A DNA stretch of 64,000 bases. Source: Candidatus Doudnabacteria bacterium RIFCSPHIGHO2_02_FULL_42_25 (GTDB lineage: Bacteria > Patescibacteriota > Doudnabacteria > UBA920 > O2-02-FULL-48-8). The notes under the pieces are model-generated. The model worked only from the letters and a program-made list of their open reading frames with translations, was not told the DNA's origin and did not search any database. Made by a program: the position numbers and the translations under genes. The DNA lies in the NCBI GenBank assembly GCA_001777665.1, contig MFEQ01000006.1, forward strand, positions 128,880-192,879. The letters are read 5' to 3'. Below are positions 1 to 64,000 of the stretch, piece by piece. Numbering within the stretch: the first letter of the stretch is position 1; the number at the start of each line of letters is the position of its first letter.

Positions 1-432
1 AAAACACATCCGAGGAACTAAATATTTATCAGCTTGACGCCAGACAGTTTCTGATTGAGGCTCGACTCCCATTTTGCCGTCAAATACTACCACTGCTCCG
101 TCCAATACGCGTAGGGATCGTTCAACTTCAACAGTGAAGTCCACGTGACCTGGAGTATCAATGATGTTGATGCGATGAGTATCTTCTGCTTTTGCTCCAC
201 TCTGGAGAGTCTTAGACCAAAAAGAAGTTGTCGCAGCCGCAGTAATTGTGATTCCGCGTTCACGTTCTTGTTCCATCCAGTCCATGGCAGTGTTACCTTC
301 GTGGACCGCACCAATTTTATGAATTTTTCCTGAGTAATACAAAATCGACTCGGTAGTGGTGGTCTTACCGGCATCGATATGGGCTATGATCCCAATGTTT
401 CTGGTTTTTTCTAAAGAATATTCTCTTGGCAT
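1..432 (-). CDS. fusA: Elongation factor G, N-terminal 144 codons; gene runs off window start
   Basis: Minus-strand ATG at 432 translates [64 protein letters not shown]...[11 protein letters not shown] (G1 AHIDAGKT and G3 DTPGH GTPase motifs). Canonical rpsL-rpsG-fusA order. Missing from the ORF track because it has no stop inside the window. Confidence 0.9.
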
Positions 433-486
433 AAATAGGTCGTATAAGTCTTATAAGTCCTATTGGACCTATTAGACCTATTTTAC

Positions 487-972
487 TTATCGTCTCTGGA
501 ATCGTGCAAAATGAGCAAAGGCTTTGTTAGCTTCTGCCATTTTGTGGACATCTTCTCGTTTCTTTATAGCAGCACCCAATTTGTTGTAGGCTTCCATCAA
601 CTCGGCAGCTAATTTAAAAGCCATGGGTTTGCCTTTTTTATTTCGGGCAGCATCAATAATCCATTTCATACCGAGGGAAGTTTTTCGTGGTTCCTGGACT
701 TCCATCGGGACCTGATAGTTCGCTCCACCAATTCTTCGTCCTTTGACTTCGAGGATCGGTGATACATTTCGGATCGCTTGTTCAAATACTGCTTTCGGAT
801 CAGTCTTCATTTCTTTTTCAATTTGATCAAACGCACCATAAACAAGTTTGGTGGCGACAGTTTTTTTACCGCGCTCCATGATGTAATTTATAAATTTGCC
901 GATTTTAATACTATTGTATTTGTAATCAGCAGCTGCTGGATGTTTTTTATATGACTTAGCTTTACGTGGCAT
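487..972 (-). CDS. rpsG: 30S ribosomal protein S7
   Basis: 161 aa. Motifs GGANYQVPMEV and KKREDVHKMAEANKAFAHF are typical of S7. Sits between rpsL and fusA. Confidence 0.95.
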   Translation of the reverse strand: MPRKAKSYKKHPAAADYKYNSIKIGKFINYIMERGKKTVATKLVYGAFDQIEKEMKTDPKAVFEQAIRNVSPILEVKGRRIGGANYQVPMEVQEPRKTSLGMKWIIDAARNKKGKPMAFKLAAELMEAYNKLGAAIKKREDVHKMAEANKAFAHFARFQRR

Positions 973-974
973 AT

Positions 975-1391
975 TTATTCTCCTCTTTTCGCACCATATT
1001 TACTTCGACCGCGTCGGCGACCTTCAACTCCGCCAGCATCTAATTTGCCGCGGACAATGTGATAACGCACACCCGGCAAATCTTTGACCCTACCGCCACG
1101 AATCATGACCACACTGTGTTCTTGTAAGTTATGTCCGATACCCGGGATGTAGGCTGTGACTTCCATACCATTGGATAGACGGACCCTGGCGATTTTACGC
1201 AACGCAGAGTTTGGTTTTTTCGGAGTCTGTGTCGAAACTTTGATGCAGACACCACGAAGAAATGGGCGACCCTTGGATACATAATAAGGACGGCCTTCCA
1301 ATAGGTTAAATCCACGGTGCAGAGCCGGGGCTTTGAGTTTTGAGGATAATTTAGTTCGTCCTTTACGGACGAGTTGATTGATTGTAGGCAT
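975..1391 (-). CDS. rpsL: 30S ribosomal protein S12
   Basis: 138 aa. [12 protein letters not shown]...[10 protein letters not shown]...[30 protein letters not shown] is a near-universal S12 sequence. Confidence 0.97.
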
Positions 1392-1574
1392 AATTTACGG
1401 ATTTACGAATTGTTACGGACATACGGATGGAGGAACAGGCGTCTTTCGTAAAACTTAACAAATTTAAAGCGGTCTTTTGACCGCGTGCAACTCTAACGCA
1501 GTAAATTAAAGATTTTTTAATAAATTAAGTTTACTGGCAAATATTAACAGGAATCCGAGTATATGTCAACCCCG

Positions 1575-2207
1575 TTAAAAACCCAGCCTTACTCCGCTCC
1601 CGACGAAAAATTCCAAGAAATATTTTACTGGCGGAAAAATTAGTAACTGGACTAAACCAGTATACAAAAATAATATTAGGATAAAAAATCCATAACGCTC
1701 AAGTTCTAGGAACGAATGCATCCAGTTATGATTGATATAACCTAAGATACTTGCGAGAACTTTGGAACCATCCAATGGTGGAATTGGAACTAAATTAAAA
1801 AAACATAAAACTAAATTCAAAATTATGGTTTGGAGCAACAAATATTCTCCCATATCCGATAGATTGGGTGTCAGACGGTAAACTACAGCTGCCAGCAATG
1901 CCAATACAAAATTCGTAGCAACACCAGCCAGAGACACCAAAATCATATCTCGACGGACATTGCGAAAGTTCCTGTAATCCACAGGGACAGGTTTGGCTGA
2001 ACCAAAAATTATCGGGGATCCTATAAAAAGTAAAAAGCCAGGAAGTAAAATTGATCCAAATAAATCGATATGCGGGATGGGGTTAAGCGTCAGTCTACCC
2101 GCAAATCGAGCAGTTGGATCCCCCAACCTTTCGGCCATGATTCCATGTGCCACTTCATGAAAGATCACCGAAAACAACAAAATGATGATAAAAATAAGAA
2201 TTTCCAT
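1575..2207 (-). CDS. Site-2 protease family (peptidase M50) membrane metalloprotease
   Basis: 210 aa, polytopic membrane protein. HEVAH zinc motif lies in the first TM; LDG motif downstream. Confidence 0.75.
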   Translation of the reverse strand: MEILIFIIILLFSVIFHEVAHGIMAERLGDPTARFAGRLTLNPIPHIDLFGSILLPGFLLFIGSPIIFGSAKPVPVDYRNFRNVRRDMILVSLAGVATNFVLALLAAVVYRLTPNLSDMGEYLLLQTIILNLVLCFFNLVPIPPLDGSKVLASILGYINHNWMHSFLELERYGFFILILFLYTGLVQLLIFPPVKYFLEFFVGSGVRLGF

Positions 2208-2313
2208 ACAGGGTTGACCCCGTTAGAAGTTAATCAAATTGGCCAACTTCTAACGGGGTTGACCAAATCAGCAGATTATGCTAAACTTTTTTGGTACATT
2301 AATTGTATCACAT

Positions 2314-2496
2314 ATGAGAAAATGTCAGATCTGTGGCAAAGGCTACCTCAATACTTTTACTCGATCTCACTCGATGCGTAAGACTAAAGTTCGACTCTAC
2401 CCGAATCTTCAATGGTTGAAAATCGAACACGGACGGATCAAAGCTTGTACCAAGTGTATCAAGACTCGAAGTAAAAAGATGGCTCTCGCCGTTTAA
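2314..2496 (+). CDS. rpmB: 50S ribosomal protein L28
   Basis: MRKCQICGKG...RSHSMRKTKVRLYPNLQ matches the L28 consensus (C.ICGK...SHS..KTKRRF.PNLQ). Start taken at the internal ATG at 2314 rather than track ORF 2278. Confidence 0.8.
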   Translation: MRKCQICGKGYLNTFTRSHSMRKTKVRLYPNLQWLKIEHGRIKACTKCIKTRSKKMALAV

Positions 2497-2530
2497 AAAT
2501 CCCTGATGGATCAATCAGGGATTTTTATTA
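2496..2530. terminator. Bidirectional rho-independent terminator between convergent rpmB and mscL
   Basis: aaaaatccctgat-ggatca-atcagggattttt is a perfect 13-bp stem, flanked by A-run and T-run. Confidence 0.65.
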
Positions 2531-2911
2531 TTGCAACTGACTCGTACAATGTGGGCAACGGGTCGATTGTTTAGGGATATCAGTGAAACAAAACGGACAC
2601 TCTTTGGTTTTCCCTTCTTCCTTCGATCGAAACCGATTGATTTGCTTGACCAAAATAAATACCGCAAACGCGACCACTAAAAAATTAATAACTGCATTAA
2701 TAAATGATCCGATGCGCAGGACTCCCGGACCTGGCAGGCCGATCGAAATATTTCGAAATTCTACTAAACCAGTAAAAATGTTTAAGACCGGAGTGAATAT
2801 ATCATTGACTATCGAATTCACAACCGTGGTAAATGCAGCACCAATCACAACTCCTACTGCGAGATCAAGTGCGTTACCTCTAATAGCAAACTTTTTAAAT
2901 TCTTGAAACAT
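2528..2911 (-). CDS. mscL: Large-conductance mechanosensitive channel MscL with C-terminal CxxC...CxxC zinc-ribbon extension
   Basis: MFQEFKKFAIRGNALDLAVGVVIGAAFTTVVNSIVNDI is the MscL N-terminus; two TM helices. C-terminal KECPFCFTDIPKQSTRCPHCTSQLQ. Confidence 0.85.
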   Translation of the reverse strand: MFQEFKKFAIRGNALDLAVGVVIGAAFTTVVNSIVNDIFTPVLNIFTGLVEFRNISIGLPGPGVLRIGSFINAVINFLVVAFAVFILVKQINRFRSKEEGKTKECPFCFTDIPKQSTRCPHCTSQLQ

Positions 2912-3023
2912 ATTATTTTATAGCTCCGTTTTTTTATGCTGCTTAATTGATTCTTCGCCGATGGTCATTGATTTATTGTACCACAAACCCTAACCACCCC
3001 GGACTTGATCCGGGGTCCATGAA

Positions 3024-3066
3024 GTGGATCCCGGATCGCCCGTTGTGGCGTCCGGGATGGGGTTAA
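3024..3066. repeat. GC-rich REP-like hairpin repeat (copy 1), 3' of EamA gene
   Basis: gatcccggatcgcccgttgtggcgtccgggatggggttaaac is a near-identical reverse complement of 4908-4950. Internal hairpin cccgga...tccggg. Confidence 0.6.
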
Positions 3067-4001
3067 ACCGTCCGGGCTTCTGCTTCAACCACTTTCTCGC
3101 TGATTTCTGTTTCGTTGACAATCGTGAGACGAGTAATGGCAAATAACAATATCAAACCTCCGACGATTTGCATGCCCGACAATGTCGCACCCAAAAAAAT
3201 CCAGTTCACGAGTACAGCAGCCAGAGGAAAAGCCAATTCACACAAAGTCGCGACAGATGCTTTCGTCGATTTCAAACCATAGTAATAAATAAGCAGTGAT
3301 ACAAATCCAGCTATAATCGCTGTCATGAACACATAAAACCAATCTTTTGATGATGCAGTCGTGATCTGATTTAAAGTACCATAGTAAATGTTCATGAAAA
3401 ACAAAAATATTAGCGCTGATATAAATCTCAAACTCGTCATCATCTGGAAACTAGCTTTGCGCAAAACATAACGTCCAAACACGGTAGATCCACCCCAGAA
3501 AAATGCTGCACCGAGAGCCAAGACAACACCAATCATGTTTGAATCCCAGGTAAATCCTGTTGGCTTCAAATTTGGGAAAGAAATTACGTATGCCCCAAAA
3601 ATTGCGACTATTGCCCACATCCAAAAATTCTTGGACAATCTTTCACCCAAAACAAAAGTTGCTAACCCAATGGCAATCAAGGGCTGCAATTTTTGAAGGA
3701 GAATCGCAACTGTCGGGTTTAGATAATGAAAACTTTGTGTAAATAAAACAGTAGCCAGTGCCGAACCTCCGAAACCGATAAATAATACCGAGACCCATTC
3801 GCGCCCAGATAAATTTTTCAGTTCAGATACTCTCGGGATGAATAGAAATAATACCAAAACTGCAATCAAAATATGCTCCATCAAAACAATTGCAGTCGAA
3901 GACAAATCTGTAGTTAGAAATTTCCGAAACGGAGCATCTATCGCCCAAAGCACTGCGGCCAGAGTCACAAACCAAGGACCCATATTATTTAATTTATTCA
4001 T
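3063..4001 (-). CDS. EamA/DMT-family transporter (10 TM)
   Basis: 312 aa with two EamA-like halves and ~10 hydrophobic helices. Confidence 0.75.
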   Translation of the reverse strand: MNKLNNMGPWFVTLAAVLWAIDAPFRKFLTTDLSSTAIVLMEHILIAVLVLFLFIPRVSELKNLSGREWVSVLFIGFGGSALATVLFTQSFHYLNPTVAILLQKLQPLIAIGLATFVLGERLSKNFWMWAIVAIFGAYVISFPNLKPTGFTWDSNMIGVVLALGAAFFWGGSTVFGRYVLRKASFQMMTSLRFISALIFLFFMNIYYGTLNQITTASSKDWFYVFMTAIIAGFVSLLIYYYGLKSTKASVATLCELAFPLAAVLVNWIFLGATLSGMQIVGGLILLFAITRLTIVNETEISEKVVEAEARTV

Positions 4002-4238
4002 AAAAAATAAAATGCCTTATTTCAGGGCATTGGCAAAAAACACAAGCCTTCTTTCATCCAGACTATACTGTCGCCCCCGGAATTACACCGGATCATGTCC
4101 CGAATCGGGACTCGCGGGGTTTACCGCCGGTGGGGACATTCTCCCCGCCCTGAAGGTTACTTATTGCTTTTATTATATTTAGTAAATAGTAATTAGTAAA
4201 GAGTAATAAGAATTCTAGCTCTTATTACTAATTACTTC

Positions 4239-4589
4239 TTACTTATTACTCTTAAAGAACTCTCGAGCCATCTTTTCGTCTTCTTTCATCTGCTCTATCA
4301 ACTCTTCTTTGGTTTTGAATTTTATACTCGGCCGTGTTTTTTTGATCAGCTCCACTTCTAGCTCTCGATCATATAAGTTGCCTTCAAAGTCCAAAATATA
4401 CACTTCCACTTTCTGCTTTATTTCTCCAAAAGTTTCTGCGGCCCCGACAAAAACCAAAGAGGGTTTAGTATCGGCCAGCCCGAAATACAATCCGTTCTCA
4501 ATTTCGACAGGAATTTTTAAATTCGCTGTCGGAAAACCCATCTCTTTTCCCCGCCCTTTACCTTTTAACACTTTGCCTTTAAATTTCAT
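4239..4589 (-). CDS. Riboflavin kinase (monofunctional, bacterial RibF C-domain type)
   Basis: GKGRGKEMGFPTANL (PTAN motif) and EVYILDFEGNLYDRELEVEL, the riboflavin-kinase core. Overlaps the upstream gene by 11 nt. Confidence 0.85.
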   Translation of the reverse strand: MKFKGKVLKGKGRGKEMGFPTANLKIPVEIENGLYFGLADTKPSLVFVGAAETFGEIKQKVEVYILDFEGNLYDRELEVELIKKTRPSIKFKTKEELIEQMKEDEKMAREFFKSNK

Positions 4590-4896
4590 GGAGCTTTGTT
4601 ACATTAATTACGGGTTCCTCGTATGGATGCGCCGCTCTGACTCTCTCAATTAAATCTTTAAGATATGCCTCACCGACCACTGTTTCAATCCGCTCTTCTT
4701 CAACTTCTTCCAGCTTCCCGACTTCTCCAATTGTAGGGTTTGCTCCAGCTAGCGGTCGAAATCGTCCGACACCGCGCACAGAAAATGAACAAAAATCATA
4801 ATTCCCGATTTTACCACCACCCGCTTCTCCCATGACTTGCCGAATCTTATCAGCTTCCTCCACTGGAACATAAACGATAACTTTGTACTTACTCAT
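4579..4896 (-). CDS. Small PII-like fold protein (NIF3-insert / COG3323-like)
   Basis: 105 aa. MSKYKVIVYVPVEEADKIRQVMGEAGGGKIGNYDFCSFSVRGVGRFRPLAGANPTIGEVGKLEEVEE...AHPYEEPVINV resembles the PII-like insert domain of NIF3/YqfO proteins. Family assignment is from memory only. Confidence 0.5.
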   Translation of the reverse strand: MSKYKVIVYVPVEEADKIRQVMGEAGGGKIGNYDFCSFSVRGVGRFRPLAGANPTIGEVGKLEEVEEERIETVVGEAYLKDLIERVRAAHPYEEPVINVTKLHEI

Positions 4897-4907
4897 TTGT
4901 GCAATTC

Positions 4908-4950
4908 TCCGTTAACCCATCCCGGACACCACGAAGGGTGATCCGGGATC
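4908..4950. repeat. GC-rich REP-like hairpin repeat (copy 2, inverted), between ribL stop and next start
   Basis: Reverse complement reads gatcccggatcacccttcgtggtgtccgggatgggttaac; compare 3024-3066. Confidence 0.6.
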
Positions 4951-4967
4951 TATTACATCAATTAATA

Positions 4968-5381
4968 CTAATTGTTTCTCTTCTTTCTCATTATACTGCT
5001 CTTAAACCTATCTGGTCTAAACGCCTTCAGTCTCACCACTTTAGTCTTTAATCCATTTCTATGCAATTGAACCTTCAAATTTTTTATGTAGTCTCGTTGG
5101 TCGTAGCCTAATGCTATAACGTCTGGCTTTTCTTTTTGAATATGATCCATCGGATTTTTTAATGCTCCCAGTATTACTTTTTTGGCAATTTTCAAATCTT
5201 TCACATGCTTCAATCGTAACTTTTCACTAAAGACCGGACTAAATCCTTTTGTCTTTTTGACATTCACGTCTCGCGCTATTGAAACAATCAAATAATTTCC
5301 AAGCTTCTTCGCTTGTTTCAAAAATGAAATATGACCAGGATGTAATAAATCAAAAACCCCAAACACCATTACCTTTTTCAT
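4968..5381 (-). CDS. ribL: Archaeal-type FMN adenylyltransferase (RibL-like cytidylyltransferase-fold FAD synthetase)
   Basis: MKKVMVFGVFDLLHPGHISFLKQAKKLGNYLIVSIARDVNVKKTKG...ALGYDQ is collinear with M. jannaschii RibL ([41 protein letters not shown]...LGPDQ) as recalled. H.GH nucleotidyltransferase motif. Sits in an operon with the riboflavin kinase. Confidence 0.7.
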   Translation of the reverse strand: MKKVMVFGVFDLLHPGHISFLKQAKKLGNYLIVSIARDVNVKKTKGFSPVFSEKLRLKHVKDLKIAKKVILGALKNPMDHIQKEKPDVIALGYDQRDYIKNLKVQLHRNGLKTKVVRLKAFRPDRFKSSIMRKKRNN

Positions 5382-5455
5382 CTTGACAAGTCTCCAAAAT
5401 CTGTTATAATAGTATCAATCACGATGAGCGGGCACACCTAAGGTTCGTCCGAAGG

Positions 5456-5950
5456 TTACTCCCGCTCTTTTAATTTGCTTAGCTTATTTTCTAAATTTGA
5501 AACAAAAATAAAATATCTTCGAAACCTTCTTAGCAGAGCCGAGAATTTTCTCGAATTTGGTATGAATAATTTTAATAGTTTTTCCTGCTTCTCTAAATAT
5601 TCAATTAAACAGTGGAAATCGCCATCACCAGTAACAATAATTGCCTTATCATAATTAGGGTATTCAATCATAGAGTGAAGAACTAGCTCAGCATCAACAT
5701 TTCCTTTCGTGAATCTTTCACCTTCCTTTTTGTATTCCAAAGTTGGCTTGAAAACTAACACGTATCCAATTTTTTGCAAATAAGTATACAGTGCTTCGTT
5801 CCCAGCAACGTATCCTATAAATAAAAAGGTTTTGCTGACTTTATATTTATCTTTTAAATAAATGAAAAATCTACTGAAATCCAAGGTCCAGCCGCTATCT
5901 TTAATTGCTAAATTTAAATTTTGACTATCAATGAACGCGTAGATTTTCAT
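5456..5950 (-). CDS. NYN/LabA-like PIN-fold domain protein
   Basis: 164 aa. MKIYAFIDSQNL...AIIVTGDGDF pattern of NYN (LabA) domains. Confidence 0.65.
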   Translation of the reverse strand: MKIYAFIDSQNLNLAIKDSGWTLDFSRFFIYLKDKYKVSKTFLFIGYVAGNEALYTYLQKIGYVLVFKPTLEYKKEGERFTKGNVDAELVLHSMIEYPNYDKAIIVTGDGDFHCLIEYLEKQEKLLKLFIPNSRKFSALLRRFRRYFIFVSNLENKLSKLKERE

Positions 5951-6180
5951 ATACTCTTTTTACGCTTTCAAATTCTCGTAAGGATACTATTTCTTTTGCT
6001 TTCCAACGCAAACTCCAACCCATTTTATTTGGCTTACATAAAGCACAGGAATGTTTTTTGATTTTATACCGCTTCCGCATTAATTAACTATAGACAATTA
6101 TCCAACAACAATCAACACTTTTAGAAATTAGGTCCAATTAGCCTGCCCGCCAAAGCTTCAGCGACGACGGGATTAATTAG

Positions 6181-6232
6181 AAATTTTTCTTACTATCCCC
6201 TTATTCGCATCGACTTCGATCAGATCACGTGT
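6181..6232 (-). pseudogene. 3'-terminal stub of a ninth phosphohistidine-swivel paralog
   Basis: Minus strand reads ...DLIEVDANKGIVRKISN*, the conserved C-terminus of the array paralogs. Compare 15150-15200. Homology stops abruptly at the cassette-1 promoter. Confidence 0.6.
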
Positions 6233-6249
6233 TTTAGAAGGGCTTAGTA

Positions 6250-6278
6250 TTGACAAAAGTACGAAAATAAGCTATCAT
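6250..6278 (+). promoter_or_regulatory. sigma70-type promoter of GC-rich cassette 1
   Basis: TTGACA(6250-6255), 17 bp spacer, TATCAT(6273-6278). ~90 nt leader to the ATG at 6371. Confidence 0.6.
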
Positions 6279-6370
6279 ATTTAGTTCATATTGCACATTC
6301 CAAATTTCGGCAACACTGGCAATCATAGCAATTCAGACATTCACACTTTTGCCTGGGAGGGCAAATTAGC

Positions 6371-6850
6371 ATGCTCAAGGCTTACATTGTCACACACGGT
6401 AAACGGTACGATGGTGCCAATCCTCGCATGACACCGGAAGGGTTCGCGAAAGTCGCGAGCCAGCGTTCCAAGCTTCCGGCTACACCCTCTGAAGTCGTCG
6501 TCGGAACGGGCGATCGGCATATCGAGGTTTGCGATGCGGTCGATCTCGAACCGACCCGATACTCGGCTGTCATCGGTGGTGCCGAAGCACTCGACTCCGT
6601 GAAGCACGACGGCGAGGATATGATCGTTCTGCCCGGTGGCAAGATGATTCCCTACCACATGGACACAACCGAGAAGGATTTGGGTCCGTCCATGAGAGCG
6701 CTTGTCCTCGGGCTGAAAGACGACGCGGTCTTGTGCTCGGGTCGTCTCAGTGTGATCGCCCTCGGGCTGACGCTCGAAGAATCGAAATCGGGTGTCGTCT
6801 ATCTCGTCGAGCACGACGGGGTACAGATCTTCACTATCAGTGAAGTCTAG
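6371..6850 (+). CDS. GC-rich histidine-phosphatase (PGAM/SixA-like) family protein, divergent
   Basis: 159 aa. N-terminal YIVTHGKRYDG corresponds to the RHG catalytic-His motif (R replaced by T). Homologous in layout to 9619 and 16454 genes. Strongly GC-rich versus flanks; all other frames also open. Confidence 0.5.
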   Translation: MLKAYIVTHGKRYDGANPRMTPEGFAKVASQRSKLPATPSEVVVGTGDRHIEVCDAVDLEPTRYSAVIGGAEALDSVKHDGEDMIVLPGGKMIPYHMDTTEKDLGPSMRALVLGLKDDAVLCSGRLSVIALGLTLEESKSGVVYLVEHDGVQIFTISEV

Positions 6851-6857
6851 CATGCAG

Positions 6858-6925
6858 AAAGGCGAGTTGGTTCAACCCCCGAGGATTTATATCCTCGACT
6901 GGTTGCCACTCGCCTTTTGCTTTTG
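6858..6925. terminator. Bidirectional terminator after cassette 1 / paralog A
   Basis: aaaggcgagttgg...ccactcgccttttgcttttg with inner hairpin cgaggatttatatcctcg. The 3' tail cgccttttgcttttgtctaaattttt is identical to that at 10311-10336. Confidence 0.55.
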
Positions 6926-6926
6926 T

Positions 6927-8384
6927 CTAAATTTTTTTGACTATTCCCTTGTTTGTATCTAACTCAACTAAATCTCCATCCTTAAAAATCGACGTTGCTA
7001 TTCTTGTTCCTATTATCGAACTGATGCCTAACTCACGGCTTACTATGGCCGCGTGACAAGTCAATCCACCTTCATCTGTCACAACAGCCGCGGCCTTACG
7101 CATTGCTGGCACGAAATCTGGTGAAGTCATTGCCGTCAAAAGAATTTCTCCTTTTTTCATTTTAGATGCTTCTGCAGCGGTTAACATTCTTCTAATCCTA
7201 CCTTTCAGTATAGATTTGCTACCGACGCTCCCCACGATCCCTTTCACTTCATTAGCTTTGCTGATCTTTTCTGTATATTTTGAAAGATGCTGTTTCGCTT
7301 TCTTTCCAATTATAACTTCCAATATTTTTCCATTTTTTGAATTTACAAAAATAACGTTGTTAATCCGTTTTCTGGCCAAATCTTTTAAAATATTCATTTT
7401 CTTTTTCTTTGTTAAAAGATTAATTTCAACCAAATCCAGATATTTTAATTCTTTTAAAGTTAGCTGAGTCTGCTTTGAAATATTTCTCAATAACAAATCT
7501 ACGGCATAGTGAATTCGGAAATGAACACTTTTTCTCTCGTCAGCAGTTGTGATAAGAGTCTGGACAGTATTAATCAATCTTCTATATTTATTTAACTCAT
7601 ATTCATTAATTGTATTTTTTTGTTCTTTGGCTAACTCAAAGTTTTCCAAAAGTATTTTATCAATTTTCGATTTCAACCATTTTTTGTTTTTAACTTCCAA
7701 TGATGTGAGCGTGTCCTCAAAATACTGATTGTCCCAGTATAATGGGCCATCGTAACCAAACGGAATCCATCCAAATTTATCAGATAAATTTCGAGCTAAT
7801 TTTTTCTTATTCTTTCCAGATTTGACGGCAAGAGCTGATTTGTAACGCGCAAGCTCCTCCTGAGTGGTTAAAGAAAGAGTTCTGGGAAGAAATAGTCGAA
7901 CAATTTTTACTCTAGGAATATTCAGTTTTTCCAATTCCAAATATAAATAGTCTTTTAAAGCTTCTGCTCCCACAAACCATGGCAAGGTGTTTATTCGATC
8001 ATATTTAAACCAAAGTTTTTGTAAATAAAACAAAGACTTGATAGATTTCGTTAATGTAAAATTTCCAGTTTTTAATTGTTCAAGAAATGTTAAGACGGCT
8101 TTTTCTAATGCTTGTCCTGTTTTTAACTGGTCCCTATGTATTCGAGAAAAGTAGTTCGGATGATGAATAAAATATCTTAATAAGTGTTGAGCTATTTTAT
8201 TCCACTCCTTTTGTTCATAAATCCAAATCCCCTTACCATCTTCAAAGAATAAGACATCGCAGTTAAATTTAATCCCGTGAATTTTTAGCATCTCGGGATG
8301 ATTTTTAGAAATAGTATTCCAGACCGAGGGGAGATAATCTATATTTCTCGCTCGAGGAATTAAATATCCTTTTTTGGGTAGCAT
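6927..8384 (-). CDS. Swivel-domain paralog A: divergent N-terminal domain + PEP-utilizing-enzyme mobile (phosphohistidine) domain
   Basis: 485 aa. C-terminus GEILLTAMTSPDFVPAMRKAAAVVTDEGGLTCHAAIVSRELGISSIIGTRIATSIFKDGDLVELDTNKGIVKKI matches PF00391 (GG.TSHAAI.ARE.G.P...G). Confidence 0.8.
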   Translation of the reverse strand: MLPKKGYLIPRARNIDYLPSVWNTISKNHPEMLKIHGIKFNCDVLFFEDGKGIWIYEQKEWNKIAQHLLRYFIHHPNYFSRIHRDQLKTGQALEKAVLTFLEQLKTGNFTLTKSIKSLFYLQKLWFKYDRINTLPWFVGAEALKDYLYLELEKLNIPRVKIVRLFLPRTLSLTTQEELARYKSALAVKSGKNKKKLARNLSDKFGWIPFGYDGPLYWDNQYFEDTLTSLEVKNKKWLKSKIDKILLENFELAKEQKNTINEYELNKYRRLINTVQTLITTADERKSVHFRIHYAVDLLLRNISKQTQLTLKELKYLDLVEINLLTKKKKMNILKDLARKRINNVIFVNSKNGKILEVIIGKKAKQHLSKYTEKISKANEVKGIVGSVGSKSILKGRIRRMLTAAEASKMKKGEILLTAMTSPDFVPAMRKAAAVVTDEGGLTCHAAIVSRELGISSIIGTRIATSIFKDGDLVELDTNKGIVKKI

Positions 8385-8385
8385 A

Positions 8386-9486
8386 CTATTTTATCTTCCT
8401 CACAATCCCCTTATTTGCATCAACTTCAATAAAATCTCCATCTTTAAAAACTTTTGTAGCAATTTGTGTTCCAATTACACAAGGTTTCTTCATTTCACGA
8501 GCTGTAATCGCAGCATGAGATAAAATCCCACCTGCATCAGTTACAAATGCTGCCGCCTTATGCATGATCGGCAAAAACTCTGGTCTGGTCGCCCCTGTAA
8601 CCAGAATACTTCCTGGTTTAAAATCTTTAACTTTACTTGGATCTAATACAATTCTTACTTTTCCCGTAACTTTTCCCGGGAAGGCTATTGCCCCTTTAAG
8701 TTCTGATTTTTTCGAGGTTTGTTTTAGTAATCTTTCTATTTTAGAAATATCTGGACCAATTAGGAACTGAAACGAATCTTTTTCTCTTATTAAAACTGCT
8801 CCTGCGTCTCTTTTCTTCAGTTCGAGTTTGTTGGGTAATTTCCTTTTATTAAAATAATCATTTACTTCTTCTTTAATTAAACAAAGTAACAACTGATAAG
8901 AATACTTAGTTTCTTTACTCAGTAGTTTAACAAATCGAATCATAAAATCTTCTGTGCGGTTCAAAACTGGCTCAGCAGTTAGTCTGGCTTCTTGTAAACT
9001 TGGTAAATACTGTTTCAAGAGATCTGGATGCAAATAATCAACAACATACTTCACATTGATATGGGGATGATAGTATGCCAATACTCTTTTCCAAAATTCA
9101 TCATATAACGTTTTTGTAATTAGTCTGCCTTCGTATTGATCTATGAATTTCAAAATACCTTTAGCTTGAAATTTTAATTTATTCGCAATAACCTTAGCCT
9201 CCTTAGGATTCTTTACAATTCTTTGCGCTAGATAATTTCCCAATCGATCGCGATCAGATTGTCTCATCCATCCATTACTGCGCCCGTGAGATATAAAAAT
9301 GATTGATTGGGATTTGAATGGTTTTCCGCCAAACAAAAGTTCTTTGGTGTATTGTTGGATAAAATGCGTGCTCGTTAAAAAACTCCACCGACCATCGTAG
9401 ATTTTAGTCCAATCCTCGTGTTTAAACGATTTGATATTCATGCTACTAATTATGCCAGATAGCGCTATTATTGACAAAAGCGCCAA
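8386..9486 (-). CDS. Swivel-domain paralog B (short class)
   Basis: 366 aa. ...VTDAGGILSHAAITAREMKKPCVIGTQIATKVFKDGDFIEVDANKGIVRKIK. N-terminal region homologous to paralogs C and F. True start may be the internal ATG at 9441. Confidence 0.8.
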   Translation of the reverse strand: MALLSIIALSGIISSMNIKSFKHEDWTKIYDGRWSFLTSTHFIQQYTKELLFGGKPFKSQSIIFISHGRSNGWMRQSDRDRLGNYLAQRIVKNPKEAKVIANKLKFQAKGILKFIDQYEGRLITKTLYDEFWKRVLAYYHPHINVKYVVDYLHPDLLKQYLPSLQEARLTAEPVLNRTEDFMIRFVKLLSKETKYSYQLLLCLIKEEVNDYFNKRKLPNKLELKKRDAGAVLIREKDSFQFLIGPDISKIERLLKQTSKKSELKGAIAFPGKVTGKVRIVLDPSKVKDFKPGSILVTGATRPEFLPIMHKAAAFVTDAGGILSHAAITAREMKKPCVIGTQIATKVFKDGDFIEVDANKGIVRKIK

Positions 9487-9499
9487 ATTGTGCTATTAT
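9471..9499 (+). promoter_or_regulatory. sigma70-type promoter of GC-rich cassette 2
   Basis: TTGACA(9471-9476), 17 bp, TATTAT(9494-9499). Same tattgacaaaag context as cassette 1. ~120 nt leader. Confidence 0.6.
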
Positions 9500-9618
9500 G
9501 GATAGTTTATAATAGTTCTTTTTAAGGTATGAGTCTGTGTTTGGCTTTAATTTTTTAAAACTAGTCTCGGGCTCATACCAATAACTCACCTAACAGTTCA
9601 ACCTCGAATCAGGAGACG

Positions 9619-10233
9619 ATGATGAGAACAGTGACGTTTTATTGTATGCGGCATGGCCACCGACTCAAGGGTGGCGACGAACTCAGTAAACTGGGCTACA
9701 AGCAGGTCGAGGCATCGGCGAAGGAGCACCTCAGCGGCATCAACTTCGTCGCTACCTTCAGCAGTGGGATGCATCGAGCAAACCAAAGCGCGGCCCTGAT
9801 CCTCGGAGCGCTAGGAATTACTGAGCTGTATGTGCAGCGCGAAGAAGGTTTCAGCTTTGAATGGTTCTGGTCTGATCCTAACATGCCGAAGGTCGAGATG
9901 CTGAACTACGCGACGATCGGCGAGTACTTCGACAACATGTTTCCGCTGGCGTTTGCGACCAGAGGTCGCGTGATGCAGACGCTGTTGCATCTGGCGTCCA
10001 GCATCGTGGCCTGGTCCGGTGCCGACCGTGAAGGTCCTCTCAATGTTCTCGTCGTTTCCCATTCCCCGACGATCGACACGGCAGTACCGGAGCCGAAGGG
10101 CTTCCCGCGACTGAAGGAAGCAGACATCTGCGTCTATAACGTCTCCGTCGACGACCAGGGTCACTCAACCATCGAAAGCGCTCGCTACCTCTCGGCGCCG
10201 AAAGTCGAAGAGAACGATACAGCGAAGGTCTAG
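9619..10233 (+). CDS. GC-rich histidine-phosphatase (PGAM/SixA-like) family protein
   Basis: 204 aa. FYCMRHGHRLKGG (RHG catalytic motif), SSGMHRANQSAALI (second Arg region), VLVVSHSPTID (C-terminal His). GC-rich. Confidence 0.7.
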   Translation: MMRTVTFYCMRHGHRLKGGDELSKLGYKQVEASAKEHLSGINFVATFSSGMHRANQSAALILGALGITELYVQREEGFSFEWFWSDPNMPKVEMLNYATIGEYFDNMFPLAFATRGRVMQTLLHLASSIVAWSGADREGPLNVLVVSHSPTIDTAVPEPKGFPRLKEADICVYNVSVDDQGHSTIESARYLSAPKVEENDTAKV

Positions 10234-10270
10234 TCGAACGTGAGTCACACTCAAGGAGGGTGTGCGAATC

Positions 10271-10326
10271 AAAAAGGCGATCGGCCGAATTCCATTGTGG
10301 AATTCCCGCTCGCCTTTTGCTTTTGT
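10271..10326. terminator. Bidirectional terminator after cassette 2 / paralog C
   Basis: aaaaaggcga...(gaattccattgtggaattc)...tcgccttttgcttttg. Confidence 0.55.
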
Positions 10327-11364
10327 CTAAATTTTTCTAACTGTGCCCTTATTCGCATCTACTTCTACCGAATCTCCGTCTTTTAGAACTCTAGTAGCAT
10401 ACTTAGTTCCTACTATACATGGTTTCTTCAACTCACGGGCAGAAATTGCAGCATGTGAAAGCATACCTCCCGCATCTGTTACAAAAGCGGCAGCTTTTCT
10501 CATTAGCGGCAAAAATTCTGGCCTCGTCATTCCGGTGACTAAAATATCTCCTTTTTTAAACCCTTTTGATTCTTTAGGATCAAGTATAACTAAAGCCTTA
10601 CCCTTTACTAATCCTGGAAATGCTGGTTGACCCTTTATCTCCTCTCCTGTTTTTTCTATGCTTTTTTCAAATTTATCTGAATCTCTGCCCACTTTAAGCT
10701 GAACTAATCCATTCCTGTAAATAATAGCGCACGACTTATATCTACTCGCCAATTCCTTTTTTGCTGGAAGGTTCCCAGTTTTCCAGTACTGATCAATCTC
10801 CTCACGCGTGACATATAAAACATGTTCTTTCTTGTAGCGAGTCTTTGTTGCGATTTGCTTTGCCATTAATTCCATGAATTTTTCTGTTTCGGCAAAAACA
10901 GGTTCTGCATATAACCGCGCCTTTTGAAGCTGCGGCAAGAATTCTTTATACTTAGCGGGAGGCAAACTATCAACAACCACCTTCACTACACGATGTGGGA
11001 CGCAGTACTCATAAAGATATTTAACAAATTTATTATAGTCTTCAGCATCTATAGTTTTCTTTCTTGAAGTGACATTGATAAAATTTAGAATCTGATCGGT
11101 TTTAGCAATTAAATCCTGGGTCCAATGCAGTAGTTGTCGTTTATTCGTTACAATTTTATCAGCCAAATACTGACTGAATTTTTTATAGTTACCCGCGTTG
11201 AGATAACAAGTACTGTAACCAGAATGAGAAATGAATATCGCTCTATCAAAACCATACCCCAAAGACTTTTTGAGTAGTTTAGTATATTGATAACCGAGAT
11301 GGGAGTTATTAAGTAATTTCCAATGCCCAGCCCAATGTTTTATCCATTCTTCTCGATTACTCAT
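10327..11364 (-). CDS. Swivel-domain paralog C (short class)
   Basis: 345 aa. ...VTDAGGMLSHAAISARELKKPCIVGTKYATRVLKDGDSVEVDANKGTVRKI. N-terminus aligns with B along its length. Confidence 0.8.
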   Translation of the reverse strand: MSNREEWIKHWAGHWKLLNNSHLGYQYTKLLKKSLGYGFDRAIFISHSGYSTCYLNAGNYKKFSQYLADKIVTNKRQLLHWTQDLIAKTDQILNFINVTSRKKTIDAEDYNKFVKYLYEYCVPHRVVKVVVDSLPPAKYKEFLPQLQKARLYAEPVFAETEKFMELMAKQIATKTRYKKEHVLYVTREEIDQYWKTGNLPAKKELASRYKSCAIIYRNGLVQLKVGRDSDKFEKSIEKTGEEIKGQPAFPGLVKGKALVILDPKESKGFKKGDILVTGMTRPEFLPLMRKAAAFVTDAGGMLSHAAISARELKKPCIVGTKYATRVLKDGDSVEVDANKGTVRKI

Positions 11365-11367
11365 TTT

Positions 11368-12246
11368 TTATGTCAGGTCTAATGCTTCTTTATCTTTAAT
11401 TATTTCATCAATCAATTCCGGAGTTAGCTCCCACTGTTGATCTTTATATTTCAAGACTATATCAGTGCCTGTTTCATCCCCAACCAAATCAAGACTAAAC
11501 CCTTCGCTGAATCCAAACCCATTTTTATCTGGTAAGGACTCTATAAATTTCATAACATCGTCTCGCCCCTTTGTCTTTTCGATGACTTTCATTAAAAAAC
11601 TTTCAGTGACCGTAGCATGAGAACCCAAAAATCGTTGTAATTCATTTTGAAATTTAAGATATTTATCTGGATTGTCAGCAACTAACCGCTGAAAGTTAGG
11701 TAAAATTTCTAAATATCTCCTTACTATCTCTGCAATTCCTGCCGCTTGTCTGCTATAACTGGTGGAGGAATGATCTTTAAGTTTTCGAACAAGATCGTCG
11801 CTTTCTTCTACAGCAAATAATAAATAATCTTTTTTATTTACATAATGATCCATAGCTGCATCTTTAAATTCACCCTCCCAAACAAAATTCAATCTTTCGT
11901 CTACCATGTCCTTTCTTCCAACTTTCACCGATCCGGCCACCAACTCTTTGATGTCTTCAAGAGTTGTATCTTCTCCGATTTCGGGTTGGTCAGCCAACAT
12001 CTGGCGCATCGCGGTTTCCACAGAACGTTCACGGGAGGATCCGAATGCCACAGCCACTTCAGGATTGGGATTTTTTTCTTTGCCTACTTCGGATGCATGT
12101 TTTCTTCCTTTTTCTGTTAAACGCACTGTGGTATCGGGTTGCCCTTCTGCAGCCTTAGCTTTATCATCATGCCTAAAAAATTCCAAATGAATCGAAGCTT
12201 TGGGTAATGACTCTCGACTTTCACGACCTAAATCTCTTGTTTCCAT
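11368..12246 (-). CDS. AT-rich, in-line histidine-phosphatase-like protein (divergent)
   Basis: 292 aa. EFFRHDDKAKAAEG (RH. motif), VAFGSSRERSVETA (second Arg). Native codon usage, same strand as the array. Confidence 0.45.
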   Translation of the reverse strand: METRDLGRESRESLPKASIHLEFFRHDDKAKAAEGQPDTTVRLTEKGRKHASEVGKEKNPNPEVAVAFGSSRERSVETAMRQMLADQPEIGEDTTLEDIKELVAGSVKVGRKDMVDERLNFVWEGEFKDAAMDHYVNKKDYLLFAVEESDDLVRKLKDHSSTSYSRQAAGIAEIVRRYLEILPNFQRLVADNPDKYLKFQNELQRFLGSHATVTESFLMKVIEKTKGRDDVMKFIESLPDKNGFGFSEGFSLDLVGDETGTDIVLKYKDQQWELTPELIDEIIKDKEALDLT

Positions 12247-12259
12247 ATATTTTTATTAA

Positions 12260-13744
12260 TTATCTTAATTTTCGCACAATTCCATTGTTCGCGTCCACCT
12301 CCACCATATCGCCATCTTTAAAAACTCGAGTTGCCACTTTAGTTCCTATAATGCAGGGAATTTTTAGTTCCCTTGAAATAATTGCAGCATGTGAGGTAAT
12401 TCCACCTTCATCGGTAACAATAGCCGAGGCCTTATTCATGGCGGAAATCATTTCTGGTCTAGTCATAGAAGCTATAATTATGTTTCCCTTTTTCATCTTT
12501 TTCATATCTTGAAAAGTAAGAATGACCTTTACTGTCCCTTTTGCGATACCAGTTGAAGCCACCATCCCGGAAATCTTTTCTAATGAATTCGAAGTTTTGG
12601 GATAAATTAACTTCTTTAATTTTTTAGCATCTGGTCCTTCATAAACAAAAATACCTGAACCACGAGTAGCCACTACTGCACTTGCTTGTTTGCGCTTTTT
12701 AATCAAAACTTTCAATTTTACTTTATCGAGAGATATTAATTGAGGTAATTCATCAATATAGGTATATTTCATCTCCTCAAAAGAAATTTTTAAACGAGAT
12801 GAATATTCTTTCATAAATAAACCGATTATATTGTTAGACATCATTGAGTACTTTTTTCTTTCGTCCTGCATATAAGCAAACGCTTCTACCACTCTTATTA
12901 AAGTCTTTGACCAGCTATCTAGCTTGAGCTTTTTAATTAGGTCTTTTTTCTTTGTACCACTCTTTCTAAGTTGATATTGAGTATTTTCAATTGCCACCTT
13001 AGCCTTTTGAAGAGTTAATTTATTCAGTTGTTGACCAAAGTAAGTCGCATCCAACCAAGGAATATATGCATAATTACTATGAATCCAAAAATATTTCTTA
13101 GAATGCTCTTTGAGTAGTGATTGTTTGAGTTTTGGGTCTGTTTTTTTTAATTTTATTTTTGCTAAGTCAAGGGCTTCTGCTTTAACAAAAGATAAGTTCA
13201 CCGGCTGGATAAGAATAGTATAAAGCTCTATAAAACGATTTTTGTAGCCAAGCGAAGAAATTACTTTATCAAAATGAGGAACCAAAAATTCCTCGGTTGT
13301 CATCGTAAATGGGTCCTGGATGGCTATTCCATAACTAAATTCTTCTCCGTAAGCATCATCAAATTTTTTGTAAAATTCAAATAATTCTTGATTTGAAAGC
13401 TTTTTTAAATCTATACGAATTACCCTCGCAATAACCCTATCTAAGATTATTACTTTCTCTTCCCAAATATCGACTAATTTGTCTAAATATTTAGGATTTG
13501 CCTTCAACTTTCTTATAAACAAATCTCTTATTCTAACCGAATCCTCATAACACCAACTCCATTCTCCATGTTCCTTACTATCAAAAAAATCCATAATTAC
13601 ATTATGGGAAGTACCAAAAAACTTACGAAACTCGAAAGCCGCTCTATGCACTGGATAGTGGAAATGTAAAACACCGTGATAACCTTTTCTAAACCAGTTT
13701 AGTTTGTTTAACCCATATTTCTTAACTAATTGTGCCGGCTTCAT
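12260..13744 (-). CDS. Swivel-domain paralog D (long class)
   Basis: 494 aa. ...VTDEGGITSHAAIISRELKIPCIIGTKVATRVFKDGDMVEVDANNGIVRKLR. Overlaps E by 4 nt. Confidence 0.8.
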   Translation of the reverse strand: MKPAQLVKKYGLNKLNWFRKGYHGVLHFHYPVHRAAFEFRKFFGTSHNVIMDFFDSKEHGEWSWCYEDSVRIRDLFIRKLKANPKYLDKLVDIWEEKVIILDRVIARVIRIDLKKLSNQELFEFYKKFDDAYGEEFSYGIAIQDPFTMTTEEFLVPHFDKVISSLGYKNRFIELYTILIQPVNLSFVKAEALDLAKIKLKKTDPKLKQSLLKEHSKKYFWIHSNYAYIPWLDATYFGQQLNKLTLQKAKVAIENTQYQLRKSGTKKKDLIKKLKLDSWSKTLIRVVEAFAYMQDERKKYSMMSNNIIGLFMKEYSSRLKISFEEMKYTYIDELPQLISLDKVKLKVLIKKRKQASAVVATRGSGIFVYEGPDAKKLKKLIYPKTSNSLEKISGMVASTGIAKGTVKVILTFQDMKKMKKGNIIIASMTRPEMISAMNKASAIVTDEGGITSHAAIISRELKIPCIIGTKVATRVFKDGDMVEVDANNGIVRKLR

Positions 13745-15138
13745 TTAATTTTCCTTACCATTCCTTTACTTGTATCTACTTCGATCCTGTCACCATTTTT
13801 AAAAATTGTGGTAGCAATTTTGGTTCCAACTATACATGGCACGCCTAGCTCTCTGGAAACTACCGCGGCATGGGACATTAATCCGCCAACGTCAGTAACA
13901 ATCGCTTTGGCTTTACGCATGAGTACAATATAATCCGGTTCAGTCATGGTAGTAATAAGAACTTCACCAGCTTTCATTTTTTCAGGATTACGAGCTGATA
14001 ACATAATTCTGGCCCGACCTATCACTAAAGGTCCTCGGCTGACGGTAATTCCTGTGACACTACCCTGATTCACGTTATTTCGAGTTTGATACTTTTTGGC
14101 GATTTTCGCTGCTGCTCTACCGGTCAGAATCTTGTATTCTTTATTCTTCATCGAGATAACACAAAGTTTTTTTCTCTGATTTATTTCATCATTAGAAAGT
14201 TTTTTTCCAGTGGTATCCAGATCCACCCATTCTTCAGCAGTGTAATATTGTAAATCATTAAGAGATATTCGATATTTTCGGCTAGTCAGCCGAAGCAAGT
14301 TATCAATCTTGTAAAGCGTTCGCCAAACTTCCGCCTTACGATCATCCTGCCACCAGATAGAAAAAGATAAAATCTCTGCCTGATTGATCACAGATTTAGG
14401 TAACTTAAATTTCTTAATAATGTCAGCTTTTCTTTTCTTAACACTCTTTATGTAATTTTCAATTTTTTGTATTTCGAATTTTAACCGTTTTTTATTCAGG
14501 CCTTTCAATCTCTGATAAAAGTCATTTCTAGTCAGTCTTCTGGTTTCGTAATAACTATTTTCAATCCATCCCCAGTTTTGACTATGTTTTTCTAATAATG
14601 TCGTCAGACTTTTTTTATTTCTGGCTCTTAGTCCAGCTTTAAATAATTCTAAATCTGATTCCTGATGGAAGCTCGGTCGATCCAAAGCTAAGAGCGCTTC
14701 CAATACTTCATCCAAATTGTTTTTCGGAACAAATTTACGGATTTGATTTCTTAGAAATACTGGAGCGCTATAATTGGCAGTTTCTGGGATTAATGCAATA
14801 TTCCAAAATTGTATGAATTTATCATAAAGTTCCTTAACAGATTCAGATTGGAACTGATTTAATTCTTTTTTTGCTTTCATATAAACTTTCCAAACTTGTC
14901 TTCTTATCTGTGCAGGTAACAGCCATCTTTTAATAATCTGCAATCCGTGACGTTCGACAGCTACTTTATCCCAACGATAAGTTAATCGATCATGATCTAA
15001 TATTCCAAAGGTCCCTGGCCAAAAAATATCATAAGAGTTCAATTTTCCTGCCCAAGGCAATATAAAAAAAGAATGATACAAAATCTTTGAATCAATCGGC
15101 CCCCACTGTTCCAGTTCTTTCGAAATTGCTCTACTCAT
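13741..15138 (-). CDS. Swivel-domain paralog E (long class)
   Basis: 465 aa. ...VTDVGGLMSHAAVVSRELGVPCIVGTKIATTIFKNGDRIEVDTSKGMVRKIK. Confidence 0.8.
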   Translation of the reverse strand: MSRAISKELEQWGPIDSKILYHSFFILPWAGKLNSYDIFWPGTFGILDHDRLTYRWDKVAVERHGLQIIKRWLLPAQIRRQVWKVYMKAKKELNQFQSESVKELYDKFIQFWNIALIPETANYSAPVFLRNQIRKFVPKNNLDEVLEALLALDRPSFHQESDLELFKAGLRARNKKSLTTLLEKHSQNWGWIENSYYETRRLTRNDFYQRLKGLNKKRLKFEIQKIENYIKSVKKRKADIIKKFKLPKSVINQAEILSFSIWWQDDRKAEVWRTLYKIDNLLRLTSRKYRISLNDLQYYTAEEWVDLDTTGKKLSNDEINQRKKLCVISMKNKEYKILTGRAAAKIAKKYQTRNNVNQGSVTGITVSRGPLVIGRARIMLSARNPEKMKAGEVLITTMTEPDYIVLMRKAKAIVTDVGGLMSHAAVVSRELGVPCIVGTKIATTIFKNGDRIEVDTSKGMVRKIK

Positions 15139-15141
15139 TAT

Positions 15142-16275
15142 TTATTTAATCTTTCTCACTATCCCCTTATTCGCATCTACTTCGACTCTGTCGCCGTCTT
15201 TTAAAAGCTTAGAAGCTAATTTGGTTCCAGTAATACAAGGTATTTTCAGCTCGCGGGAAACAATCGCTGCATGACACGTAATACCCCCTTCATCAGTAAT
15301 GACAGCTTTTGCTTTTTTCATTATCGGAACAAAAAAAGGATTGGTCATTACTGTGACTAAGATATTGCCAGGTTTGAAATTATTAATTTCTTCATTTTTC
15401 AAAATGATCGAAACTGTTCCTTTAATCGAAGCTGGCCCTCGAGATGAGACAGATCCTACAATTTGGTTATGGGTAGTGCCTTTTTCGGGCAAATATTCAA
15501 AACCTTTCTTTTTAAAGAAGGTTTCTCTGGAGACTCCGGTAAAAACTGCTTTGCCAAAAAATATATAACCTTTTAATCTTGAGTGAAGCTCTTTTCGATT
15601 AGGAGAGAATGTTTGATCCGTAAGCATTTTCTCCAATTCTTTGAATGTAATGAAAGCAGAATACTTTGTCGATAAATTTCTCTTTTGCAAAAGCTCATGT
15701 CCTATACTCCGCCAATATTCAACAAGCTCCTCAATGACTCCTTCAGAGACATGTCTTGCATGTATCAATCTTTTCAAAATTTCTTTGGCTTGTTTTGGAT
15801 ATTTCTTATGAATTTCTGGAGCCCATTGATCTTGGGGTAGTAAATAACTCGCAGTATACCACGGATACATTTCTGCGACATAAATTTTTAATTTTTTGAA
15901 CCTTCCATGATCTTTAAAATTTTTATCCTTGTTCGCATTTTGAAGTAACTTTCTAATTTGTTTCGTAAGAAAGATATATCTTTTAATTCTTTGCTCGCTT
16001 AGCACACTAAGTTTGGAGTTAGCCACAGCTTTTATAAACGCTTTGGACTCTTTCGTCAATCGATAAGTTTCTAGCAATCGTCCATTGTAAACCGAAAGTT
16101 GATTTGGAACACCAGTGCCAAAAACTTCAATAAGCCTAGGATTCATATGGACTGACCACCATTCTGCCCACGCTAGTGTAAAATCACGCGTCCAAGCTAA
16201 TTTAATTTCCTTTTTCATGGTTTTATTATGACAAATAACCCCACCTATTGACAAATTGGCTAAAATGGTGTACAA
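15142..16275 (-). CDS. Swivel-domain paralog F (short class)
   Basis: 377 aa. ...ITDEGGITCHAAIVSRELKIPCITGTKLASKLLKDGDRVEVDANKGIVRKIK. By homology to B/C, the start is probably MKKEIKLAW at 16218. Confidence 0.8.
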   Translation of the reverse strand: MYTILANLSIGGVICHNKTMKKEIKLAWTRDFTLAWAEWWSVHMNPRLIEVFGTGVPNQLSVYNGRLLETYRLTKESKAFIKAVANSKLSVLSEQRIKRYIFLTKQIRKLLQNANKDKNFKDHGRFKKLKIYVAEMYPWYTASYLLPQDQWAPEIHKKYPKQAKEILKRLIHARHVSEGVIEELVEYWRSIGHELLQKRNLSTKYSAFITFKELEKMLTDQTFSPNRKELHSRLKGYIFFGKAVFTGVSRETFFKKKGFEYLPEKGTTHNQIVGSVSSRGPASIKGTVSIILKNEEINNFKPGNILVTVMTNPFFVPIMKKAKAVITDEGGITCHAAIVSRELKIPCITGTKLASKLLKDGDRVEVDANKGIVRKIK

Positions 16276-16276
16276 T
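16248..16276 (+). promoter_or_regulatory. sigma70-type promoter of GC-rich cassette 3
   Basis: TTGACA(16248-16253), 17 bp, TACAAT(16271-16276). ~175 nt leader to ATG 16454. Confidence 0.55.
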
Positions 16277-16453
16277 TGATCGTTATAATTAAGTATTTAT
16301 AAATGCCGCAAGGCGTGAATAAATCGATTGTAACTTGTGTACCTTACAATCTAATGGTATGGGTTTATGCCTCAAGTTCTCAAGAGGACTTTGGACACGA
16401 ACCCATACCAAGATCTCAACTACTCACGTTCCACTTTCGTTCTGGAGAGCGAC

Positions 16454-17047
16454 ATGAAAACTCTGACCTATCGGCGCCATTCTTTGAAGGATGGCCACTA
16501 CATCAGCAAGGCTGGCATCGAACTGGCTCGGGATGAAGCTGAGGTGTACGAGAGCAGGCCGGACGCCGTGGAATTCAGCTGCGTTTTCCACGGACCATTC
16601 GTTCGTACTGCTCAGACCGCCCTCGCCTTCTGCTGCGCACTGACAGTGACGCCGCCGGACGCAATGCCGATCATCGAAGAAATCGGCAACGACGCGATCG
16701 TCGCTCTCATCGTCAACGATGCATTCAAGGCTGCGGTCGCCAAGGGCGAGTCCAACTATCAGGCGACCGTCTCGTCCCACAGTGCAACGGAGCTCAGCGA
16801 CCTCTCACGGACGGCGATGGCAGCGGTGACCAAGATGTTCGATGCGATGAAAGACAAGAACGACGTCGGAATCGCGTTTGGTCACAGCCCGATCATCGAG
16901 CTGGCTGTATGCAACATGTCCGGCCTGCCCGACGGCTGGAATGAGCTCAATGAGATGGATGGGCTGGTCCTCGAACAGGATGACGCCGGTCAGATTCGCG
17001 TCGTGGAGCTCATCCGCGCGAACCGCGAGCAGCCGGCGACGGCGTAG
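16454..17047 (+). CDS. GC-rich histidine-phosphatase (PGAM/SixA-like) family protein
   Basis: MKTLTYRRHSLKDGHY (RHS), HGPFVRTAQTALAF, IAFGHSPIIEL. Start moved from track ORF 16367 to the ATG at 16454, which has a ggagag SD; the GC shift begins here. Confidence 0.65.
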   Translation: MKTLTYRRHSLKDGHYISKAGIELARDEAEVYESRPDAVEFSCVFHGPFVRTAQTALAFCCALTVTPPDAMPIIEEIGNDAIVALIVNDAFKAAVAKGESNYQATVSSHSATELSDLSRTAMAAVTKMFDAMKDKNDVGIAFGHSPIIELAVCNMSGLPDGWNELNEMDGLVLEQDDAGQIRVVELIRANREQPATA

Positions 17048-17078
17048 TAGAGATCACCCCCGTAAGGGGCACAACCGC

Positions 17079-17127
17079 AAAAGGCGGGCATTTCCAGGTC
17101 AATATGACTGGACTGCCCGCCTTTTTT
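17079..17127. terminator. Bidirectional terminator after cassette 3 / paralog G
   Basis: aaaaggcgggca...tgcccgcctttttt. Confidence 0.6.
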
Positions 17128-17147
17128 CATTGTTATGTTTTTATCGT

Positions 17148-18644
17148 TTATAACTTTCGAACGATACCCTTATTTGCATCCACTTCGACTTTGTCACCAT
17201 CTTTTAAAACCTTCGTTGCTATTTTGGTACCAATAATGCACGGGGTGCCTAGCTCGCGAGAAACAATTGCTGCATGAGAAGTAATGCCGCCTTGTTCAGT
17301 AATAATTGCCGCAGCTTTTTTCATCGCAGGTACTACATCAACATCTGTAGCGATACTAACCAAAATATCGCCTTGTTTCATCTTCGGCATGTCCTTTGCC
17401 CTGATGATTATTTTCACGGTTCCTTTTGCATAACCAGGTTGAACGGTTTGGCCTGTAAATTCTTTTACATTTTTATTGATCTTCGTGGCTACCATTGATC
17501 TCAACTTTTTTTCCATTGCTCCCATGTATACAGTTTCAAAACCCTCTTCAGTATAAAGGACACAATGTTTTAATCTTATAGACAAAATATTTTTATCTAT
17601 CCTGCCATTTAATAAAGCATCTTTGACTTCTGCTTGAAGCATAAATTGGAGTTGATACCTAGAAATTCCAAGACGTTTTGCAATTTCCTTGAGTAATGTT
17701 TTATGAACAAAATATAAATTTAAAAGCTGGGCGTTTCTGCGAATTAGTTTTGACAACGCAAAATCTTTGGCGTTTTCGAAAAGCCTTTTATATTGCACAG
17801 AGACTTTTAATTTTTTATAGATCTTTTTCTGCTTCTCTCTAGCGGTTTTCAAGTATTGTTCTTGCTTTGCCAATATTTTCTTGGTATTGATTCCTGTTTT
17901 CGCTAATTCGAATAATTCTTTGAGATAGTGATCCACTCCAAAGGGATCAACATTCCCAGCGTAAATGTAGCCGAGATGACCCCATTTTTGCGCATGCTTA
18001 GTTAGGGCATCTTTCAAATGCTGAGGTATAGTTCTCGCTTTAAGAAATTTTTTGTATTTCTCATGAATAACTAGGAAATCTTTCCGCTCATCGGCGACGA
18101 TAGTTTTCCTTGAGGGCGTAGTTAAAACAACAAATGCCTGTTCTGCCTCTTCTTTACTGTTACTAACTGCGTATAAATAGCTCTTTAATTTATTCGTGAA
18201 ATTATTATGAAATAAGTCTGCGGCAACCGGTATCCACCCATAGGTATAAAGTTTGGTCTGAAGCTTATCGGTATCCTTGTACAATTTCCAAAGCTGCTTA
18301 TTATTATATTTCTCAAGCGGTAACTTATCTAATTTCTTGGAAAACAAAATTAACTTATGGGACCAAGAAATAATGTTTCTATCCAGTTCTTTACCGAATT
18401 TAGGTCTTTCTAGCAATGCTCTTATAATTGATTCAGCAACTTCATTGGAGTCTTTTTCTCCAACATAAAAATCCAAAGTAAAACCTTTGTATAGTCCCAA
18501 GAACTTTTTGTATCTTTTTATAAAATCGTAACTCCAATCAGAAGCAAAACAAGAGGCCGGGACTTGGAAAAAATAAATATCGCAATCCGGAATATTTTCT
18601 CCAAAAAGCCACTTGTCCTTATCAAACAATAACTTCGGCTTCAT
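17148..18644 (-). CDS. Swivel-domain paralog G (long class)
   Basis: 498 aa. ...ITEQGGITSHAAIVSRELGTPCIIGTKIATKVLKDGDKVEVDANKGIVRKL. Overlaps H by 4 nt. Confidence 0.8.
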   Translation of the reverse strand: MKPKLLFDKDKWLFGENIPDCDIYFFQVPASCFASDWSYDFIKRYKKFLGLYKGFTLDFYVGEKDSNEVAESIIRALLERPKFGKELDRNIISWSHKLILFSKKLDKLPLEKYNNKQLWKLYKDTDKLQTKLYTYGWIPVAADLFHNNFTNKLKSYLYAVSNSKEEAEQAFVVLTTPSRKTIVADERKDFLVIHEKYKKFLKARTIPQHLKDALTKHAQKWGHLGYIYAGNVDPFGVDHYLKELFELAKTGINTKKILAKQEQYLKTAREKQKKIYKKLKVSVQYKRLFENAKDFALSKLIRRNAQLLNLYFVHKTLLKEIAKRLGISRYQLQFMLQAEVKDALLNGRIDKNILSIRLKHCVLYTEEGFETVYMGAMEKKLRSMVATKINKNVKEFTGQTVQPGYAKGTVKIIIRAKDMPKMKQGDILVSIATDVDVVPAMKKAAAIITEQGGITSHAAIVSRELGTPCIIGTKIATKVLKDGDKVEVDANKGIVRKL

Positions 18645-20107
18645 ACTTTTCTTACGATTCCTTTGTCTGCATCCACTTCAATCATATCCCCATCTTTAAA
18701 AAGCTTAGTTGCGAATTTAGTACCAATGACACACGGTTTCTTCATCTCGCGAGCAACAATTGCAGCATGAGATGTGATGCCTCCACTATCGGTAACGAAC
18801 CCACGCGCTCTGCCCATTGCGGGTAAAACATCTGGAGTTGTAGTAACCGCAACGAGAATATCGTCGTGGGTAACTTTTTGTAGATCTGGAATCCCAAACA
18901 CTAATTTCGCCCGTCCTCGTGCTTTGCCCGGGAATGCAGATTGACCCTCGATGTAATCTTGTTTAATCTCAATGGCTTTTTCAAGAATTCTACCCAAGGT
19001 CGCATCGATTTTATTTGCAGGAATAAACTTAATTTTTCTATTCGAAACAATTTTAAGCACTCGGTGCCTTCTCCTTAAAATTTCAACCGTATCTATTTTT
19101 TTACCTGAAACGAAATCTAAAATCTCGTTCCTTAGTGCATAGCGAAAAAAGTAAACAGGGACCGCATGTTTTTTTGCTAATTGAAGAAATACTGTCTCTA
19201 AAGCATATTGAATGACATGTCGAACATTTAGCCGATAGGCTTTCGTAAACATAAGCGTACGCGCTTGATCAAACATATAAATTTCGTGGTCGGATAACCC
19301 AAGATCTTTTTCTATTCTCCTTTGTTCTTTTTCTAAATTTCTGAAGTAGTTTCTATGTTCATTCAACTGCTCTTGAGCAGTTTTTTCATTCTTGAGAATT
19401 TTCCTCACTCTCTGAATAAAATCTTCATCTGTCCAAAGTGGACCTTGATAACCAAAATTTAACCACTTGTACTTTTTAGCATGGGCTTTAAATTTCTTGG
19501 AAACAACTATTTTATTGAGAGTTTTATACTGCTTTATTATTTCTAATAGTCTCAATAGCTCTGCCCAATTTAAATCAGGTTGATCGGGACTAATCAATAT
19601 TGCCAAATACTTCTGCGTGGGATTCTTGGGAGTACTATATTTCTCTAAAATTCCTGCGAGACGATTGCTGAAAAAATTGTGATCATAATCACTTACAACA
19701 GCTAAGCAGCCCAATCCGTTTAACTCAACGTAATGTTTGAACACTTGTTTTAGCCACGAAAGATATTTCTTATCATTCCACCTTCTCAAATCTTGATCAA
19801 TGACTTGATGAGCAAGTTTAAAGACAATTTGGCCATGATAAATATGCTCTTCTAAATTGCCGTGAGCATCTAGTTTTCCTTTGGTCAATCTATCTTGGAT
19901 TTTTTGGCCGAGTCTATTCCACAATTTAATATCTACACCCCATTGACCTTCATCCTGACTGACATGCATTACGGTGTTACTAAAATAGTCACCGACAAAT
20001 CGCTTTACAGATGGTGAGAACAGAAACCCATCCTCAATCATTGTCCATGAAAACAAGTTCATATTTGTTTCCATTATTAAGTTTTTTATCGAGTGCGGTT
20101 TAATCAT
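18641..20107 (-). CDS. Swivel-domain paralog H (long class)
   Basis: 488 aa. ...VTDSGGITSHAAIVAREMKKPCVIGTKFATKLFKDGDMIEVDADKGIVRKV. Overlaps the ATP-grasp gene by 4 nt. Confidence 0.8.
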   Translation of the reverse strand: MIKPHSIKNLIMETNMNLFSWTMIEDGFLFSPSVKRFVGDYFSNTVMHVSQDEGQWGVDIKLWNRLGQKIQDRLTKGKLDAHGNLEEHIYHGQIVFKLAHQVIDQDLRRWNDKKYLSWLKQVFKHYVELNGLGCLAVVSDYDHNFFSNRLAGILEKYSTPKNPTQKYLAILISPDQPDLNWAELLRLLEIIKQYKTLNKIVVSKKFKAHAKKYKWLNFGYQGPLWTDEDFIQRVRKILKNEKTAQEQLNEHRNYFRNLEKEQRRIEKDLGLSDHEIYMFDQARTLMFTKAYRLNVRHVIQYALETVFLQLAKKHAVPVYFFRYALRNEILDFVSGKKIDTVEILRRRHRVLKIVSNRKIKFIPANKIDATLGRILEKAIEIKQDYIEGQSAFPGKARGRAKLVFGIPDLQKVTHDDILVAVTTTPDVLPAMGRARGFVTDSGGITSHAAIVAREMKKPCVIGTKFATKLFKDGDMIEVDADKGIVRKV

Positions 20108-21039
20108 AGTGTTGTTATTGGTCTGCTTTGAGTAATGTAAAACTTACCCTTAACATAAGCCCACTCGATGTCTTGAGGATGTTTGTAATGTTTTTCAATA
20201 TTTTTTGCAATTTTAGCAAACTCTACAATTTGTTTACCAGTCAGTTTCTGTTTGCCACCGGCTCTTGGTGATAATTTTTTGTGCAAATTCTTATTCCCGG
20301 ATTTTACTATCATCATGCTTTGCTCCGAGACATTGATATCGAGAATAGAAAAATCATCTTTATGAACGATATATGTATCCGGAGTTACCGATCCTGAAAC
20401 AATCGCCTCGCCCAAACCAAAACCAGCTTCAATCACCATTTGATTATAATCTTTGGTCACTGGGTGTACCGTAAAGCAAATTCCAGAAACTTCGGATTGG
20501 ACCATGGTTTGGACGACTACTGCCACAGAAACAAATTTTTTGTGGAGTTTTTTCTCAAACCGATAAAAAATAGCTCGTGGAGTAAATAGTGATGACCAGC
20601 ATTTCTGGACATTTTTCAGCAAATCTTTTTCAGTAGTATTGAGGTAAGTTTCCAGCTGCCCTGCCCATGCATCAGTTGAGCTGTCTTCTGCGGTTGCCGA
20701 TGAACGCACAGCAACAAAACGACTTTTCAAAAGTTTGAAGTGCTTTTTAATTTTCTCGGCTATGTCCCTCGGCATTTTTGCACCAGCTATTAATGCTCTG
20801 ATTTTTTCCGAAGCCCGCTCGACACTATTGATATCTTTGTGATTAACTTTTTTCAAAATCGATTCAATCTCCACATCCAAATCAGTTTCTTTTAGAAACT
20901 GCTCAAAAGAAGATGCCAGCACGACGAAACCTGGCGGTACTGGAATTCGAGCATTCGTCATTTCACCAAGCGAAGCCCCTTTACCACCGGCTTCAGAAAC
21001 ACTCTTCTTATTTAGTTGTTTGAAAGATTTGATAAACAT
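20104..21039 (-). CDS. Stand-alone PEP-synthase/PPDK-type ATP-grasp nucleotide-binding domain protein (PPDK_N)
   Basis: 311 aa. SEAGGKGASLGEMTNARIPVPPGFVV (GGKGANLGEM...VP.GF signature) ... FVAVRSSATAEDS ... EIEWAYVKGKFYITQSRPIT (PPDK_N domain end). No swivel or TIM-barrel domain in this gene. Confidence 0.8.
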   Translation of the reverse strand: MFIKSFKQLNKKSVSEAGGKGASLGEMTNARIPVPPGFVVLASSFEQFLKETDLDVEIESILKKVNHKDINSVERASEKIRALIAGAKMPRDIAEKIKKHFKLLKSRFVAVRSSATAEDSSTDAWAGQLETYLNTTEKDLLKNVQKCWSSLFTPRAIFYRFEKKLHKKFVSVAVVVQTMVQSEVSGICFTVHPVTKDYNQMVIEAGFGLGEAIVSGSVTPDTYIVHKDDFSILDINVSEQSMMIVKSGNKNLHKKLSPRAGGKQKLTGKQIVEFAKIAKNIEKHYKHPQDIEWAYVKGKFYITQSRPITTL

Positions 21040-21163
21040 AATCTATAGGAATCATAGCTAATTTTGAGGTATTCGAAAAGGTCAACTCCGACGCACGAAG
21101 TGGTCGGAGTTCCGACATCGACTTCGTCGATCGTCGGAAAAAAAGAAGCCCCGATGACTGGAG

Positions 21164-21547
21164 CTAATGGATGACTTGTACCAGGGACCGAATAGTGGGC
21201 TTGCCCGATTTCGGCCAAATAGTGACCAATGGTTGATAGTCGTTGTCGGTATCGTATCCCGGTGGGTAGACGTGAGTAACTTCTGCGATCCTGCCTTCCT
21301 TATTGCGACGGATGATGCCGAAGGAAAGCTGATGAACCATGACGTTTGCGATGTGTATGCCGTACGTGTCTTCGCAATAGATGACACGTTCATCTTCGCA
21401 ATCACAGTCTTCGATAAATTCGATCAGGGAGTTGGTGTCCACTGGATCGAAGTTATAAGGCTTGACCTTGACGTCATCACCGTGAATGAGAATAAGGATC
21501 CGCGCGTCGTCGCGATTGATCGTTTTGGTGGGCAGAAAGACTTTCAT
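21164..21547 (-). CDS. Hypothetical protein, moderately GC-rich
   Basis: 127 aa ORF with no recognisable motif. Followed on the minus strand by hairpin aactccga...tcggagtt. Confidence 0.35.
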   Translation of the reverse strand: MKVFLPTKTINRDDARILILIHGDDVKVKPYNFDPVDTNSLIEFIEDCDCEDERVIYCEDTYGIHIANVMVHQLSFGIIRRNKEGRIAEVTHVYPPGYDTDNDYQPLVTIWPKSGKPTIRSLVQVIH

Positions 21548-21655
21548 CGGTTCCTCCGATGTGGTTGGGGAAACTTGTTAACCCCAGCATAACAGAATTT
21601 GTAATTACTTACTAGTGTTATATACTTATGTTAGACAATTAAAAAAATAAATTAC

Positions 21656-22225
21656 ATGAAAGATAAACTTTTGTTTGGAGTTGTGGGTTTGGTCTTAGGC
21701 ATTGTGGTTGTGCAATTCCTTCGTCCGTCCACGCCGATGATGATGGATAGTTCTAGTATGGATTATCAATTTATAAATCAAATGATCCCGCATCACGAAG
21801 ATGCCATCACGATGTCTGAATTGGCTTTGGAAAAAGCCGAACATGAGGAGATAAAAACTCTGGCCCAAAGCATTATCACCTCTCAATCCAAAGAAATTGA
21901 GCAGATGCAAGGATGGCAAAAAGATTGGTTTAGTAGCTTGTTTATTTCAAAAGCTTTAGCTCACGGCACGTCGCACGGGCTAAATATGGGTCTGATGGGT
22001 AATGAGAGTGACCTTGAAGAATTAGGAAACGCCCAACCGTTTGATAAAAAGTTTATCGAAGAAATGATCCCGCATCACCAGATGGCGGTAATGATGGCAC
22101 AAATGGTTTGGAACACTACAAATCGAGAGGAAATGAAACAATTAGCAAAAAATATTGTCACTGCGCAAAATCAAGAAATTGATCAAATGAGAAATTGGTA
22201 TAATCAGTGGTACAAATCAAATTAA
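21656..22225 (+). CDS. DUF305-family protein (duplicated four-helix metal-binding repeat), N-terminal TM/signal
   Basis: Two repeats of MIPHH(E/Q).A..M. ... QEI.QM. .W. Typical DUF305. Confidence 0.7.
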   Translation: MKDKLLFGVVGLVLGIVVVQFLRPSTPMMMDSSSMDYQFINQMIPHHEDAITMSELALEKAEHEEIKTLAQSIITSQSKEIEQMQGWQKDWFSSLFISKALAHGTSHGLNMGLMGNESDLEELGNAQPFDKKFIEEMIPHHQMAVMMAQMVWNTTNREEMKQLAKNIVTAQNQEIDQMRNWYNQWYKSN

Positions 22226-22360
22226 CTTGTAGCGAGGATTAAATTTTTGGACGCTTTGCGTATTTCTTCAGAAATCGCAACGCGAGTAAAAATCTACTCT
22301 GAAGTACATAACAGTTGCAGATTTTTACGTTCACAAAAATTTCAATCCGAGCGTTCTTGG

Positions 22361-22431
22361 TCGGGGTGCCGGGAATTGAACCCGGTCTACACCCACCCCA
22401 TGGGCGCGTACTACCGGTATACTACACCCCG
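22361..22431 (-). tRNA. tRNA-Pro (anticodon GGG)
   Basis: Hand-folded. Acceptor CGGGGTG/CACCCCG, anticodon stem CGCCC/GGGTG, loop ATGGGGT (U33, GGG, G37), T-arm CCGGG-TTCAATT-CCCGG, discriminator A. 71 nt, no encoded CCA. Confidence 0.8.
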
Positions 22432-23614
22432 TTCTTCGCAGACTCTATTATAGTTAATTTTTAGAGATAAAAAAAGAGGTCCAACTAGTTGCTAGTTGTA
22501 ACCTCGGTCCTCTTCGTGAGGATCGTCCTCGTCGCCAGGATCAGGACCGCTCTCGAAATCTGGCGGGGATTTCGAGTCAGACTCAGTCTGCTCAGGTACC
22601 AATGGTTCGGGACTCGACATACTCATCTTCTCTCTACTGTTTCAAACCGGGCGGCCAATCGTCGACCAAATCGGTCAAAGCGCGCCCCAACATTCACCTG
22701 AAGCTCGAAGGACTGGCTCGGCAGTTGTCGCTGCGGACAACACCTCCGATTGTGACCCGGCTGCCGGCATAGTGCACAAATCTTCTTTCTTCGTCCCTGG
22801 ATGTTCGACATGGACACTCCTATGTCTGGGTCTTGGGTTTGCAGGGTTGGATCGTAATGGGCATTCCCTTCTGACACCGACCACAGATTTTTCCTTCACG
22901 ACCAGCCTCGTCGTGAGATGGGTCAGGCTCATATCCGGCATTGCGTTCGAGTGTTGTGGGCGCCATGTTCACCTGCCTATCCGGCGTAGCGTTCGTTGAC
23001 GATGTCTTCATCCGGATCAACGTATTGAACCGGAGGGTGCCTTAGTTCTTCCTCCTGTGGAGTCATTCGTTCATCGTTCGACTGCTGGTGTGCGTCCATA
23101 ACCTGGCCTTCCTCCAGTATCAGCTGGGACATATGTTTCCTCCGTGACCTTGGTCTTGCTGTCTAGTGTAGTGTTGCTGAATTCACATCTCATGTTCCTA
23201 TTTTTCATAAAATCTGAATTCAGACTTGGCCAACAAAAATCCGACCACTTCGGTCGGTTCATTCAGCTTGATCTTTGATCGTTGTTACGTGATCATTGAC
23301 GCTTATCTGAACCGACTCGAACTGGGACTTGGTCAACCTTAATAATCCCCAAAACGATTTGGGCGATAGAGGAGATCAAGTTGTGGATAGTTAGTCGATT
23401 CATCCCGTTAGAAATAATGATTAGTTGCTTGATAATAATCGTTTATAATTGCCACACTAGATTATATTTTAACAATAGCTTTTTACTATGTCAAAATTTC
23501 TAACGGTATTCATAAACTTAGTAATATTATATAGCAGCAAAAAAACTAAGTCAACAAAGCCTATCACAATAGTTACCTATTTGCCCCATATGGGGCAAAT
23601 AGGTACTCACCGGA

Positions 23615-23645
23615 AAAGAAAAAAGGTCAAGAACGGGTCTTGACC
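23615..23645 (-). terminator. Rho-independent terminator (minus) after ORF 23662-23946; adjacent perfect palindrome 23576-23603
   Basis: ggtcaaga-acggg-tcttgacc stem with a T-run on the minus strand. Neighbouring cctatttgcccca-tat-ggggcaaatagg 12-bp stem. Confidence 0.5.
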
Positions 23646-23661
23646 TAAGGACTGAATCAGG

Positions 23662-23946
23662 TTACAGCCAGAGTGACAGCGGAGTGGGCTGCCATGTGCG
23701 ATTGAAGGCACGATGGCGCCTAGCCACCTCGGCGCGTTCACGTCTGACGTCGTTGAGGTACGTCAGATGGGTGATCTGCGTTTGTGCAGCTCTCAGCTGA
23801 TCTTCCTCAAGCCTCGTCCGCTCCGGCTTGGATTCAAAGCGTCGGACCTTTCTTAGCAGCGTTCTGATTTCCTTCTGACGACCGCTGATCGTGCGTAGGA
23901 GCGGATCCCGCATTGCAATGCCCGGTGTTTTCACAAACATTAGCAT
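23662..23946 (-). CDS. Hypothetical Arg-rich small protein in GC-rich island
   Basis: 94 aa ORF followed by a terminator. No motif. Coding status uncertain. Confidence 0.3.
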   Translation of the reverse strand: MLMFVKTPGIAMRDPLLRTISGRQKEIRTLLRKVRRFESKPERTRLEEDQLRAAQTQITHLTYLNDVRRERAEVARRHRAFNRTWQPTPLSLWL

Positions 23947-24663
23947 CTCCTCTACGACATAAACTCTGACGCTTTGCTTCCGGGTGGGGTCGAACCGACA
24001 TCGATGGGTCTTGCCGTTTTGCGACTGCCCGTCGGTGACGGGACAGCCTTGGGCTGCTTACCCTCTACAGCTGGATCGGGATCCACAGGACGGGTAACCT
24101 GCTCGGGTTTCAACGACATATTGTTATTCCCCCTTAAAGCTACGGCAGATAAAAAAAACACCAGCCGGATGGCTGGGTTCGGTTTGCGAAAATTTCTATG
24201 CAAACTCAACCAACCACCTCGGGATGGCTAAACCAAAAATAGAAATTCGGTCTGATTGATTGCATAACAAAAGTATTATAATGCCTAGGAACCAGAGAGT
24301 CAAGGCATAAAAAAGGACCCAGGCACCCTGAGAAGGGTGCACTGGGCTCAAGACGTACGACGCTAATTCCTCGGCGTCTTACGTCGATCGACTTTAGGCC
24401 GCAATCCAAGGAAACATGTCTGGTCCGATAACGCCTTTGGTGTCGTCCCGCTAGATACGCAGGCACAACTCAGGACGTCGACTCCCGCTTGCCTGATGAC
24501 GGTGACCTCTTTGTGATCACCAACTTCGATGAATTTTGCGGCAGTTTCTTCAGCTCTGGCCAATCAATCCTCCTATCAAGCAAACAAAAACACCGGCCAA
24601 CTGGGTCAGTGTTTGCATTTGCAAACCTTGAGTAAGTTTACATGTAGTTTAGCTTTGTGTCAA

Positions 24664-24755
24664 TAGGCGCGTCTGGCGTTATTCGTCGGCGCCACGCGTA
24701 TCGTCTGACGGTTACCGATACGCGCTGCGCTGCCGTACAATCATTAACGCATTTT
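24664..24755. repeat. GC-rich palindromic repeat element (copy 1) immediately 3' of parB
   Basis: cgttattcgtcg-gcgccacgcgtatcg-tctgacggttac-cgatacgcgctgcgc...ttaacgcatttt. Second, inverted copy at 52971-53040. Confidence 0.6.
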
Positions 24756-24756
24756 A

Positions 24757-25689
24757 TTACTCTTGAAGTCTCTTCACTTTGTCCAAGAAATTTTGGAGTT
24801 CTTCTTGGGAGAAAAATTCAATAGTGATTTTTCCGGCTTGGCCGCTTTTTTGAACCTTGACTTTGGTCCCAAATTTGCTGCGTAGATCACTTTCCAAAGC
24901 TGCAGACTCAGGATCAACTGGGCCTCGAGGCGCTTTGACCTGTTTCGGACGTTCCAGCATTTCTCGAACTTTGTCTTCGACTTGGCGCACAGTCATTTGT
25001 TGCAGGACGATCATATCGTACAAAGCCAACTGCTTCTCCATTCCTGGTAAAGCCAGGATAGACCGCGCATGCCCTTCAGTGATTTTACCTTCGGCGAGAG
25101 CATTTTGAATTTTCAGTGGCAAATTCAAAAGTCGCAACATATTCGTCACAGTTGTGCGACCCTTACCCACTTTCTTCGCAACTTCTTCTTGAGTCAGTTT
25201 GTACTGATCAATCAATTGTTTATAAGCCAGGGCTTCTTCGATCGGGTCTAGGTTATGACGCTGAATGTTTTCAATCAAAGCCAATTCCAATTTGTTCTGC
25301 TCTTCCAGATAATCGCGAATCACCACAGGGACTTTCGCCAACCCGGCCATTTTTGAAGCACGGAGTCTGCGTTCCCCGACGATCAACTGAAAAGTGCCAT
25401 CAGGAAGTGGAACCACAACCAACGGTTGCAGGATGCCGTGTTCTTTGATGGAAGCAGATAATTCAGCTAACTTTTCATCGTCAAAGACTCTTCGCGGCTG
25501 CCAGGGATTGGGTTTGATAATCTCGACTGGAATTTCCGCCATGCTGACCATGGGCAGATTCTCCGGTACGGCTTCCTTCACCGGTTCGGCCAGAGGCTCG
25601 GCCAATTCCATGGGGCTAGCAGGTGGCAGCTCTGGTGTTTCTACAATTTGAGAAATTGGTTCTAAAGGTTGTTGTGCTGGTTCATCCAT
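24757..25689 (-). CDS. parB: ParB/Spo0J partition protein with Pro/Glu-rich N-terminal extension
   Basis: QPRRVFDDEKLAELSASIKEHGILQPLVV...GERRLRA (ParB box II) ... HTH KVGKGRTTVTNMLRLL. No parA adjacent in this window. Confidence 0.85.
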   Translation of the reverse strand: MDEPAQQPLEPISQIVETPELPPASPMELAEPLAEPVKEAVPENLPMVSMAEIPVEIIKPNPWQPRRVFDDEKLAELSASIKEHGILQPLVVVPLPDGTFQLIVGERRLRASKMAGLAKVPVVIRDYLEEQNKLELALIENIQRHNLDPIEEALAYKQLIDQYKLTQEEVAKKVGKGRTTVTNMLRLLNLPLKIQNALAEGKITEGHARSILALPGMEKQLALYDMIVLQQMTVRQVEDKVREMLERPKQVKAPRGPVDPESAALESDLRSKFGTKVKVQKSGQAGKITIEFFSQEELQNFLDKVKRLQE

Positions 25690-25798
25690 TCGTTTGTTTC
25701 TTGATTACAAAATATTACGTAACGATTATAGCATAAAGTTTAAAAAACTATAAGCTTTTCAAAAGCCTTGATTTAAGTTAGAATATATTGCGAGTTAG

Positions 25799-25883
25799 GC
25801 CGGTGTGGCGGAATGGCAGACGCACACGACTCAAAATCGTGCGAGGTTTCCTCATGTGGGTTCGACTCCCTCCACCGGCACCA
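25799..25883 (+). tRNA. tRNA-Leu (anticodon CAA), CCA encoded
   Basis: Acceptor GCCGGTG/CACCGGC, anticodon stem CACGA/TCGTG, loop CTCAAAA, long variable arm (GAGG-TTT-CCTC), T-loop TTCGACT, 3' ACCA. One T-stem mismatch in my hand fold. Confidence 0.7.
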
Positions 25884-25905
25884 AAAAGACCCAAAAGGGG
25901 CCTTT

Positions 25906-26418
25906 TTATTTTTGTTGAAATTTAATTTTATGTAATTTAAGCAGAACCAAACTCACCGCGGCTCCGATAATAGCGCCGACCAAAATATCAGATGGGTAAT
26001 GCACTCCGACAAAAATCCTAACAATGGATCCTAAAGTTGCGATTATGAACATTGGCCAGAACCAGCGTGTTCCCCAGAACGCAAATGCTATACTGAAAAA
26101 AATGACAGTGTGGCCGGATGGAAAAGATTTACCACTCCCTTCATCCACTAGCAACTGATGGACATCCAGGACTTCAAATGGTCTCGGTCGATCGATTAAT
26201 CTTTTAATAATTTCAACAAGTATGACACGCGAGATCAAAGCAGAAATAAAAGCGATGTAGACACGTTTGCGAAGGTTCCATTGTTTATTTGCTAACAACC
26301 CCCCGATGAAACCTAAGAAAATAAAAATCAAAACTGTTGCTAGAAAAATCCCGAAGCCATCGAGAAAAGAAGATTTTCCAGCTAGCCCATTGATTGCTTC
26401 AAATATAGCGTAGTCCAT
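25906..26418 (-). CDS. PAP2-family membrane phosphatase (undecaprenyl-diphosphatase-like)
   Basis: KRLIDRPRP ... PSGH ... VGVHYPSD, the three PAP2 motifs. 170 aa, 4-5 TM. Confidence 0.8.
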   Translation of the reverse strand: MDYAIFEAINGLAGKSSFLDGFGIFLATVLIFIFLGFIGGLLANKQWNLRKRVYIAFISALISRVILVEIIKRLIDRPRPFEVLDVHQLLVDEGSGKSFPSGHTVIFFSIAFAFWGTRWFWPMFIIATLGSIVRIFVGVHYPSDILVGAIIGAAVSLVLLKLHKIKFQQK

Positions 26419-27653
26419 TATAGTCCAGGTGCGGGGAAGTTTTTAGTGAACTTTTTGATTTCGTCTTTAACTTTTGGCGCGACTAAAGGTTCAGTAATTA
26501 CTGCTGTAATCCACGATGCAATTTTACTCATATCTTTTTCTTTCATACCGCGTGAAGTAACTGCTGGTGTCCCAATTCGTATACCAGATGGATCCCATGG
26601 TTTTCGTGTATCAAATGGGATCATGCTACGGTTCGTAACAATCCCAGCACTATCAAGTAAATCTTGGGCTTGTTTACCCCCAATATTTTTGTTCGTCAAA
26701 TCCATAATCAACATATGATTATCCGAACCTCCTGAAACTAATTTAAATCCAAAATCCATCAAGGATTTTGCCAATGCTTTCGAATTTTTTACCACCTGCT
26801 CTGCATATTTACGAAAAGCAGCGGTATTCACTTCCTTCATCGCTACGGCCATGGAAGCAATAGCGTTTTCATGTGGGCCGCCCTGCATCCCAGGAAACAC
26901 CGCTTTATCGATGGCAACTGCATGTTTTTCTTTACACATGATCAAACCGCCTCGTGGACCTCGCAATGTTTTGTGGGTAGTAGTAGTGACGACATCGAAA
27001 AATGGAATGGGTGAAGCATGTACCCCGGCTGCCACTAACCCACCGATGTGAGAAATGTCTGCCATGGAAACAGCGTTGACATCTTGGGCGATTTCTTTAA
27101 ATCGTTTAAAATCAATTTCGCGAGGGTAAGCGGTAAAACCGGAAAGAATTAATTTCGGTCGAACTTTGTCAGCCATTTTGGCAATCTCTTCATAATCCAA
27201 TTTATGACTTTTCGGCGAAACCCCGTAGTGAACAAATTTATACTGTTTGCCAGAAAAATTCACAGGACTGCCGTGAGTGAGATGTCCGCCATGGTCCAAA
27301 TTCATAGCCATGACAGTATCCCCAGGACTAAGTAGTGCTGCATAGACTTCCAAATTCATCGGACTTCCCGAATATGGCTGGACGTTTACATGCCAATCAT
27401 CGGGTAAATGAAATGCGGCCTTGGTGCGGGCAATGGCCAAATCTTCGATTTGATCGACTATTTCATTACCGGCGTAATATCGTTTGTGCGGATAACCTTC
27501 GGCGTATTTGTTCGTTAACACTGATCCCAGAGCTTCGAGAACTTCGTCGGAAACATAATTTTCAGAAGCAATCAATTCCAAAACATCCGCTTGCCTTTTG
27601 CGTTCTTGTAAAATCAAACTATGCAGTTCGGAATCGTTTTGCTTAAGAGACAT
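26418..27653 (-). CDS. glyA: Serine hydroxymethyltransferase
   Basis: 411 aa. ...NLDHGGHLTHGSPVNFSGK..., PLP-lysine region TTTTHKTLRGPRGG. Confidence 0.95.
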   Translation of the reverse strand: MSLKQNDSELHSLILQERKRQADVLELIASENYVSDEVLEALGSVLTNKYAEGYPHKRYYAGNEIVDQIEDLAIARTKAAFHLPDDWHVNVQPYSGSPMNLEVYAALLSPGDTVMAMNLDHGGHLTHGSPVNFSGKQYKFVHYGVSPKSHKLDYEEIAKMADKVRPKLILSGFTAYPREIDFKRFKEIAQDVNAVSMADISHIGGLVAAGVHASPIPFFDVVTTTTHKTLRGPRGGLIMCKEKHAVAIDKAVFPGMQGGPHENAIASMAVAMKEVNTAAFRKYAEQVVKNSKALAKSLMDFGFKLVSGGSDNHMLIMDLTNKNIGGKQAQDLLDSAGIVTNRSMIPFDTRKPWDPSGIRIGTPAVTSRGMKEKDMSKIASWITAVITEPLVAPKVKDEIKKFTKNFPAPGL

Positions 27654-27654
27654 A

Positions 27655-28815
27655 TTATTTTTTAATTAAACTATATAACATTGTCAGAGCGCCGACAGCA
27701 ATAAAAACTTCGATGATTGACCCATTTGAGGTAAGAATCCAAATCGCCAACAATGCCGTGACGACTTTTCCGATAGCCAGACTAAACTCAAAAAATACCC
27801 CGTAGGCGATGGCAAAATCTGGTCCTCTGGCTCCTGCGATTTGAAAAGTCCGATGCAAAAGTGGTACGCCTATAAAGGCCTTGCCGACTCTGGTGAGGAC
27901 ATCGAAGATCACGACCCCACTAAACGAATTGGCGAAAATCCGGAAGACCCAAGTTAGTCCATAGAATACCGCAGCTGTTGGCAGTAAATTCAGTTTCTGG
28001 TATCGATCGAGTATCCGTCCTAAATATAACATTAACATGACTGCAATCACACTGGCAAACGTCACGATAATCCCAATTGATGAAAATTTCGGAACAATTG
28101 TAAAAATAAAAATCGGCCACAAAGTCATGAGCATTAAATCTTCAGCATAACCCCAGTACCCAAAAAAGTTCCGTGGATATAACCTGAAAATTCGCCAAAA
28201 ATTTTTAAATCGAAATTCGTGCCTGGTATAAATTTCTGGAGAAAGAAAAAGCGGATATACAGAAATCACAGTCAGAGTGGCCGCGCATACAAACAAAATC
28301 AGAAAACCAAATTGATACGAAATAAATCCCCCCAATATCGGTCCGAGGATCGCTGCGAATTCAATCACTGAAAATAATACGCCGACTTCCCGCCCTCGTT
28401 GAATTTTTACATTGTTCAAGGCAACATCAGCATTGTAAGGCGGCCAGAACAAAGATTTCTGGAATGCAAATAAAATCGGGGCGACATAAAACAACAAAGG
28501 TTCGGATTCTATACCATATAGCGTTAACCAATAAGTGATTTGAAAAATCGCGGCATAAAGCATAGCGTGCTTATAGCCAATGATGCTCGTGACTTTTGTA
28601 ATTGGAATAACAAACAACGCATACGCCACATAAACCATCAAATAAAAATACATTATATCGACCACCGAATAGCCCAAAGTAATTAGGTAAATTGGTTCGA
28701 AGATATATGCCAAATTTATGGCCAAATTAAAAAGACCGGTATTCCAGTAAAGTTCTTTTACTTCACGATTTAGTTCATGGGAAAAGTAATGATATCTTCT
28801 GGGTATTAAGAGCAT
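27655..28815 (-). CDS. MFS-type transporter
   Basis: 386 aa, ~11-12 TM. MFS motif A LGRILDRYQK. Confidence 0.65.
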   Translation of the reverse strand: MLLIPRRYHYFSHELNREVKELYWNTGLFNLAINLAYIFEPIYLITLGYSVVDIMYFYLMVYVAYALFVIPITKVTSIIGYKHAMLYAAIFQITYWLTLYGIESEPLLFYVAPILFAFQKSLFWPPYNADVALNNVKIQRGREVGVLFSVIEFAAILGPILGGFISYQFGFLILFVCAATLTVISVYPLFLSPEIYTRHEFRFKNFWRIFRLYPRNFFGYWGYAEDLMLMTLWPIFIFTIVPKFSSIGIIVTFASVIAVMLMLYLGRILDRYQKLNLLPTAAVFYGLTWVFRIFANSFSGVVIFDVLTRVGKAFIGVPLLHRTFQIAGARGPDFAIAYGVFFEFSLAIGKVVTALLAIWILTSNGSIIEVFIAVGALTMLYSLIKK

Positions 28816-29476
28816 TTGCTATTTGTTTCTCTGTTATCGGGCCTACTCTTAATATTTTAGCATCTTTAATCATAGAAACCACTGTGGATGGTTTAGTTTT
28901 CCGGAGTTTGCCACCATCTAGGTAGAAATCGGGCTTTCCGCCAGCTGGCGGATTTGAACTTTGAAATTGCTTTTTTACTTGCTCCACCGAATAAGTATTG
29001 GGTTGTCCAGAAACATTGGCGGATGTCGTGGTGATCGGTTTACCGAACTTTTTCACGAGTTCTAATGCAATTTTGTTCTTCGGCCAACGGATGCCCAGTG
29101 TTCCAGTTCCGGCTGATAATTTTTTCCAAGACTTCCCTTTTGCCTTAAGTGGCAAAACAATCGTCAAGGGGCCTGGCCAAAACTTTCGGATTAACTTCTT
29201 CGCATCAGGAGTTACCTTCACAATCCGACTTAGCCATTTACTACCATACTCTGTAGTATGATAGTATTCGCCAGGGATTATTACATGAGTTGGCTTTCGA
29301 AAGTGACGGCCCTTGAGTCGATAAAGTTTGGCCACTGCTTCTGGATTTGTCGCATCAACAGCCAAACCATAAGCGGTGTCAGTTGGGTAAACGACGATAC
29401 CACCAGCTTTGAGGATTTTTACAGCGAAAATTATTTCCGCTATTCTTCTCCCCTTGCGGGAGAAGATGTCAGCCAT
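28775..29476 (-). CDS. tsaC: L-threonylcarbamoyladenylate synthase (TsaC/YrdC/Sua5 family)
   Basis: VYPTDTAYGLAVDATNPEAVAKLYRLKGR...KPITTTSAN YrdC motifs. Start taken at MADIFSRKG (29476), not track ORF 29566. Confidence 0.8.
   Translation of the reverse strand: MADIFSRKGRRIAEIIFAVKILKAGGIVVYPTDTAYGLAVDATNPEAVAKLYRLKGRHFRKPTHVIIPGEYYHTTEYGSKWLSRIVKVTPDAKKLIRKFWPGPLTIVLPLKAKGKSWKKLSAGTGTLGIRWPKNKIALELVKKFGKPITTTSANVSGQPNTYSVEQVKKQFQSSNPPAGGKPDFYLDGGKLRKTKPSTVVSMIKDAKILRVGPITEKQIANALNTQKISLLFP
29443..29468. repeat. 25-nt hairpin-containing direct repeat, copy 1 (inside tsaC 5' codons), flanking DUF559 gene
   Basis: tcttctccc-cttgc-gggagaagatg; copy 2 at 29888-29913 is catcttctccc-gtcaa-gggagaagatg. 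Confidence 0.6.
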
Positions 29477-29840
29477 TTCGGCTTTTGACAAGCCGGCTGA
29501 CAGATGAGGGGGAGTTGAGGTAGTCTTTGATTTTATTAATAAGCTGTTTTTCATGTTTAAGTTCACTATTCCAAAACCTAAGAACGATAAAACCTTGAGA
29601 TTCTAAATGCTTACCCCTTGTTGTATCTTTTATTTTTGCTTCAGCTTGACGGTGAGGATTACCGTCCAGCTCAATAATTAACCTTTTTTCAAAACAACAA
29701 AAATCAACTATGTAATTATCTATCCAAACCTGTCTTCTGAACTTATACCCCAGCTGACGATCTTTAATTAAAAACCAGAGTCTCTTCTCTTCAGGTGTTT
29801 GTTGCTTTCGTAATTCTTTTGATAACTTAGCCTTTGGCAT
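29469..29840 (-). CDS. DUF559 / Vsr-like endonuclease-domain protein
   Basis: 123 aa. ...FKFRRQ..IDNYIVDFCCFEKRLIIELDG..H... typical of DUF559 (very-short-patch-repair-endonuclease fold). Stop overlaps the tsaC start. Confidence 0.65.
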   Translation of the reverse strand: MPKAKLSKELRKQQTPEEKRLWFLIKDRQLGYKFRRQVWIDNYIVDFCCFEKRLIIELDGNPHRQAEAKIKDTTRGKHLESQGFIVLRFWNSELKHEKQLINKIKDYLNSPSSVSRLVKSRNG

Positions 29841-29887
29841 ATAACACCCTCATCTGTCCGAGCACAAATATATTCTTACAATCGGAC

Positions 29888-29913
29888 ATCTTCTCCCGTC
29901 AAGGGAGAAGATG
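29888..29913. repeat. 25-nt hairpin direct repeat, copy 2
   Basis: See 29443-29468. Confidence 0.6.
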
Positions 29914-29922
29914 ATTTGTAAT

Positions 29923-32829
29923 TTACTTAACCACGAAATTTATCAATTTATCCTGAACGAAAATCTCTTTGACTATTTGTTTGCCTTCCAGGTGACGCTT
30001 GACGTTTGGATCTACTATCACTTTTAATCGAACTTCGTCTTGGGAGGTGCCTACAGGAAAATCCAAAGTCGCCCGAACCCGGCCCAAAACTTGTACAACT
30101 ATTTTTACGTTTTTATCTTCAGTCATTTTTTCATCAAACTTTGGCCAGGGTTGTGTATGGATAGAATCTGTCTGCCCAAGTTGGCTCCATAATTCCTCTG
30201 TGATGTGGGGAGCGAAAGGTGCTAGTAAAATCAAAAATGTTTCCCAGTTTGCTTTCGACATCTGTTTATTTTCATTCAGGAATTCCATAAACGCCGCAAT
30301 TGATGTGTTGAATTTAAAATTCGGAATATCTGAAGTGATTTTTTTGATGAGTTTGTGTAACCCCATCTCGACCGACGGGAGAGATCGCTCTTGAGAGGGA
30401 TTTCTCACTTCGTTCGAAATGGTTCTAAAAACCTTATCTAAGAACCTTCTAGCGCCGATTAGACCTTTGGTATTCCAAGGCTGACCATCTTCAAACGGTC
30501 CCATGAACATTTCATATATACGCATGGAATCAGCACCCACACTTTCCACCACTTCGTCAGGATTGACTACATTACCCCTACTCTTACTCATTTTCTGACC
30601 ATCCGCCCCTTGGATCAATCCGAGATGACGAAGTTTATTAAAGGGTTCTGCAACTTTCACAAATCCAGCGTCAAACAAAAATTTTGTTAAAAACCGGGAA
30701 TAAAGTAAGTGAAGTGTTGCGTGTTCGGGTCCGATGACATAAAGATCCACTGGCATCCAATGATCGACTTTTGACTGTTCAAAAATTTCTTGGTCATTAT
30801 GCGGATCAGTATATCGCAAATAATACCAAGAAGAATCAAAGAAAGTATCGAGAGTCTCTGGTTCTCTTTTGGCAGGTCCGCCACAATTCGGACAACTAAC
30901 ATTTAAGAATTGTTCTGAACTGGCGAGCGGAGGCATTCCTTTGGGGCGAAAATCGACATCGTCCGGCAGAACCACTGGTAAATCTTTTTCAGGGACTGGA
31001 TGAATTCCACATTTTTCGCAATTGATCATCGGGATGGGCACGCCCCAATATCGCTGCCTGGAGATAGACCAATCACGGAGTCGATACTGAACTTTAGGTG
31101 TACCGAAATCTTTAGCCATTTGAGATCTAATCGTCGAGGAACTAACATCATTGTATTTCCCAGAATTCATAATCCGACCTTCGCGAGTATAAGGTAGTCT
31201 GCGATCACCTTCATCATTCACCACCCGAACAATTGGCAATTCAAATTTTTTCGCAAATTCAAAGTCACGCTCATCGTGTGCCGGGACAGCCATAATCGCT
31301 CCTGATCCATAAGTCGACAACACATAATCCGCAACCCAGATTTGAATTTTATCTTTCGTTGCCGGGTTAATCGCAAAAGCCCCAGTGAATACTCCGGTTT
31401 TATCTTTTTCTAGAGCAGTGCGTTCTAGTTCAGTTTTCTTAGCTGCACTTTCTACGTAGTTAACTACGTAGTTTTTCTGTTCTTTGGTCGTAATCTGGCT
31501 AACTAGAGGATGTTCTGGAGCCAAAACCATATACGTCGCACCAAAAATTGTATCCGGCCGGGTCGTGAAAACTTTTATTTTTGGTAAAACAACTTTGAGC
31601 AACTCTGGTTCTTGTAGATCAGTAAAATGTTGTTTAGACGCAGTAGTTTCAAAAAACCCTGAACCAAGCTTCTCTTTTAAGAATTTTAAATACTCTCCCC
31701 GTTTCTTGTCCTCTAACAAATCAGATACCACGGTTCGAAATTTCGTTAACTCTTTTACTTTCTCATAATCGATATCCCAACTAAAGTTTTTCCAAAACGG
31801 TCGTTCTATAGAGCCTGGGAATGTTTTATCAGTAGCAGAAGCAATCAAAATTAATCCCATAATACGACTGTTGTGTCTCATTAGCACTTTTTGCGCGACA
31901 ACACAACCTAAACTATGACCAACGATAATTGTATTCTTATCAATTTTACAATTTTGTAAAACAAAATTAACTTGCTCTTCCTCTTTAGGATCATTGCTAT
32001 TTGGCATTTCAGGAGCTTGAACTTTATACCCTTTACTCTCAATTTCTTGCTTCAACCAAGGAATAAAATTTTTGCCTGGCAAACCAGTATAGCCGTGCAG
32101 AATCAAAAAATTTGGCTCGGATTCAAAGTCAACTTTGAAATCAATATCAGCACCTTCAGACCGGCCGATCCAGTTCTTTTGCATTTGCTTCGTGGCTTCC
32201 GGCCAGTCCAGTCCGTCTAAGTCCGCGAGCAGTCTGTCCGCATAGTCCGTGATTTTGAGAAACCACTGTTCCATTTCTTTCTGGATGACCACTGTACCAC
32301 AACGATCGCACTTACCATCTATTACCTGTTCATTAGCCAGAACTGTTTGATCGTTTGGACACCAGTTGATTTTGGCTTTGGCGCGATAAGCTAACCCTTT
32401 CTTATAGAGCTGGATAAATAACCACTGAGTCCATTTGTAATAATCCGGGCTCGATGTATTGATTTCTCGATCCCAATCATAAGACAGTCCAAACATCTGG
32501 ACTTGGCGTTTGAAATTGGCAATATTTTCCGCTGCAACTTCTTTTGGATTCTTCCCGACCTTGATCGCATAATTTTCTGTAGGCAACCCAAAAGCATCCC
32601 AACCCATGGTGTAGAGCACTTCTTTACCATTGGCACGCGTAAATCTAGCATGAATGTCTTCCGCGATATAACCTTTCGGATGCCCGACATGAAGACCTGC
32701 TGCTGATGGGTAAGGGAAAGTTTCTAATTGATAGAACTTGGGCTTCTTTGAATCATCCTTGGCTTGATAAAGTTTATTATCTGCCCAAAATTTTTGCCAT
32801 TTTGATTCTATTTCTTTGTGGTTATACAT
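29923..32829 (-). CDS. leuS: Leucyl-tRNA synthetase with inserted alpha/beta serine-hydrolase domain
   Basis: HIGH (LHVGHP), KMSKS (KMSKSRGN), editing-domain motifs FTTRPDT and AVPAHDERD. Extra ~185 aa between NWIGRSEG and the CP1 domain carries LILHGYTG...IIVGHSLGCV (GxSxG). Start taken at MYNHKEIESKWQKFW (32829). Confidence 0.9.
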   Translation of the reverse strand: MYNHKEIESKWQKFWADNKLYQAKDDSKKPKFYQLETFPYPSAAGLHVGHPKGYIAEDIHARFTRANGKEVLYTMGWDAFGLPTENYAIKVGKNPKEVAAENIANFKRQVQMFGLSYDWDREINTSSPDYYKWTQWLFIQLYKKGLAYRAKAKINWCPNDQTVLANEQVIDGKCDRCGTVVIQKEMEQWFLKITDYADRLLADLDGLDWPEATKQMQKNWIGRSEGADIDFKVDFESEPNFLILHGYTGLPGKNFIPWLKQEIESKGYKVQAPEMPNSNDPKEEEQVNFVLQNCKIDKNTIIVGHSLGCVVAQKVLMRHNSRIMGLILIASATDKTFPGSIERPFWKNFSWDIDYEKVKELTKFRTVVSDLLEDKKRGEYLKFLKEKLGSGFFETTASKQHFTDLQEPELLKVVLPKIKVFTTRPDTIFGATYMVLAPEHPLVSQITTKEQKNYVVNYVESAAKKTELERTALEKDKTGVFTGAFAINPATKDKIQIWVADYVLSTYGSGAIMAVPAHDERDFEFAKKFELPIVRVVNDEGDRRLPYTREGRIMNSGKYNDVSSSTIRSQMAKDFGTPKVQYRLRDWSISRQRYWGVPIPMINCEKCGIHPVPEKDLPVVLPDDVDFRPKGMPPLASSEQFLNVSCPNCGGPAKREPETLDTFFDSSWYYLRYTDPHNDQEIFEQSKVDHWMPVDLYVIGPEHATLHLLYSRFLTKFLFDAGFVKVAEPFNKLRHLGLIQGADGQKMSKSRGNVVNPDEVVESVGADSMRIYEMFMGPFEDGQPWNTKGLIGARRFLDKVFRTISNEVRNPSQERSLPSVEMGLHKLIKKITSDIPNFKFNTSIAAFMEFLNENKQMSKANWETFLILLAPFAPHITEELWSQLGQTDSIHTQPWPKFDEKMTEDKNVKIVVQVLGRVRATLDFPVGTSQDEVRLKVIVDPNVKRHLEGKQIVKEIFVQDKLINFVVK

Positions 32830-32837
32830 GAATTCTC

Positions 32838-32912
32838 CTGCCCGCCCGCAACGCCTGAGCAAGACCGCAAGCAAAAAAATCAGGCTTGCGATGGCGGGCG
32901 GGCCATTTCTTT
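32838..32912. repeat. GC-rich long hairpin repeat (copy 1) in leuS 5' region
   Basis: cccgcccgcaacgcctgagcaaga...tcaggcttgcgatggcgggcggg. Reverse complement of 63058-63122 has the same arms with a different loop. Confidence 0.65.
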
Positions 32913-32942
32913 TCTATTTCTTTGTGATTATAAGCTTCCATA

Positions 32943-33764
32943 CTATCTTATATTAAACAATTTCTTCGCATTTGAGAATGTCTGGAATGCGACCTCTTCA
33001 GGTTCAACCTTATTTAGCTCTGCAATTTTTTCGACAATATACCTCACATAACTCGGCTCGTTGCGTTTTCCACGGTATGGCGGAGGTGTTAAATATGGCG
33101 CGTCAGTCTCTGTCAGTAATCTATCAGCCGGCGTGTTCGCTACCACTTCTGCAAGTTTCCCGGTTTTATCAAAGGTCAAAATGCCATTCAGAGCGATGTA
33201 AAATCCTAAATCCAAAAACTTTTTAGCTATTTCCCAAGTATCCGTAAATGAATGTGCCACACCTTGCAATCCTGCATATTCACTTTTCAAAATTTCTAAC
33301 AAATCGGCATAGGCGTCTCTGCAATGAATAATCACTGGTAGTTTGTGCTTTTTCGCAAAGTGTAATTGTTTTACAAATTCCTCTTTCTGTTTTTTGATAA
33401 CAGATTCTCGATCACTATCTGAAGGCAATCGAAAATAATCCAATCCACACTCACCTACTGCAACAACTTTTTCTGTCAGCATCTGCTCGTAGTCCGACTC
33501 AACGAAAACTTCTGTTCGGGATTGAAAATGACTTTCTTCTTCGTCCAACATCTGCTGATAAGTATGCACTGGGTGTAGACCAATCGCAGCAAAAACTCCT
33601 TCCGGATAAATTTTCGCCACTTCAACTGCTAATTTAGATGTATCAGTTTGCGTGCCGACATTGATCATCCAAGTATTTCCATCTAGTGCTCGTTTGATAG
33701 TTTCGGATTGATCATCTTTAAATGCTGCGAAGTTGACGTGGGTATGGGTGTCAAAGTATTTCAT
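32943..33764 (-). CDS. tatD: TatD-family metal-dependent DNase/hydrolase
   Basis: MKYFDTHTHVNF ... GLHPV ... GECGLDY ... IHCRDA, TatD motifs. Start at 33764. Confidence 0.85.
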   Translation of the reverse strand: MKYFDTHTHVNFAAFKDDQSETIKRALDGNTWMINVGTQTDTSKLAVEVAKIYPEGVFAAIGLHPVHTYQQMLDEEESHFQSRTEVFVESDYEQMLTEKVVAVGECGLDYFRLPSDSDRESVIKKQKEEFVKQLHFAKKHKLPVIIHCRDAYADLLEILKSEYAGLQGVAHSFTDTWEIAKKFLDLGFYIALNGILTFDKTGKLAEVVANTPADRLLTETDAPYLTPPPYRGKRNEPSYVRYIVEKIAELNKVEPEEVAFQTFSNAKKLFNIR

Positions 33765-33946
33765 GAGGTTTATCGAGTTATTCCCCCTCTTAGGATAAGA
33801 GATGCTCACTCCCTCATCAACCGCCGGGGGCTGGGATAGGGGGAGTTACGGTCAGAGCGTTAAACTGCAGCCTAACCCTTATAGATAACCCCTCCTAACC
33901 TCCCCTTATATTAAGGGGAGGAACAACTGCTGCGTTTTTCAAATCT
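33765..33946. repeat. GC-rich hairpin-dense intergenic element between metG and tatD
   Basis: cctcccctta-tat-taaggggagg perfect 10-bp stem, ctcttaggataagag, and ccgccgggggctggg in an otherwise AT-rich genome. Confidence 0.5.
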
Positions 33947-35392
33947 TTATTCAATCTTTTGGAACAACGGCTCTGGTTTCTTTATATCTCCACTTTCCAA
34001 AACTGCTTTAATTTTTTGGGCGGTCTCGGGTAGAACTGGTGCGAGCTTGAGTGCTATGTCATAAAGCAGTGCGGCCAAATTCAAAAGCAACTCTTTGACT
34101 TTGTCTGGGTGTTCTTTGACCAACTCCCACGGTTTGGCTTTATCGATCAATTGATTGGCCCAAGCAATCTCTTCCCAAATCCGAATTAATCCCCCGGCAA
34201 AATCAGAATTATAAAAAGCATCAGACGCAGCGGACAGATCCTTCGGTGACGCTACAAACTCTTCGATGTGACCATCCAGATATTTTTCTATCATGTTTGT
34301 GGTACGAGAAAACAAATTTCCTAGGCCATTGGCCAAATCGCCATTGAAACGAGCTTTCAATTTCTCTTCACTGACATCGCCGTCAGCTCCAAATGGAATT
34401 TCCCGCAACATAAAGTATCGCACTGCCTCGCTCCCGTATTTCGCCACCCAATCATTCGGGTCGATGGCATTGTCCAAACTTTTCGACATCTTCTCACCAT
34501 TGATCGTAAAAAATCCATGCGCAAAAACTCTTTTTGGTGTATCGAGTCCTATCGCCAAAAGTAGTGCTGGCCAGATAATACAGTGGAACTTGATAATATC
34601 TTTCCCCACTATATGTAAATCCGCTGGCCAAAATTTCGCAAAATTTTCAGGATCTGATCCAAACCCGACACCAGAGCAATAATTGAATAACGCTTCCACC
34701 CAAACATACACAGTTTGGTTCTTATCCCAGGGAATCGGAATTCCCCATTTGACGTTCGGTCGGGAAATCGCAATATCTTCGAGGCCTTGTTTGATAAACG
34801 ACAAGACTTCGTTCTTTCGGGAGAATGGACGAATTTCTAATTGATCTGAATCAATCAATTCTACAAGTTGTTTCTGGTAATCAGACAGTTTAAAAAACCA
34901 ATTTTTTTCTTTTAACTTCTCCGGTTTAGTTTTATGATCTGGACAAAGTCCGTTTACTAATTCTGATTCTTTAATATACGCCTCGTGCCCGACACAATAC
35001 AATCCTTCGTATTCGCCTTCATAAATTTTTCCCGAAGCTTTGAGTTGATGTAAAAAAATCTCCACTGCCGCTTCATGTTCTGGGTCTGTGGTACGGATAA
35101 ACTTATCTGGGGCTATGCCGAGTTGGTCAAAAGCCAAAGAAAATTGTGCGGCAACGGTGTCAGCAAATTCCTTTGGTGCCTTACCGGCTTTTTTAGCAGC
35201 GGCTTCAATTTTTGCGCCGTGTTCGTCTGTGCCAGTTTGAAAAAATACTTCTTCACCTAATTGGCGATGCAGACGAGCCAAAACATCCGCCGCAATCGCC
35301 GGATAAGCTGACCCGATATGTGGTTTATCATTCACATAAAATATCGGGGTCGTGACATAGAATTTTTTCTGCTCGTTTTCCATAGTTTTCAA
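33947..35392 (-). CDS. metG: Methionyl-tRNA synthetase (short form)
   Basis: PIFYVNDKPHIGSAY (HIGH-class), KMSKSLDN, zinc-knuckle region. 481 aa. Confidence 0.9.
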   Translation of the reverse strand: MKTMENEQKKFYVTTPIFYVNDKPHIGSAYPAIAADVLARLHRQLGEEVFFQTGTDEHGAKIEAAAKKAGKAPKEFADTVAAQFSLAFDQLGIAPDKFIRTTDPEHEAAVEIFLHQLKASGKIYEGEYEGLYCVGHEAYIKESELVNGLCPDHKTKPEKLKEKNWFFKLSDYQKQLVELIDSDQLEIRPFSRKNEVLSFIKQGLEDIAISRPNVKWGIPIPWDKNQTVYVWVEALFNYCSGVGFGSDPENFAKFWPADLHIVGKDIIKFHCIIWPALLLAIGLDTPKRVFAHGFFTINGEKMSKSLDNAIDPNDWVAKYGSEAVRYFMLREIPFGADGDVSEEKLKARFNGDLANGLGNLFSRTTNMIEKYLDGHIEEFVASPKDLSAASDAFYNSDFAGGLIRIWEEIAWANQLIDKAKPWELVKEHPDKVKELLLNLAALLYDIALKLAPVLPETAQKIKAVLESGDIKKPEPLFQKIE

Positions 35393-35445
35393 TCAAAAAA
35401 GCCTTATTCAGGCCTGTTTATTATAGCAATTAATTCCAAACTTAA

Positions 35446-36477
35446 CTAGTCTGTGGATTCGGGGTTTTGCTGATTATCTTCCATCATATCAACGACAAAT
35501 ACTGAAATTCCAGAAATAATCGGAATGGCGATAATCGCGCCCATGATTCCACCCAAAGTGCCACCAATCAAAACTCCCAAAATAACTATCACTGGATTTA
35601 AGCCTACACTCCGACTCATAACCACAGGTACGATGACGTGATTTTCTAATTGTTGAACCACGACATAGAGAATCAGCACTGCTAAGGCCAAAGCTGGGCT
35701 TTGCAAAAAAGCGAAAAATATCGCCGGGATCGCCGCGATCACAGGACCGATAAATGGAATAACTTCTAACAAGCCGGCAATTAGGGCGAGCAACAACGCA
35801 AATTCAATTTTTAGAAATGTTAATCCCGCAAAAGTTAAACCAAAAATCACAGTGGATAAAATCAGCTGTCCCAAAACCCAAGCGCCCATTTTCCTTTGAA
35901 TTTTGTTAACAAGTTTCAATACATAAGCTTGGTGCTTAAACGGAGTCAGGTGCTTCACGAAATTTTTCATACCGTTTTCTTCTGCCGTGAGATAGAACGA
36001 AACGGCCAAGACCGTAATTACTGAAACAAACCCACTAAAGACACCTTTGGTGGTTTGAAACAATGTCCCAGCGAAACTGCCAGCCAAGCCTTTTATACTA
36101 TTCGAAATTTCTCTGCCGATCCCAGTTGAGTTCAGTGAGTCGCGATAGATACCGACTTTCTCTGTGAATTTCTGATAAAAATCTTGCTGACTTAATTCTT
36201 GAAATTGTTGATTGATCGGCGGCACCATCAGGTAGACTACCAATACAACCACTCCGACGAATAGCGCATAAACAACCAAGACGCTCAAGCCTCGAGGAAT
36301 TTTATTGCGTTGTAAAAAATCTGCGAGCGGGTCGATAGCGGAGGCAATAATAATGGAAATTATCAGGAGTAAAACGATTTCACGAATCTCGAACAAAAAC
36401 CATATGAATAGCAAAATCAGCGCTACTTTTAGTATCGTTAAAGTCGAGATATTTACTGTATTATTCCGCTCTGACAT
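35446..36477 (-). CDS. AI-2E family (UPF0118/PerM) transporter
   Basis: 343 aa, 8 TM, typical AI-2E topology and Gly-rich C-terminal helices. Confidence 0.75.
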   Translation of the reverse strand: MSERNNTVNISTLTILKVALILLFIWFLFEIREIVLLLIISIIIASAIDPLADFLQRNKIPRGLSVLVVYALFVGVVVLVVYLMVPPINQQFQELSQQDFYQKFTEKVGIYRDSLNSTGIGREISNSIKGLAGSFAGTLFQTTKGVFSGFVSVITVLAVSFYLTAEENGMKNFVKHLTPFKHQAYVLKLVNKIQRKMGAWVLGQLILSTVIFGLTFAGLTFLKIEFALLLALIAGLLEVIPFIGPVIAAIPAIFFAFLQSPALALAVLILYVVVQQLENHVIVPVVMSRSVGLNPVIVILGVLIGGTLGGIMGAIIAIPIISGISVFVVDMMEDNQQNPESTD

Positions 36478-36489
36478 ACCACAAGTATA

Positions 36490-37326
36490 TCAAAGCTTCT
36501 GTAAAATAGCTATATTCCTCGGGTCATCTTTTGGAGTATCTTTTGGCGTTTCTAAAATCCAATCCAGCTTACTCAAAGCCTTATGATTAACTAGAGCTTT
36601 AAACCCGTCTAACCCGATGTGACCATCACCAATATGCTGGTGCCGGTCGAGATGCTTACCTAATTCAGCCAAGGAATCATTGGCGTGAATCATCACTAAT
36701 TTCTCAAGACCAATTACTTTATCAAATTGTTTAAGGGTTGCATCAACGTCTTTTTTTGTCCGCAAATCATAACCAGAAGCAAACGCATGGCAAGTATCAA
36801 AACAAATCCCAATATTATATTTTTTGAGAAGTTTATGTTCTAAAATCGCCGCAATCTCTTCGAATGTATCGCCAACAATCCGTCCAGCGCCGGCGGAAAT
36901 TTCGAGGAGTAATTGAGTGGATCCCTCATATCTCTCCATGGTTTTTGAAATCGATTTGGCGACTATTTCTATCCCTTCTTTGTCAGTTAATTCTCCAAAG
37001 CTGCCCAAATGCGTCATGACCGCGCGACAACTAAGCAGCGAGCCACGGTCCAATTCCTGACGAACGACGCTTATGGATCCGTATCGAATATTATTTTTCG
37101 TAGAGGCAAAATTAATAAAGTATGGGGTGTGAATATAAAAAGTATCAAGCTTCTGTTTTTTCATTTCAGCTTGAAATTCTTTGACCACATCTGGTGTGAT
37201 TGGTTTGAAAGGACCTCCGTGAGGAGATCTGGAAAAAATTTGAAAAACTTCCGCCCCAACTTTCGCCGCATTTGCAGGTGCTTTCCAAATCCCTCCGGCT
37301 ATTGATACATGTGAACCAATTCGCAT
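36490..37326 (-). CDS. nfo: Endonuclease IV (AP endonuclease, Nfo)
   Basis: MRIGSHVSIAGG...IHTPYFINFAS...HANDS. TIM-barrel Nfo motifs. Confidence 0.9.
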   Translation of the reverse strand: MRIGSHVSIAGGIWKAPANAAKVGAEVFQIFSRSPHGGPFKPITPDVVKEFQAEMKKQKLDTFYIHTPYFINFASTKNNIRYGSISVVRQELDRGSLLSCRAVMTHLGSFGELTDKEGIEIVAKSISKTMERYEGSTQLLLEISAGAGRIVGDTFEEIAAILEHKLLKKYNIGICFDTCHAFASGYDLRTKKDVDATLKQFDKVIGLEKLVMIHANDSLAELGKHLDRHQHIGDGHIGLDGFKALVNHKALSKLDWILETPKDTPKDDPRNIAILQKL

Positions 37327-38606
37327 TAGAGTTTTAATTTTTTTTCAAAAACTGTTTTGTCGGCAAATGGACCAACGATAGCCATATTTAGATTCTCGTT
37401 TGACATCAAATCTTTCGTCACGACTTCTACCTGTTCCACAGTAACCTTATCTAATTCTTCAAATGCTTGTTTGATCGTTCGGATGCGCCCTGTAAACGCT
37501 TCTTGACCCAAGTACCATTCCAGTTTTTCATGTGGGTCTTCCATAGCCAAAGCAATTTTACCTTTGATGTATTCTTGCGCTTTTTTCAGTTCTTTCGTGG
37601 TGATCCCAGAAGTTTGAACTTTTCGCAACTCATCCAAAATAATTTCTAATGCTGTAGGGGCCGAAGCGACTTTTAATCCTGACTGCACAAAAAAATCACC
37701 AGTGTCTAAATAATTATTAAATGATGTCGAAACATAATATGCTAACCCCATCCGTTCGCGGATCCGAATAAACAGCCGACTACTCATGCCGCCGCCTAAA
37801 ATGGTTGATAAAATTCGGAGCGGATAATTATGTTTGTGTCGGTACGGATATGCTCCAAAACCGACGATCATGTGCGCTTGTTCTGTAACTTTGTTTTGAA
37901 CAGAAAGTCTGGGCTTGGATTGTTTTTCGAATGCAGCTTTAAAGCCATTGGTTTTTTTATTCGGTTGGACTGACCAATGTTCCTCGATCAAATCTTCAAA
38001 TTGTTTTTGGTCAAAATTTCCGGAAATCGCAATGATAATGTTTGATGGTTGATAAAAGCGATTACGGTACTTCAAAATATCTTCGCGTGTAATCGATCGA
38101 ATGACATCAGCGGTGCCGGCGATATCCCGACCCAATGATTGCTCCGGCCATAACGTTTCCTCAAACAAAGATTCGACATGAATTTGGGGGTTATCTTTGT
38201 ACATGTTGATCTCTTCGATGATCACACCCTTTTCCCGTTGCATTTCTTTTTCGTCAAACAGAGGATTCTGCAACATATCTGTCAGCACCCCGAAAACTAG
38301 AGGCAGATGCTCATATGCCGACCGGATAAAATATTGGGTGTGCTCTTTTCCAGTATTGGCGTTAAATTCGCCGCCAATGCCATCTATGGTTTCGGATAAT
38401 TTTTTCGCTGTCGGATATTTTTTCGTGCCTTTGAAATGTAAATGTTCCAAAAAGTGGGAAATGCCGTTGATTGGTTTTTCTTCGTAACGACTTCCGGCTT
38501 TGACGAATATCGACATTGTGATTGAAGACGCATCTTCGATCGGGACCATGAGAACCGTTAACCCATTTTTTAGAATTTTTTTCTCGTAGACTGAATGTAT
38601 AGACAT
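37326..38606 (-). CDS. M16-family (insulinase/pitrilysin-like) zinc peptidase
   Basis: GISHFLEHLHFKGT (inverted HxxEH zinc motif), 426 aa. Confidence 0.8.
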   Translation of the reverse strand: MSIHSVYEKKILKNGLTVLMVPIEDASSITMSIFVKAGSRYEEKPINGISHFLEHLHFKGTKKYPTAKKLSETIDGIGGEFNANTGKEHTQYFIRSAYEHLPLVFGVLTDMLQNPLFDEKEMQREKGVIIEEINMYKDNPQIHVESLFEETLWPEQSLGRDIAGTADVIRSITREDILKYRNRFYQPSNIIIAISGNFDQKQFEDLIEEHWSVQPNKKTNGFKAAFEKQSKPRLSVQNKVTEQAHMIVGFGAYPYRHKHNYPLRILSTILGGGMSSRLFIRIRERMGLAYYVSTSFNNYLDTGDFFVQSGLKVASAPTALEIILDELRKVQTSGITTKELKKAQEYIKGKIALAMEDPHEKLEWYLGQEAFTGRIRTIKQAFEELDKVTVEQVEVVTKDLMSNENLNMAIVGPFADKTVFEKKLKL

Positions 38607-38612
38607 GTTAAC

Positions 38613-39962
38613 TTAACAATCTTGCAACTTATTTTTGAAATAATCAAGCAATTCACTGACCTTTACTCGATCTTGCTCCATCGTGTCACGATCTCGAACT
38701 GTCACTGACTGATCTTTTTCAGTATCGAAGTCCACAGTAATACAGTATGGCGTGCCTATCTCGTCTTGTCGACGATATCTTTTGCCAATAGATCCAGTTT
38801 CGTCGTACTGGCACATCCAGTTCTTGTTCAAGCTGTGTAAAATTTCTTCAGCTTGGCGGGTCAACGGTTCTTTCTTAGATAAGGGCAAGATAGCAATTTT
38901 AATTGGCGCTAAAACTTTTGGTAATTTCAAAGTGACTTCCATCTCATGCACAGCATCTTCTTTCCCAGACCTGGCTTCGGATTCAGAGTAAGCATCAACT
39001 AAGACAGCTAGCATAATGCGATCCATCCCAAATGTTGGTTCGACGACATAAGGAATAAATTCTTCGTTAGACTTTTCGTCTTTGACTCGAAGATTGGCAC
39101 CCGAAAGTTCGATGTGATTTTTTAAATCATAATCGGTTCTGTTTGCAATCCCCGCAATTTCATCCCAGCCGAACGGAAACTGATAATAAGTATCAACGGT
39201 TCGTTTCGAATAATGAGCCAACTCATCCTTCGGTAATTCAACTTTTTTGATGTTCTCTGCTTTCAAACCGAGATCTTTAATAAAAAAATCTTGTTGATAA
39301 TTTAACCAATCCTCAAATGAGGCATCATCTTCACCCGGTTTCACAAAATATTCGAGCTCGGCAATTGTAAATTCTTTCATTCGAAAGGTTAAATTACCCG
39401 TAGTTATTTCATTGCGAAAAGAACGACCAATCTGGGCAATACCAAATGGTAGCTTGCGTCGCATGGTTTCCATGACCAACTTAAAATCAGTAAACATAGT
39501 TTGAGCAGTTTCGCCTCTTAGATAAACCGTGGATTTGTTATCTTCAGTGGTTCCAATAAAGGTTTTAAATAAGAGATTGAAATTTTTGGGTTCAGTCCAT
39601 TCGACTTTCTTGCCGTCATGGGTTCGTTCATGCTCTTCGATATCTTTCGCTTTATCCGCACGCATGCGGGTATGACAAATTTTACATTCCACTAAAGGAT
39701 CAGTGAAATTTTTGACATGGCCTGACGCTTCCCATACTTTGGCATTCATAATAATCGGACCGCGGATCCCGACCATATCGGGTCGTTCTTGAACTATTTT
39801 CTTCCACCAAAGGTTTCTGATGTTGTTGAACAGTTCAGCGCCCAAGGGTCCATAATCATAACTATTCGCCAAACCGCCGTAAATTTCTGAACCGGGAAAT
39901 ATAAAACCTCGCCTTTTACTAAGCGAGATTATCTTCTCCATCAAATCATGTTGTTGCTTCAT
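38613..39962 (-). CDS. glyQS: Glycyl-tRNA synthetase (alpha2 dimeric type)
   Basis: MKQQHDLMEKIISLSKRRGFIFPGSEIYGGLANSYDYGPLGAEL..., class II motifs, anticodon-binding C-terminus. Confidence 0.9.
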   Translation of the reverse strand: MKQQHDLMEKIISLSKRRGFIFPGSEIYGGLANSYDYGPLGAELFNNIRNLWWKKIVQERPDMVGIRGPIIMNAKVWEASGHVKNFTDPLVECKICHTRMRADKAKDIEEHERTHDGKKVEWTEPKNFNLLFKTFIGTTEDNKSTVYLRGETAQTMFTDFKLVMETMRRKLPFGIAQIGRSFRNEITTGNLTFRMKEFTIAELEYFVKPGEDDASFEDWLNYQQDFFIKDLGLKAENIKKVELPKDELAHYSKRTVDTYYQFPFGWDEIAGIANRTDYDLKNHIELSGANLRVKDEKSNEEFIPYVVEPTFGMDRIMLAVLVDAYSESEARSGKEDAVHEMEVTLKLPKVLAPIKIAILPLSKKEPLTRQAEEILHSLNKNWMCQYDETGSIGKRYRRQDEIGTPYCITVDFDTEKDQSVTVRDRDTMEQDRVKVSELLDYFKNKLQDC

Positions 39963-40050
39963 GTTATTTTATGCGTCGCTGGATGGCATTGTCTGACAAT
40001 ACCTGGCTGCGCCGCCCTTTCTTTCATTCATACTAGCACAGATTTCAGCC

Positions 40051-40090
40051 AAAAAAAAGTCCCCTCAGCAGAAAAGGTTACCTAGGGGAC
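40051..40090 (-). terminator. Rho-independent terminator after ORF 40082-40471
   Basis: gtcccctcagcagaaaaggttacctaggggac with a T-run on the minus strand. Confidence 0.5.
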
Positions 40091-40471
40091 GGACAGTTTT
40101 CGTTCAAAGTCGAAAATGTCGTATTCGTTTGTCCTTACATAGAGATAAGAGCCCTTTTGTTCTTTACAACGCGTCGTCTTCTCGAAGTTGAGGCGATGAA
40201 AGATCAAAACAGGATTCTTGTGTTTGGTCTTGCCCACCAGCCAAATCGCGTAGTGGTTGGCTTCGTTGACGCGGACAGTGGTTTGCTTTTCCTTCTCGAG
40301 AAAAACTTGAAGCTCTTTCTGATCACGGAAGCAGCCGATGCGATTACTGACCCGGGGTCCTTGAGATTTTTTCTGGGTTCCAGAAACTGTCGCTCCCTGG
40401 AGTGACAGAAACACCGCGATGACAGCAAATAGAAGCACCAGCCACGACCTCCGTTTCGCTTTTTGTTTCAT
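40082..40471 (-). CDS. Hypothetical secreted protein (signal peptide)
   Basis: MKQKAKRRSWLVLLFAVIAVFLSLQGA signal peptide. No other motif. Confidence 0.45.
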   Translation of the reverse strand: MKQKAKRRSWLVLLFAVIAVFLSLQGATVSGTQKKSQGPRVSNRIGCFRDQKELQVFLEKEKQTTVRVNEANHYAIWLVGKTKHKNPVLIFHRLNFEKTTRCKEQKGSYLYVRTNEYDIFDFERKLSVP

Positions 40472-40568
40472 GACCCCACACCTCCTCATACCGATATGAT
40501 TCTAGAAACAAAAAACTCGCATGTCAAAAATTAACCACTTCGCATACGATCGTGGGGTAAGTGGTTAA

Positions 40569-42058
<1,490 letters not shown>

Positions 42059-42248
42059 ATATGTCCTTTCTCAATCAATTATAGCAATTACCCTTAACGT
42101 TTAATAGCATGGGGTACATAAAAGTACGATCGGACTAAATATGTCCAACTGCGATAATTTTCCCATTTCGGCACATATGTGAAAAATTGGGAAACAAAAA
42201 CACCCCGGGCTAAGCCGGGATGCTCTATAATTTTTATAGTGAGGATAG

Positions 42249-42332
42249 TTGTAAAATTAACTCGCGCAGGTCGACGGACCGAGCGCGTAGGCCAAAAATT
42301 CAGCAGAATTTTATGGCCGATAATTTTACAAC
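42249..42332. repeat. Structured intergenic element bounded by 12-bp inverted repeat gttgtaaaatta / taattttacaac
   Basis: Seen directly. GC-rich core actcgcgcaggtcgacggaccgagcgcgtaggcc. Confidence 0.4.
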
Positions 42333-42343
42333 CTGCCCGAGCG

Positions 42344-43105
42344 TCATTGAGCCCAAATGATATGGGTGATGACTGCGTTACCGTTGCCTAAATCTTTGAC
42401 GAACAGAGACGGCTTGCCATCCGATGAGGTTCGGATCGAACGACCCCAGTCCGAAGCTTCTTCGCCGAATTCTTGTCCTCTAGAATTAAGTATGGATGAA
42501 CCGATAGTTGTAGTGCTGTCCAGATGCGCATAAATTAATTCCAGCTCTTCATAATCATGGGCATTTGGATGTTGGTTTGTCGAAGGGTTGCTAGTGTAGT
42601 CCATGCAAGTATTCATATTTGGGTTATCAAAATTCTCATCTTGGTGATCCAACCCAAATGTATGACCGACTTCCTGGCAGACCACAAATTGTTTCCAGGC
42701 AGGAGTGTTGTATCGAGAAGTGTTGAAATAAGTATCATTCATTTTCACGGTGCCGGCAGTAATATGAGATCCAGAAATCCAAATTGAAGCAATGCCGAGC
42801 CAGCCGTTGTTGCCGTATCGGCTGTTACAAACTTGCACCTGACCAGACACAGCCTTACAGTTTTTTGGATTGGCACTGCCCGGAACCACTGTGGTGTCCA
42901 AAACTGTAGACTGACTCCAATCGGCTGAAGCTACATTCAAATAGCTGTCCCAGCTAGTGCTAAGATTATCGCCTAGTTTAAGCGTAAAAGGATTGGAAGT
43001 TCTGGCCCAATGGTAGCCACCCCAAGCATGGTTAGCAGAAGCCAAGTTAATGTTAAAAGCTAATGCAAAAAGGCCAAACAGAGACAAAATACGAAATAGT
43101 TTCAT
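42344..43105 (-). CDS. Secreted metzincin-like protease with variant QExxHxxGxxH motif
   Basis: Signal peptide MKLFRILSLFGLFALAFNINLASA. CQEVGHTFGLDHQDE fits HExxHxxGxxH except first H is Q. Met-turn candidate NTCMDY. Confidence 0.6.
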   Translation of the reverse strand: MKLFRILSLFGLFALAFNINLASANHAWGGYHWARTSNPFTLKLGDNLSTSWDSYLNVASADWSQSTVLDTTVVPGSANPKNCKAVSGQVQVCNSRYGNNGWLGIASIWISGSHITAGTVKMNDTYFNTSRYNTPAWKQFVVCQEVGHTFGLDHQDENFDNPNMNTCMDYTSNPSTNQHPNAHDYEELELIYAHLDSTTTIGSSILNSRGQEFGEEASDWGRSIRTSSDGKPSLFVKDLGNGNAVITHIIWAQ

Positions 43106-43174
43106 GTTTTTTCTTTAAGATTAATTGCTTCTTTTATTATATTGCTATAGCAATTTACTGGCAAGCAATAATTA

Positions 43175-43217
43175 AATTGCTACCTATTTTATACAAATGT
43201 AAAAAATAGAGTAAAAT
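43175..43217. promoter_or_regulatory. Palindromic operator-like motif, copy 1 (upstream of protease gene)
   Basis: aattgctacctattttatacaaatgtaaaaaatagagtaaaat. Shared with 44037-44080 and 44753-44793. Confidence 0.55.
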
Positions 43218-43229
43218 TATTCTAAATCA

Positions 43230-43985
43230 TCAAGTTTGTCCATAAATTTTTAATGCTTTTTGATGAAGCGTCTCTAATCGATCCATAAGCTCTCGTTTAA
43301 TCTGAAGCCCGGTTGATATATATTCACCAAAGTTAAAAATAATTTTATTTTCATTCTCTAACTTTGATAAGGATTCTAAACATCGATTCAAAAAAGTTAA
43401 AGATAGTGTATAGCCGACCCATGAAATATTCCAAGCCAAATCATTAAAATTTTCAATTACATCTTCAAAATCATAATCGTTCGAGGCATAAACAATTTTG
43501 GACGCTACATAATTGCAATTTTTTAAGATTCTAAATAAATGAATAAACTTGTGCCTCTCATACAAATCACAGCTCCTTTTTAGCATGTCAATGCTCCAAA
43601 CTTTAGCGATTTTGTATAACTTATCATCTTTCCATTTCTCGCGTCGTTCTTGAAACCGCATTTCTGATTCTAATGAAAAATTATGGTCTGAAAATAACTC
43701 ATCCTCAATTAAAGCCATTTCTCGCCGAAATTTAAGATACTCAAAGTCCTCAATCATTTTTTTCCTAACAATTTCTTCTAACTCTTTAGACCGTTGCTGC
43801 TCTCTCTGATTCCAATATTCCTCATCCAAGGTTCCTTTAAAATACTCTTCAAAATTATCATGCCACATGGCACGAAAACCGAGGTTATATTTAAATAACT
43901 CCTGCTCCAGTTCTTTTACAACTTCCAGTTCCTCTTGCGAATAATTGTTTCCAGCGTTCCACATATAATAAATAAAACGGCTCAA
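43230..43985 (-). CDS. Hypothetical protein
   Basis: 251 aa ORF preceded by operator motif copy 2. Confidence 0.5.
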   Translation of the reverse strand: MSRFIYYMWNAGNNYSQEELEVVKELEQELFKYNLGFRAMWHDNFEEYFKGTLDEEYWNQREQQRSKELEEIVRKKMIEDFEYLKFRREMALIEDELFSDHNFSLESEMRFQERREKWKDDKLYKIAKVWSIDMLKRSCDLYERHKFIHLFRILKNCNYVASKIVYASNDYDFEDVIENFNDLAWNISWVGYTLSLTFLNRCLESLSKLENENKIIFNFGEYISTGLQIKRELMDRLETLHQKALKIYGQT

Positions 43986-44036
43986 TCCGCCGCTTTTATT
44001 AATATAAACCCAAAGCTCGGGTTTGTCAATTTGAAG

Positions 44037-44080
44037 AATTGCTACCTATTTTATACAAATGTAAAAAATGAGTAGCAATT
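44037..44080. promoter_or_regulatory. Palindromic operator-like motif, copy 2
   Basis: aattgctacctattttatacaaatgtaaaaaatgagtagcaatt. Confidence 0.55.
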
Positions 44081-44083
44081 TTC

Positions 44084-44749
44084 TTAAATTAAATTTTTCT
44101 TCTTGAAAAAATTCTTCAAAACCTTTTCGTCTTCAATATCCATGCGATTTATCTCCATCAAAGTCACATATCGCGATATGTAATAATAACTGGCCACATA
44201 TTCTACTACCTTACGGGGATCATAAGGATAAAACCACAAAGTTCTCTGTAATGGGTAGAAACCTAACTCCTTCAATTTTCTTCGTAATAAATCAGCACTT
44301 TGTCTATACTGCTTGGTGGGAATATCAGCTGCTACTTGCCACCATTTACCATCCCAAAATTTTTGTTTTTCGATTTCTGCCGTCGCGATATTAATTTTTT
44401 GTGCTCGCTTTTTTCCTTCATCAGTTATAAATGCAAAAATTTCCTTGTTTGTTTTTTTAAATTTAACTAGTCCAGATTTTTTCAAATAGAAAAATGATCT
44501 GGTAATTTGATCGGCTTTTTCTTTTTTCGTCCACTTTTTTCCAGGATATTTATTCTTATTTAATCGACCAACCGCTGAGAATAAATTTGGAGCAACAACC
44601 GCGACTGCGACAATCCCAGTAATCGCGACTGACGCAAGGACAATATTCCTAATTGTTTTCATCTTCTCAATTTGAGCAGGAGTGAAAACTGACTGCTTAT
44701 CTTCGGGAATAGCTTGCGAAATGGCTTTATTTATTTTGAAATATGTCAT
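44084..44749 (-). CDS. Hypothetical single-TM protein, weak PaaX_C-like motif (candidate membrane-anchored regulator)
   Basis: TM helix IRNIVLASVAITGIVAVAVVAPNLF. C-terminal LKELGFYPLQRTLWFYPYD resembles the PaaX C-domain; weak. Confidence 0.4.
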   Translation of the reverse strand: MTYFKINKAISQAIPEDKQSVFTPAQIEKMKTIRNIVLASVAITGIVAVAVVAPNLFSAVGRLNKNKYPGKKWTKKEKADQITRSFFYLKKSGLVKFKKTNKEIFAFITDEGKKRAQKINIATAEIEKQKFWDGKWWQVAADIPTKQYRQSADLLRRKLKELGFYPLQRTLWFYPYDPRKVVEYVASYYYISRYVTLMEINRMDIEDEKVLKNFFKKKNLI

Positions 44750-44752
44750 ATA

Positions 44753-44793
44753 AATTGCTACCTATTTTATACATTTGGATAAAATAGGGTAGA
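44753..44793. promoter_or_regulatory. Palindromic operator-like motif, copy 3 (best palindrome), 4 nt upstream of start of 44084-44749
   Basis: aattgctacctattttatacatttggataaaatagggtag: arms ctacctattttat / ataaaatagggtag. Confidence 0.55.
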
Positions 44794-44861
44794 ATTTTTA
44801 AAGTATATTATTGCTTAAGGATTATTGTCAAGATTTTTATTGTCAAATGGCTGACAAATAA

Positions 44862-45455
44862 TCAGCGTGTAGAAATTGGCTTGGGGATTTTTTGGCGGCG
44901 GATCAGACAAATTACGGCGACCGTCAGATTGCTTACTATAACCATTAGCACGTAGGGTAAAGTTAAAGCATTGTAAGCTTGTAACGAAAGAAGCGCAAAA
45001 CACATCGCGATGAAAAATCCAATCCATGATTTTACGGTTTCGCTCCATGGTTCTTGCCAGGATTTTCTATACGTGGGGAAGTAACCGACAAAATCGATAA
45101 CGGTAACCATGATCACTGCAATCAGTGGCTGATCAAGTTGCCACCAGACGACTATCGCTGCTAGTGCTCCAATTAAAATAATTGTATCGCTTTTGGTAAT
45201 ATTTTTCGTGCCGTACTTGAGAGCAAGTAAAAAAACTAGAGTGTTTACAGTCGCGGCCATAAACATTCCGCCAGCTCCCCAACCACCTCCGCCAGCAAGA
45301 GATGCGAATGCCGCAGTGTACTGGGTGATTGCCCAAATCAGCCATGTATAAAGATGGGGCTGGGTTCGCTTTTTAAAAATATCTACAAAATAGGGAATAC
45401 TAAACCCCAATCCGAAGATTGAGGCTAGTATAAAGAAAAATAATTTGATGTCCAT
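44862..45455 (-). CDS. Hypothetical 6-TM membrane protein
   Basis: 197 aa, hydrophobic helices, Gly-rich GGGGWGAGG loop. Confidence 0.5.
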   Translation of the reverse strand: MDIKLFFFILASIFGLGFSIPYFVDIFKKRTQPHLYTWLIWAITQYTAAFASLAGGGGWGAGGMFMAATVNTLVFLLALKYGTKNITKSDTIILIGALAAIVVWWQLDQPLIAVIMVTVIDFVGYFPTYRKSWQEPWSETVKSWIGFFIAMCFALLSLQAYNALTLPYVLMVIVSNLTVAVICLIRRQKIPKPISTR

Positions 45456-45465
45456 TTAAGAACTT

Positions 45466-47679
45466 TTAGTGCCTGGCGAGGTGTCTACCGCCACCGTTAT
45501 GTCTCGGACCCCCATGACCATTATCTCTTGGAGGTCTTGGGCGATCGTCAAATGTTCCGCCTTCTGGTTTCGACAATAAAATTTTCCGTGAAAGATTAAC
45601 TCTGCCCATGTGATCAATTTCGATAACTTTAACTTCAATTTCATCCCCGACATTGACCACATCTTCCACTCGGCCTACTCGATGCCATTCCAATTCTGAA
45701 ATATGCACCAAACCTTCATGACCCGGCACGAGTTCGACGAAAGCGCCGAAATCCATGATCCTGGAAACCTTGCCTTTAAAAACTTCACCAACTTTAATTT
45801 CCCGAGTGAGATCCTCAATCCATTTCAGAGCTTTTTTCATTCCTTCTGCGTCATTAGATGCAACCATAACTAATCCAGAATCTTCAATATCAATCTTCAC
45901 TCCAGTTTCAGCAATGATTTTGTTGATGATTTTGCCGCCAGTACCGATGACATCGCGAATTTTATCTGGATTAATCTGCATAGTCACGATTCGTGGAGCC
46001 AGTGGTGACATTTCTGTCCTTGGTTCAGCGATAGCGCTCTTCATCACAGATATAATATGCATCCGGCCTTCTTTGGCCTGGATTAAGGCTTTCTCCATGA
46101 TCTCCACGGTTAAGCCTTTGGCTTTGATGTCCATTTGCAGTGCGGTAATTCCTTTTTCTGATCCAGTGACTTTAAAATCCATATCACCGTTGGCATCTTC
46201 GATACCCTGGATATCAGTCAGGACTTTAAAGTTGCCTGATTCTTTATCCAAAACCAAACCCATGGCTACACCGCCAATAATTGCTTCGATCGGGACTCCA
46301 GCATCCATCAGCGCCAAGGTCGACCCACATGTCGAGGCCATAGAGGTCGAGCCATTGGATGACAAAACTTCGGATACTAATCGCAAGGTGTAGGGGAACT
46401 TTTCTTTTTCCGGTATCACGACTTCGACGGCTCGTTCAGCTAAAGCACCATGTCCGACTTCACGTCGGCCAGGGCCACGGATGGGAGCAACTTCTCCCAC
46501 AGAAAAACCTGGGAAATTGTAATGATGAATATAACGTTTGGTCGTACCCTCTGCATTGAAATCTTCCATCCCGTCTAGAATCTGGGCATCGCCTGCTGAA
46601 CCGAGGGTCACAGTAGTCAGGACTTGAGTCTCGCCACGATTAAACAGGGCAGAGCCATGAGTTCGAGGAAGGACTCCGACTTGAGCCGAGACTTCCCGAG
46701 TTTTATTTAAGGGGCGCATATCGACCCGTTTTTCATGATCGAGAATATTTTTACGGATAATTTTTTTCAATAACTTTTCGAAGGCTAACAAAATATGTTT
46801 CGCCGCATCAAGTTCAGTATTCCCGGCAAATGCTTCGGCTACTTCTTTTTCAATTTGTTCTCGGACAGTGTCCAGGTTTGTTTCGCGTTGTTCTTTGGGA
46901 AAGGTGCCATAAAGTGCGGTTTCGATTTTTTCAGTGTAGCCTTCTACTTTTTTCATAACCCCTGCATCGACAGCTAGCAAAACAACTTCGGCTTTCGCTT
47001 CACCCACTTGTTTCTGCAAATTGTTTTGTAAATCAATCAGAGCCTTAAGATGTGGCATAGCGAACTTCAAAGCCTCGGTCATATCTTCTTCCGTCACTTG
47101 TCCGGCGCCAGCTTCCACCATCATGATGTGCTCTCCAGTTCCAGAGACTACCAAATCCAAATCCCCATTCTTACGTTCGTCGTAAGACGGGTTGATTACA
47201 AACTCATTATTTACTCGTCCAACACGGACTGCAGCTATCGGCCCTTCAAACGGGATGTTTGAAATAGATAAAGCAGTAGAAGCTGCGTTGATAGCTAGAA
47301 TATCTGGGTCATTAATTTCATCTACTGACAATATCGTTGCGACGACTTGCACTTCATTCCGCATGCCATCTGGAAAGAGGGGACGGATAGAACGGTCGAT
47401 GAGGCGGCCTGACAAAATCGCTTCGTCAGTCGCGCGCCCTTCTCTTTTTATAAATCTCGAGCCTTTAATTTTACCAGCAGCGTACAATCTTTCCTCGTAA
47501 TCAACCATCAGCGGGAAATAATCCATTCCGTCCTTAATTTTTCCCATGACTGCTGTAGCCAGTACGACAGTATCGCCCAATTTTGCGAGCACCGAACCAT
47601 TGGCTTGTTTCGCCAAAACACCAGTCTCCAGAGAAAGTTTCTTCCCTGAGATATCACTTTCTACTTTTCCTATACCCAT
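45466..47679 (-). CDS. pnp: Polynucleotide phosphorylase with C-terminal Arg/Gly-rich tail
   Basis: Two RNase PH domains (GRLIDRSIRPLF), KH and S1 domains, tail DDRPRPPRDNGHGGPRHNGGGRHLARH. Start at MGIGKVESD (47679). Confidence 0.95.
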   Translation of the reverse strand: MGIGKVESDISGKKLSLETGVLAKQANGSVLAKLGDTVVLATAVMGKIKDGMDYFPLMVDYEERLYAAGKIKGSRFIKREGRATDEAILSGRLIDRSIRPLFPDGMRNEVQVVATILSVDEINDPDILAINAASTALSISNIPFEGPIAAVRVGRVNNEFVINPSYDERKNGDLDLVVSGTGEHIMMVEAGAGQVTEEDMTEALKFAMPHLKALIDLQNNLQKQVGEAKAEVVLLAVDAGVMKKVEGYTEKIETALYGTFPKEQRETNLDTVREQIEKEVAEAFAGNTELDAAKHILLAFEKLLKKIIRKNILDHEKRVDMRPLNKTREVSAQVGVLPRTHGSALFNRGETQVLTTVTLGSAGDAQILDGMEDFNAEGTTKRYIHHYNFPGFSVGEVAPIRGPGRREVGHGALAERAVEVVIPEKEKFPYTLRLVSEVLSSNGSTSMASTCGSTLALMDAGVPIEAIIGGVAMGLVLDKESGNFKVLTDIQGIEDANGDMDFKVTGSEKGITALQMDIKAKGLTVEIMEKALIQAKEGRMHIISVMKSAIAEPRTEMSPLAPRIVTMQINPDKIRDVIGTGGKIINKIIAETGVKIDIEDSGLVMVASNDAEGMKKALKWIEDLTREIKVGEVFKGKVSRIMDFGAFVELVPGHEGLVHISELEWHRVGRVEDVVNVGDEIEVKVIEIDHMGRVNLSRKILLSKPEGGTFDDRPRPPRDNGHGGPRHNGGGRHLARH

Positions 47680-47900
47680 GTATACCCTTTTTGTTTCCGC
47701 ATTTGTGCAAAGCACAGAAGTTGTAACAGTTGGTCAATATTTGGCCAACTAATACAGCCTCTTTGCTATCAGCACTCTACGGAATTAATTATTATTACTT
47801 CTACGAAAGTACGAATTCTCGAATTACGAACTGTTCGCCCGCCTGCCATGACGGCATGTCGGGCAGGTAGTTTCGCAATTTCGTATTTCGTAGAAGACAA

Positions 47901-48167
47901 CTACTTGTTTAACTTGAGCTTGTCCGTCAGCTTATCCCAGCGCTTTTCATCTTCGACTTTCAAATAGCGAAGCAGTCTACGACGATTGCCGACCATTTTC
48001 AGAAGACCTCGACGAGAGTGGTTGTCTTTTTTGTGCTCATTGAGATGCTCGGAAACTTTTTCAATTTCTCGAGTCAAAATCGCAACCTGTACTTCTGGAC
48101 TCCCAGTGTCGTCTTTGTGAACCTGGAATTTCTTAATAATTTGCTCTTTCTCTTTAGGAGTTAACAT
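47901..48167 (-). CDS. rpsO: 30S ribosomal protein S15
   Basis: [35 protein letters not shown]...[29 protein letters not shown]. Confidence 0.95.
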
Positions 48168-48260
48168 CTAGTTCCTTTCTGCACGAGTCAGCCAGAGATT
48201 AGCTAACCGTGGATTAATTCTCATTGATTCTAACATAATCAGTTTGTTTTGACAAGATAG

Positions 48261-49357
48261 TGTCCTGGTTCATATGATACCCTGCAATTGACTGGAAGAA
48301 ATTATGAGGGGCAGATACTCTGGTAGGACTATGACAACATATGGATATATCCTTCCTGGAGCAAGTAAGATTGCAAGATTAGCAACTAGTCTAAGCTCCA
48401 AAGCCAAACATCGAATTAAAGTCATTGACTGGTATAGAGCTCATGGCAAGAACAAAAGCTTAACAGCTAGGTATTTTGGAATGAACCGAGAGACATTGGA
48501 TATCTGGCTTGATCGGTTCAAGCTTCAAGGCATCAAAGGCTTGGAGGATCGATCGCATAGACCTAAACATTTAAGAACTACGAGCACGCCTTTGCCAGTC
48601 CAAGATGAAGTAGTCAAACTCAGAAAAGCTTTCCCGTATTACTCTAAATACAAAATCGTTCATTTGCTCTCAACGAAAATTAGTTCATCAACTGTCGGTA
48701 GGATATTAAAAAAGAAAGATTTAATTAATCCCAAAGTATCTAGAAAGAAAATTAAAGCAGCTAAGCACCCCAAGAAGCGATTTCCAAGGGAGTTAGTCGT
48801 AAATATGCCAGGAAAACTAATCCAAATTGATACTAAGCATCTGAGAACCTTTCAGGGAGTAAAGATCTACCAGTTCACGGCTATTGATGTTTTAACCAAA
48901 GTTCGAGTGCTTTGGGTGAGTACACATTTATCATCTGTCATGGCTGCAAAGTTCTTAAGGCACTGTGTTAGAAGTTTCCCCTTTAAGATCGAGAATATTC
49001 AAACAGACAATGGTTCAGAATTTAACAAACATTTTGACCGTTTGTGCCAGAAGCTTGGAAACACCCATTATTACATCGAGGCACACAGTCCCCAGCAGAA
49101 CAGCTACGTCGAACGCTCACACTTAACTGATGAGCTTGAGTTTTATCAGCAAGGTAACATGCATAATACTTTGGGCCAATTGCTTCCAAGGCTTAAGGCT
49201 TGGGAACATCAGTACAATCACCAAAGACCACATCAATCGCTCAACTACTTAACACCGATTCAGTATTTAAAAAAGTATCAAACTGAAACTTTAGCCACTA
49301 AAGATTACGTTGCATTACAAACTAACTAACTGTCGGATATCTATCTGAACCTAGACA
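48261..49357 (+). mobile_element. IS481-family-like insertion sequence with ~22-bp imperfect terminal IRs and 5-bp TSD (gatag)
   Basis: IRL tgtcctggttcatatgatacc (48261-) versus rc of IRR tgtctaggttcagatagatatcc (-49357). gatag at 48256-48260 and 49358-49362. Confidence 0.7.
48304..49329 (+). CDS. DDE transposase (HTH + rve integrase core)
   Basis: N-terminal HTH. Catalytic core IQIDTKHL...FTAIDVLTK...IQTDNGSEF...SPQQNSYVERSH (D, D, 35, E). Confidence 0.85.
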   Translation: MRGRYSGRTMTTYGYILPGASKIARLATSLSSKAKHRIKVIDWYRAHGKNKSLTARYFGMNRETLDIWLDRFKLQGIKGLEDRSHRPKHLRTTSTPLPVQDEVVKLRKAFPYYSKYKIVHLLSTKISSSTVGRILKKKDLINPKVSRKKIKAAKHPKKRFPRELVVNMPGKLIQIDTKHLRTFQGVKIYQFTAIDVLTKVRVLWVSTHLSSVMAAKFLRHCVRSFPFKIENIQTDNGSEFNKHFDRLCQKLGNTHYYIEAHSPQQNSYVERSHLTDELEFYQQGNMHNTLGQLLPRLKAWEHQYNHQRPHQSLNYLTPIQYLKKYQTETLATKDYVALQTN

Positions 49358-49416
49358 GATAGCTTTTCAAAACAAAATAAGCTATGCTTACGGCTCAGAA
49401 CAGAGGAGGAGTCACC

Positions 49417-50337
49417 GTGAAAAAGCTGGTCCTGCTTGTACTGCTAACGACTGCTGTGGGTACTGCGCACGCACAGCTCATTCAACCCCGGACGATTACC
49501 AACATAGAGGACTTATCACGAATCGGCGCCGAGATGCCGACCAACACCGAAACCTACGACGTTTACAAGGTCGGGGGCCGCTACCAAATCTACTACTTTC
49601 AAGTATCCTCTTTCAGTACGATGCTGGATTACCTGGGCCGGGTATTGCTCTGGAGCGATCTCCAAACTACCCAACTCAAGGGTCTGGGGGACGGCGTCAT
49701 CAACCAGCTCGACGACTACAACCATGATGGCAAGCTGGACGAAAAGGATGTCCTCTACGCCGTACTCGTTATATGGGGCGCTCGAGGACAAGCCGCTGGA
49801 GTCACCTACGATCTTGCGCATACCATGAAAGCGTTCAATGCTTACCTCGCGGCAGGAAGGACACTCCAGGTCTCTATGAGTCGAGCAGAAAGGTCGTTTC
49901 TCTCTGACCTCGAACGCTTCGGTTTGATCAAAGAGATCAGTGGTCAGTACGAAGTCCTGAAGCCGGCGTCGATAGTCATGGTCCAGCCACTCAATTTTTT
50001 CCGCGATCTGGATCCGAAGTCGGTCATTCTCCACGAGCTGAATCATGCAGTGGTTTTCCAAGAGCCGCGGTTCCGTCAGGCCGTAGCCGAAATATGGAAA
50101 ACCATGTTGCCGGCCGAGCAGGCTGCTATCAAAGAGCGCCTAGGTCGTATCGGACTCAATGTCGAGAACTTTGAACTGCTGACTGAGGAATTCGCTGCCT
50201 ATGCGGAAGAGGGGTTTACTGACTCTGTTCTCAATTCGTTCGGAGAACTAAACCTCATAGTGCCTTCGGCAACCCTGACACGTTTACAGGGAGCAGTAGT
50301 ACAGGCACTTAAGACCTTCAACGCCTTCGGTCAATAA
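49417..50337 (+). CDS. GC-rich secreted protein with HExxH zinc-peptidase motif
   Basis: GTG start with gaggagga SD. Signal peptide VKKLVLLVLLTTAVGTAHA. VILHELNHAV motif. GC-rich codon usage. Confidence 0.55.
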   Translation: MKKLVLLVLLTTAVGTAHAQLIQPRTITNIEDLSRIGAEMPTNTETYDVYKVGGRYQIYYFQVSSFSTMLDYLGRVLLWSDLQTTQLKGLGDGVINQLDDYNHDGKLDEKDVLYAVLVIWGARGQAAGVTYDLAHTMKAFNAYLAAGRTLQVSMSRAERSFLSDLERFGLIKEISGQYEVLKPASIVMVQPLNFFRDLDPKSVILHELNHAVVFQEPRFRQAVAEIWKTMLPAEQAAIKERLGRIGLNVENFELLTEEFAAYAEEGFTDSVLNSFGELNLIVPSATLTRLQGAVVQALKTFNAFGQ

Positions 50338-50456
50338 CGGATCTGCGTCTGAAAAATTCCTAGCCTGGATTCTTCGGACGTTTTTTTATTACTATTTTTC
50401 TGTTATACTTATGTCGTACAATATTGAGTTTTTCGTGATGTGCGAACATCTACTTT

Positions 50457-51422
50457 ATGCCAGAAACCAAATCAAAACTCCAAAGATATTACCAACAATT
50501 CCTGGAATATTTAGAAATCGAACGCAATCGATCGAAATTAACTTTGCGTAATTACGATCATTATCTGAAGCGCTTCGTAGATTTTTGCGCATCGCGCGGT
50601 GTAAATGATCCTGAAGATGTAGATTTAGAATTAGTTCGATCATTTCGACTTTTTTTAAACCGGATGACTGCCAAAGATAAGAATCTAAAAATCATTACCC
50701 AAAATTATCATCTCATTGCCCTACGCAGTTTTTTGAAATATTTAGCCAGACGTGATGTAAAATCTTTAACTGCCGAAAAAATTGAGTTACCTAAAACACC
50801 AGGCCGTACTGTGGAATTTCTGGATATCGATGACGTCGAGCGGCTCATCAAATCTACAGATGAAGAAAAAAGCAAACTCACTCGCCTACGCGACCGCGCA
50901 ATTTTGGAAATGCTTTTTTCCACCGGTCTTCGAATTTCCGAGCTAGTCAGCATTAAGAAAGACGGTTTGAACCTGAAAAGGGGGGAGTTTGCCGTCCGCG
51001 GCAAAGGCGACAAAATGCGTCTGGTCTTTCTCTCTCACAAGGCCATCGAATCACTGAATCAATACCTAAAAGAAAGAAAAGATAACTCAAAAGCCTTGTT
51101 TATCCGCCATGATGCCAAAGAATCAGTGGATAAACAAATGGAGTCAATGTCCGAATCCGCCAGCTGGCGGACTGGCTTAACACCCAGATCGATCCAGCGA
51201 ATTATAAAAAAATATGCGAAACTCGCTGGTATTACGAAAAAAATTACACCACATACTTTAAGACATTCCTTTGCGACAGATTTGCTAACCAATGGCGCTG
51301 ACCTGCGCTCGGTTCAAGAATTACTTGGCCACTCGTCTATTTCTACCACACAAATTTATACTCACCTTACAAATAAGCGTCTCCGCGACGTCTATGAAAA
51401 CTTCCACCGATTAGGCAAGTAG
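50457..51422 (+). CDS. Tyrosine site-specific recombinase (XerC/XerD-like)
   Basis: N-terminal SAM-like domain. Catalytic R...LRHSFATDLL...HSSISTTQIYTHL (R-H-R-H-Y). Confidence 0.85.
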   Translation: MPETKSKLQRYYQQFLEYLEIERNRSKLTLRNYDHYLKRFVDFCASRGVNDPEDVDLELVRSFRLFLNRMTAKDKNLKIITQNYHLIALRSFLKYLARRDVKSLTAEKIELPKTPGRTVEFLDIDDVERLIKSTDEEKSKLTRLRDRAILEMLFSTGLRISELVSIKKDGLNLKRGEFAVRGKGDKMRLVFLSHKAIESLNQYLKERKDNSKALFIRHDAKESVDKQMESMSESASWRTGLTPRSIQRIIKKYAKLAGITKKITPHTLRHSFATDLLTNGADLRSVQELLGHSSISTTQIYTHLTNKRLRDVYENFHRLGK

Positions 51423-51473
51423 GCTATACTGAAACCTACAAGACCTCACCCGAGGTCATTCACGGAGGCACTC

Positions 51474-51854
51474 ATGGTCGACACTCCCAGCGTCAGTCGC
51501 GCGGCAGCCGTGCAAAAAGTCGTGATCGTCAACGGCAACACCGAAGTGCTTGGAATGGTTGAGCCCATTCTGGAAGCCGGTCGCTACGACATGGTGTTCG
51601 TGGAAACCGATGAACATGCCTATTCGCAGATCAAAAAACAGCTACCGAGTCTCGTCATCCTCTGCACCCGCATCGAGCACCTCGACGGTTTCCAGCTCCT
51701 GACTATGCTCAAACTCGATCCTGCGACTAAGGACATCCCAGTTCTGACCTGCACCACCGAGCATGAGGGCCAGGACTTCGACACCGCCATTAGCCAACTG
51801 GCTGACGAAGAGGAAGACACAATCCCGAGTCAGCCAGCGCTGCGAATGAATTAG
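51474..51854 (+). CDS. GC-rich receiver-like (pseudo-receiver) domain protein
   Basis: CheY-like layout KVVIVNGN...VFVET...LVILCTRIEHLDGFQLLTMLK, but the phospho-acceptor Asp position is Cys and the acidic pocket is degenerate. Confidence 0.45.
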   Translation: MVDTPSVSRAAAVQKVVIVNGNTEVLGMVEPILEAGRYDMVFVETDEHAYSQIKKQLPSLVILCTRIEHLDGFQLLTMLKLDPATKDIPVLTCTTEHEGQDFDTAISQLADEEEDTIPSQPALRMN

Positions 51855-52084
51855 GGGGCCTATGAGACCCCAACCACAAGCCAGCTGGGCACTTTTCTGC
51901 CCACTGGCTATTCTTTTGGACTTTCAACCACTAATTTATAATATATAGGTAAGATAATTTGTAATATGAAAGGCTACAAAATGAGGGCAATTTGTCTTTC
52001 TTGCCACGTCCAAAAATTAACCATTTGTTCACGATCGTATATTAATGGTTAAAAACCAGAATACTCCGACGCTACGGATCGGAG

Positions 52085-52267
52085 TTATTTTTGCTTCGCA
52101 AAAATAACAAAAGCGCCGGGGACTATGCTGGGAAGAATAGTCCTCGAATTTTGGCCGCGTCGCTGAAAAGGACGAATAGCTTCTACGACTTTGTCACGCG
52201 AGATTTCGATGTCATCGAGATGGGTATTAGGAAACGCCGACTCGAGTACATGTGTCCAATCAGCCAT
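52085..52267 (-). CDS. Hypothetical small protein
   Basis: 60 aa ORF followed on the minus strand by hairpin ctccga..tcggag + T-run. Weak. Confidence 0.25.
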   Translation of the reverse strand: MADWTHVLESAFPNTHLDDIEISRDKVVEAIRPFQRRGQNSRTILPSIVPGAFVIFAKQK

Positions 52268-52349
52268 GGTATTCCTCCTTTTGGACTGATTCCTTATAAA
52301 AGTCTAGTACCAGATTGAAACCTTGTCTAGGGTCAGTTACAATAATGGC

Positions 52350-52994
52350 ATGAGTTTAAAAACTTATCACAAAAAACGAAAATTTAACGAGACACCGGAA
52401 CCAAAAGGTAGAGCTGTTAAAACAGCAAAGGCTTTACACTTTGTAATCCAAAAACACGAAGCAACTCGGCTGCATTATGATTTTCGGCTCGAGCACCGAG
52501 GCGTACTTTTGAGTTGGGCCGTACCGAAAGGTCCAGCTTTAAGAGTAGAGGATAAAAGATTGGCTATGATGGTCGAGGATCATCCGGTCGACTATATGAA
52601 ATTTGAAGGCACGATTCCAGAAGGGAATTATGGCGCTGGGACCGTCATGGTTTGGGATTTTGGGAATTATTTAGCGCTTGGAGCGGATTCATTAGCAGAA
52701 AGCGAAAAATTGATCAAAGCCGGGCTGAAAAAAGGAGAATTGAAATTTATATTGAATGGCAAAAAACTTCAGGGCGGATTTGCATTGATCAAAACTAAAT
52801 TTGGCGGAGCCAAAAATTCTTGGCTCCTGATCAAAGAAAAAGATCAGTATGTCAAAAATGTTGATGTGACAAAGAAAGCTAGGTCAGCACTAACTGGGAA
52901 ATCTATGACGCAGATATCTAAAGGCGATAGAATCTGGAAAAGCAATAAGAAAAAGCGTCTTAAGTTTATCGGCAGCGCCACGCGTATCGGTTAA
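52350..52994 (+). CDS. LigD 3'-phosphoesterase (PE) domain protein, stand-alone
   Basis: KRKFNETPEP...HFVIQKHEATRLHYDFRLE..GVLLSWAVPKGP LigD_N/PE signature. Start at 52350. Confidence 0.8.
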   Translation: MSLKTYHKKRKFNETPEPKGRAVKTAKALHFVIQKHEATRLHYDFRLEHRGVLLSWAVPKGPALRVEDKRLAMMVEDHPVDYMKFEGTIPEGNYGAGTVMVWDFGNYLALGADSLAESEKLIKAGLKKGELKFILNGKKLQGGFALIKTKFGGAKNSWLLIKEKDQYVKNVDVTKKARSALTGKSMTQISKGDRIWKSNKKKRLKFIGSATRIG

Positions 52995-53040
52995 CGTAAG
53001 ACGATACGCGCAGCGCCGACGAATAACGATTAACGCATTT
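52971..53040. repeat. GC-rich palindromic repeat element (copy 2) spanning PE stop to ligase start
   Basis: ggcagcgccacgcgtatcg-gttaacgtaaga-cgatacgcgcagcgc-cgacgaataacg-attaacgcattt. Inverted relative to 24664-24755. Confidence 0.6.
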
Positions 53041-53961
53041 ATGCGATATATCAAACCCATGCTAGCAACTTTAGTCAAAGAACCCTTCAATCGTGAGGGG
53101 TGGATTTTTGAGATCAAATGGGATGGCTTCCGTGCAGTTGCTGATATTAATCGCTCCGAAGTTCGGCTTTATTCCAGAAATTTTTTAAATTTTAACGAAA
53201 AGTTTCAGCCAATTGTCCAAGCTTTGCAAAAACTCAAACTCCAGGCAATTTTTGACGGTGAAGTTGTCGTCCTCGACAAACGCGGCAAATCGCATTTCCA
53301 GCTGCTTCAAAATTTTCAGGAAACAGGGGAGGGACAACTAACCTATTACGTCTTTGACATTTTAAGCTTGAATGGTAAAAATCTGATGACCACTCCCCTC
53401 CTGGAACGAAAAAAAATTTTGAAGAAAATTTTGCCCAAAAATAAGCTAATTAAGTACTCGGATCACATAGAAAAAAACGGGATTAATTTTTTCAAAATTG
53501 CGAAGAAAAGTGGGTTGGAAGGAATCATAGCCAAAGAAGCTTCAAGTCCCTATCGACCTGGAAAACGAACCCTAGAATGGCAAAAAATCAAGGTTCACAT
53601 GCAGCAAGAAGCTGTTATAGCTGGCTTTACCGAACCCCGGGGTGGTCGCAAAAAATTCGGAGCTCTAGTTTTAGGAGTTTATAACAGAGACAAATTAGTT
53701 TATATCGGTCATACTGGTGGTGGCTTTAATGAAGAAAGTTTAAATCTGATTTACAATAAGCTGAAACCGATAGTGCAGAAGCGATCCCCTTTTGATGTAG
53801 CTCCCAAAACCAATACCCCGGTAACCTGGGTCAAACCCAAATTAGTCTGTGAGATTACTTTCAGTGAATGGACCTCTGATGGGCACATGCGACAACCGAT
53901 TTTCCTCGGGATTCGACCAGATAAAAGTCCAAAAGAAGTAAAACGAGAAAGACCAATATGA
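53041..53961 (+). CDS. ATP-dependent DNA ligase (LigD ligase-domain type)
   Basis: Motif I EIKWDGFR (KxDG), ...YVFDIL..., OB domain. 306 aa. Confidence 0.85.
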   Translation: MRYIKPMLATLVKEPFNREGWIFEIKWDGFRAVADINRSEVRLYSRNFLNFNEKFQPIVQALQKLKLQAIFDGEVVVLDKRGKSHFQLLQNFQETGEGQLTYYVFDILSLNGKNLMTTPLLERKKILKKILPKNKLIKYSDHIEKNGINFFKIAKKSGLEGIIAKEASSPYRPGKRTLEWQKIKVHMQQEAVIAGFTEPRGGRKKFGALVLGVYNRDKLVYIGHTGGGFNEESLNLIYNKLKPIVQKRSPFDVAPKTNTPVTWVKPKLVCEITFSEWTSDGHMRQPIFLGIRPDKSPKEVKRERPI

Positions 53962-54845
53962 AAAAAGAAGTAAAATTATCCAATCTTAAGAAAATTTTTT
54001 GGCCAAAAGAAAAAATTACTAAGGGTGATGTGATTAATTATTATGAAAAAATATCTCCTTACATCCTCCCCTACCTCAAAGACCGACCAGAGTCCCTAAA
54101 TCGTCATCCAAATGGAATTAATGGAGGAAGTTTTTTTCAAAAAGACGTAGACCACATGCCACCGGCTTGGGTTAAAACCCAAAAGGTGTTTTCAGAGTCC
54201 ACAGATTCCGATATTAATTATCTGGTCTGCAATGATAAAGAAACCTTACTTTACATGGCCAATTTGGGTTGCATCGAAATCAATCCCTGGTTTTCTACAA
54301 CCAAACATTTAGAAAAACCGGATTATGCAGTGCTAGATTTAGACCCGGAAGAAATTGGGTTCGACAAAGTTATCGAGGTCGCACAGGCCACGCATAATAT
54401 TTTAGAAAAGTTAAAAGTCCTCAATTATTGCAAAACGTCAGGAGCCACTGGACTTCATATCTATATTCCACTGGGTGCGAAATATTCTTATGAACAAGCA
54501 AAACACTTCATCCAACTAATCGCAGCCCTCGTAAATAAAAAACTACCGGACATTACCAGTTTGGAGCGAAGGCCAGCTAACCGAAAGAAGAAAATCTATT
54601 TGGATTATTTACAGAATCGTAAAGGACAAACATTAGCAGCTCCTTATAGCTTGCGCCCGAAGCCTGGTGCTCCTGTGGCTACTCCCTTAGAATGGAGGGA
54701 AGTCAAAAAAGGATTGAAGCCCACAGATTTTCATATCAAAAATATTTTTACTCGATTAAACAAAAAAGGTGATCTGTTCAAGCCTGTGCTGGGCAAAGGC
54801 ATTGACCTATCGACCACCCTTAAGCGAATAGAGAAACTAAGCTAG
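53958..54845 (+). CDS. LigD polymerase/primase (PrimPol) domain protein, stand-alone
   Basis: ...LNRHPNGINGGSFFQKD..., LDLDP catalytic motif, ...SGATGLHIYIPL.... 4-nt overlap with the ligase gene. Confidence 0.8.
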   Translation: MKKEVKLSNLKKIFWPKEKITKGDVINYYEKISPYILPYLKDRPESLNRHPNGINGGSFFQKDVDHMPPAWVKTQKVFSESTDSDINYLVCNDKETLLYMANLGCIEINPWFSTTKHLEKPDYAVLDLDPEEIGFDKVIEVAQATHNILEKLKVLNYCKTSGATGLHIYIPLGAKYSYEQAKHFIQLIAALVNKKLPDITSLERRPANRKKKIYLDYLQNRKGQTLAAPYSLRPKPGAPVATPLEWREVKKGLKPTDFHIKNIFTRLNKKGDLFKPVLGKGIDLSTTLKRIEKLS

Positions 54846-54846
54846 A

Positions 54847-55866
54847 TTACTGTACGGTGACTTTTATACTATAGTTTTTAGATGATTGGTTTGCAACCGA
54901 ATACGGAGTAAACACAAACGATTGATCTGCTTTAAACGAGATCGTTTTGCTGTTGCCTGGAGCGACAAGACCTGAATTCACTACCGAGCTTCTGAAATCC
55001 AATCCCGAGCTCATACTCTCATGAACTTTGAAAGTAACTTGTACTATCGCATCTTTCGTTACGGTAATTTCACCAGGATTAGAAGCCACATCATCAGCTG
55101 TGATGGTAAAACTCTGAATCGCTGGTGGCGGTGGAGTAGTGGTTGTAGTCGTGGTCGTTATACTCGCCGCTTGAACAGAAGAGCTAGCTTCAGCTTTTGA
55201 GAATTTGAAAGTTGAGAGAATCCCGACAAAATCTGTAGCGGCTGTGAGCTCGCCATAATTTGCTCCACCGTAACCTTTCGAATAACCGTCAACGAATACA
55301 TCATAGTTTGCTCCAGCGATATATGCATACTTCGCAGGACCGCCTTCACCATTACACGAAACAGCTCTCACGCTTACGACATCAGGATTTGTCACTGTCT
55401 CGAGTTTGCACTCTACCGCAACTTCTATCCCCTGTTGGGCCGGTTGTGGGTTACTGGCAGCTGTGTAAACGCCGTTGAAATAATCTTGCGCGTCTTTTTT
55501 GATTGTCGCGTCTTTCAAAACTACGAGCACTAATGGTCCGACATGGAAACCATGAACTGGTGCTTGAAAGGTTCCAAGTACAGAATTATCAGAAATAGCT
55601 CCGGCTTGTAAATTGGTCGGGTGTCGAAGACTGAAAACGTGCTTCTCATTCTCGTAAACTTTCCAACCTGTGGTAGAAACTGCAGGCGCTTCTTCCTCCT
55701 GTACTGGAGGAGTTGGTGGAGGTGTTGTAGGCGAATTTAGAGTTTGGGTATTATCTTGCTCCACTTGCAGCGGTTCGACTCTTTGATTTAAAATATAAAA
55801 TCCAAAACCCAAAGCTAACGCAGCAACCACTAACATAGTTAGTAAAACCTTGGTTCCTTTTTTCAT
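54847..55866 (-). CDS. Membrane-anchored surface protein with Thr/Pro-rich linker
   Basis: TM anchor KVLLTMLVVAALALGFGFYIL. TTTTTTTTPPPP and TPPPTPP linkers, beta-rich C-terminus. Start at MKKGTKV (55866). Confidence 0.5.
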   Translation of the reverse strand: MKKGTKVLLTMLVVAALALGFGFYILNQRVEPLQVEQDNTQTLNSPTTPPPTPPVQEEEAPAVSTTGWKVYENEKHVFSLRHPTNLQAGAISDNSVLGTFQAPVHGFHVGPLVLVVLKDATIKKDAQDYFNGVYTAASNPQPAQQGIEVAVECKLETVTNPDVVSVRAVSCNGEGGPAKYAYIAGANYDVFVDGYSKGYGGANYGELTAATDFVGILSTFKFSKAEASSSVQAASITTTTTTTTPPPPAIQSFTITADDVASNPGEITVTKDAIVQVTFKVHESMSSGLDFRSSVVNSGLVAPGNSKTISFKADQSFVFTPYSVANQSSKNYSIKVTVQ

Positions 55867-56009
55867 AGTAGATGATGGTCTTAATGGTGTATCTAAAATC
55901 CTATTTTGTATCTTTGTAGGGACTTTTCTAGGCATTTTATTTTAGCGAAACTCTAATATTATTGTTACTTCCAGATATTAGCACAAAAAAAACCACCAAG
56001 CCATTGCTC

Positions 56010-56153
56010 TTAGTGGTATTGTCGACTTGTGCCTATTCGTCCGCAATTGTCACAGACGTATAACCCCAATACTATTCGATACCAGGGCCGTCCGTTGCCA
56101 CAACGCGGACACTTCTTCGGCTTGTCGTCCTTAACCATACAGTGCTCTCCCAT
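56010..56153 (-). CDS. Small 4-Cys zinc-ribbon protein (47 aa)
   Basis: ggagg SD + ATG. MGEHCMVKDDKPKKCPRCGNGRPWYRIVLGLYVCDNCGRIGTSRQYH. A minus-strand terminator hairpin accac..gtggt + T8 overlaps the stop. Confidence 0.35.
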   Translation of the reverse strand: MGEHCMVKDDKPKKCPRCGNGRPWYRIVLGLYVCDNCGRIGTSRQYH

Positions 56154-56161
56154 CACGCCTC

Positions 56162-56437
56162 CTACAAAGGTTCAATCCGTTGGATTATGAATTCCTCGTA
56201 CACGGGGTTGGCCAGCAGCTTTCTGGCTAGAACAGGCGCTCGCCCCTTGGCTTGGCGGAGGGTCACGTTTTCAAGATCGACTTGGAAGTACTTTCCTGTC
56301 GTGACTGATGTGACAGGGAGCCCTAGATCGCAAAGCTGTTCCTTCTTCGCAGCTCCTTCCGGGTTCGGTATGTGTCCTTTGTGCTTGACGAGTATTTCTA
56401 CTCGCACCTTCGCGAACTTCTGAGCATTGATCCGCAT
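56162..56437 (-). CDS. purS: Phosphoribosylformylglycinamidine synthase subunit PurS
   Basis: 91 aa. GKYFQVDLE and ARKLLANPVYEEFII match the PurS C-terminus. GC-rich. Confidence 0.7.
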   Translation of the reverse strand: MRINAQKFAKVRVEILVKHKGHIPNPEGAAKKEQLCDLGLPVTSVTTGKYFQVDLENVTLRQAKGRAPVLARKLLANPVYEEFIIQRIEPL

Positions 56438-56515
56438 GGTTCCTCCCGGTTTTGGTTTTCATAGCAGTATAACAAAAAACTCCCCTTTCGGGGAGTGCTT
56501 TGAAATGCCCAAAAA

Positions 56516-56758
56516 TTACATACTTGCCGAGTGATCGTGGCCCATGTGACTCATTTCACCACGACATTCTTTACAGCGCATACCATGAGTAGCAATTTCA
56601 TAAATCGCTGATAGTGCCACCAGCGCATAAACAGTTCGAACTAAACCAGACGGTAGACCCCATTGGGCGACATCCCAGTTAAAAAGATACAGTCCCCAAT
56701 TCAAAGCTCCGATCATTGCTAAGGTAAAAGTCACGGTATGTAAACCTCGAATATGCAT
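56516..56758 (-). CDS. DUF378-family small membrane protein
   Basis: LAMIGALNWGLYLFNWDV is the DUF378 signature; His-rich C-terminus. Confidence 0.65.
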   Translation of the reverse strand: MHIRGLHTVTFTLAMIGALNWGLYLFNWDVAQWGLPSGLVRTVYALVALSAIYEIATHGMRCKECRGEMSHMGHDHSASM

Positions 56759-56883
56759 ATTTTATTCCTTTATTTAATGCTTAACGTAAGCATATGCCTA
56801 AAAAATTCGTTTGTAAAATACCCGAGTAATTGGTAATCTATAAGGCTTGGTTCCCTTCACTTTCAACTCGGAGGAGTTTAAAA

Positions 56884-57492
56884 ATGGCTAATAAGAAGCG
56901 GCTGGGTATTCTGATCTCTGGTCGCGGGAGCAACATGGTTAACATCGCTCGGAAAGTTGAGTCCGGCATCATTGATGCCAAAGTCTCTATCGTCATCTCA
57001 GACGTCGCTGAAGCTCCAGGGCTTGATCTGGCAAAAGGGTTGGGTCTCAAAACCCTCCACCTCTCCCCGAAAGGCATGCCAAAACTCGACTACGACAATC
57101 TACTCGCCGGCACACTTCTCGAGTATGAAGTGAATATCGTGATCCTTGCCGGCTTCATGCGCTTGGTCAAAGAACCGTTGCTGGCGGCTTTTCGCAACGA
57201 CATCTTGAACATCCACCCTTCTCTACTTCCGTCGTTTCCAGGACTGCACGCTCATCGCGACGTTCTCGCACACGGTGCGAAAGTCTCCGGGTGCACAGTT
57301 CATCTGGTCAACAACAAGACTGATGACGGTCCGATCATCGTCCAGCGCACCTGTCCGGTATGGGACACTGACACGGAAGAAACTTTGGCAGCGCGGGTAC
57401 TGGAACAGGAACACATTGCCTTTCCAGAGGCAATCAACATTCATCTCGCTGGCAAATGGATGATCAACGGCCGGCGTTTCGTGAGAGGATAA
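56884..57492 (+). CDS. purN: Phosphoribosylglycinamide formyltransferase
   Basis: ggagga SD. MANKKRLGILISGRGSNM..., NIHPSLLPSFPG. GC-rich. Confidence 0.85.
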   Translation: MANKKRLGILISGRGSNMVNIARKVESGIIDAKVSIVISDVAEAPGLDLAKGLGLKTLHLSPKGMPKLDYDNLLAGTLLEYEVNIVILAGFMRLVKEPLLAAFRNDILNIHPSLLPSFPGLHAHRDVLAHGAKVSGCTVHLVNNKTDDGPIIVQRTCPVWDTDTEETLAARVLEQEHIAFPEAINIHLAGKWMINGRRFVRG

Positions 57493-57497
57493 ACGAC

Positions 57498-58823
57498 ATG
57501 CGAATTTGGCTACTAGGAACTGAGGGTCGGCTGGCCAAGATGGCACGACATCTCAACAAGTTCGGACACGACGTGTTCTTTTCCGGGCCCGGTTGTCCTG
57601 GAACTGAACGACATGCTTCGCGCATCAAATTCGATCTCAAGGAACTGGACTTCCAGAAGATGCGGCAACTCGCATCGGACCACGCGATCGATTTGGCTGT
57701 TCCAGGTTCCGAGGACCTACTCGATCAAGGAATCGTCAACGAGTTCGAAGGAGTTTGCCGGGTATTCGGTCCGACGCGTGAAGCGGTCAAACTCGAAACC
57801 GACAAACGGTTCTCCTACGAAATCATGACGAATGTCAAAATCCCACAGGCCTTCACCCGATGGTACGAGAACTTCCATATCGCTTACGGGGATCTCAAAT
57901 CCCACTTCGATAACTTCGACCTGCCGCTCGTAATCAAGCCACAAGGTCCCACTGCCGGGAAAGGTGTTATCGTCGCACACGATCTGGCAACTGGCAAAAA
58001 AGCCTTGAAGGACATGCTGGTTGATCATAAGTACAAAGAAGCCAGCCGCATGATCGGACTCGCTGACTACCTGACAGGCTCGGAGTGCACTGTATTCGTC
58101 CTCAGCGACGGGCACGAAGACTCGATCCGATTTTTTGCAGCGGCACGTGACTGCAAAGCCGCCTGGCCAGCCAAGGATGGCAAGCCTGCAGGACCGAACA
58201 CGGGTGGCATGTGGGGACTTTCAAGCATCCCAGAATGGGATGAGTTCCTTTACGAAGAAGTAATGGGCTATGCACGAAACGTTATCAGACTCATGCGTCG
58301 AATGCGGCATCCTTTCCGAGGGTGCCTCTATATCTCGCTGAAGCTCGTACCCATGGAAGATCTCCCACGACTTGTGACACCTACGGTGGTCGAATTCAAC
58401 GGCAGATTCGGTGATCCGGAAGCGCAAGCCACGTTCGAGCGACTCGAAAGTGACCTCGCTCCGATTCTCTGGGCTTGCACGGAATCAGGCAAGCTCAATT
58501 CAGTCGAAATCAAGATGAGCGATCGCGTCGGTGGTTGTCTCGTCATTGCCGCCCCGGGTTATCCGGAATCCTCTCAGAAGGGAGGAAAGATCACTGGGAC
58601 CGAGGAAGCCGAAGCCCTAGGTGTGGAAGTCGAACATTGCGGCACCAAACTCAACGACGCCAACGAACTAGTCGTCGACGGCGGCAGGGTTCTCAACCTC
58701 AATGCTTCTGATGCTAACGTTGAGGCACTCCGCGACAAACTGAACAGAGCAGCGGCCTGCATCCACTTCGAAGGAGGTCAGCACTGGCGCAACGACTTCG
58801 GTGATCCCTCAGTAGCGTCATAG
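57498..58823 (+). CDS. purD: Phosphoribosylamine--glycine ligase
   Basis: MRIWLLGTEGR..., ATP-grasp LVIKPQGPTAGKGVIVA. GC-rich. Confidence 0.85.
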   Translation: MRIWLLGTEGRLAKMARHLNKFGHDVFFSGPGCPGTERHASRIKFDLKELDFQKMRQLASDHAIDLAVPGSEDLLDQGIVNEFEGVCRVFGPTREAVKLETDKRFSYEIMTNVKIPQAFTRWYENFHIAYGDLKSHFDNFDLPLVIKPQGPTAGKGVIVAHDLATGKKALKDMLVDHKYKEASRMIGLADYLTGSECTVFVLSDGHEDSIRFFAAARDCKAAWPAKDGKPAGPNTGGMWGLSSIPEWDEFLYEEVMGYARNVIRLMRRMRHPFRGCLYISLKLVPMEDLPRLVTPTVVEFNGRFGDPEAQATFERLESDLAPILWACTESGKLNSVEIKMSDRVGGCLVIAAPGYPESSQKGGKITGTEEAEALGVEVEHCGTKLNDANELVVDGGRVLNLNASDANVEALRDKLNRAAACIHFEGGQHWRNDFGDPSVAS

Positions 58824-58865
58824 TCTGCAAGCATCAAGCGAGCAATTCGCTTGGTGTTCTTTTTT

Positions 58866-60080
58866 TTAAAATTTATATTGGCCATTGGTGTAGATAATCT
58901 TTGATCGGCCATTGTTCCAATGCGCAGTGATTGTTCGAGGTGTAGTCGTAACCACATCAGTGTGCACAGTGGATTCGTTGTATCCCAATTTTAATTTATC
59001 AGCTTTCGTAAGTTTAGCTGGGTTACCTACGTAGGTATCTACGTAGGAAGCGCCCAGGGCAACGTGAGAGTTGCCATATTCGCCTCCGATATTTTCATCA
59101 AACAAAGTCTCGGCCATGAATTTATCAATTTTCGAAAACCGGCGATCAGTCATGGAGAATTCCCCTAGCTTATTTGCGTTCGGGGTAGCGATCATGTGTT
59201 TGAGGAGAGCTTCATTTTTTTTCGCAGTCGCTTTGGTCACCAGTCCGTTTTTGAATTCTAGATAGATTCCAGTGACTATATTCCCATATCGATACAGCGG
59301 TTGATTGAATCGCATCCAACCATTCGTCCCTCGCCAGTCTGGAGAAGTAAAAATCTCAAAGCTCGGAATATTCCGGCCACTTCCACCCAGCCAATTCCGG
59401 GTTTTACCTATCGTCACCCACAAATTCGCATCAGAGCCAGTGACATGCACTTTATCAATTTTCATTTTATTCAATTTCAATCGGTAAGACTCCAACTGAT
59501 TGGCAACCGATTTCCATTTGGCAATCGGATTTTTTTCATTGAGAAAACAAGCTTTGATAATCTGATTCCAGTACTCTTTCAAACTCAGCCCAGCTTCATG
59601 AGCCATGGCTTCTGTCCCATAGAGTGCTAGGGTCCAAGTAAATTTTCCTTTGTGCTCTTTGGCATTGCGCCACTCGATGTATGGTTTATGTGATTCACCT
59701 CTCGCCATAATTTTCTGTGGATCGACACCGTGGAGAGCCCTGACATCTGTCTCACTTAATACATAAATCGAATGATCAATCTCATCCACTATCCCCTTCA
59801 TGTATTTGCTCGGAAAAAATTTGATCTGATGATCCTGGGCATTCACGAAAAATTCTTTTTCAAAGTTATACGGATGATGTTGATCTGGTCGATAAGATGA
59901 GATAACATGACCACCTGCTTTGAGTACAGCTCGGTATAATTCCAAATACAGGGGTTTGGCCGATTCATGACAAATAAGCATGACTACATCACCATGCTGA
60001 ATACCCTTGCCGCCGTTGAGGGCGTAATTGACTAAGACATTGGCGTAGTTTTTCAAAATCTTCTGGGATGGTGTATACAT
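58866..60080 (-). CDS. M29-family aminopeptidase (AmpS/PepS-like)
   Basis: 404 aa. N-terminal KNYANVLVNYALNGGKGIQHGDVVMLI and overall M29 (thermophilic aminopeptidase) layout. Confidence 0.75.
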   Translation of the reverse strand: MYTPSQKILKNYANVLVNYALNGGKGIQHGDVVMLICHESAKPLYLELYRAVLKAGGHVISSYRPDQHHPYNFEKEFFVNAQDHQIKFFPSKYMKGIVDEIDHSIYVLSETDVRALHGVDPQKIMARGESHKPYIEWRNAKEHKGKFTWTLALYGTEAMAHEAGLSLKEYWNQIIKACFLNEKNPIAKWKSVANQLESYRLKLNKMKIDKVHVTGSDANLWVTIGKTRNWLGGSGRNIPSFEIFTSPDWRGTNGWMRFNQPLYRYGNIVTGIYLEFKNGLVTKATAKKNEALLKHMIATPNANKLGEFSMTDRRFSKIDKFMAETLFDENIGGEYGNSHVALGASYVDTYVGNPAKLTKADKLKLGYNESTVHTDVVTTTPRTITAHWNNGRSKIIYTNGQYKF

Positions 60081-60137
60081 AGGGTTACTTTATGGTATAA
60101 TAAGACAAAGATCAACCTTAAAAAGGATACAAAAAAT

Positions 60138-61280
60138 ATGAAAATTGAGCAAAAACGCTGGACGAAGGATGGAGGCTGGGAGAATCTTTCCACTCAAGCT
60201 GGAATTAATCCCCAATTAGTTTTGGCATTTGGCGAACGGACGCTTATCGAAGACCCCAATAATTTTCAACAGATCAAAAGCTTTTACCCAAGCGCGAACA
60301 TTATCGTCTGCTCCACGGCTGGTGAAATTTTAGGGGATAAAGTTACGGATAATTCTATCGTGGTCAGTGCTATCGAATTCGAAAAAACTCAACTCCAGTT
60401 CCAACAAGCAGTGATCGGACAAGCCGATGACAGTAAAAAAGTTGGTAACCAGTTAGCAGAAACTTTGCCGAAAGAAGGATTGGTTCACGCCATGGTGTTT
60501 TCCGATGGCTTGAAAGTCAACGGCACGGCCCTAGTCAATGGGCTAAATGAAAAACTTCCGCCAACGGTATCAGTGACAGGAGGCTTGGTCGGCGATGGGG
60601 CGAATTTCAAAAAAACTTCACTGGGACTAAATGAACCTGGTCAGGAAGGTAAGGTTATTTTAGTCGGCTTTTATGGAACCAATCTCAAAATTGGTTATGG
60701 GTCCCTTGGAGGTTGGGATGCGTTTGGTGTAGAACGTGTAATTACCAAAGCTAAAAATAATATCCTATATGAATTGGATGGCCAGCCAGCCCTAAAACTT
60801 TATAAAGAATATCTGGGCGACCAAGCTGCAGGACTGCCTTCGACCGGCCTCCTCTTTCCTCTACGCTTACGTTTAAATGACGGCAAACAGACCGAAGTTG
60901 TCCGAACGATTCTAGCAGTGGATGAAAAAGAACAAAGTATGACATTTGCCGGGGACATGCCCGAAGGCACACCAGCGGCACTAATGAAGGCAAATTTCGA
61001 ACGCTTAATCGATGGAGCTTCTGGCGCTGGCAACATGAGTGTCGAACAACTAGGCAAACAAGAACCAGAACTAGCGGTCCTGATTAGTTGTGTCGGCCGG
61101 AAACTGGTGCTGAAAGAACGAATCGATGAAGAAATCGAAGCGGTTCGCACAGCGATTGGTAAAAATTCAGCCATCACTGGGTTCTATTCTTATGGAGAAC
61201 TCTGTCCCACCGCAGCCACGGAAAAACAATGCCAGCTCCACAACCAAACCATGACCATCACGACATTTCGCGAAGTCTAA
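60138..61280 (+). CDS. FIST (FIST_N + FIST_C) sensory domain protein
   Basis: 380 aa. Layout and motifs (IVCSTAGEILG ... VTGGLVGDG ... GFYSYGE) typical of FIST domains. Confidence 0.65.
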   Translation: MKIEQKRWTKDGGWENLSTQAGINPQLVLAFGERTLIEDPNNFQQIKSFYPSANIIVCSTAGEILGDKVTDNSIVVSAIEFEKTQLQFQQAVIGQADDSKKVGNQLAETLPKEGLVHAMVFSDGLKVNGTALVNGLNEKLPPTVSVTGGLVGDGANFKKTSLGLNEPGQEGKVILVGFYGTNLKIGYGSLGGWDAFGVERVITKAKNNILYELDGQPALKLYKEYLGDQAAGLPSTGLLFPLRLRLNDGKQTEVVRTILAVDEKEQSMTFAGDMPEGTPAALMKANFERLIDGASGAGNMSVEQLGKQEPELAVLISCVGRKLVLKERIDEEIEAVRTAIGKNSAITGFYSYGELCPTAATEKQCQLHNQTMTITTFREV

Positions 61281-61286
61281 TCATAA

Positions 61287-62657
61287 ATGCATCGAATCCT
61301 CAAAAGACAAGTTGAACGAACCTTCGAAGATGTCTCAAAACTGACGCCGGAGGTTAAATCATTACTCGATCTGGTCAGTAACACTTACGACCATTTCGAC
61401 GAAGATCGGAAATTACTCGATCGGTCTTTGAGTTTGAGTTCTCAAGAATTTTTGGAGAAAAGTAAAAATTTAGTCGAAGCTAAAACGAAAATTGAAGAAA
61501 TCGTCCATGAACGGACCCAAGAACTTCGCAAAACCCAGGCACGACTAATCGCTTCCATCGAAAGTTTGTCTCTCGGGTTTTTGATTTTAGATGAAAAGGG
61601 TAAGGTTTTTTTGGGCAACCGAATGTTCAACGAAATTCTGGGGGTAAGTGCTGATAATTCAGTGGAACAAATTGACGATCAGCTCGGTGACAAAATCAAT
61701 CTCAAATCAATGTTTGACGATGCGATTACCAATCGAAAAACTCTGTCTGCAAAAATTCCTTACGGCCAGAAATCATTGACCGTTTTTGTCAGCCCGATTG
61801 CCCTCAATCCTGCCAAAAGTATTGGCGCTGTGCTGGTGATCGAGGATATCACCAAAGAACAACAAATCGACCGGGCGAAAACCGAATTCGTGAGTATGGC
61901 CAGCCACCAGCTGCGCACTCCCCTGACCATCGTCAAATGGCACATCGAAGCCATGCGGCTAAAGCTGCTCAATCATCCCTACGAACGAGTGATTAAAAAA
62001 AACCTCGATCATATCGACGAGGGAACGAAACGGATGATTGCTTTGGTCAAGGCCTTACTCAACGCCTCCAGAGTTGAACTCGGGAAAATGTCAGTCATCC
62101 CAGAACCGCTCGATTTTTTGGAACAATGCAAAAACGTCATGGAAGAACTAACTGAAGAAATTAAAGTTAAAAATCTCCATGTCGTGGAAACGTTTGATCC
62201 GAATTTGCCTGAAATGACCGCGGACCAGAATATTTTAACTATGATTATCCAAAACTTATTAACCAACTCTGTGAAATACACTCCTCCAGATGGCAACATC
62301 CTCATAACAGCCAACCTTGCTGAAAACAACATGATCTTGTTTAAAATCACAGACAGTGGTTATGGTATCCCGAAAGAAGCGCAGAACAAAATTTACACAA
62401 AACTCTTCCGGGCTGATAACGTTAAACTCCTGAAACTCGGCGGTACGGGATTGGGTTTATACATCACCAAAGCCATCGTCGAAGCCGCCGGTGGAAAAAT
62501 ATGGTTTGAATCACCAGCAGCCATGCCCGCAGGAGTATTCAATACTACTCCGGAACAACCTGGAACCGCCTTCTCTGTCCTCCTTCCCATTAAATGGAAA
62601 CCGAAAGAAGAAGGAGTCTCACTGACTGCTGACGATAGTGATTTGCTTTATACATAA
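61287..62657 (+). CDS. Sensor histidine kinase (cytoplasmic; coiled-coil/PAS-like N-term + HisKA + HATPase_c)
   Basis: H-box EFVSMASHQLRTPLT, N-box NLLTNSVKYT, G-boxes DSGYGIP / GGTGLGL. Confidence 0.85.
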   Translation: MHRILKRQVERTFEDVSKLTPEVKSLLDLVSNTYDHFDEDRKLLDRSLSLSSQEFLEKSKNLVEAKTKIEEIVHERTQELRKTQARLIASIESLSLGFLILDEKGKVFLGNRMFNEILGVSADNSVEQIDDQLGDKINLKSMFDDAITNRKTLSAKIPYGQKSLTVFVSPIALNPAKSIGAVLVIEDITKEQQIDRAKTEFVSMASHQLRTPLTIVKWHIEAMRLKLLNHPYERVIKKNLDHIDEGTKRMIALVKALLNASRVELGKMSVIPEPLDFLEQCKNVMEELTEEIKVKNLHVVETFDPNLPEMTADQNILTMIIQNLLTNSVKYTPPDGNILITANLAENNMILFKITDSGYGIPKEAQNKIYTKLFRADNVKLLKLGGTGLGLYITKAIVEAAGGKIWFESPAAMPAGVFNTTPEQPGTAFSVLLPIKWKPKEEGVSLTADDSDLLYT

Positions 62658-62668
62658 TTAATTTTTTC

Positions 62669-63079
62669 ATGGCTAGTACTTTTGGGGACAAATTAATACT
62701 AATTGTTGAAGACGAAGACGCCTTAGCCGAGGTTTTGGCTGATACTTTAGAGATCGAAGGATTCAAAGTCAAAGTTTGCGGCAATGGTGAAGAAGGTCTG
62801 AAGTATGCGTTAGAAAGCCATCCGGACTTGATACTTTTGGATATGCTGATGCCGAAAATGAATGGTATGACCATGCTCACCGAACTTCGCAAACAGCAAA
62901 AATCCCCCATCAGTCCCGTGATTTTCTTTACCAATCTCAACCAGCTGGACAAAATCGCCAGCGCCGTCGAAGAAGGTGCTGAAGGCTACATGATCAAAGC
63001 CGAAACCTCACTCGAAGAAATAGTCAAAAAAGTTATAGATTTTTTCGAAAAAAAGGCCCGCCCGCCATCGCAAGCCTGA
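62669..63079 (+). CDS. Stand-alone CheY-like response regulator receiver
   Basis: LILIVEDEDAL...DLILLDMLMPKMNG...MIKAE. Intact acidic pocket and conserved K. Confidence 0.85.
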   Translation: MASTFGDKLILIVEDEDALAEVLADTLEIEGFKVKVCGNGEEGLKYALESHPDLILLDMLMPKMNGMTMLTELRKQQKSPISPVIFFTNLNQLDKIASAVEEGAEGYMIKAETSLEEIVKKVIDFFEKKARPPSQA

Positions 63080-63122
63080 TAGTATTGCTTTAATTCTTGC
63101 TCAGGCGTTGCGGGCGGGAAGC
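63058..63122. repeat. GC-rich long hairpin repeat (copy 2, inverted), overlapping RR stop
   Basis: cccgcccgccatcgcaagcctga...tcaggcgttgcgggcggg. See 32838-32912. Confidence 0.65.
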
Positions 63123-63153
63123 TACCAGTAAAGCTAAGCCAAGCGTTTAAATC

Positions 63154-63888
63154 CTAGTCTGAAACCAAGATATTCCCGGTCATGGTCGAGGCATGGGCGC
63201 TGCAATGGTATGGATAAATTCCATTAGTTGTAAAAAGAATGGTATAACTTTCCCCGGTCTTCAATGCCTGGGAATTTTGAGCTGGATAATAAGTATGATC
63301 GGGGTGGGAGTCAGTGTTTACATAGTGCTCGACGACCTCATCGTTAACCCAAGTCACTTTGGTTCCGGGTTTGATTTTTATATCCCTTGGCTTAAACATT
63401 AATTCAGACATTTTTATAGTTACTTCGTTTTCGTTAATTTCCTGATAGTTAAGCGCAAGGAAATGATCAATCGCAAATTCAAAGTGACCCTCATGGCAGG
63501 ATCGGTCTGGCCAGCAAGCCGTATAATTAACTTTATATAGTCCATTTGGTGCTGCTGGATTAAAATTTCTCCGCATCGCTAATTTATCGGAATCAATTTG
63601 AAGATCCCCGACACCATACTCCACGTCGTCTTTGATGATGGAAATCGACGACGGCGGGGCCAGATCAAAATTAAAATCAATAACAATATTTATTGGGGCA
63701 GCGGCTAAAACCGATCCGTGTGCCGGTGTGTTAGTTTCATAATGCGCACTTTTCTTTGGTGTGTTAAAAGAAATTGGGTTACTTTCAGTCTTTAAGTTAG
63801 TCGGCTCACTATTGGTATTATCGAGAAATAACCAAATTCCTAGAGCAATTACAACCAAAATAACCGGCAAAATAATTTTTTTTGACAT
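63154..63888 (-). CDS. Secreted CopC-domain + cupredoxin (plastocyanin/azurin-like) fusion protein
   Basis: Signal/TM at N-terminus. TPAHGSVL (CopC H.GS motif). C-terminal YPYHCSAHASTMTGNILV (Cys-x2-His-x4-Met type-1 copper ligands). Confidence 0.6.
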   Translation of the reverse strand: MSKKIILPVILVVIALGIWLFLDNTNSEPTNLKTESNPISFNTPKKSAHYETNTPAHGSVLAAAPINIVIDFNFDLAPPSSISIIKDDVEYGVGDLQIDSDKLAMRRNFNPAAPNGLYKVNYTACWPDRSCHEGHFEFAIDHFLALNYQEINENEVTIKMSELMFKPRDIKIKPGTKVTWVNDEVVEHYVNTDSHPDHTYYPAQNSQALKTGESYTILFTTNGIYPYHCSAHASTMTGNILVSD

Positions 63889-64000
63889 AATTTTTTTATT
63901 AATGACGATAATTAGAATAAATCAAACTCAATATTTTTGCTAAATTGATTACAATCAAGCCCGTCAACAGCCAATAATCTAAATTGTGAGTAAATAATTG

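Follow-up and report, generated by a model that had tools for sequence, protein, structure and literature searches.

A serine hydrolase cassette of the YdeN/RBBP9 type within the editing domain of a Patescibacterial leucyl-tRNA synthetase

What is a gene-sized run of extra residues doing inside the editing region of a leucyl-tRNA synthetase (LeuRS), and does it serve the enzyme that carries it? The question is raised by a LeuRS gene of a Patescibacteria/CPR bacterium with a tiny genome, which lies in the 64,000-nucleotide stretch of DNA analysed here (the window). Its open reading frame (29923..32874, minus strand) gives 983 amino acids counted from a TTG and 968 from the ATG at 32829; the shorter form is the right one because AGGAG precedes this ATG by 6 nt and the orthologue P0011 likewise begins MYNHKEIE, which upholds the start and length preferred in an earlier sequence-only reading of the locus. 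The protein scores 1022.9 bits against the bacterial LeuRS model TIGR00396 (leuS_bact; cut-off 548.4), in two stretches parted by the insert, and matches Thermus thermophilus (Tt) LeuRS at 2e-247; an AF2 model of the whole protein (pLDDT 89.7) retrieves 2BTE and 4AQ7 with Foldseek (TMt 0.82-0.84). Domain order, HIGH and KMSKS signatures, Zn hairpin and C-terminal domain are those of the T. thermophilus (1H3N/2BTE) and Escherichia coli (4AQ7) enzymes, and the threonine-rich and AVPAHDxRD motifs of CP1 are kept as in bacterial LeuRS generally. Unlike Tt LeuRS, the protein lacks the leucine-specific domain (aa 740-746 align to Tt 578-637) and has 182 extra residues in a hairpin. Retention of the CP1 motifs TTRPDT and AVPAHDERD, noticed earlier, is borne out by T422, T423, R424, D426, T427, D519, R521 and D522, all invariant in 86 LeuRS whether insert-bearing or insert-less. 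As judged by these comparisons, the gene encodes an intact bacterial LeuRS with both its synthetic site (HIGH, KMSKS) and its CP1 editing site unaltered.

In the alignment to T. thermophilus LeuRS, residues 235-416 (182 aa) stand in place of Tt residues 238-241, a 4-residue hairpin turn, with junctions between VDFESEP and NF and between VVLP and KIKVF. The spacing from NWIGRSEG to TTRPDT is accordingly 195 residues here against 17-31 in insert-less relatives. The earlier estimate of some 185 extra residues between NWIGRSEG and FTTRPDT thus becomes a delimited insert of 182, and the coordinates first assigned to it, 31570-32130, were right to within a few codons (31582-32127 from the alignment). 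Its placement upstream of the CP1 editing domain needs correction, as the Pfam editing-domain profile (PF13603) is split in two by the insert, with profile positions 22-182 coming after it. The insert replaces the turn of the first editing-domain beta-hairpin, directly after the N-terminal beta-strand linker (Table 1).

Table 1. Positions in the window of the LeuRS gene, its conserved sites and the inserted hydrolase domain.
Feature	Coordinates	Strand	Basis or comment
Shine-Dalgarno-like AGGAG	32835..32839	-	6 nt 5' of LeuRS ATG, read from sequence
Leucyl-tRNA synthetase CDS	29923..32829	-	Bacterial type, 968 aa from ATG, plus stop codon
HIGH signature (HVGH, aa 47-50), class I catalytic site	32680..32691	-	H47, G49, H50 invariant
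NWIGRSEG (aa 219-226)	32152..32175	-	Conserved block before N-terminal beta-strand linker of editing domain; left anchor of insertion site
YdeN/RBBP9-type alpha/beta serine hydrolase domain (aa 235-416, 182 aa)	31582..32127	-	Alignment to Tt LeuRS, Pfam, PDB, AF2/Foldseek
HG motif, H245-G246 ('LILHG')	32092..32097	-	Usual oxyanion-hole place after strand 1; H 75/77, G 76/77 insert-bearing homologues
Nucleophile elbow G-H-S306-L-G (aa 304-308)	31906..31920	-	S306 75/77, G308 77/77; between strand 300-305 and helix 307-319
Catalytic acid position D370-L-L-E373	31711..31722	-	E373 aligns with Asp of YdeN/RBBP9 'D-x-x-V/L-P'
Predicted catalytic histidine His401 ('KQHF', aa 399-402)	31627..31629	-	77/77; aligned with YdeN GHF histidine
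CP1 editing domain, remainder (aa 417-575)	31105..31581	-	PF13603 206 bits, profile positions 22-182
TTRPDT, CP1 editing motif (aa 422-427)	31549-31566	-	Motif position
AVPAHDERD, CP1 editing motif (aa 514-522)	31264-31290	-	Motif position
KMSKS loop (aa 746-750)	30580..30594	-	Motif position

That the insert is a compact YdeN/RBBP9-like alpha/beta hydrolase, as first proposed, is agreed by family HMMs, PDB matches and structural modelling. Taken alone it scores 40.0 bits against Pfam Abhydrolase_1 (PF00561; cut-off 25.8) and 36.0 bits against Ser_hydrolase (PF06821; cut-off 22; 32.7 bits with the full protein), the latter aligned over profile positions 1-93 of 172. YdeN (7.9e-12) and RBBP9 (6.6e-7) were its best sequence matches in a phmmer search of the PDB. 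The AF2 model of the insert (pLDDT 93.2, pTM 0.90) retrieved the RBBP9/YdeN structures 2QS9, 1UXO and 7OEX at E~3e-12 with TM 0.74-0.80 over 184-187 columns, the next matches reaching E 1e-7 only, and every fold match was an alpha/beta hydrolase. Like YdeN of Bacillus subtilis (1UXO) and human RBBP9 (2QS9, 7OEX), both of PF06821, it is a lid-less alpha/beta hydrolase of ~180 residues, marked by an HG motif, the nucleophile elbow GHSxG and, at the C-terminal end, an xHF histidine; unlike these free proteins, to which it is only ~22% identical, it forms an internal domain of an aminoacyl-tRNA synthetase (aaRS). Its clade is Patescibacteria-specific and carries E-Q (285-286) and E-P (407-408) where YdeN-like proteins have D/E-W and F-P-E.

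The catalytic residues of this domain are near-invariant, as is G308, though the inserts are only 25-64% identical to one another; the GHSLG elbow picked out in the sequence-only reading is confirmed among the 77 insert-bearing homologues (Table 1), two of which have lost the nucleophile (GHGLG in P0052, GHNLG in P0079). Of the acid and histidine region that had been placed at WDIDYEK...HF, the histidine stands, as His401, and the acid does not, falling instead in 'VVSDLLED' at E373 or possibly D370. Column 373 is always acidic (D in 47, E in 30 of the 77), D370 is present in 72/77, and the E-type inserts, this protein included, carry R377 (30/30) and Y380 (27/30). In the model E373, aligned with the Asp of YdeN/RBBP9, sits at the N-terminus of a helix and not in the usual loop, and the V-P of the acid motif is replaced by K-R; Asp370 lies three residues earlier. 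A normal lineage-specific extension devoid of a triad, the alternative raised at the outset, fails on the conservation of Ser306, acid 373 and His401 in 75-77 of the 77. The conserved triad fits an active enzyme with purifying selection on the triad, and we regard the insert as almost certainly a genuine, folded and catalytically competent hydrolase cassette. The alpha-amine anchor of RBBP9, E108, aligns with E342, a column with E in 9 and D in 9 of 77 and so not conserved, the conserved neighbour being an Arg (R343, 59/77); Glu108-type amine recognition defines RBBP9 specificity, not membership of PF06821. At E<=1, Pfam detected no Hint, homing-endonuclease or transposase domain in the insert, and Pfam and NCBIfam no homology to CP1, YbaK/INS, AlaX/tRNA_SAD or DTD. 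Defence-system models of PADLOC-DB matched the insert and two free-standing relatives with 0 families.

Among the 120 closest LeuRS, a survey of relatives found ~77, all Patescibacterial, with an insert (192-211 aa) at this position. The syntenic orthologue P0011 (L004) has none; it shows 24 nt where 549 nt stand here and is the closest relative of both the N-terminal (89% identical) and the C-terminal (83%) parts of this LeuRS. Identity between inserts hardly tracks identity between cores (rho 0.15), and LeuRS cores show mosaic N- and C-terminal similarities. In P0051 and P0020 the LeuRS cores are 84% identical, whereas the inserts, at 25%, belong to different hydrolase subfamilies at the same site; one subfamily has been replaced by another at an identical position in close relatives. 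Third-position GC is 0.29 in the insert and 0.40 elsewhere in the gene; at two other loci it is 0.39 and 0.47 against 0.65 for the host gene, the insert being the lower in 3/6 loci. Neither a target-site duplication nor a terminal repeat was found at the insert, only a 5-nt CCAAA microhomology, and there was no second copy in the 64-kb window and no toxin or biosynthetic cluster near the locus. From these comparisons the insert is an accessory, exchangeable cassette in most, but not all, Patescibacterial LeuRS, evolving almost independently of its host gene. Rapid turnover and absence from the closest orthologue show that it is dispensable for LeuRS function. The set of hydrolase inserts to which this allele belongs is widespread in Patescibacteria, is swapped rapidly and has so far gone undescribed.

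Neither this hydrolase clade nor this LeuRS loop is confined to the other. Free-standing genes of ~180-190 aa are interleaved with the inserted forms in the domain tree, and the clade has members lodged within ValRS, AlaRS, TsaD, SecA and UvrA, and others joined to Adk, HD, Smr and NUDIX domains. LeuRS account for ~42 of the 59 long proteins among its top 150 representatives, with ValRS, AlaRS, TsaD and a formyltransferase among the remainder; in ValRS the insert sits in a catalytic-domain loop, outside CP1. The same LeuRS loop elsewhere hosts NUDIX, GNAT, ASCH, PD-(D/E)XK-like PF13366 and IS200-type Y1 transposase domains, and one LeuRS (P0185) bears GNAT and hydrolase together. Gain, loss, replacement and horizontal exchange, with presence in unrelated proteins, fit a mobile or accessory cassette. 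Both functional options first put forward, a second deacylation or ester-hydrolysis activity and an exapted mobile insert, gain weight from these data.

What, then, would the hydrolase do? We tentatively favour, at a probability somewhat short of even, an active cassette with a role in cis on compounds of the aminoacyl-ester or adenylate type. The insert would be a serine hydrolase in working order, held where the editing domain hinges on the catalytic body, and its targets at LeuRS may be small molecules of the aminoacyl-ester or aminoacyl-nucleotide kind; candidate substrates are mischarged or blocked aminoacyl-tRNA, non-cognate adenylates and adenylate-mimicking inhibitors. As an optional module for clean-up or protection, it would add to CP1 and not take its place. 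The substrate class, which we hold a little more loosely than the role itself, is suggested because the clade is concentrated in aaRS, enzymes whose chemistry runs through aminoacyl-adenylates and aminoacyl-tRNA (LeuRS, ValRS, AlaRS), and in TsaD and a formyltransferase, and because its characterised relative RBBP9 has both alpha-aminoacyl amides and a drug that is an aminoacyl ester among its substrates: it is a serine aminopeptidase needing a free alpha-amine (PMC8866121), and a reference given in PMC7730578 cites it as an activator of valacyclovir, a valine ester. Mimics of aminoacyl-adenylates are detoxified by known serine peptidase, GNAT and HIT enzymes (PMC7157772), and the GNAT and NUDIX domains found in the same LeuRS family offer a parallel to such detoxifier classes. 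Counting against an aminoacyl role are the fully intact CP1, which leaves no editing deficit to compensate, the poor conservation of the RBBP9 amine-anchor column (E or D in 18/77), the occurrence of the clade in SecA, UvrA, Adk, HD and Smr proteins, which are unrelated to aminoacyl chemistry, the position of the ValRS insert, and the rapid gain, loss and replacement of a dispensable domain that is missing in the closest orthologue. The restriction of the PF06821 match to the N-terminal half and the acid at a helix start also weigh against the proposed explanation. A wider form of it, which we think unlikely, is that Patescibacterial class I/II aaRS, chiefly LeuRS, carry an exchanged in-frame pool of YdeN-type hydrolase, NUDIX and GNAT domains, sometimes two or three together, selected for cis action on aminoacyl-tRNA or adenylate-like molecules. 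Such a pool would amount to a new covalent (Ser-His-acid) proofreading, or to built-in immunity to adenylate-mimicking aaRS inhibitors, and would explain the independent capture of different hydrolase subfamilies at an identical editing-domain hairpin.

The main rival, doubtful in our view yet a serious contender, is that the insert is a passenger, a general small-molecule esterase lodged in a permissive loop with a job unrelated to LeuRS; an essential, constitutively expressed host would give it expression and retention in a streamlined genome, and the hairpin tolerates gene-sized in-frame insertions. The free-standing relatives, the hosts SecA, UvrA and TsaD with the Adk, HD, Smr and NUDIX fusions, the unrelated domains that occupy the same loop, the nearest orthologue without an insert and the ValRS insertion away from CP1 all agree with this. 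Against it, LeuRS is the dominant host, ValRS, AlaRS, TsaD and formyltransferase likewise belong to tRNA or aminoacyl metabolism, the insert has been kept over a deep radiation despite strong deletion pressure on these genomes, and the finding of two hydrolase subfamilies at exactly the same site of 84%-identical cores looks like selection there, or targeting. Another, improbable, explanation is a selfish or homing-like cassette spreading among LeuRS alleles by recombination through highly conserved flanks or by an unknown targeting mechanism, which would persist, like an intein, since an essential gene seldom loses such an insert precisely, and whose hydrolase would serve the element or be incidental. 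The patchy distribution, the decoupled histories of core and insert, the mosaic cores, the lower GC3 in half of the six loci and the transposase- and nuclease-like domains that other LeuRS carry there are in keeping with it, as are two public assemblies that break at ~32202-32237 of the window, beside the insert, one of them with a different LeuRS allele there. Set against these are the lack of intein, homing-endonuclease or transposase features (Pfam at E<=1), of duplicated or repeated ends and of a second copy in the window, the fact that no part in DNA mobility is known for any Ser-His-acid esterase, and a strict conservation of the triad that requires selection on catalysis.

The same conservation makes a non-catalytic structural or regulatory module, whose fold would modulate the swing of the editing domain or protein-protein contacts, very improbable. 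The insert does sit at the hinge-side hairpin, the nucleophile is lost in two homologues and the acid has shifted into a helix in this subtype, but Ser in 75/77, His and acid in 77/77 and HG in 75-76/77, across inserts down to 25% identity, would be unexpected for a scaffold. An assembly chimera, a mis-join that made an artificial fusion, is effectively refuted, and with it the assembly insertion that had been raised at the outset as the second alternative. Two other assemblies of the same organism do break ~50-85 nt upstream of the insert, one with a scaffold gap and a divergent allele there; however, assemblies L002 and L003 are 100% identical to ours across both junctions and the whole insert, no break interrupts the reading frame, the same architecture recurs at this site in >77 independent homologues that come from many projects, and the two ends of LeuRS share P0011 as closest relative.

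Several known systems bear comparison with the cassette. CP1, ProRS INS/YbaK, AlaX and DTD are examples of hydrolases that edit either as modules of aaRS or as free-standing factors in trans, and the insert resembles them in concept, as an extra hydrolase attached to or co-operating with an aaRS and existing in fused and free-standing forms; unlike them it would use covalent Ser-His-acid catalysis, and it has no detectable homology to any of them. To our knowledge, none of the known aaRS editing domains uses such catalysis. Inteins are gene-sized in-frame insertions at conserved sites of essential proteins, sporadic and horizontally spread. The insert shares with them an in-frame, gene-sized presence at a conserved site of an essential protein and precise presence/absence alleles; it differs in having no Hint fold, no splicing residues at its junctions and no endonuclease, and is predicted, from the model, to stay in place as a folded domain. 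The IleRS with an N-acetyltransferase domain (NCBIfam NF040702, 'ileS_w_GNAT'), a curated NCBI 'exception' family, is likewise a class Ia aaRS with an accessory enzyme, but the domain and enzyme are different and the hydrolase-bearing LeuRS has no curated family. By analogy only, the insert may also be set beside MccF (serine peptidase), MccE-CTD (GNAT) and MccH (HIT), accessory, patchily distributed enzymes of comparable classes that inactivate aaRS-targeting aminoacyl-nucleotides, the adenylate-mimicking antibiotics (PMC7157772). The matches listed for the insert by Pfam and NCBIfam at E<=1 include none of the three families, so that no homology to them is detectable, and no toxin or biosynthetic cluster lies close by.

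A non-exhaustive search of the full-text literature found no prior description of a hydrolase insert in LeuRS, and NCBI holds no dedicated family model for such proteins. Proofreading by aaRS is a textbook system; the hydrolytic editing folds known to us are few, and none is an alpha/beta hydrolase. Should mischarged tRNA, adenylates or aaRS inhibitors prove to be its substrates, the hydrolase would bring a new, covalent serine type of catalysis to the self-protection of aaRS or to quality control in translation, would point to what the poorly understood YdeN/RBBP9 family acts on in nature, and would offer a tractable experimental handle on the physiology of uncultured CPR bacteria. Even as a passenger, it would mark one hairpin of an essential enzyme as a hot spot at which enzyme domains are inserted, swapped and lost over short evolutionary times. 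Proteins rarely evolve in this way, and the inserts would chart, as a natural experiment, where LeuRS tolerates an added domain.

The window gene encodes a bacterial-type leucyl-tRNA synthetase (LeuRS), which matched TIGR00396 with 1022.9 bits (cut-off 548.4) and Thermus thermophilus LeuRS at 2e-247 (phmmer). The ATG was preferred over the upstream TTG; an AGGAG lies 6 nt before it and the closest orthologue likewise begins MYNHKEIE, and the protein is therefore 968 amino acids long, as the sequence-only reading had proposed. An AlphaFold2 model of the full enzyme (86 homologues in the input; mean pLDDT 89.7, pTM 0.80) superposed on T. thermophilus and E. coli LeuRS with target-normalized TM-scores of 0.82–0.84. 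The leucine-specific domain is absent, residues 740–746 standing in place of T. thermophilus 578–637, and a similarly short link has been reported in Mycoplasma mobile LeuRS.

The spacing from NWIGRSEG to TTRPDT is 195 residues, compared with 17–31 in relatives without an insert. Residues 2–234 aligned with T. thermophilus 4–237 and residues 417–740 with 242–578; the insert therefore replaces four residues of a hairpin turn. In the editing domain (CP1), this hairpin comes after the beta-strand linker at the N-terminus, and should not be equated with the 'CP1 hairpin' of the literature, a term that denotes a Zn-containing hairpin. The insert was originally placed upstream of CP1, but it interrupts the Pfam editing-domain profile, of which positions 22–182 follow the insert, and is therefore internal to the domain. 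The hydrolase is tethered at a hairpin on the hinge side of CP1, which is otherwise normal.

Features of the LeuRS gene, its insert and the surrounding locus
Feature	Window position (strand)	LeuRS residues	Remark
DUF559 gene	29469–29840 (-)		123 aa; PF04480, Vsr-like endonuclease domain
LeuRS open reading frame	29923..32874 (-)		983 aa counted from TTG
LeuRS start ATG	32829 (-)		
HIGH signature (HVGH)		47–50	key residues invariant in alignment
NWIGRSEG		219–226	motif preceding insert
Hydrolase insert	31582–32127 (-)	235–416	YdeN/RBBP9-like
HG motif		H245, G246	75/77 and 76/77
Nucleophile-flanking His		H305	72/77
Nucleophile		S306	75/77
Nucleophile-flanking Gly		G308	77/77
Alternative acid		D370	72/77
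Acid, homologous to catalytic Asp of YdeN/RBBP9		373	77/77 (D 47, E 30)
Catalytic His		H401	77/77
CP1 motif TTRPDT		422–427	key residues invariant in alignment
CP1 motif AVPAHDERD		514–522	key residues invariant in alignment
Second CP1 insertion hot spot	31180–31221 (-)	537–550	later in CP1
Leucine-specific domain (absent)	30580–30615 (-)	740–750	
KMSKS		746–750	key residues invariant in alignment
Break of contigs L002 and L003	~32202–32237		50–85 nt upstream of insert
TatD-family hydrolase gene	32943–33809 (-)		
MetRS gene	33947–35392 (-)		481 aa, short form, no insert

The identification of the insert as a YdeN/RBBP9-like hydrolase was borne out by every approach used. Alone, it exceeded the Pfam cut-offs for Abhydrolase_1 (40.0 bits) and Ser_hydrolase (PF06821; 36.0 bits), and its closest solved relatives were Bacillus subtilis YdeN (7.9e-12) and human RBBP9 (6.6e-7). 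An AlphaFold2 model of the isolated domain (pLDDT 93.2, pTM 0.90) retrieved RBBP9 (2QS9, 7OEX, 9FCR) and YdeN (1UXO) as the top Foldseek matches in the PDB (E~3e-12, TM 0.74–0.80 across about 185 columns), the next being other esterases at only E~1e-7. Searches of defence-system and curated-family libraries with the insert gave no match, and an intein or homing element was rejected as the insert carries no Hint or endonuclease signal.

Conservation was assessed in 77 non-redundant LeuRS proteins whose inserts are 25–64% identical (see the table). The window protein belongs to a Glu subtype at position 373, in which 'E-D-K-K-R' at the start of a helix takes the place of the usual 'D-x-x-V-P' loop, and Arg377 (30/30) and Tyr380 (27/30) are specific to this subtype. 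The acid had earlier been sought in 'WDIDYEK', which was mistaken, as the column aligned with the Asp of YdeN and RBBP9 is position 373; the other motifs that had been listed hold. Near-complete retention of the triad in inserts this divergent argues strongly for catalysis, and the domain is a folded and very probably active Ser-His-acid hydrolase.

Two other public assemblies of the organism, L002 and L003, are 100% identical to the window across the insert and both junctions. Both break shortly upstream of it: L003 starts at this point, whereas the L002 contig end (2870–2962) carries a divergent LeuRS allele (28 residues) followed by a 10-N scaffold gap. The divergent allele hints at allelic heterogeneity of the locus, with LeuRS alleles coexisting in the sampled population. 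A related LeuRS fragment on a 2109 nt Logan contig (L001; ERR3661022) carries the same hydrolase insert, 58% identical; frameshifts close to the NWIG(K)SEG block and towards the insert end split the fragment into three gene calls, and it is either a pseudogene or the product of unpolished assembly errors.

Among the best 120 LeuRS homologues, about 77 have an insert of 192–211 amino acids at exactly the same site and about 35 have a short loop. The named homologues come from Candidatus Doudna-, Sung-, Taylor-, Uhr- and Pacebacteria and from Paceibacterota. A limited scan of GTDB genomes, dominated by the generic NWIG[RK]SEG pattern, gave at least six full-length fused loci and added Kaiserbacteria, Sungiibacteriota, Peregrinibacteria and two MAGs labelled Candidatus Woesearchaeota archaeon (L012, L013). 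The latter encode a bacterial-type LeuRS 47–53% identical to the window core (LeuRS without the insert), and their inserts, at the same site, are by a narrow margin closer in score to YdeN-like proteins that stand alone than to the clade of Patescibacterial inserts; either the domain was captured independently or the genes were mis-binned or transferred.

The site also accepts other cargo: NUDIX plus hydrolase (P0134, P0136), GNAT plus hydrolase (P0185), tandem hydrolases (P0174), an ASCH domain (P0128), a PF13366 PD-(D/E)XK-like domain (P0103) or an IS200-type Y1 transposase domain (P0187). The second hot spot is just a short loop in the window LeuRS; in about 30% of the closest homologues (P0017, P0026, P0035, P0053 and others) it holds a NUDIX domain of ~160 amino acids (PF00293), with or without a hydrolase at the first site, and some enzymes hold a hydrolase there instead (P0154, P0161, P0199, P0187). 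One homologue, P0074, has an N-terminal extension of ~330 amino acids with a HAD domain.

The closest LeuRS proteins, P0011 (89% N-terminal and 83% C-terminal identity), P0016 and P0018, lack the insert. The gene order MetRS-TatD-LeuRS-Sua5 is shared by the P0011 locus (L004), which is syntenic with the window at about 79% DNA identity and has 24 nt (IKGLSEIP) where the window gene has 549 nt; this comparison revealed no target-site duplication or terminal repeats at the junctions, only 5 nt of microhomology (CCAAA). In both loci the MetRS and TatD genes lie directly upstream of LeuRS, in the window on the same strand. The DUF559 gene between LeuRS and Sua5/YrdC is missing from L004, marking a second recent indel at the locus.

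Insert and core are only loosely coupled. The inserts nearest to that of the window (P0012, P0014; 62–64%) belong to enzymes with cores only 61–64% identical, whereas P0013 has a core 67–76% identical and an insert at only 31%. Spearman's rho between insert and core identity, computed on 3403 pairs of insert-bearing LeuRS, was only 0.15. P0051 and P0020 share 84% of their core residues and 25% of their insert residues, that of P0051 being YdeN-like (NWFPWL...EDW...SDDDKYIP...GHF...EFPE) and that of P0020 of the Patescibacteria type; their nearest neighbours include one insert-less and one NUDIX-only enzyme in a neighbour-joining tree of LeuRS cores for which branch support was not computed. 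GC3 is 0.29 in the window insert against 0.40 in the rest of the gene, and 0.39 and 0.47 against 0.65 in two higher-GC relatives, while three low-GC loci show no difference. Taken together, the insert-less closest relatives, the decoupling, the subfamily swap and GC3 show, at the level of sequence comparison, that the insert has been repeatedly gained, lost, replaced and horizontally exchanged at one precise site, and on the same comparisons it is dispensable for the essential LeuRS function.

When 1.84 billion representative sequences were scanned in full with the insert (HMMER), 1483 matched at E<=1e-3 (255 at E<=1e-10). In the best 150 of these, the long proteins number 59, of which about 42 are LeuRS. 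Other hosts are ValRS (P0153, P0215), AlaRS (P0159, where it separates the catalytic from the editing part), TsaD, a Formyl_trans_N protein, SecA and UvrA, and the hydrolase is also fused terminally to adenylate kinase, HD, Smr and NUDIX. Its entry point in ValRS is a loop of the catalytic domain (between T. thermophilus residues 478 and 479) and not CP1. Free-standing genes of ~180–190 amino acids also exist (P0141 was confirmed in its contig) and interleave with inserted hydrolases in a neighbour-joining domain tree without support values; the gene neighbourhoods of the free-standing P0141 and P0006 held nothing informative. The UvrA and formyltransferase hosts P0190 and P0229 have Trp where all relatives keep Gly (e.g. 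HSLWW for HSLGG), which suggests that their source organisms use code 25 (UGA = Gly; Gracilibacteria/Absconditabacteria) and that the sequences were translated under the wrong code.

We propose that the hydrolase may act in cis on aminoacyl-ester or aminoacyl-nucleotide-type compounds, candidate substrates being mischarged or N-blocked aminoacyl-tRNA, non-cognate adenylates and adenylate-mimicking inhibitors. The proposal draws on hosts that mostly make or handle aminoacyl-adenylates and aminoacyl-tRNA, and on RBBP9, the one well-characterized family member, which is a serine aminopeptidase needing a free alpha-amine (PMC8866121) and is also cited as a hydrolase of the valine ester valacyclovir. 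It draws too on the detoxification of aminoacyl-adenylate mimics by the serine peptidase MccF, the GNAT MccE and the HIT protein MccH (PMC7157772), considered alongside the GNAT and NUDIX domains in this same LeuRS family, and on a patchy occurrence with horizontal exchange, as is typical of genes with accessory or protective roles. Several observations count against it. CP1 is intact, and compensation for a degenerate CP1 was rejected as its motifs are invariant whether or not an insert is present. The amine-anchoring Glu of RBBP9 is not conserved at the aligned position, a neighbouring Arg (R343) being conserved instead in 59/77, and an RBBP9-like anchor was dropped as support for aminoacyl specificity. 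The SecA, UvrA, adenylate kinase and Smr hosts do not fit, and the ValRS and AlaRS insertion points are not adjacent to their editing sites.

The main rival, almost as likely as action in cis, is a passenger esterase that works independently of LeuRS in a permissive hot-spot loop. The remaining readings are progressively less likely. A purely selfish cassette comes next, then a non-catalytic scaffold and last an assembly artefact. The artefact, an objection that the sequence-only reading had raised against itself, was rejected in view of the identical insert and junctions in L002 and L003 and the recurrence of the architecture in dozens of independent genomes. Its other objection, a lineage-specific CP1 extension without a triad, was rejected on the triad conservation in 77 homologues and the Foldseek matches.

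Insert-bearing sequences are already public, annotated as 'leucine--tRNA ligase', 'class I tRNA ligase family protein' or even 'alpha/beta fold hydrolase'. NCBIfam has a curated family for IleRS with an accessory domain ('ileS_w_GNAT') but no dedicated model for hydrolase-bearing LeuRS, and non-exhaustive full-text literature searches returned no description of a YdeN-type or alpha/beta-hydrolase insert in LeuRS or any other aminoacyl-tRNA synthetase. Synthetases with accessory domains are a known kind, of which the hydrolase insert is a new variety. That it stands for a new type of synthetase-associated hydrolysis is a realistic prospect, and the way in which the LeuRS insertion site evolves is unusual in itself.

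Follow-up and report, generated by a model that had tools for sequence, protein, structure and literature searches.

Which protein might read a long palindrome that recurs beside three consecutive genes of a Candidatus Doudnabacteria genome, and what would it do there? The organism belongs to the Candidate Phyla Radiation (CPR). We have analyzed a 64-kb stretch of its DNA, here called the window. The region that carries the repeat has the following features.

42344..43105, minus strand: gene 1, 253 aa, with a signal-peptide-like N-terminus
43136..43164, minus strand: predicted promoter of gene 1, TTGCCA-17-TATAAT, 11/12 matches
43175..43217: palindrome copy 1, with a degenerate distal arm
43230..43964, minus strand: gene 2, 244 aa, without a known family
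44001..44029, minus strand: predicted promoter of gene 2, TTGACA-17-TATATT, 11/12 matches
44037..44080: palindrome copy 2, TTGCTA-N28-TAGCAA
44084..44749, minus strand: gene 3, 221 aa, a predicted membrane-anchored mini-PaaX
44753..44796: palindrome copy 3, between the predicted −10 box and the ATG of gene 3, with arms CTACCTATTTTAT / ATAAAATAGGGTAG and center ACATTTGG
44802..44831, minus strand: predicted sigma-70-type promoter of gene 3, TTGACA-18-TATACT, 11/12 matches

A preliminary description had reported a triplicated dyad at 43175, 44037 and 44753, upstream of minus-strand starts, and both the three copies, each a dyad of ~44 bp, and their placement are borne out. The 19-mer TTGCTACCTATTTTATACA has exact plus-strand matches at 43177, 44039 and 44755, where 0.00 are expected by chance (100 shuffles). 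A further match with 3 mismatches, at 44060-44078 on the minus strand, is the other arm of copy 2. A repeat search returned a 49-nt family at 43173-43221, 44035-44083 and 44751-44799 with 78-86% identity. The copies are separated by 716 and 862 bp, with genes in between. Copy 3 had been called a near-perfect inverted repeat. A true dyad is present, but its two halves are unequal: the half nearer the gene, which reads TGTATAAAATAGGTAGCAATT on the sense strand, is invariant across copies 1-3, whereas the distal half is degenerate (16/19 positions match in copy 2) and copy 3 contains a one-base bulge.

Copy 3 ends 3 nt from the ATG of gene 3 (44749). Copy 2 starts 4 nt past the stop codon of gene 3 and ends 8 nt short of the −35 box of gene 2, 73 nt from an ATG (43964) that is backed by the public gene call and by a homologue in locus L002. 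Copy 1 lies 13 nt past the stop codon of gene 2 and 11 nt short of the −35 box of gene 1, 70 nt from its ATG (43105). Copies 1 and 2 are upstream of the −35 boxes of separate near-consensus promoters, with their centers at about −68 and −65 relative to the predicted promoters of genes 1 and 2 respectively. Only copy 3 is downstream of a −10 box. Its center is at about +20, and it overlaps nucleotides 1 to ~45 of the mRNA predicted for gene 3.

The half-site TACCTATTT occurs five times in the 64 kb, and 5/5 occurrences fall inside four sites. The fourth of these was missed by the preliminary description, and is located 19.6 kb from the three-gene array.

23466-23494: second predicted promoter near the fourth site, TTGACA-17-TAAAAT
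23526..23554, minus strand: predicted promoter just downstream of the fourth site, TTGACT-17-TATAAT, 11/12 matches
23574..23605: fourth site, a perfect 32-bp palindrome, TACCTATTTGCCCCATATGGGGCAAATAGGTA
23624..23646, minus strand: intrinsic terminator of canonical form, directly before the fourth site on that strand

The fourth site has the half-site and the CCTATTT-N14-AAATAGR spacing of copies 1-3. Its inner stem is replaced relative to theirs, and the replacement is fully compensated. Its center is at about −70 relative to the promoter at 23526..23554. Promoters with 11/12 matches lie directly after copy 1, copy 2 and the fourth site, and directly before copy 3. Since the fourth site follows a canonical terminator, the palindrome there is promoter-associated and is not needed as a terminator. 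The 64 kb thus contain four copies, each adjoining a promoter, and there is one more on a second metagenome contig (L051), where it adjoins small GC-rich ORFs and is the sole feature in common with the window. The small regulon that had been suggested is not confined to the three genes, given the fourth site and this extra copy.

Gene 3 encodes the candidate reader. Its predicted layout is as follows.

N-terminal tail, ~33 aa
Residues ~36-57: transmembrane helix
Residues 75-91: recognition helix
Residues 95-108: wing
Residues 131-207: Cas2-like PaaX_M domain

A weak PaaX_C motif had been noted previously in this protein, but the domain is PaaX_M (PF20803), the central Cas2-like domain, found at residues 131-207 with E = 1.3e-13 and 51.3 bits against a cut-off of 24. 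PF20803 is annotated in all the listed homologues of gene 3. There is no Pfam match to PaaX_C, and the protein stops at residue 221, just past the Cas2-like domain. It does not reach the equivalog level of TIGR02277 (25 bits against a cut-off of 264.55). The AlphaFold model (pLDDT 85) contains a helix at 75-91, a β-hairpin at 95-108 and a helix at 110-122, preceded by the transmembrane helix. In Foldseek, E. coli PaaX (8a39, E = 1.4e-5) ranks first among its PDB matches, ahead of 3l09, ArsR/MarR winged helices and Cas2; the matches of Cas2 type (Cas2, SSO8090; 3exc, 5zyf, 6jhz) are weak, with E ~0.1. Using hhalign, residues 85-199 align with residues 60-170 of E. coli PaaX, including the WDGKWW motif (E = 2.5e-5, 111 columns). 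Within the winged helix this alignment covers the end of the recognition helix and the wing only, and there is no Pfam match over the N-terminal domain of PaaX. The equivalent of PaaX residues 1-59 is the tail plus the transmembrane helix, so that the DNA-binding element would be at most ~17 residues from the membrane. A 19-residue segment with mean hydropathy of 1.8-2.6 is present in 24/24 aligned members, with an excess of Lys and Arg on its C-terminal side in most of them. No OmpR-type (Trans_reg_C) match was found in gene 3, no transposase, HUH or recombinase domain was found using Pfam and NCBIfam, and a PDB sequence search with the gene 3 family profile gave no match. By the standards of PaaX the helix-turn-helix is incomplete, which is a counterpoint to an operator reading.

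The Asp of Cas2 catalytic type, D142 in the sequence AADIPT at the end of strand 1, is invariant in 24/24 sequences. Both this Asp and the QRTLW motif (Q-x-T/S-hydrophobic-aromatic) are kept in the gene 3 family, and both are lost in true PaaX. The retention of these residues suggests a role beyond dimerization, and counts against a plain operator reading.

PDB sequence searches returned nothing for gene 2 and only a meaningless match for gene 1, whose metzincin-like motif QEVGHTFGLDH is sub-threshold. A homologue of gene 2 occurs as a neighbor in L002 only, directly upstream of the regulator. Within the window the neighbors of gene 3 include PNPase, tgt, a membrane protein and the metzincin-like protein, and there are no paa genes near it. 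In other loci the neighbors are unrelated housekeeping genes. A conserved regulon was therefore rejected, given that homologues of genes 1 and 2 are not kept as neighbors and that the downstream genes are functionally unrelated.

The gene 3 family comprises about 1,760 clusters at 50% identity (E <= 1e-10). We collected 47 related loci by protein search alone. The homologues in these loci are typically bracketed on both sides by a locus-specific, near-perfect palindrome of 34-50 bp. Near-universally there is a long near-perfect palindrome centered on CAATTG, CATATG or CAAATG ~0-90 nt from the start, and a second, cognate copy lies ~0-100 nt past the stop codon. Under a stringent definition the upstream copy is found in 21/40 genes, the downstream copy in 26/41 and both in 19/39. 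By comparison, 289 kb of background contained only 12 such palindromes, almost all of them extra cognate copies, and shuffled sequence amounting to five times the loci contained one. The core RCAWWTGY is common to all of the family, but every paralogue has private arms. In one genome (CAYIHW010000xxx) five loci (L011, L026, L038, L040 and L047) have mutually different arms, which gives them the look of orthogonal regulator-operator pairs. Syntenic orthologues (L003, L004, L019, L022 and L045) have kept their genomic position while their arms have diverged. This indicates that the protein and the site change together, and that the module is not mobile. A table of recognition-helix residues against arms gave only lineage-confounded hints, and a simple recognition-helix-to-arm code was therefore rejected.

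The palindromes are self-complementary at 97% or more of positions to 16-17 bp from the center, although most of these positions are low in family-wide information. Between cognate copies there are 21 compensated arm differences, where about one is expected. The downstream palindrome of L044 has had its whole inner stem replaced, and is still perfectly self-complementary. The positions most conserved between cognate copies are 1-3 and 11-14 from the center, and this fits discrete contact patches for a putative bound protein. Compensated arms, wholesale stem swaps and kept palindromy are not needed by a dimer reading two patches.

The reading that we consider probable is that the palindrome is the cognate operator of the gene 3 protein, acting as a membrane-tethered, cis-acting mini-PaaX. 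The preliminary description had proposed a site for a dimeric protein, with gene 3 as its autoregulated regulator. That proposal is partly supported and is the best supported of those considered: the protein has a Cas2-like domain and a predicted recognition helix and wing of PaaX type, and nearly every related homologue has beside it a palindrome of its own with the same architecture. The accompanying picture of an operator upstream of three genes has to be modified, because the rule in the family is palindrome-gene-palindrome and not merely an upstream site. We infer on sequence grounds that the gene 3 protein pairs with the palindrome, and infer also a direction of regulation, looping and action in cis. 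The protein would be held in the membrane by its single helix, with the recognition helix, wing and Cas2-like dimerization domain in the cytoplasm. A dimer would contact the ~40-bp dyad through the two outer half-sites TACCTATTT, about 22 bp apart center to center, that flank the family-wide CAWWTG core. As diffusion would be limited to the membrane, the protein should act mainly in cis, on sites around its own gene. Copy 3, covering +1 to +45 of the gene 3 transcript, would give autorepression. Copy 2, past the stop codon, would close the bracket around the gene, and might permit a repression loop of ~720 bp, or else insulate or form a protein roadblock. Through the sites centered at about −65 to −70, the gene 3 protein could be coupled to three strong promoters, those of gene 2, of gene 1 and of an ORF-poor transcript at 23.5 kb. 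Across the family loci no fixed spacing between the palindrome and a consensus promoter was found. In at least 10 loci the downstream copy lies between convergent real housekeeping genes, so that it is not a promoter operator there.

Given the compensated arms and the retained residues of Cas2 catalytic type, there is still scope for a system that recognizes or processes a hairpin or cruciform. The palindromes might act as folded nucleic acid, whether as a DNA cruciform, a single-strand hairpin or a stem-loop at the 5' or 3' end of an mRNA, read by a protein combining a winged helix-turn-helix and a Cas2-like domain. The protein would perhaps cut or process its target, and autoregulation would operate at the level of RNA or structure instead of by classical operator binding. 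We consider this unlikely, but a number of observations favor it. Arm changes are compensated far more often than expected, the inner stems of the fourth site and of the L044 downstream palindrome have been swapped wholesale with perfect complementarity, and pairing is maintained to position 16 despite low conservation of sequence. The common core could serve as a loop. Copy 3 is in the start of the mRNA and downstream copies are found 0-50 nt past the stop codon, so both could be transcribed. The predicted hairpins have energies of −9 to −25 kcal/mol with z-scores of −3.6 to −6.7, and the Asp and Q-x-T/S motif that PaaX has lost are kept. Yet wobble-type mismatches occur with no strand bias (G:T versus A:C, 25 versus 20), indicating a constraint on DNA and not on one RNA strand, and the palindromes are perfect on two strands, lacking the variable loops and bulges typical of RNA hairpins. 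The fourth site lies after a terminator and before a promoter and is thus probably little transcribed, and copies 1 and 2 are upstream of their promoters. Template-switch correction of quasipalindromes, a known mutational process, can keep arms complementary without selection. The stems are AT-rich, that of copy 1 is weak (−9.1 kcal/mol), and there are no matches to Rfam families. A fuller version of the same idea, which we regard as unlikely, would be a self-bracketing CPR module. In this the membrane-tethered protein would have a functional Cas2-like domain and read private palindromes in their cruciform or hairpin form, located on either side of its gene as well as at a small number of other loci. 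The protein might also nick or process these palindromes, and the folding itself would be under selection.

The positions of the palindromes bear on another possibility, that they are generic intergenic punctuation, such as a bidirectional terminator, an insulator or an upstream promoter element, that is used by some other factor or by none and is incidental to gene 3. Copy 1 and copy 2 each lie precisely in the gap that separates a stop codon from the following −35 box, there is no further hairpin resembling a terminator immediately 3' of genes 3 and 2, and the downstream copies between convergent genes are where terminators would be expected. However, palindromes of this class hardly occur outside the flanks of the gene 3 family, and their arms are specific to each paralogue. 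The stems are not followed by a T-run, whereas the ordinary terminators of the same genomes are GC-rich and T-tailed, and such a terminator lies 20 nt from the fourth site. This explanation is very unlikely.

The palindrome-gene-palindrome arrangement could also, by analogy with hairpin-flanked IS200/IS605 elements and REP-flanked RAYT genes, be a selfish or formerly mobile single-gene module, with the palindromes as its ends and the extra copies in the window as solo ends. We rate this the least probable of the explanations. The unit is self-contained and is found among unrelated housekeeping genes in different genomes, with several diverged copies per genome (up to 5), each with two ends that match each other and could form hairpins, and the fourth site and L051, beside its small ORFs, could be extra solo copies. 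Against this, the protein is anchored by a transmembrane helix and has neither a transposase nor an HUH or recombinase domain. None of the copies seen were identical or nearly so: identity between paralogues is 30-50%, and their ends differ. Orthologues hold their syntenic position across genomes even though identity between the proteins has fallen to ~40-45%. In viral contigs the motif has chance matches only, and each of the only four copies in 64 kb is beside a promoter.

Narrower assignments were tried and rejected. As for a terminus of a mobile element or of a phage, metagenome contigs contained seven matches to the exact 19-mer, of which a single one (L051) is a true copy, the two matches in viral contigs are due to chance, and PADLOC found nothing. 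An RNA element was discarded since Rfam returned nothing at the palindrome sites by either gathering or E-value thresholds, and given the unbiased wobble mismatches. The sites are not intrinsic terminators, having AT-rich stems and no T-run and being unflagged by the terminator scan, and the fourth site has a terminator of its own. An integron attC site was set aside, as there is no integrase beside the array and no GTTRRRY-type core; the transposase at 48304-49329 is of IS481/IS3 type.

Returning to the operator reading, the closest known system is PaaX. The operator of E. coli PaaX is TGATTC-N27-GAATCA, a 39-bp split palindrome, and PaaX represses its own promoter through steric hindrance (PMC9493321). 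The geometry is like that of TTGCTA-N28-TAGCAA in copy 2, but the sequences are unrelated. In geometry alone, the 34-50-bp span of the family palindromes is near that of the PaaX inverted hexamers ~27 bp apart. PaaX (E. coli and Pseudomonas; responsive to phenylacetyl-CoA; 8a39, 3l09) shares with gene 3 the Cas2-like domain and, as predicted for gene 3, the recognition helix and wing. In contrast to PaaX, gene 3 lacks both the ligand-responsive PaaX_C domain and paa genes nearby, and in place of the first ~60 residues of the winged helix it has an extracytoplasmic tail and the transmembrane helix. It also keeps the Cas2-type Asp and QRTLW, and in its family each paralogue has private sites that bracket the regulator gene.

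ToxR, CadC and TcpP are single-pass membrane proteins with a cytoplasmic DNA-binding module that seek targets from the membrane at nearby promoters. Gene 3 resembles them in having a single transmembrane helix and a putative cytoplasmic DNA-binding part. In those proteins the order is an N-terminal OmpR-type winged helix, the transmembrane helix and a sizeable periplasmic sensor. In gene 3 the order is reversed, with a tail of ~33 residues outside and the DNA-binding part after the transmembrane helix, and the fold is PaaX/Cas2-like. With Cas2 and VapD, small ferredoxin-fold nucleases, it shares the C-terminal Cas2 fold, the AADIPT Asp and Q-R-T-L-W, but in gene 3 this domain is joined to a transmembrane helix and to a winged-helix element. 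No regularly spaced array of short repeats of the CRISPR kind is present among the repeat families of the window. Like REP/RAYT and IS200/IS605, the family has a small gene with cognate hairpin-capable palindromes on both sides that differ between members. It differs from them in that gene 3 is membrane-anchored and has no HUH/Y1 transposase, in that there are a handful of copies that are local or promoter-adjacent, and in that the orthologues are syntenic and vertically inherited. LacI, GalR, DeoR and lambda CI use paired operators a few hundred bp apart and looping, and the pairs of sites described here, at 716 and 862 bp, could cooperate. We know of no previous description of family-wide bracketing of a regulator's own coding sequence, and a literature search found nothing linking PaaX to Cas2, PaaX to Patescibacteria or CPR to palindromic transcription-factor motifs.

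CPR/Patescibacteria have tiny genomes with very few recognizable transcription factors, and to our knowledge almost nothing is known of gene regulation in them. The gene 3 family is a large and unstudied one in the CPR, in which each gene is apparently bracketed by a private palindrome. Its layout is that of a membrane-anchored DNA-binding protein unlike ToxR and CadC, and it links the PaaX-type repressors to Cas2, with the catalytic-type residues kept. Each member brings a 40-bp candidate target that is easily synthesized, so that putative regulator-operator pairs of uncultivated bacteria become testable in vitro or in E. coli. The family may thus offer a natural set of orthogonal protein-palindrome pairs.

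The 19-mer TTGCTACCTATTTTATACA occurs three times as an exact plus-strand match in the window, starting at 43177, 44039 and 44755, where 100 shuffles gave an expectation of no chance matches. The repeat is real, and the preliminary description was correct in counting three copies. The 19-mer is found once more on the opposite strand within copy 2, with three mismatches. A repeat search of the window extends the copies to a 49-nt family, and a scan for long palindromes located a fourth, related site. The sites and their surroundings are listed below.

44831-44802, minus strand: predicted gene 3 promoter, TTGACA-18-TATACT, directly upstream of copy 3, whose centre is at ~+20
44751-44799: copy 3
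44084-44749, minus strand: gene 3
44035-44083: copy 2
44029-44001, minus strand: predicted gene 2 promoter, TTGACA-17-TATATT, directly downstream of copy 2, centre about −65
43230-43964, minus strand: gene 2, its ATG start agreeing with the public gene call and the single homologue
43173-43221: copy 1
43164-43136, minus strand: predicted gene 1 promoter, TTGCCA-17-TATAAT, directly downstream of copy 1, centre about −68
42344-43105, minus strand: gene 1
23646-23624, minus strand: canonical terminator
23574-23605: fourth site, a perfect 32-bp palindrome, TACCTATTTGCCCCATATGGGGCAAATAGGTA
23554-23526, minus strand: predicted promoter, TTGACT-17-TATAAT, directly downstream of the fourth site, centre about −70

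The gene-proximal half of the motif, TGTATAAAATAGGTAGCAATT on the minus (sense) strand of the genes, is the same in copies 1, 2 and 3, and the distal half is degenerate. A dyad is present as originally proposed, but it is clearest in copy 2 rather than copy 3, with the form TTGCTA-N28-TAGCAA and 16 of 19 arm positions complementary. Nor is the motif confined to the three-gene cluster, since the fourth site lies 19.6 kb away. In each arm the nine outermost bases are common to this site and the motif, in identical register. CCTATTT-N14-AAATAGR matches only the fourth site, copy 1 and copy 3, and all five occurrences of TACCTATTT in the 64 kb fall inside the four sites.

The promoters are predictions from consensus sequence and do not stand for mapped starts of transcription; the best four sigma-70-like matches near the sites each score 11/12 and all are on the minus strand. 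Copy 3 occupies the whole interval from the predicted gene 3 start to the ATG. Copy 2 begins 4 nt past the gene 3 stop codon, and copy 1 13 nt past that of gene 2. Along the minus strand the fourth site has the terminator first, then the palindrome, then the promoter; the palindrome there is therefore promoter-associated, and termination does not require it.

The AT-rich promoter region holding the fourth palindrome splits an ORF-poor stretch (22432-24700) of 50-55% GC, compared with ~38% around it, between a minus-strand tRNA (22361-22431) and parB (24757-25689). No Rfam match was found in this stretch. In the minus-strand transcript running from 23.5 to 22.4 kb, unusually strong folding is limited to the two ends (z = −4.9 and −4.1), of which the 3′ one carries a T-tailed hairpin. 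CX2CX4HX4C-like strings occur within short ORFs in two frames, so that this sequence may be degraded foreign coding DNA. An 86-nt GC-rich element at 24669-24754, starting 3 nt past the parB stop codon and not recognizable as a parS site, recurs at 52955-53040 with 74% identity as a direct repeat; an internal 59 nt is also 88% complementary between the copies. Elsewhere the window has an FMN riboswitch (4042-4161, minus strand, 98 bits), a 74-nt inverted repeat (32838-32911 and 63048-63121, 86% complementary, arms 30 kb apart) and an IS481/IS3-type transposase (48304-49329, plus strand; rve, HTH_28, HTH_32) ~3.5 kb from the palindrome cluster, with no palindrome copies beside it.

Gene 1 had been described as a secreted metzincin-like protease. 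Its N-terminus does resemble a signal peptide, but Reprolysin and Met-zincin matches are sub-threshold and the motif QEVGHTFGLDH has Gln in place of the first His of HExxH. The label is therefore only provisional; the protein may use a different ligand or have no activity.

Through a 100% identical protein, the window could be matched to Candidatus Doudnabacteria bacterium RIFCSPHIGHO2_02_FULL (assembly GCA_001780055.1). The gene 3 product has 221 residues. The single transmembrane segment attributed to it is supported by a conserved hydrophobic stretch of 19 residues that all 24 relatives in the alignment share (mean hydropathy 1.8-2.6). The flank after this segment is more basic in most relatives, so the C-terminal part is probably cytoplasmic. 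The reported weak PaaX_C-like motif was misassigned: PaaX_C is absent, and the match, far over the cut-off, is to PaaX_M, the central Cas2-like domain of PaaX, at residues 131-207. An AlphaFold model (pLDDT 85) has a long helix (75-91), a beta-hairpin (95-108) and a helix (110-122), followed by a beta-alpha-beta-alpha-beta-alpha domain. Its top PDB match in Foldseek is E. coli W PaaX (8a39, E = 1.4e-5), followed by PaaX-like 3l09, several ArsR/MarR/PadR winged helices and Cas2 proteins. Using hhalign, residues 85-199 align with PaaX 60-170, a stretch that takes in the last part of the recognition helix, the wing, the WDGKWW motif and the Cas2-like domain. AADIPT and LQRTLW are invariant in the family, and we take these to be the Cas2 strand-1 Asp and the Cas2 Q-x-S-V-F motif; PaaX has SEGLD and LAPSLM instead. 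Where PaaX has its first ~60 residues, the gene 3 protein has a tail of ~33 residues and the membrane helix, and against the PaaX equivalog TIGR02277 the protein scores 25 bits where the cut-off is 264.55. Lacking the C-terminal domain, an equivalog-level score and a paa context, and with a winged helix that may be incomplete, it is not a PaaX orthologue. The only likeness to ToxR and CadC is in being membrane-bound. A profile search returned ~1,760 family clusters at 50% identity (E ≤ 1e-10), mostly of 180-230 residues and annotated solely as 'hypothetical' or 'PaaX'. Our literature search found no paper on the protein family, nor a published description of membrane-anchored mini-PaaX proteins with bracketing palindromes.

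We collected 47 loci from other genomes or contigs (numbered with the prefix L) by protein profile alone, so their surrounding DNA was sampled without bias. In almost all of them a long, near-perfect palindrome lies shortly 5′ of the homologue, with CAATTG, CATATG or CAAATG and rarely TAATTA at its centre; examples are TTGTCTAGCACTTGTCGCAATTGCGACAAGTGCTAGACAA (L016) and AATTCTTAGCATTTTTTCACATATGTGAAAAAATGCTAAGAATT (L023). A second, cognate copy lies directly past the stop codon, in places overlapping it. Under a stringent definition (arms ≥ 13, mismatches ≤ 2) the upstream copy is found at 21/40 genes, the downstream at 26/41 and both at 19/39; several genes failing it have visibly imperfect palindromes. 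The rest of the 289 kb of loci contains 12 stringent palindromes, almost all of them extra cognate copies or beside homologues missed by the regular expression, and a shuffled control gave one in five-fold coverage. Were the palindromes generic punctuation unconnected with gene 3, this class should not be confined to the flanks of one gene family, nor its arms be specific to each paralogue; we consider that reading very unlikely. A genome has up to five paralogues, with arms all different. Perfect palindromes of 50-52 bp at L036 (1521-1572) and L047 (2724-2773) are of the same class, centred on CATATG and TAATTA; their arms are unlike those of the nearby family gene, and they may be sites of other paralogues.

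The flanking genes vary. Beyond the second palindrome lie functionally unrelated genes (among them inositol monophosphatase, YebC, methyltransferase, FBP_C zinc-finger proteins, RecG, Maf, APH-type kinase, PMT glycosyltransferase). In at least 10 loci the next gene is real and convergent (GT4 glycosyltransferase, ABC ATPase, BipA, solute-binding protein, MsrB, ribosomal protein L20, HAD hydrolase). Genes 1 and 2 are not conserved partners; a gene 2 homologue was found in L002 only, directly upstream of the regulator. The conserved unit is therefore palindrome-gene-palindrome, and extra copies are lineage-specific additions. Such a unit might be a mobile or selfish module, but the membrane anchor, lack of a transposase-like domain, absence of near-identical copies and stable synteny make this highly improbable. 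The syntenic orthologues L003, L004, L019, L022 and L045 have the same upstream genes, with inositol monophosphatase downstream in four of the five, and quite different arms. Another true motif copy, 97% identical to copy 1 over 39 nt, occurs at L051 700-760 (JGI contig Ga0209542_10001025, 66.6 kb). Downstream of it are small GC-rich ORFs (96 aa HTH-like, 81 aa, and 81 aa ribbon-helix-helix-like); there is no gene 3 homologue in the 8.5 kb examined and no similarity to the window beyond the motif.

Across 35 loci only the core Y-R-C-A-W|W-T-G-Y-R is strongly informative. Arm positions carry 0.04-0.8 bits, yet at least 97% are complementary out to position 16, a figure that is descriptive only because the set was chosen for palindromy. 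Comparison of cognate copies within loci is less circular: 554 pairs were unchanged, 44 were changed on one arm and 21 on both arms with pairing kept, where we estimate ~1 double change if arm positions were independent. Positions 1-3 and 11-14 change least. In both the fourth site and the L044 downstream palindrome the outer arm is kept and the whole inner stem exchanged for another perfectly self-complementary sequence. Quasipalindrome template-switch correction is a mutational process that restores complementarity without selection, and the compensated arms could be its outcome. Alternatively the palindrome might work folded, as a cruciform, single-strand hairpin or mRNA-end stem-loops recognized or processed by the Cas2-like domain. 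This could account for the compensated changes and the retained Cas2-type residues, but we think it unlikely. An RNA version is opposed by the lack of strand bias in G:U-type mismatches (25 sense, 20 antisense), the perfect two-strand symmetry and the apparently untranscribed position of the fourth site; none of these counts against a DNA cruciform.

We favor, with moderate confidence, the view that the gene 3 protein recognizes the palindrome as its cognate DNA site. PaaX has a split palindrome of 39 bp as its binding site and sterically blocks its own promoter (PMC9493321), and by analogy gene 3 and its palindrome probably work in a similar manner. The suggestion that gene 3 is an autoregulated regulator thus remains the best reading given a PaaX-like protein and gene-linked palindromes, but for a palindrome-gene-palindrome unit rather than a three-gene operator. 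The protein would bind as a dimeric, membrane-tethered PaaX relative to outer half-sites spaced by about two helical turns, with the common CAWWTG core a shared contact or flexible hinge. It would act mainly in cis, since a membrane-bound protein would reach only DNA brought to the membrane, and hence sites would cluster around its own gene. Copy 3, over the transcript start, would give autorepression. The copy past the stop codon might cooperate by looping (716 bp) or form a roadblock insulating the module from its neighbors; the latter would account for a downstream copy between convergent genes. Three near-consensus promoters have a site at −65 to −70, and these sites would tie gene 2, gene 1 and the 23.5-kb transcript to the gene 3 protein, whether by activation or by repression. 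The operator reading leaves unexplained the compensated change at arm positions lacking family-wide information, and the kept Cas2-type residues.

At a few loci there are three or four cognate copies, placed around neighboring genes. In L021 they bracket a gene for a PEP-utilizer-domain protein; the window has a tandem array (6183-20107) of about nine paralogous minus-strand genes of the same kind (~350-500 aa), each with a C-terminal PEP-utilizers mobile domain (PF00391) and one with a weak sigma-70 region 4 match. In L006, L023 and L035 a small ORF and a ~900-aa secreted LCAT-like lipase with Ig-like domains are bracketed, the extra palindrome before them lying at 665-716, 659-700 and 80-119 respectively. 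The lipase parallels the secreted hydrolase-like gene 1, so secreted enzymes may be common among the lineage-specific targets. We rate the gene family as a large CPR set of membrane-anchored mini-PaaX proteins whose genes are bracketed by private palindromes.

Follow-up and report, generated by a model that had tools for sequence, protein, structure and literature searches.

The locus and its question

Does the interval between rpsO/pnp and the LigD cluster of a Candidatus Doudnabacteria genome hold one small mobile element, or several unrelated arrivals? The genome belongs to an ultra-small CPR bacterium from groundwater of the Rifle aquifer, and we analyzed a stretch of 64,000 nucleotides from it (hereafter, the window). 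A first-pass annotation had described here an IS481-like insertion, a GC-rich secreted HExxH protein, a tyrosine recombinase, and a GC-rich receiver-like protein, which together were taken as a small integrative or accessory patch. Each described element was found where it had been placed, and the core genes said to bracket the interval are confirmed: rpsO and pnp on the left, and LigD PE, ligase, and PrimPol on the right. The HExxH and receiver-like genes are indeed foreign and accessory, but the recombinase is native and we find no integrative element. The interval is most probably a mosaic of independent events around the core gene xer, rather than a single mobile element. Apart from a target bias of the insertion sequence (IS) and a gene transfer between phyla, the locus, a patchwork of horizontally gained genes and an IS, is ordinary. 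High GC content alone is a weak marker of foreignness in this genome, because GC ranges from 33% to 53% within the window.

The sharp jumps in composition, and the strong similarity of the receiver-like protein to a protein of an abundant soil phylum, could suggest that Acidobacteria reads were joined into a CPR contig during assembly or binning. We consider such an artefact extremely unlikely. The same 4.6-kb locus is 100% identical across independent NCBI, JGI, ENA, and Logan assemblies, which represent several samples and pipelines and include contigs of up to 355 kb. One of these, contig MFFA01000003.1 of GCA_001780055.1, is identical in sequence to the window, and the NCBI name on the exact transposase is Candidatus Doudnabacteria bacterium RIFCSPLOWO2_02_FULL. 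Furthermore, nucleotide identity of the receiver-like gene to Acidobacteria genes is only 75 to 78% and stops at the gene ends, and both foreign genes come with a neat ribosome-binding site and terminator, set in CPR flanks that are AT-rich.

The tyrosine recombinase is a chromosomal Xer

The recombinase gene (50457..51422, plus strand; 321 amino acids; GC 0.411) is confirmed as a tyrosine recombinase (Phage_integrase, E = 1.3e-44). The earlier label “XerD-like” is right in that the protein is of Xer type, but it falls below the NCBIfam equivalog cut-offs for both XerD (256.7 versus 329.6 bits) and XerC (258.2 versus 335.15), and passes that of a XerA-type model (236.9 bits; cut-off 220). The gene divergently adjoins rpsO in six other Doudnabacteria (L019, L020, L022, L023, L024, and L026), with 74 to 88% identity. 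In four of the six, the rpsO-xer intergenic distance is 137 to 178 bp, with no insert. Its GC3 of 0.40 is host-like, while its neighbors have values of 0.61 (HExxH gene) and 0.69 (receiver-like gene). This xer is the organism’s own housekeeping tyrosine recombinase, a syntenic core gene outside any mobile element, and should be annotated as a chromosomal Xer and not as an island integrase.

A tyrosine recombinase between two GC-rich, non-conserved genes, in a region that varies among relatives beside xer, does resemble a small integrative element, in which the recombinase would be the integrase and its two neighbors the cargo. Synteny largely refutes this model. The recombinase keeps its place beside rpsO in the six relatives, including the four without any cargo between the two genes, which contradicts an element-specific integrase, and it has the GC and GC3 of its host. 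A search of the window revealed no att-type direct repeats beside the HExxH or the receiver-like gene, and no tRNA gene was found between 43 and 57 kb of the window. The two would-be cargo genes also differ in homolog distribution and origin, and lie on opposite sides of the core gene. Neither is kept in most relatives. Such an element is very unlikely.

Just 5′ of the xer ATG lie the native −10 box (TATACT) and a conserved inverted repeat, GTCGTACAAT-N15-ATGTGCGAAC (50404..50447, plus strand). The repeat also precedes xer in L019, L023, L024, L025, and L026. With one lineage-conserved, syntenic Xer that passes the XerA-type cut-off, the genome resembles those with single-recombinase systems (archaeal XerA, XerS/difSL, and XerH/difH). 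difSL adjoins xerS, much as the conserved palindrome adjoins xer here. However, we recognized no dif site: known dif cores are shorter than this palindrome, which has arms of ~10 to 12 nt and a spacer of 10 to 15 nt, and GC skew and gene orientation at the locus do not resemble those of a terminus, the expected setting of a dif site. Situated between the −10 box and the xer ATG, the palindrome could just as well act as an operator or form a leader hairpin.

A foreign single-gene cassette in the xer promoter

Alignment of the intergenic region with L019, L022, L023, and L024, together with composition, delimits a foreign cassette of ~1.03 kb (49363..50390, plus strand; GC 0.515), with boundaries that are approximate to within ~10 nt. 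It lies inside what is, in relatives, the 15- to 16-nt spacer between the −35 and −10 boxes of the xer promoter. The first-pass description of its gene as encoding a GC-rich, secreted HELNH protein with a GTG start is borne out: the protein has 306 amino acids from GTG (49417..50337, plus strand), a signal-peptide-like N-terminus, and HELNH at 50032-50046, and the gene has a GC of 0.526 and a GC3 of 0.606. NCBI calls it from an ATG at 49384, giving 317 amino acids. A Shine-Dalgarno sequence, GAGGAGGA, is located at 49403-49410. The cassette ends with a terminator-like hairpin and T-run (50346..50387, plus strand), which was read directly from the sequence and is not listed by the consensus scan.

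The gene is missing from all six Doudnabacteria relatives compared. Its family is very rare: a search of 1.84 billion cluster representatives yielded only 29 homologs at E ≤ 1e-3, and the two closest homologs are also GC-richer than their own flanks. We conclude that the HExxH gene is a foreign single-gene cassette, equipped with a ribosome-binding site and a terminator of its own.

The encoded protein is probably a Sec-secreted zinc endopeptidase of the HExxH...E kind. H206, E207, H210, and E258 are invariant among the 10 sequences aligned, and E258, within the motif EEFAAY, would serve as a zinc ligand. The HExxH motif with a downstream Glu is shared with the M34/ATLF gluzincin endopeptidases (the Pro-Pro endopeptidases PPEP-2 and PPEP-3, and anthrax lethal factor). 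In contrast to these, the window protein has no sequence-level family match, as neither Pfam (ATLF included) nor NCBIfam returned a family even at E ≤ 10, and a Foldseek search against the PDB gave nothing significant. The gluzincins also have no counterpart of its N-terminal half, which contains an EF-hand/dockerin-like DxNxDGxxD loop.

An IS481-like insertion sequence

The IS is 1,097 bp in length (48261..49357, plus strand; GC 0.394). It is bounded by a left inverted repeat, IRL (TGTCCTGGTTCATATGATA; 48261..48279, plus strand), and a right inverted repeat, IRR (reverse complement TGTCTAGGTTCAGATAGATA; 49338..49357, minus strand), and by a perfect 5-bp target-site duplication, GATAG (48256..48260 and 49358..49362). 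IRL holds a −10-like TATGAT at 48273-48278, and the tip of IRR, TAGACA, is −35-like. The repeats are imperfect, with TGT...ACA tips and identity at 16 of 20 positions with one gap. Between them, a single uninterrupted ORF without a programmed frameshift encodes a transposase of 341 amino acids (48304..49329, plus strand), with HTH_28/HTH_32 and rve/rve_3 domains (Pfam). Its DDE residues D176, D235, and E270 are invariant across the 20 homologs compared.

The inverted repeats and the gatag duplication had already been recognized from the letters alone, and both prove to be real. When ORF flanks were shuffled, 0 of 300 shuffles reached an equal anchored inverted repeat directly flanked by a perfect 5-bp repeat (observed score 11, best shuffle 10). 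Comparison with related copies is the stronger support. In relatives with transposases 85%, 65%, 56%, and 54% identical at the amino acid level, the element begins and ends at homologous bases and the flanks are unrelated. Similarity to the related copies (L008-L011 and L102-L118) is lost exactly at the terminal bases, and four related copies carry 5-bp duplications of their own.

Family membership is indicated by several features. The element resembles IS481 family members (e.g., IS481 of Bordetella pertussis) in its length of ~1.1 kb, its single HTH and rve DDE ORF without frameshift, its TGT...ACA tips, and its short target duplication. IS481 is also both the top NCBIfam family and the family of the best annotated relatives. 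The transposase covers positions 1-283 of the 284 of the NCBIfam IS481 model with 212.9 bits, just under the cut-off of 224 yet 105 bits ahead of the next-best family, IS3 (107.6). Its best annotated relatives are named “IS481 family transposase”, but they are only ~32% identical. Target duplications in the family range from 2 to 15 bp and are mostly 6 bp (PMC10045372); the 5 bp found here differ from most members but fall inside that range. The clade of the window IS appears to occur mainly on metagenomic CPR-type contigs, with one match named Gracilibacteria.

The suggestion that the IS is recent and probably active finds no backing. It is the sole copy within the window, and every contig examined from the exact-protein index that has the exact transposase carries it at this one position, a 99.8% variant strain among them. 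On this basis, the IS appears to be single-copy. The GATAG duplication is no evidence of its age, because 5 bp are too short for dating.

Insertion beside a promoter hexamer

The IS lies next to the hexamer TTGACA (48249..48254, plus strand), which rpsO and the ancestral xer share as the −35 box of their divergent promoters; relatives hold a homologous ..CAAG box at this position. The rpsO promoter on the minus strand (TTGTCA/TAGAAT) is untouched by the insertion. TTGACA and the TATGAT within IRL match a promoter at 11 of 12 positions, with 18-nt spacing.

We find a similar setting at other copies. Among 11 distinct left junctions of the clade, TTGWCA occurs at −12..−7 exactly in 4 and within one mismatch in 6, and position −6 is A in all 11. 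Against window background, P = 1.6e-11 for the exact motif and 8.5e-10 with one mismatch, values that are post hoc, as the motif was noticed before its statistics were computed. In several multi-copy IS contigs, the left flank does not match the right one, which makes these contigs probable assembly chimeras. This clade, known mostly from metagenomes of uncultivated bacteria, seems to insert six bases past a TTGWCA hexamer (TTGWCA-A-N5|IRL), in a single orientation. IS481 proper, in contrast, targets NCTAGN.

The IS would have inserted by ordinary DDE transposition, with duplication of GATAG, at a point six bases past the TTGACA box and with IRL adjacent, a position and orientation that recur in the clade. 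The transposase may read TTGWCA as a surrogate right end, given the similar IRR tips, TAGACA or TGGACA; the TTGWCA-IRL arrangement would then resemble the junction found in a copy-out circle, IRR-N5-IRL. With the TATGAT of IRL lying 18 nt downstream of it, the −35 box should drive the transposase. The insertion leaves the rpsO promoter intact. Both the surrogate end and the promoter capture are what we infer from this geometry. IS911 and IS2 (IS3 family) and IS30 insert a few bases from sequences that resemble their own ends, in a fixed orientation, and a −35 box in one end with a −10 box in the other forms a strong promoter once the ends abut. The window IS would likewise sit a few bases from an end-like sequence, in a fixed orientation. 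However, the resemblance is only that of a hexamer, TTGWCA versus TAGACA/TGGACA, which is equally the sigma-70 −35 consensus, and the two readings are inseparable. Insertion directed by TTGWCA would tend to strike promoters, where the element would gain a −35 box to drive its transposase.

A receiver-like gene from an Acidobacteria-like donor

Downstream of xer, a foreign gene (51474..51854, plus strand; GC 0.556, GC3 0.685) encodes a receiver-like protein of 126 amino acids without the phospho-acceptor Asp. It is followed by a GC-rich hairpin and T-rich tail, terminator-like and read directly from the sequence (51879..51917, plus strand). The protein matches Pfam Response_reg at 32.3 bits (gathering threshold 30.2). 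The replacement of the acceptor Asp by Cys, reported at first pass, is correct, with Cys64 aligned to CheY D57, and N20/G21 stand in place of the acidic pair (CheY D12 and D13). The change nevertheless predates the window genome: C64 and an NGN motif instead of DD are conserved in all homologs aligned. On these alignments, Cys in place of the acceptor Asp is a family trait rather than decay, and the gene should be annotated as a member of a conserved family.

We detected 1,783 homologs, on contigs of up to 5.6 Mb; the top matches, 80 to 87% identical, represent a conserved chromosomal protein of Vicinamibacterales (Acidobacteriota). Acidobacteria-type contigs, one of them named Vicinamibacterales, have 62 to 64% GC and a conserved gene order of M28 peptidase-REC-PilZ. 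From sequence similarity, the gene is foreign, from an Acidobacteria (Vicinamibacterales)-like donor, and would have been acquired separately, downstream of xer. The locus is thus a clean, independently assembled case of gene transfer from Acidobacteria to CPR, and the transfer may hint at partners of these episymbiont-like cells.

The family is comparable to phosphorylation-independent (pseudo-)receivers in that it has a CheY-like fold (Pfam), has lost the acceptor Asp and acidic pair, and is strongly conserved in sequence. It differs in that its members stand alone (124 to 140 amino acids) and adjoin PilZ-domain and M28 peptidase genes in the Acidobacteria-type contigs examined. The protein presumably acts via protein-protein contacts, without phosphorylation.

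Independent acquisitions or a shared route

The HExxH cassette would have come first, into the xer promoter spacer within the divergent rpsO/xer intergenic region. We found no mechanism that would explain how it or the receiver-like gene entered. The IS is inferred to be later because nothing but the IS stands between the two GATAG copies, and the target is continuous across it. That the IS instead brought the HExxH gene along, as a passenger or by one-ended mobilization, is hardly plausible. The two are immediately adjacent, and the IS lies a few bases from the left boundary of the cassette; however, the GATAG duplication surrounds only the IS, IRR is upstream of the HExxH gene, and the related copies examined all have no such neighboring gene. 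The preference of the IS for the TTGACA box accounts for the adjacency. The receiver-like gene, in turn, might be an old resident of the site that entered a single time, before L023 and the window lineage diverged. In L023, a receiver-like homolog (50 to 55% identical, with NGS, LVILC, and IPVLT motifs) does sit directly after xer. We nonetheless think this unlikely: the window protein is 80 to 87% identical to Acidobacteria proteins and only ~50% to that of L023, which is equidistant from both; L020, L022, L024, and L026 have no such gene after xer; and its GC3 of 0.685 compares with a native value of ~0.40. Gene gain at this site more than once may also account for the L023 homolog.

The rpsO-xer region could serve foreign single-gene cassettes as a recurrent landing pad, perhaps a Xer-dependent one. 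It would then be a minimal integron- or IMEX-like platform that builds on the housekeeping Xer and the conserved palindrome beside it. Unrelated inserts of 1.0 to 1.6 kb occupy the rpsO-xer intergenic region in three species (window, L020, and L026). Those of the window and L026 both lie in the xer promoter spacer and end with a terminator, and the L026 insert is bracketed by a 9-bp repeat, TTTTCCTGT. In addition, an inverted repeat is conserved 5′ of xer in all relatives, and two species carry divergent versions of the receiver-like gene just after xer. However, no insert is bracketed by two copies of the palindrome, the window cassette has no flanking repeat, and a repeat like that of L026 is expected ~0.15 times by chance. 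In L020 the insert occupies another point, the skew and gene orientation noted above are not terminus-like, and a divergent promoter region is simply permissive for insertions. Such a landing pad is therefore quite unlikely, and independent events remain our reading. Should the xer promoter region and palindrome form a recurrent capture site, itself a long shot, different Doudnabacteria species would hold different cassettes there, and the Vicinamibacterales gene would point to an Acidobacteria partner or host.

Layout of the locus

The locus combines a divergent member of a known insertion sequence (IS) family with two ordinary horizontal acquisitions. The first-pass annotation had described a recent IS481-like insertion adjoining a small GC-rich integrative or accessory patch. 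Its observation is confirmed, and its interpretation is partly supported. As that annotation stated, core genes flank the locus: pnp and rpsO end at 48167 on the minus strand, and three separate genes for a LigD-type phosphoesterase, a ligase, and a PrimPol lie on the other side. Between them are the transposase gene (48304-49329), an open reading frame (ORF) without a family match that encodes an HExxH motif (49417-50337), a tyrosine recombinase gene (50457-51422), and a small receiver-domain ORF (51474-51854). The NCBI record of the transposase stands under Candidatus Doudnabacteria bacterium RIFCSPLOWO2_02_FULL. Candidatus Doudnabacteria belongs to the Candidate Phyla Radiation (CPR).

Insertion sequence

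The IS (1,097 bp, 48261-49357) has terminal inverted repeats that both start with TGT. Its left repeat (IRL, 48261-48279) and right repeat (IRR, 49338-49357) are identical at 16 of 20 aligned positions with one gap, and GATAG directly adjoins both ends. Shuffling the ORF flanks 300 times never produced an equal pairing of inverted repeat and perfect 5-bp repeat. Comparison with relatives appears to us the more convincing support for the ends. In contig L008, whose transposase is 85% identical, similarity to the window begins exactly at TGTCC, and the contig ends exactly in GGACA. Further relatives with transposases 65%, 56%, and 54% identical (contigs L009-L011, L112, L117, and L102-L111) have homologous ends within unrelated flanks. 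Duplications of their own among the IS relatives are GTGCG, TAAAA, GCTAA, and GGAAA. The proposed IS481-like insertion with a 5-bp target duplication therefore stands, on the shuffles and on these homologous ends. We also note another rve-type transposase gene at 1-618 of L008, directly before its IS, which suggests an IS-rich region in that genome.

We file the element as a divergent member of the IS481 family, with which it agrees in length, TGT...ACA tips, and 5-bp duplication. Members of this family duplicate 2-15 bp, in most cases 6 bp (PMC10045372). The transposase, which has 1,698 homologs, carries the Pfam domains HTH_28/HTH_32 and rve/rve_3 and an invariant D176-D235-E270 triad. The NCBIfam IS481 model matches over its full length with 212.9 bits, which falls 11 bits short of its curated cut-off and exceeds the IS3 score by 105 bits. 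On plasmids, the best annotated relatives are named “IS481 family transposase” at ~32% identity.

The IS could be active, because its ORF and ends are intact. The description “recent, probably active” was not borne out: this is the sole copy within the window, and all contigs read with exactly this transposase carry it at this site, a 99.8%-identical variant strain included. The 5-bp duplication cannot date the insertion. An IS-free allele would read TTGACAAGATAGCTTTTC at its junction. A search of metagenome_contigs for the IS-free junction GTTTTGACAAGATAGCTTTTCAAAAC gave 0 matches, and the IS left end, used as positive control because it is known in JGI sample 3300002502, gave none either; metagenome_contigs thus lacks this population, and the scan is uninformative on the IS-free allele. 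An IRL-like 16-mer, TGTCTAGGGTCAGTTA (52324-52339, IRL orientation, just before the start of the LigD phosphoesterase gene), was considered as an IS end and rejected. It shares 14 of 16 positions with the terminal repeat, a match with an expectation of ~0.03 per window, and has no conserved counterpart in the related locus L026. It is probably a chance match.

Insertion site and target preference

In related Doudnabacteria, the recombinase gene neighbors rpsO in divergent orientation. Alignment of these loci reveals what is native between the two genes: a leader of rpsO, a shared box (..TTGACAAG..), and, 15-16 nt onward, a TATACT -10 element for the recombinase gene. In the window, the IS starts six bases after the TTGACA of the shared box. 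A consensus scan finds one promoter-like pair, TTGACA-18 nt-TATGAT (11/12), with its -10 inside IRL and directed into the transposase gene. The second, TTGTCA-17 nt-TAGAAT, serves rpsO on the opposite strand and is left intact by the IS.

We examined every distinct left junction obtainable for the IS clade (n = 11), with the hexamer frequencies of the window as background. At -12 to -7, 4 of the 11 read exactly TTGACA or TTGTCA and 6 come within one mismatch, and position -6 is A in all 11. TTGWCA is thus enriched (P = 1.6e-11, exact; P = 8.5e-10, one mismatch), for a motif that was seen first and tested later and in a set where some multi-copy contigs are clearly chimeric. The right flanks of the same junctions share no common motif. 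With the motif on the left only, the target preference is oriented, a property of the clade that is modestly interesting.

The IRR tip reads TAGACA (TGGACA in relatives). IS3-type elements form circular intermediates in which the two ends abut; here, abutting IRR and IRL with a 5-bp spacer would put TAGACA and TATGAT 17 nt apart. We infer that the transposase takes the target TTGWCA as a surrogate right end, such that insertion would recreate a junction-like promoter for the transposase gene. The flanks of the IS are also complementary (TTTGTTTTGA, 48243-48252; TCAAAACAAA, 49367-49376). The pre-insertion site would be a hairpin with a 10-bp stem, whose loop holds the IS; its left arm is native, and its right arm comes from the foreign HExxH cassette.

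Recombinase

Relatives were found by a PNPase protein scan with one genome per species: nine Doudnabacteria-like loci have a PNPase 73-78% identical, and one has 63% identity. The recombinase adjoins rpsO in six of these, at 74-88% identity, and in four (L019, L022, L023, and L024) only 137-178 bp separate the two genes. Its GC (0.411) and GC3 (0.401) agree with the values for pnp, rpsO, and the LigD genes, and it scores above the NCBIfam XerA-type cut-off and below those for XerC and XerD. This synteny, host-like composition, and XerA-type score indicate that the recombinase is the lineage's own Xer-type enzyme and no island integrase; its inclusion in an accessory patch is accordingly withdrawn.

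Upstream of the gene is an inverted repeat, GTCGyrCAAT - 14-15 nt - ATTGnrCGAC (50413-50447), which also occurs upstream of xer in L019, L023, L024, L025, and L026. Every Doudnabacteria locus examined has it once, between the TATACT -10 and the start codon. Possible roles are an operator, a hairpin in the leader, or a dif-like site accompanying a single Xer.

HExxH gene

The HExxH cassette (~49363-50390) has a GC of 0.515 and a GC3 of 0.606 and brings its own Shine-Dalgarno sequence, GTG start, and hairpin with T-run. It occupies what is the recombinase promoter spacer in relatives. The encoded protein has a signal-peptide-like N-terminus, MKKLVLLVLLTTAVGTAHA|Q, and the GC-rich HELNH ORF is present as described. 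Synteny of the rpsO-pnp neighborhood and vertical conservation were both checked: at this site, the IS and the HExxH gene are absent from all relatives compared.

Members of the family are very rare. Among 5.8 billion proteins, a word-indexed search gave four matches, two of them other copies from the same population. Scanning 1.84 billion representatives in full with HMMER gave 29 homologs, several as domains in proteins of 900-3,200 aa. The two closest (51-55% identical) are likewise GC-richer than their AT-rich flanks; the sample record of one of the two is named '01um', which we take to mean the 0.1-um filter fraction of groundwater. Residues H206, E207, H210, W227, and E258 are invariant. 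A structure model from a 3-sequence alignment was useless (pLDDT 43), and one from a 10-sequence alignment was good (pLDDT 86.9, pTM 0.85). Foldseek found no significant PDB match for this model, and profile searches against PDB sequences gave weak EF-hand/dockerin matches only. No family was found in Pfam (E<=10), NCBIfam, or PHROGs, and no match among viral contigs. We predict, with moderate to low confidence, that the protein is a secreted endopeptidase of gluzincin type with a distant likeness to family M34.

Receiver-like gene

The receiver-like protein passes Pfam Response_reg. The suggestion that its acceptor Asp is replaced by Cys holds in that Cys64 aligns with D57 of CheY and NG with the acidic pair, but this Cys, together with NG, is conserved over a large family (1,783 matches, the best 120 at least 75% identical). 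The closest homologs show 80-87% amino-acid and 75-78% nucleotide identity, the latter restricted to the gene. They lie on contigs of 62-64% GC in a conserved M28 peptidase / REC / PilZ / GGACT / ABC-transporter neighborhood. One such contig is named Vicinamibacterales, and members of the family are found on contigs as long as 5.6 Mb. The window gene has a GC3 of 0.685 and a GC-rich terminator-like hairpin of its own. The conserved synteny of these homologs on GC-rich contigs and the GC3 in the window point to transfer from Acidobacteria to Doudnabacteria, a clear Acidobacteria-to-CPR gene transfer that is modestly interesting.

The related locus L023 has a divergent homolog (50-55% identical, GC3 0.64) right after the recombinase gene, as far from the window protein as from those of Acidobacteria; L020, L022, L024, and L026 have no receiver-like gene at that place. 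Two acquisitions at one place are possible, as is one old acquisition with very unequal divergence.

Island, hotspot, or artefact

The HExxH and receiver-like genes differ in origin and stand on either side of a core gene, xer. No tRNA lies near them, the search for att-type repeats found no direct repeats bracketing either in the window, and the palindrome upstream of xer has no second copy around the cassettes. For these reasons, the locus is no island, and a small integrative patch is not upheld. The rpsO-xer intergenic region might instead be a capture hotspot. It varies, with inserts of 1.6 kb in L020 (3253-4833) and 1.1 kb in L026 (8427-9537) that are unrelated to those of the window and whose ORFs have no Pfam or PHROGs family, and the L026 insert lies between 9-bp direct repeats, TTTTCCTGT (chance ~0.15). 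We give a hotspot a low probability. An assembly artefact is unlikely, because independent assemblies of the locus are identical: contig MFFA01000003.1 (GCA_001780055.1) and a JGI contig from the Rifle aquifer both show the whole window without any difference. Two variant contigs of the population (L003 and L012) were rejected as alternative HExxH alleles, being old scaffolds that contain N gaps or differ by a gap of 70 bp; both carry the IS.

Further features of the neighborhood

The leader upstream of rpsO (48168-48225) is conserved in L019-L027 as CCTTTnTGnCACG...stem...CCGTCG/CCGTGG-ATTAATT. An Rfam scan of 47.6-52.5 kb, any rpsO leader included, gave no match, and the element may be an S15 autoregulatory leader of an undescribed type. 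Beyond the receiver-like gene, an AT-rich spacer before the LigD genes holds a 36-bp palindrome, TTAACCAT...ATGGTTAA (52017-52052), adjoining a 60-aa ORF (52085-52267, minus strand) that all annotations call and that has no Pfam or PHROGs match. The three-gene LigD set, as separate ORFs, occurs only in the window (52350-54845) and L026 (2561-5148); L022 and L023 lack it in the interval from xer to the gene for a 362-aa protein. After xer, L020, L023, L024, and L026 have a convergent gene for an ABC transporter (587-591 aa) that is lacking in the window.

The purN/purD region (56830-58823) has 52-53% GC against 41.6% for the window, and further GC-rich kilobase patches lie at ~16-17 kb and 22-25 kb. 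This patchy composition throughout the window may mean that other genes were acquired too. At ~48000-52000, gene orientation turns from mostly minus to plus, and GC skew rises from about -0.1 to near 0 or slightly above, with a minimum or plateau in cumulative skew. This pattern looks more origin-like than terminus-like.
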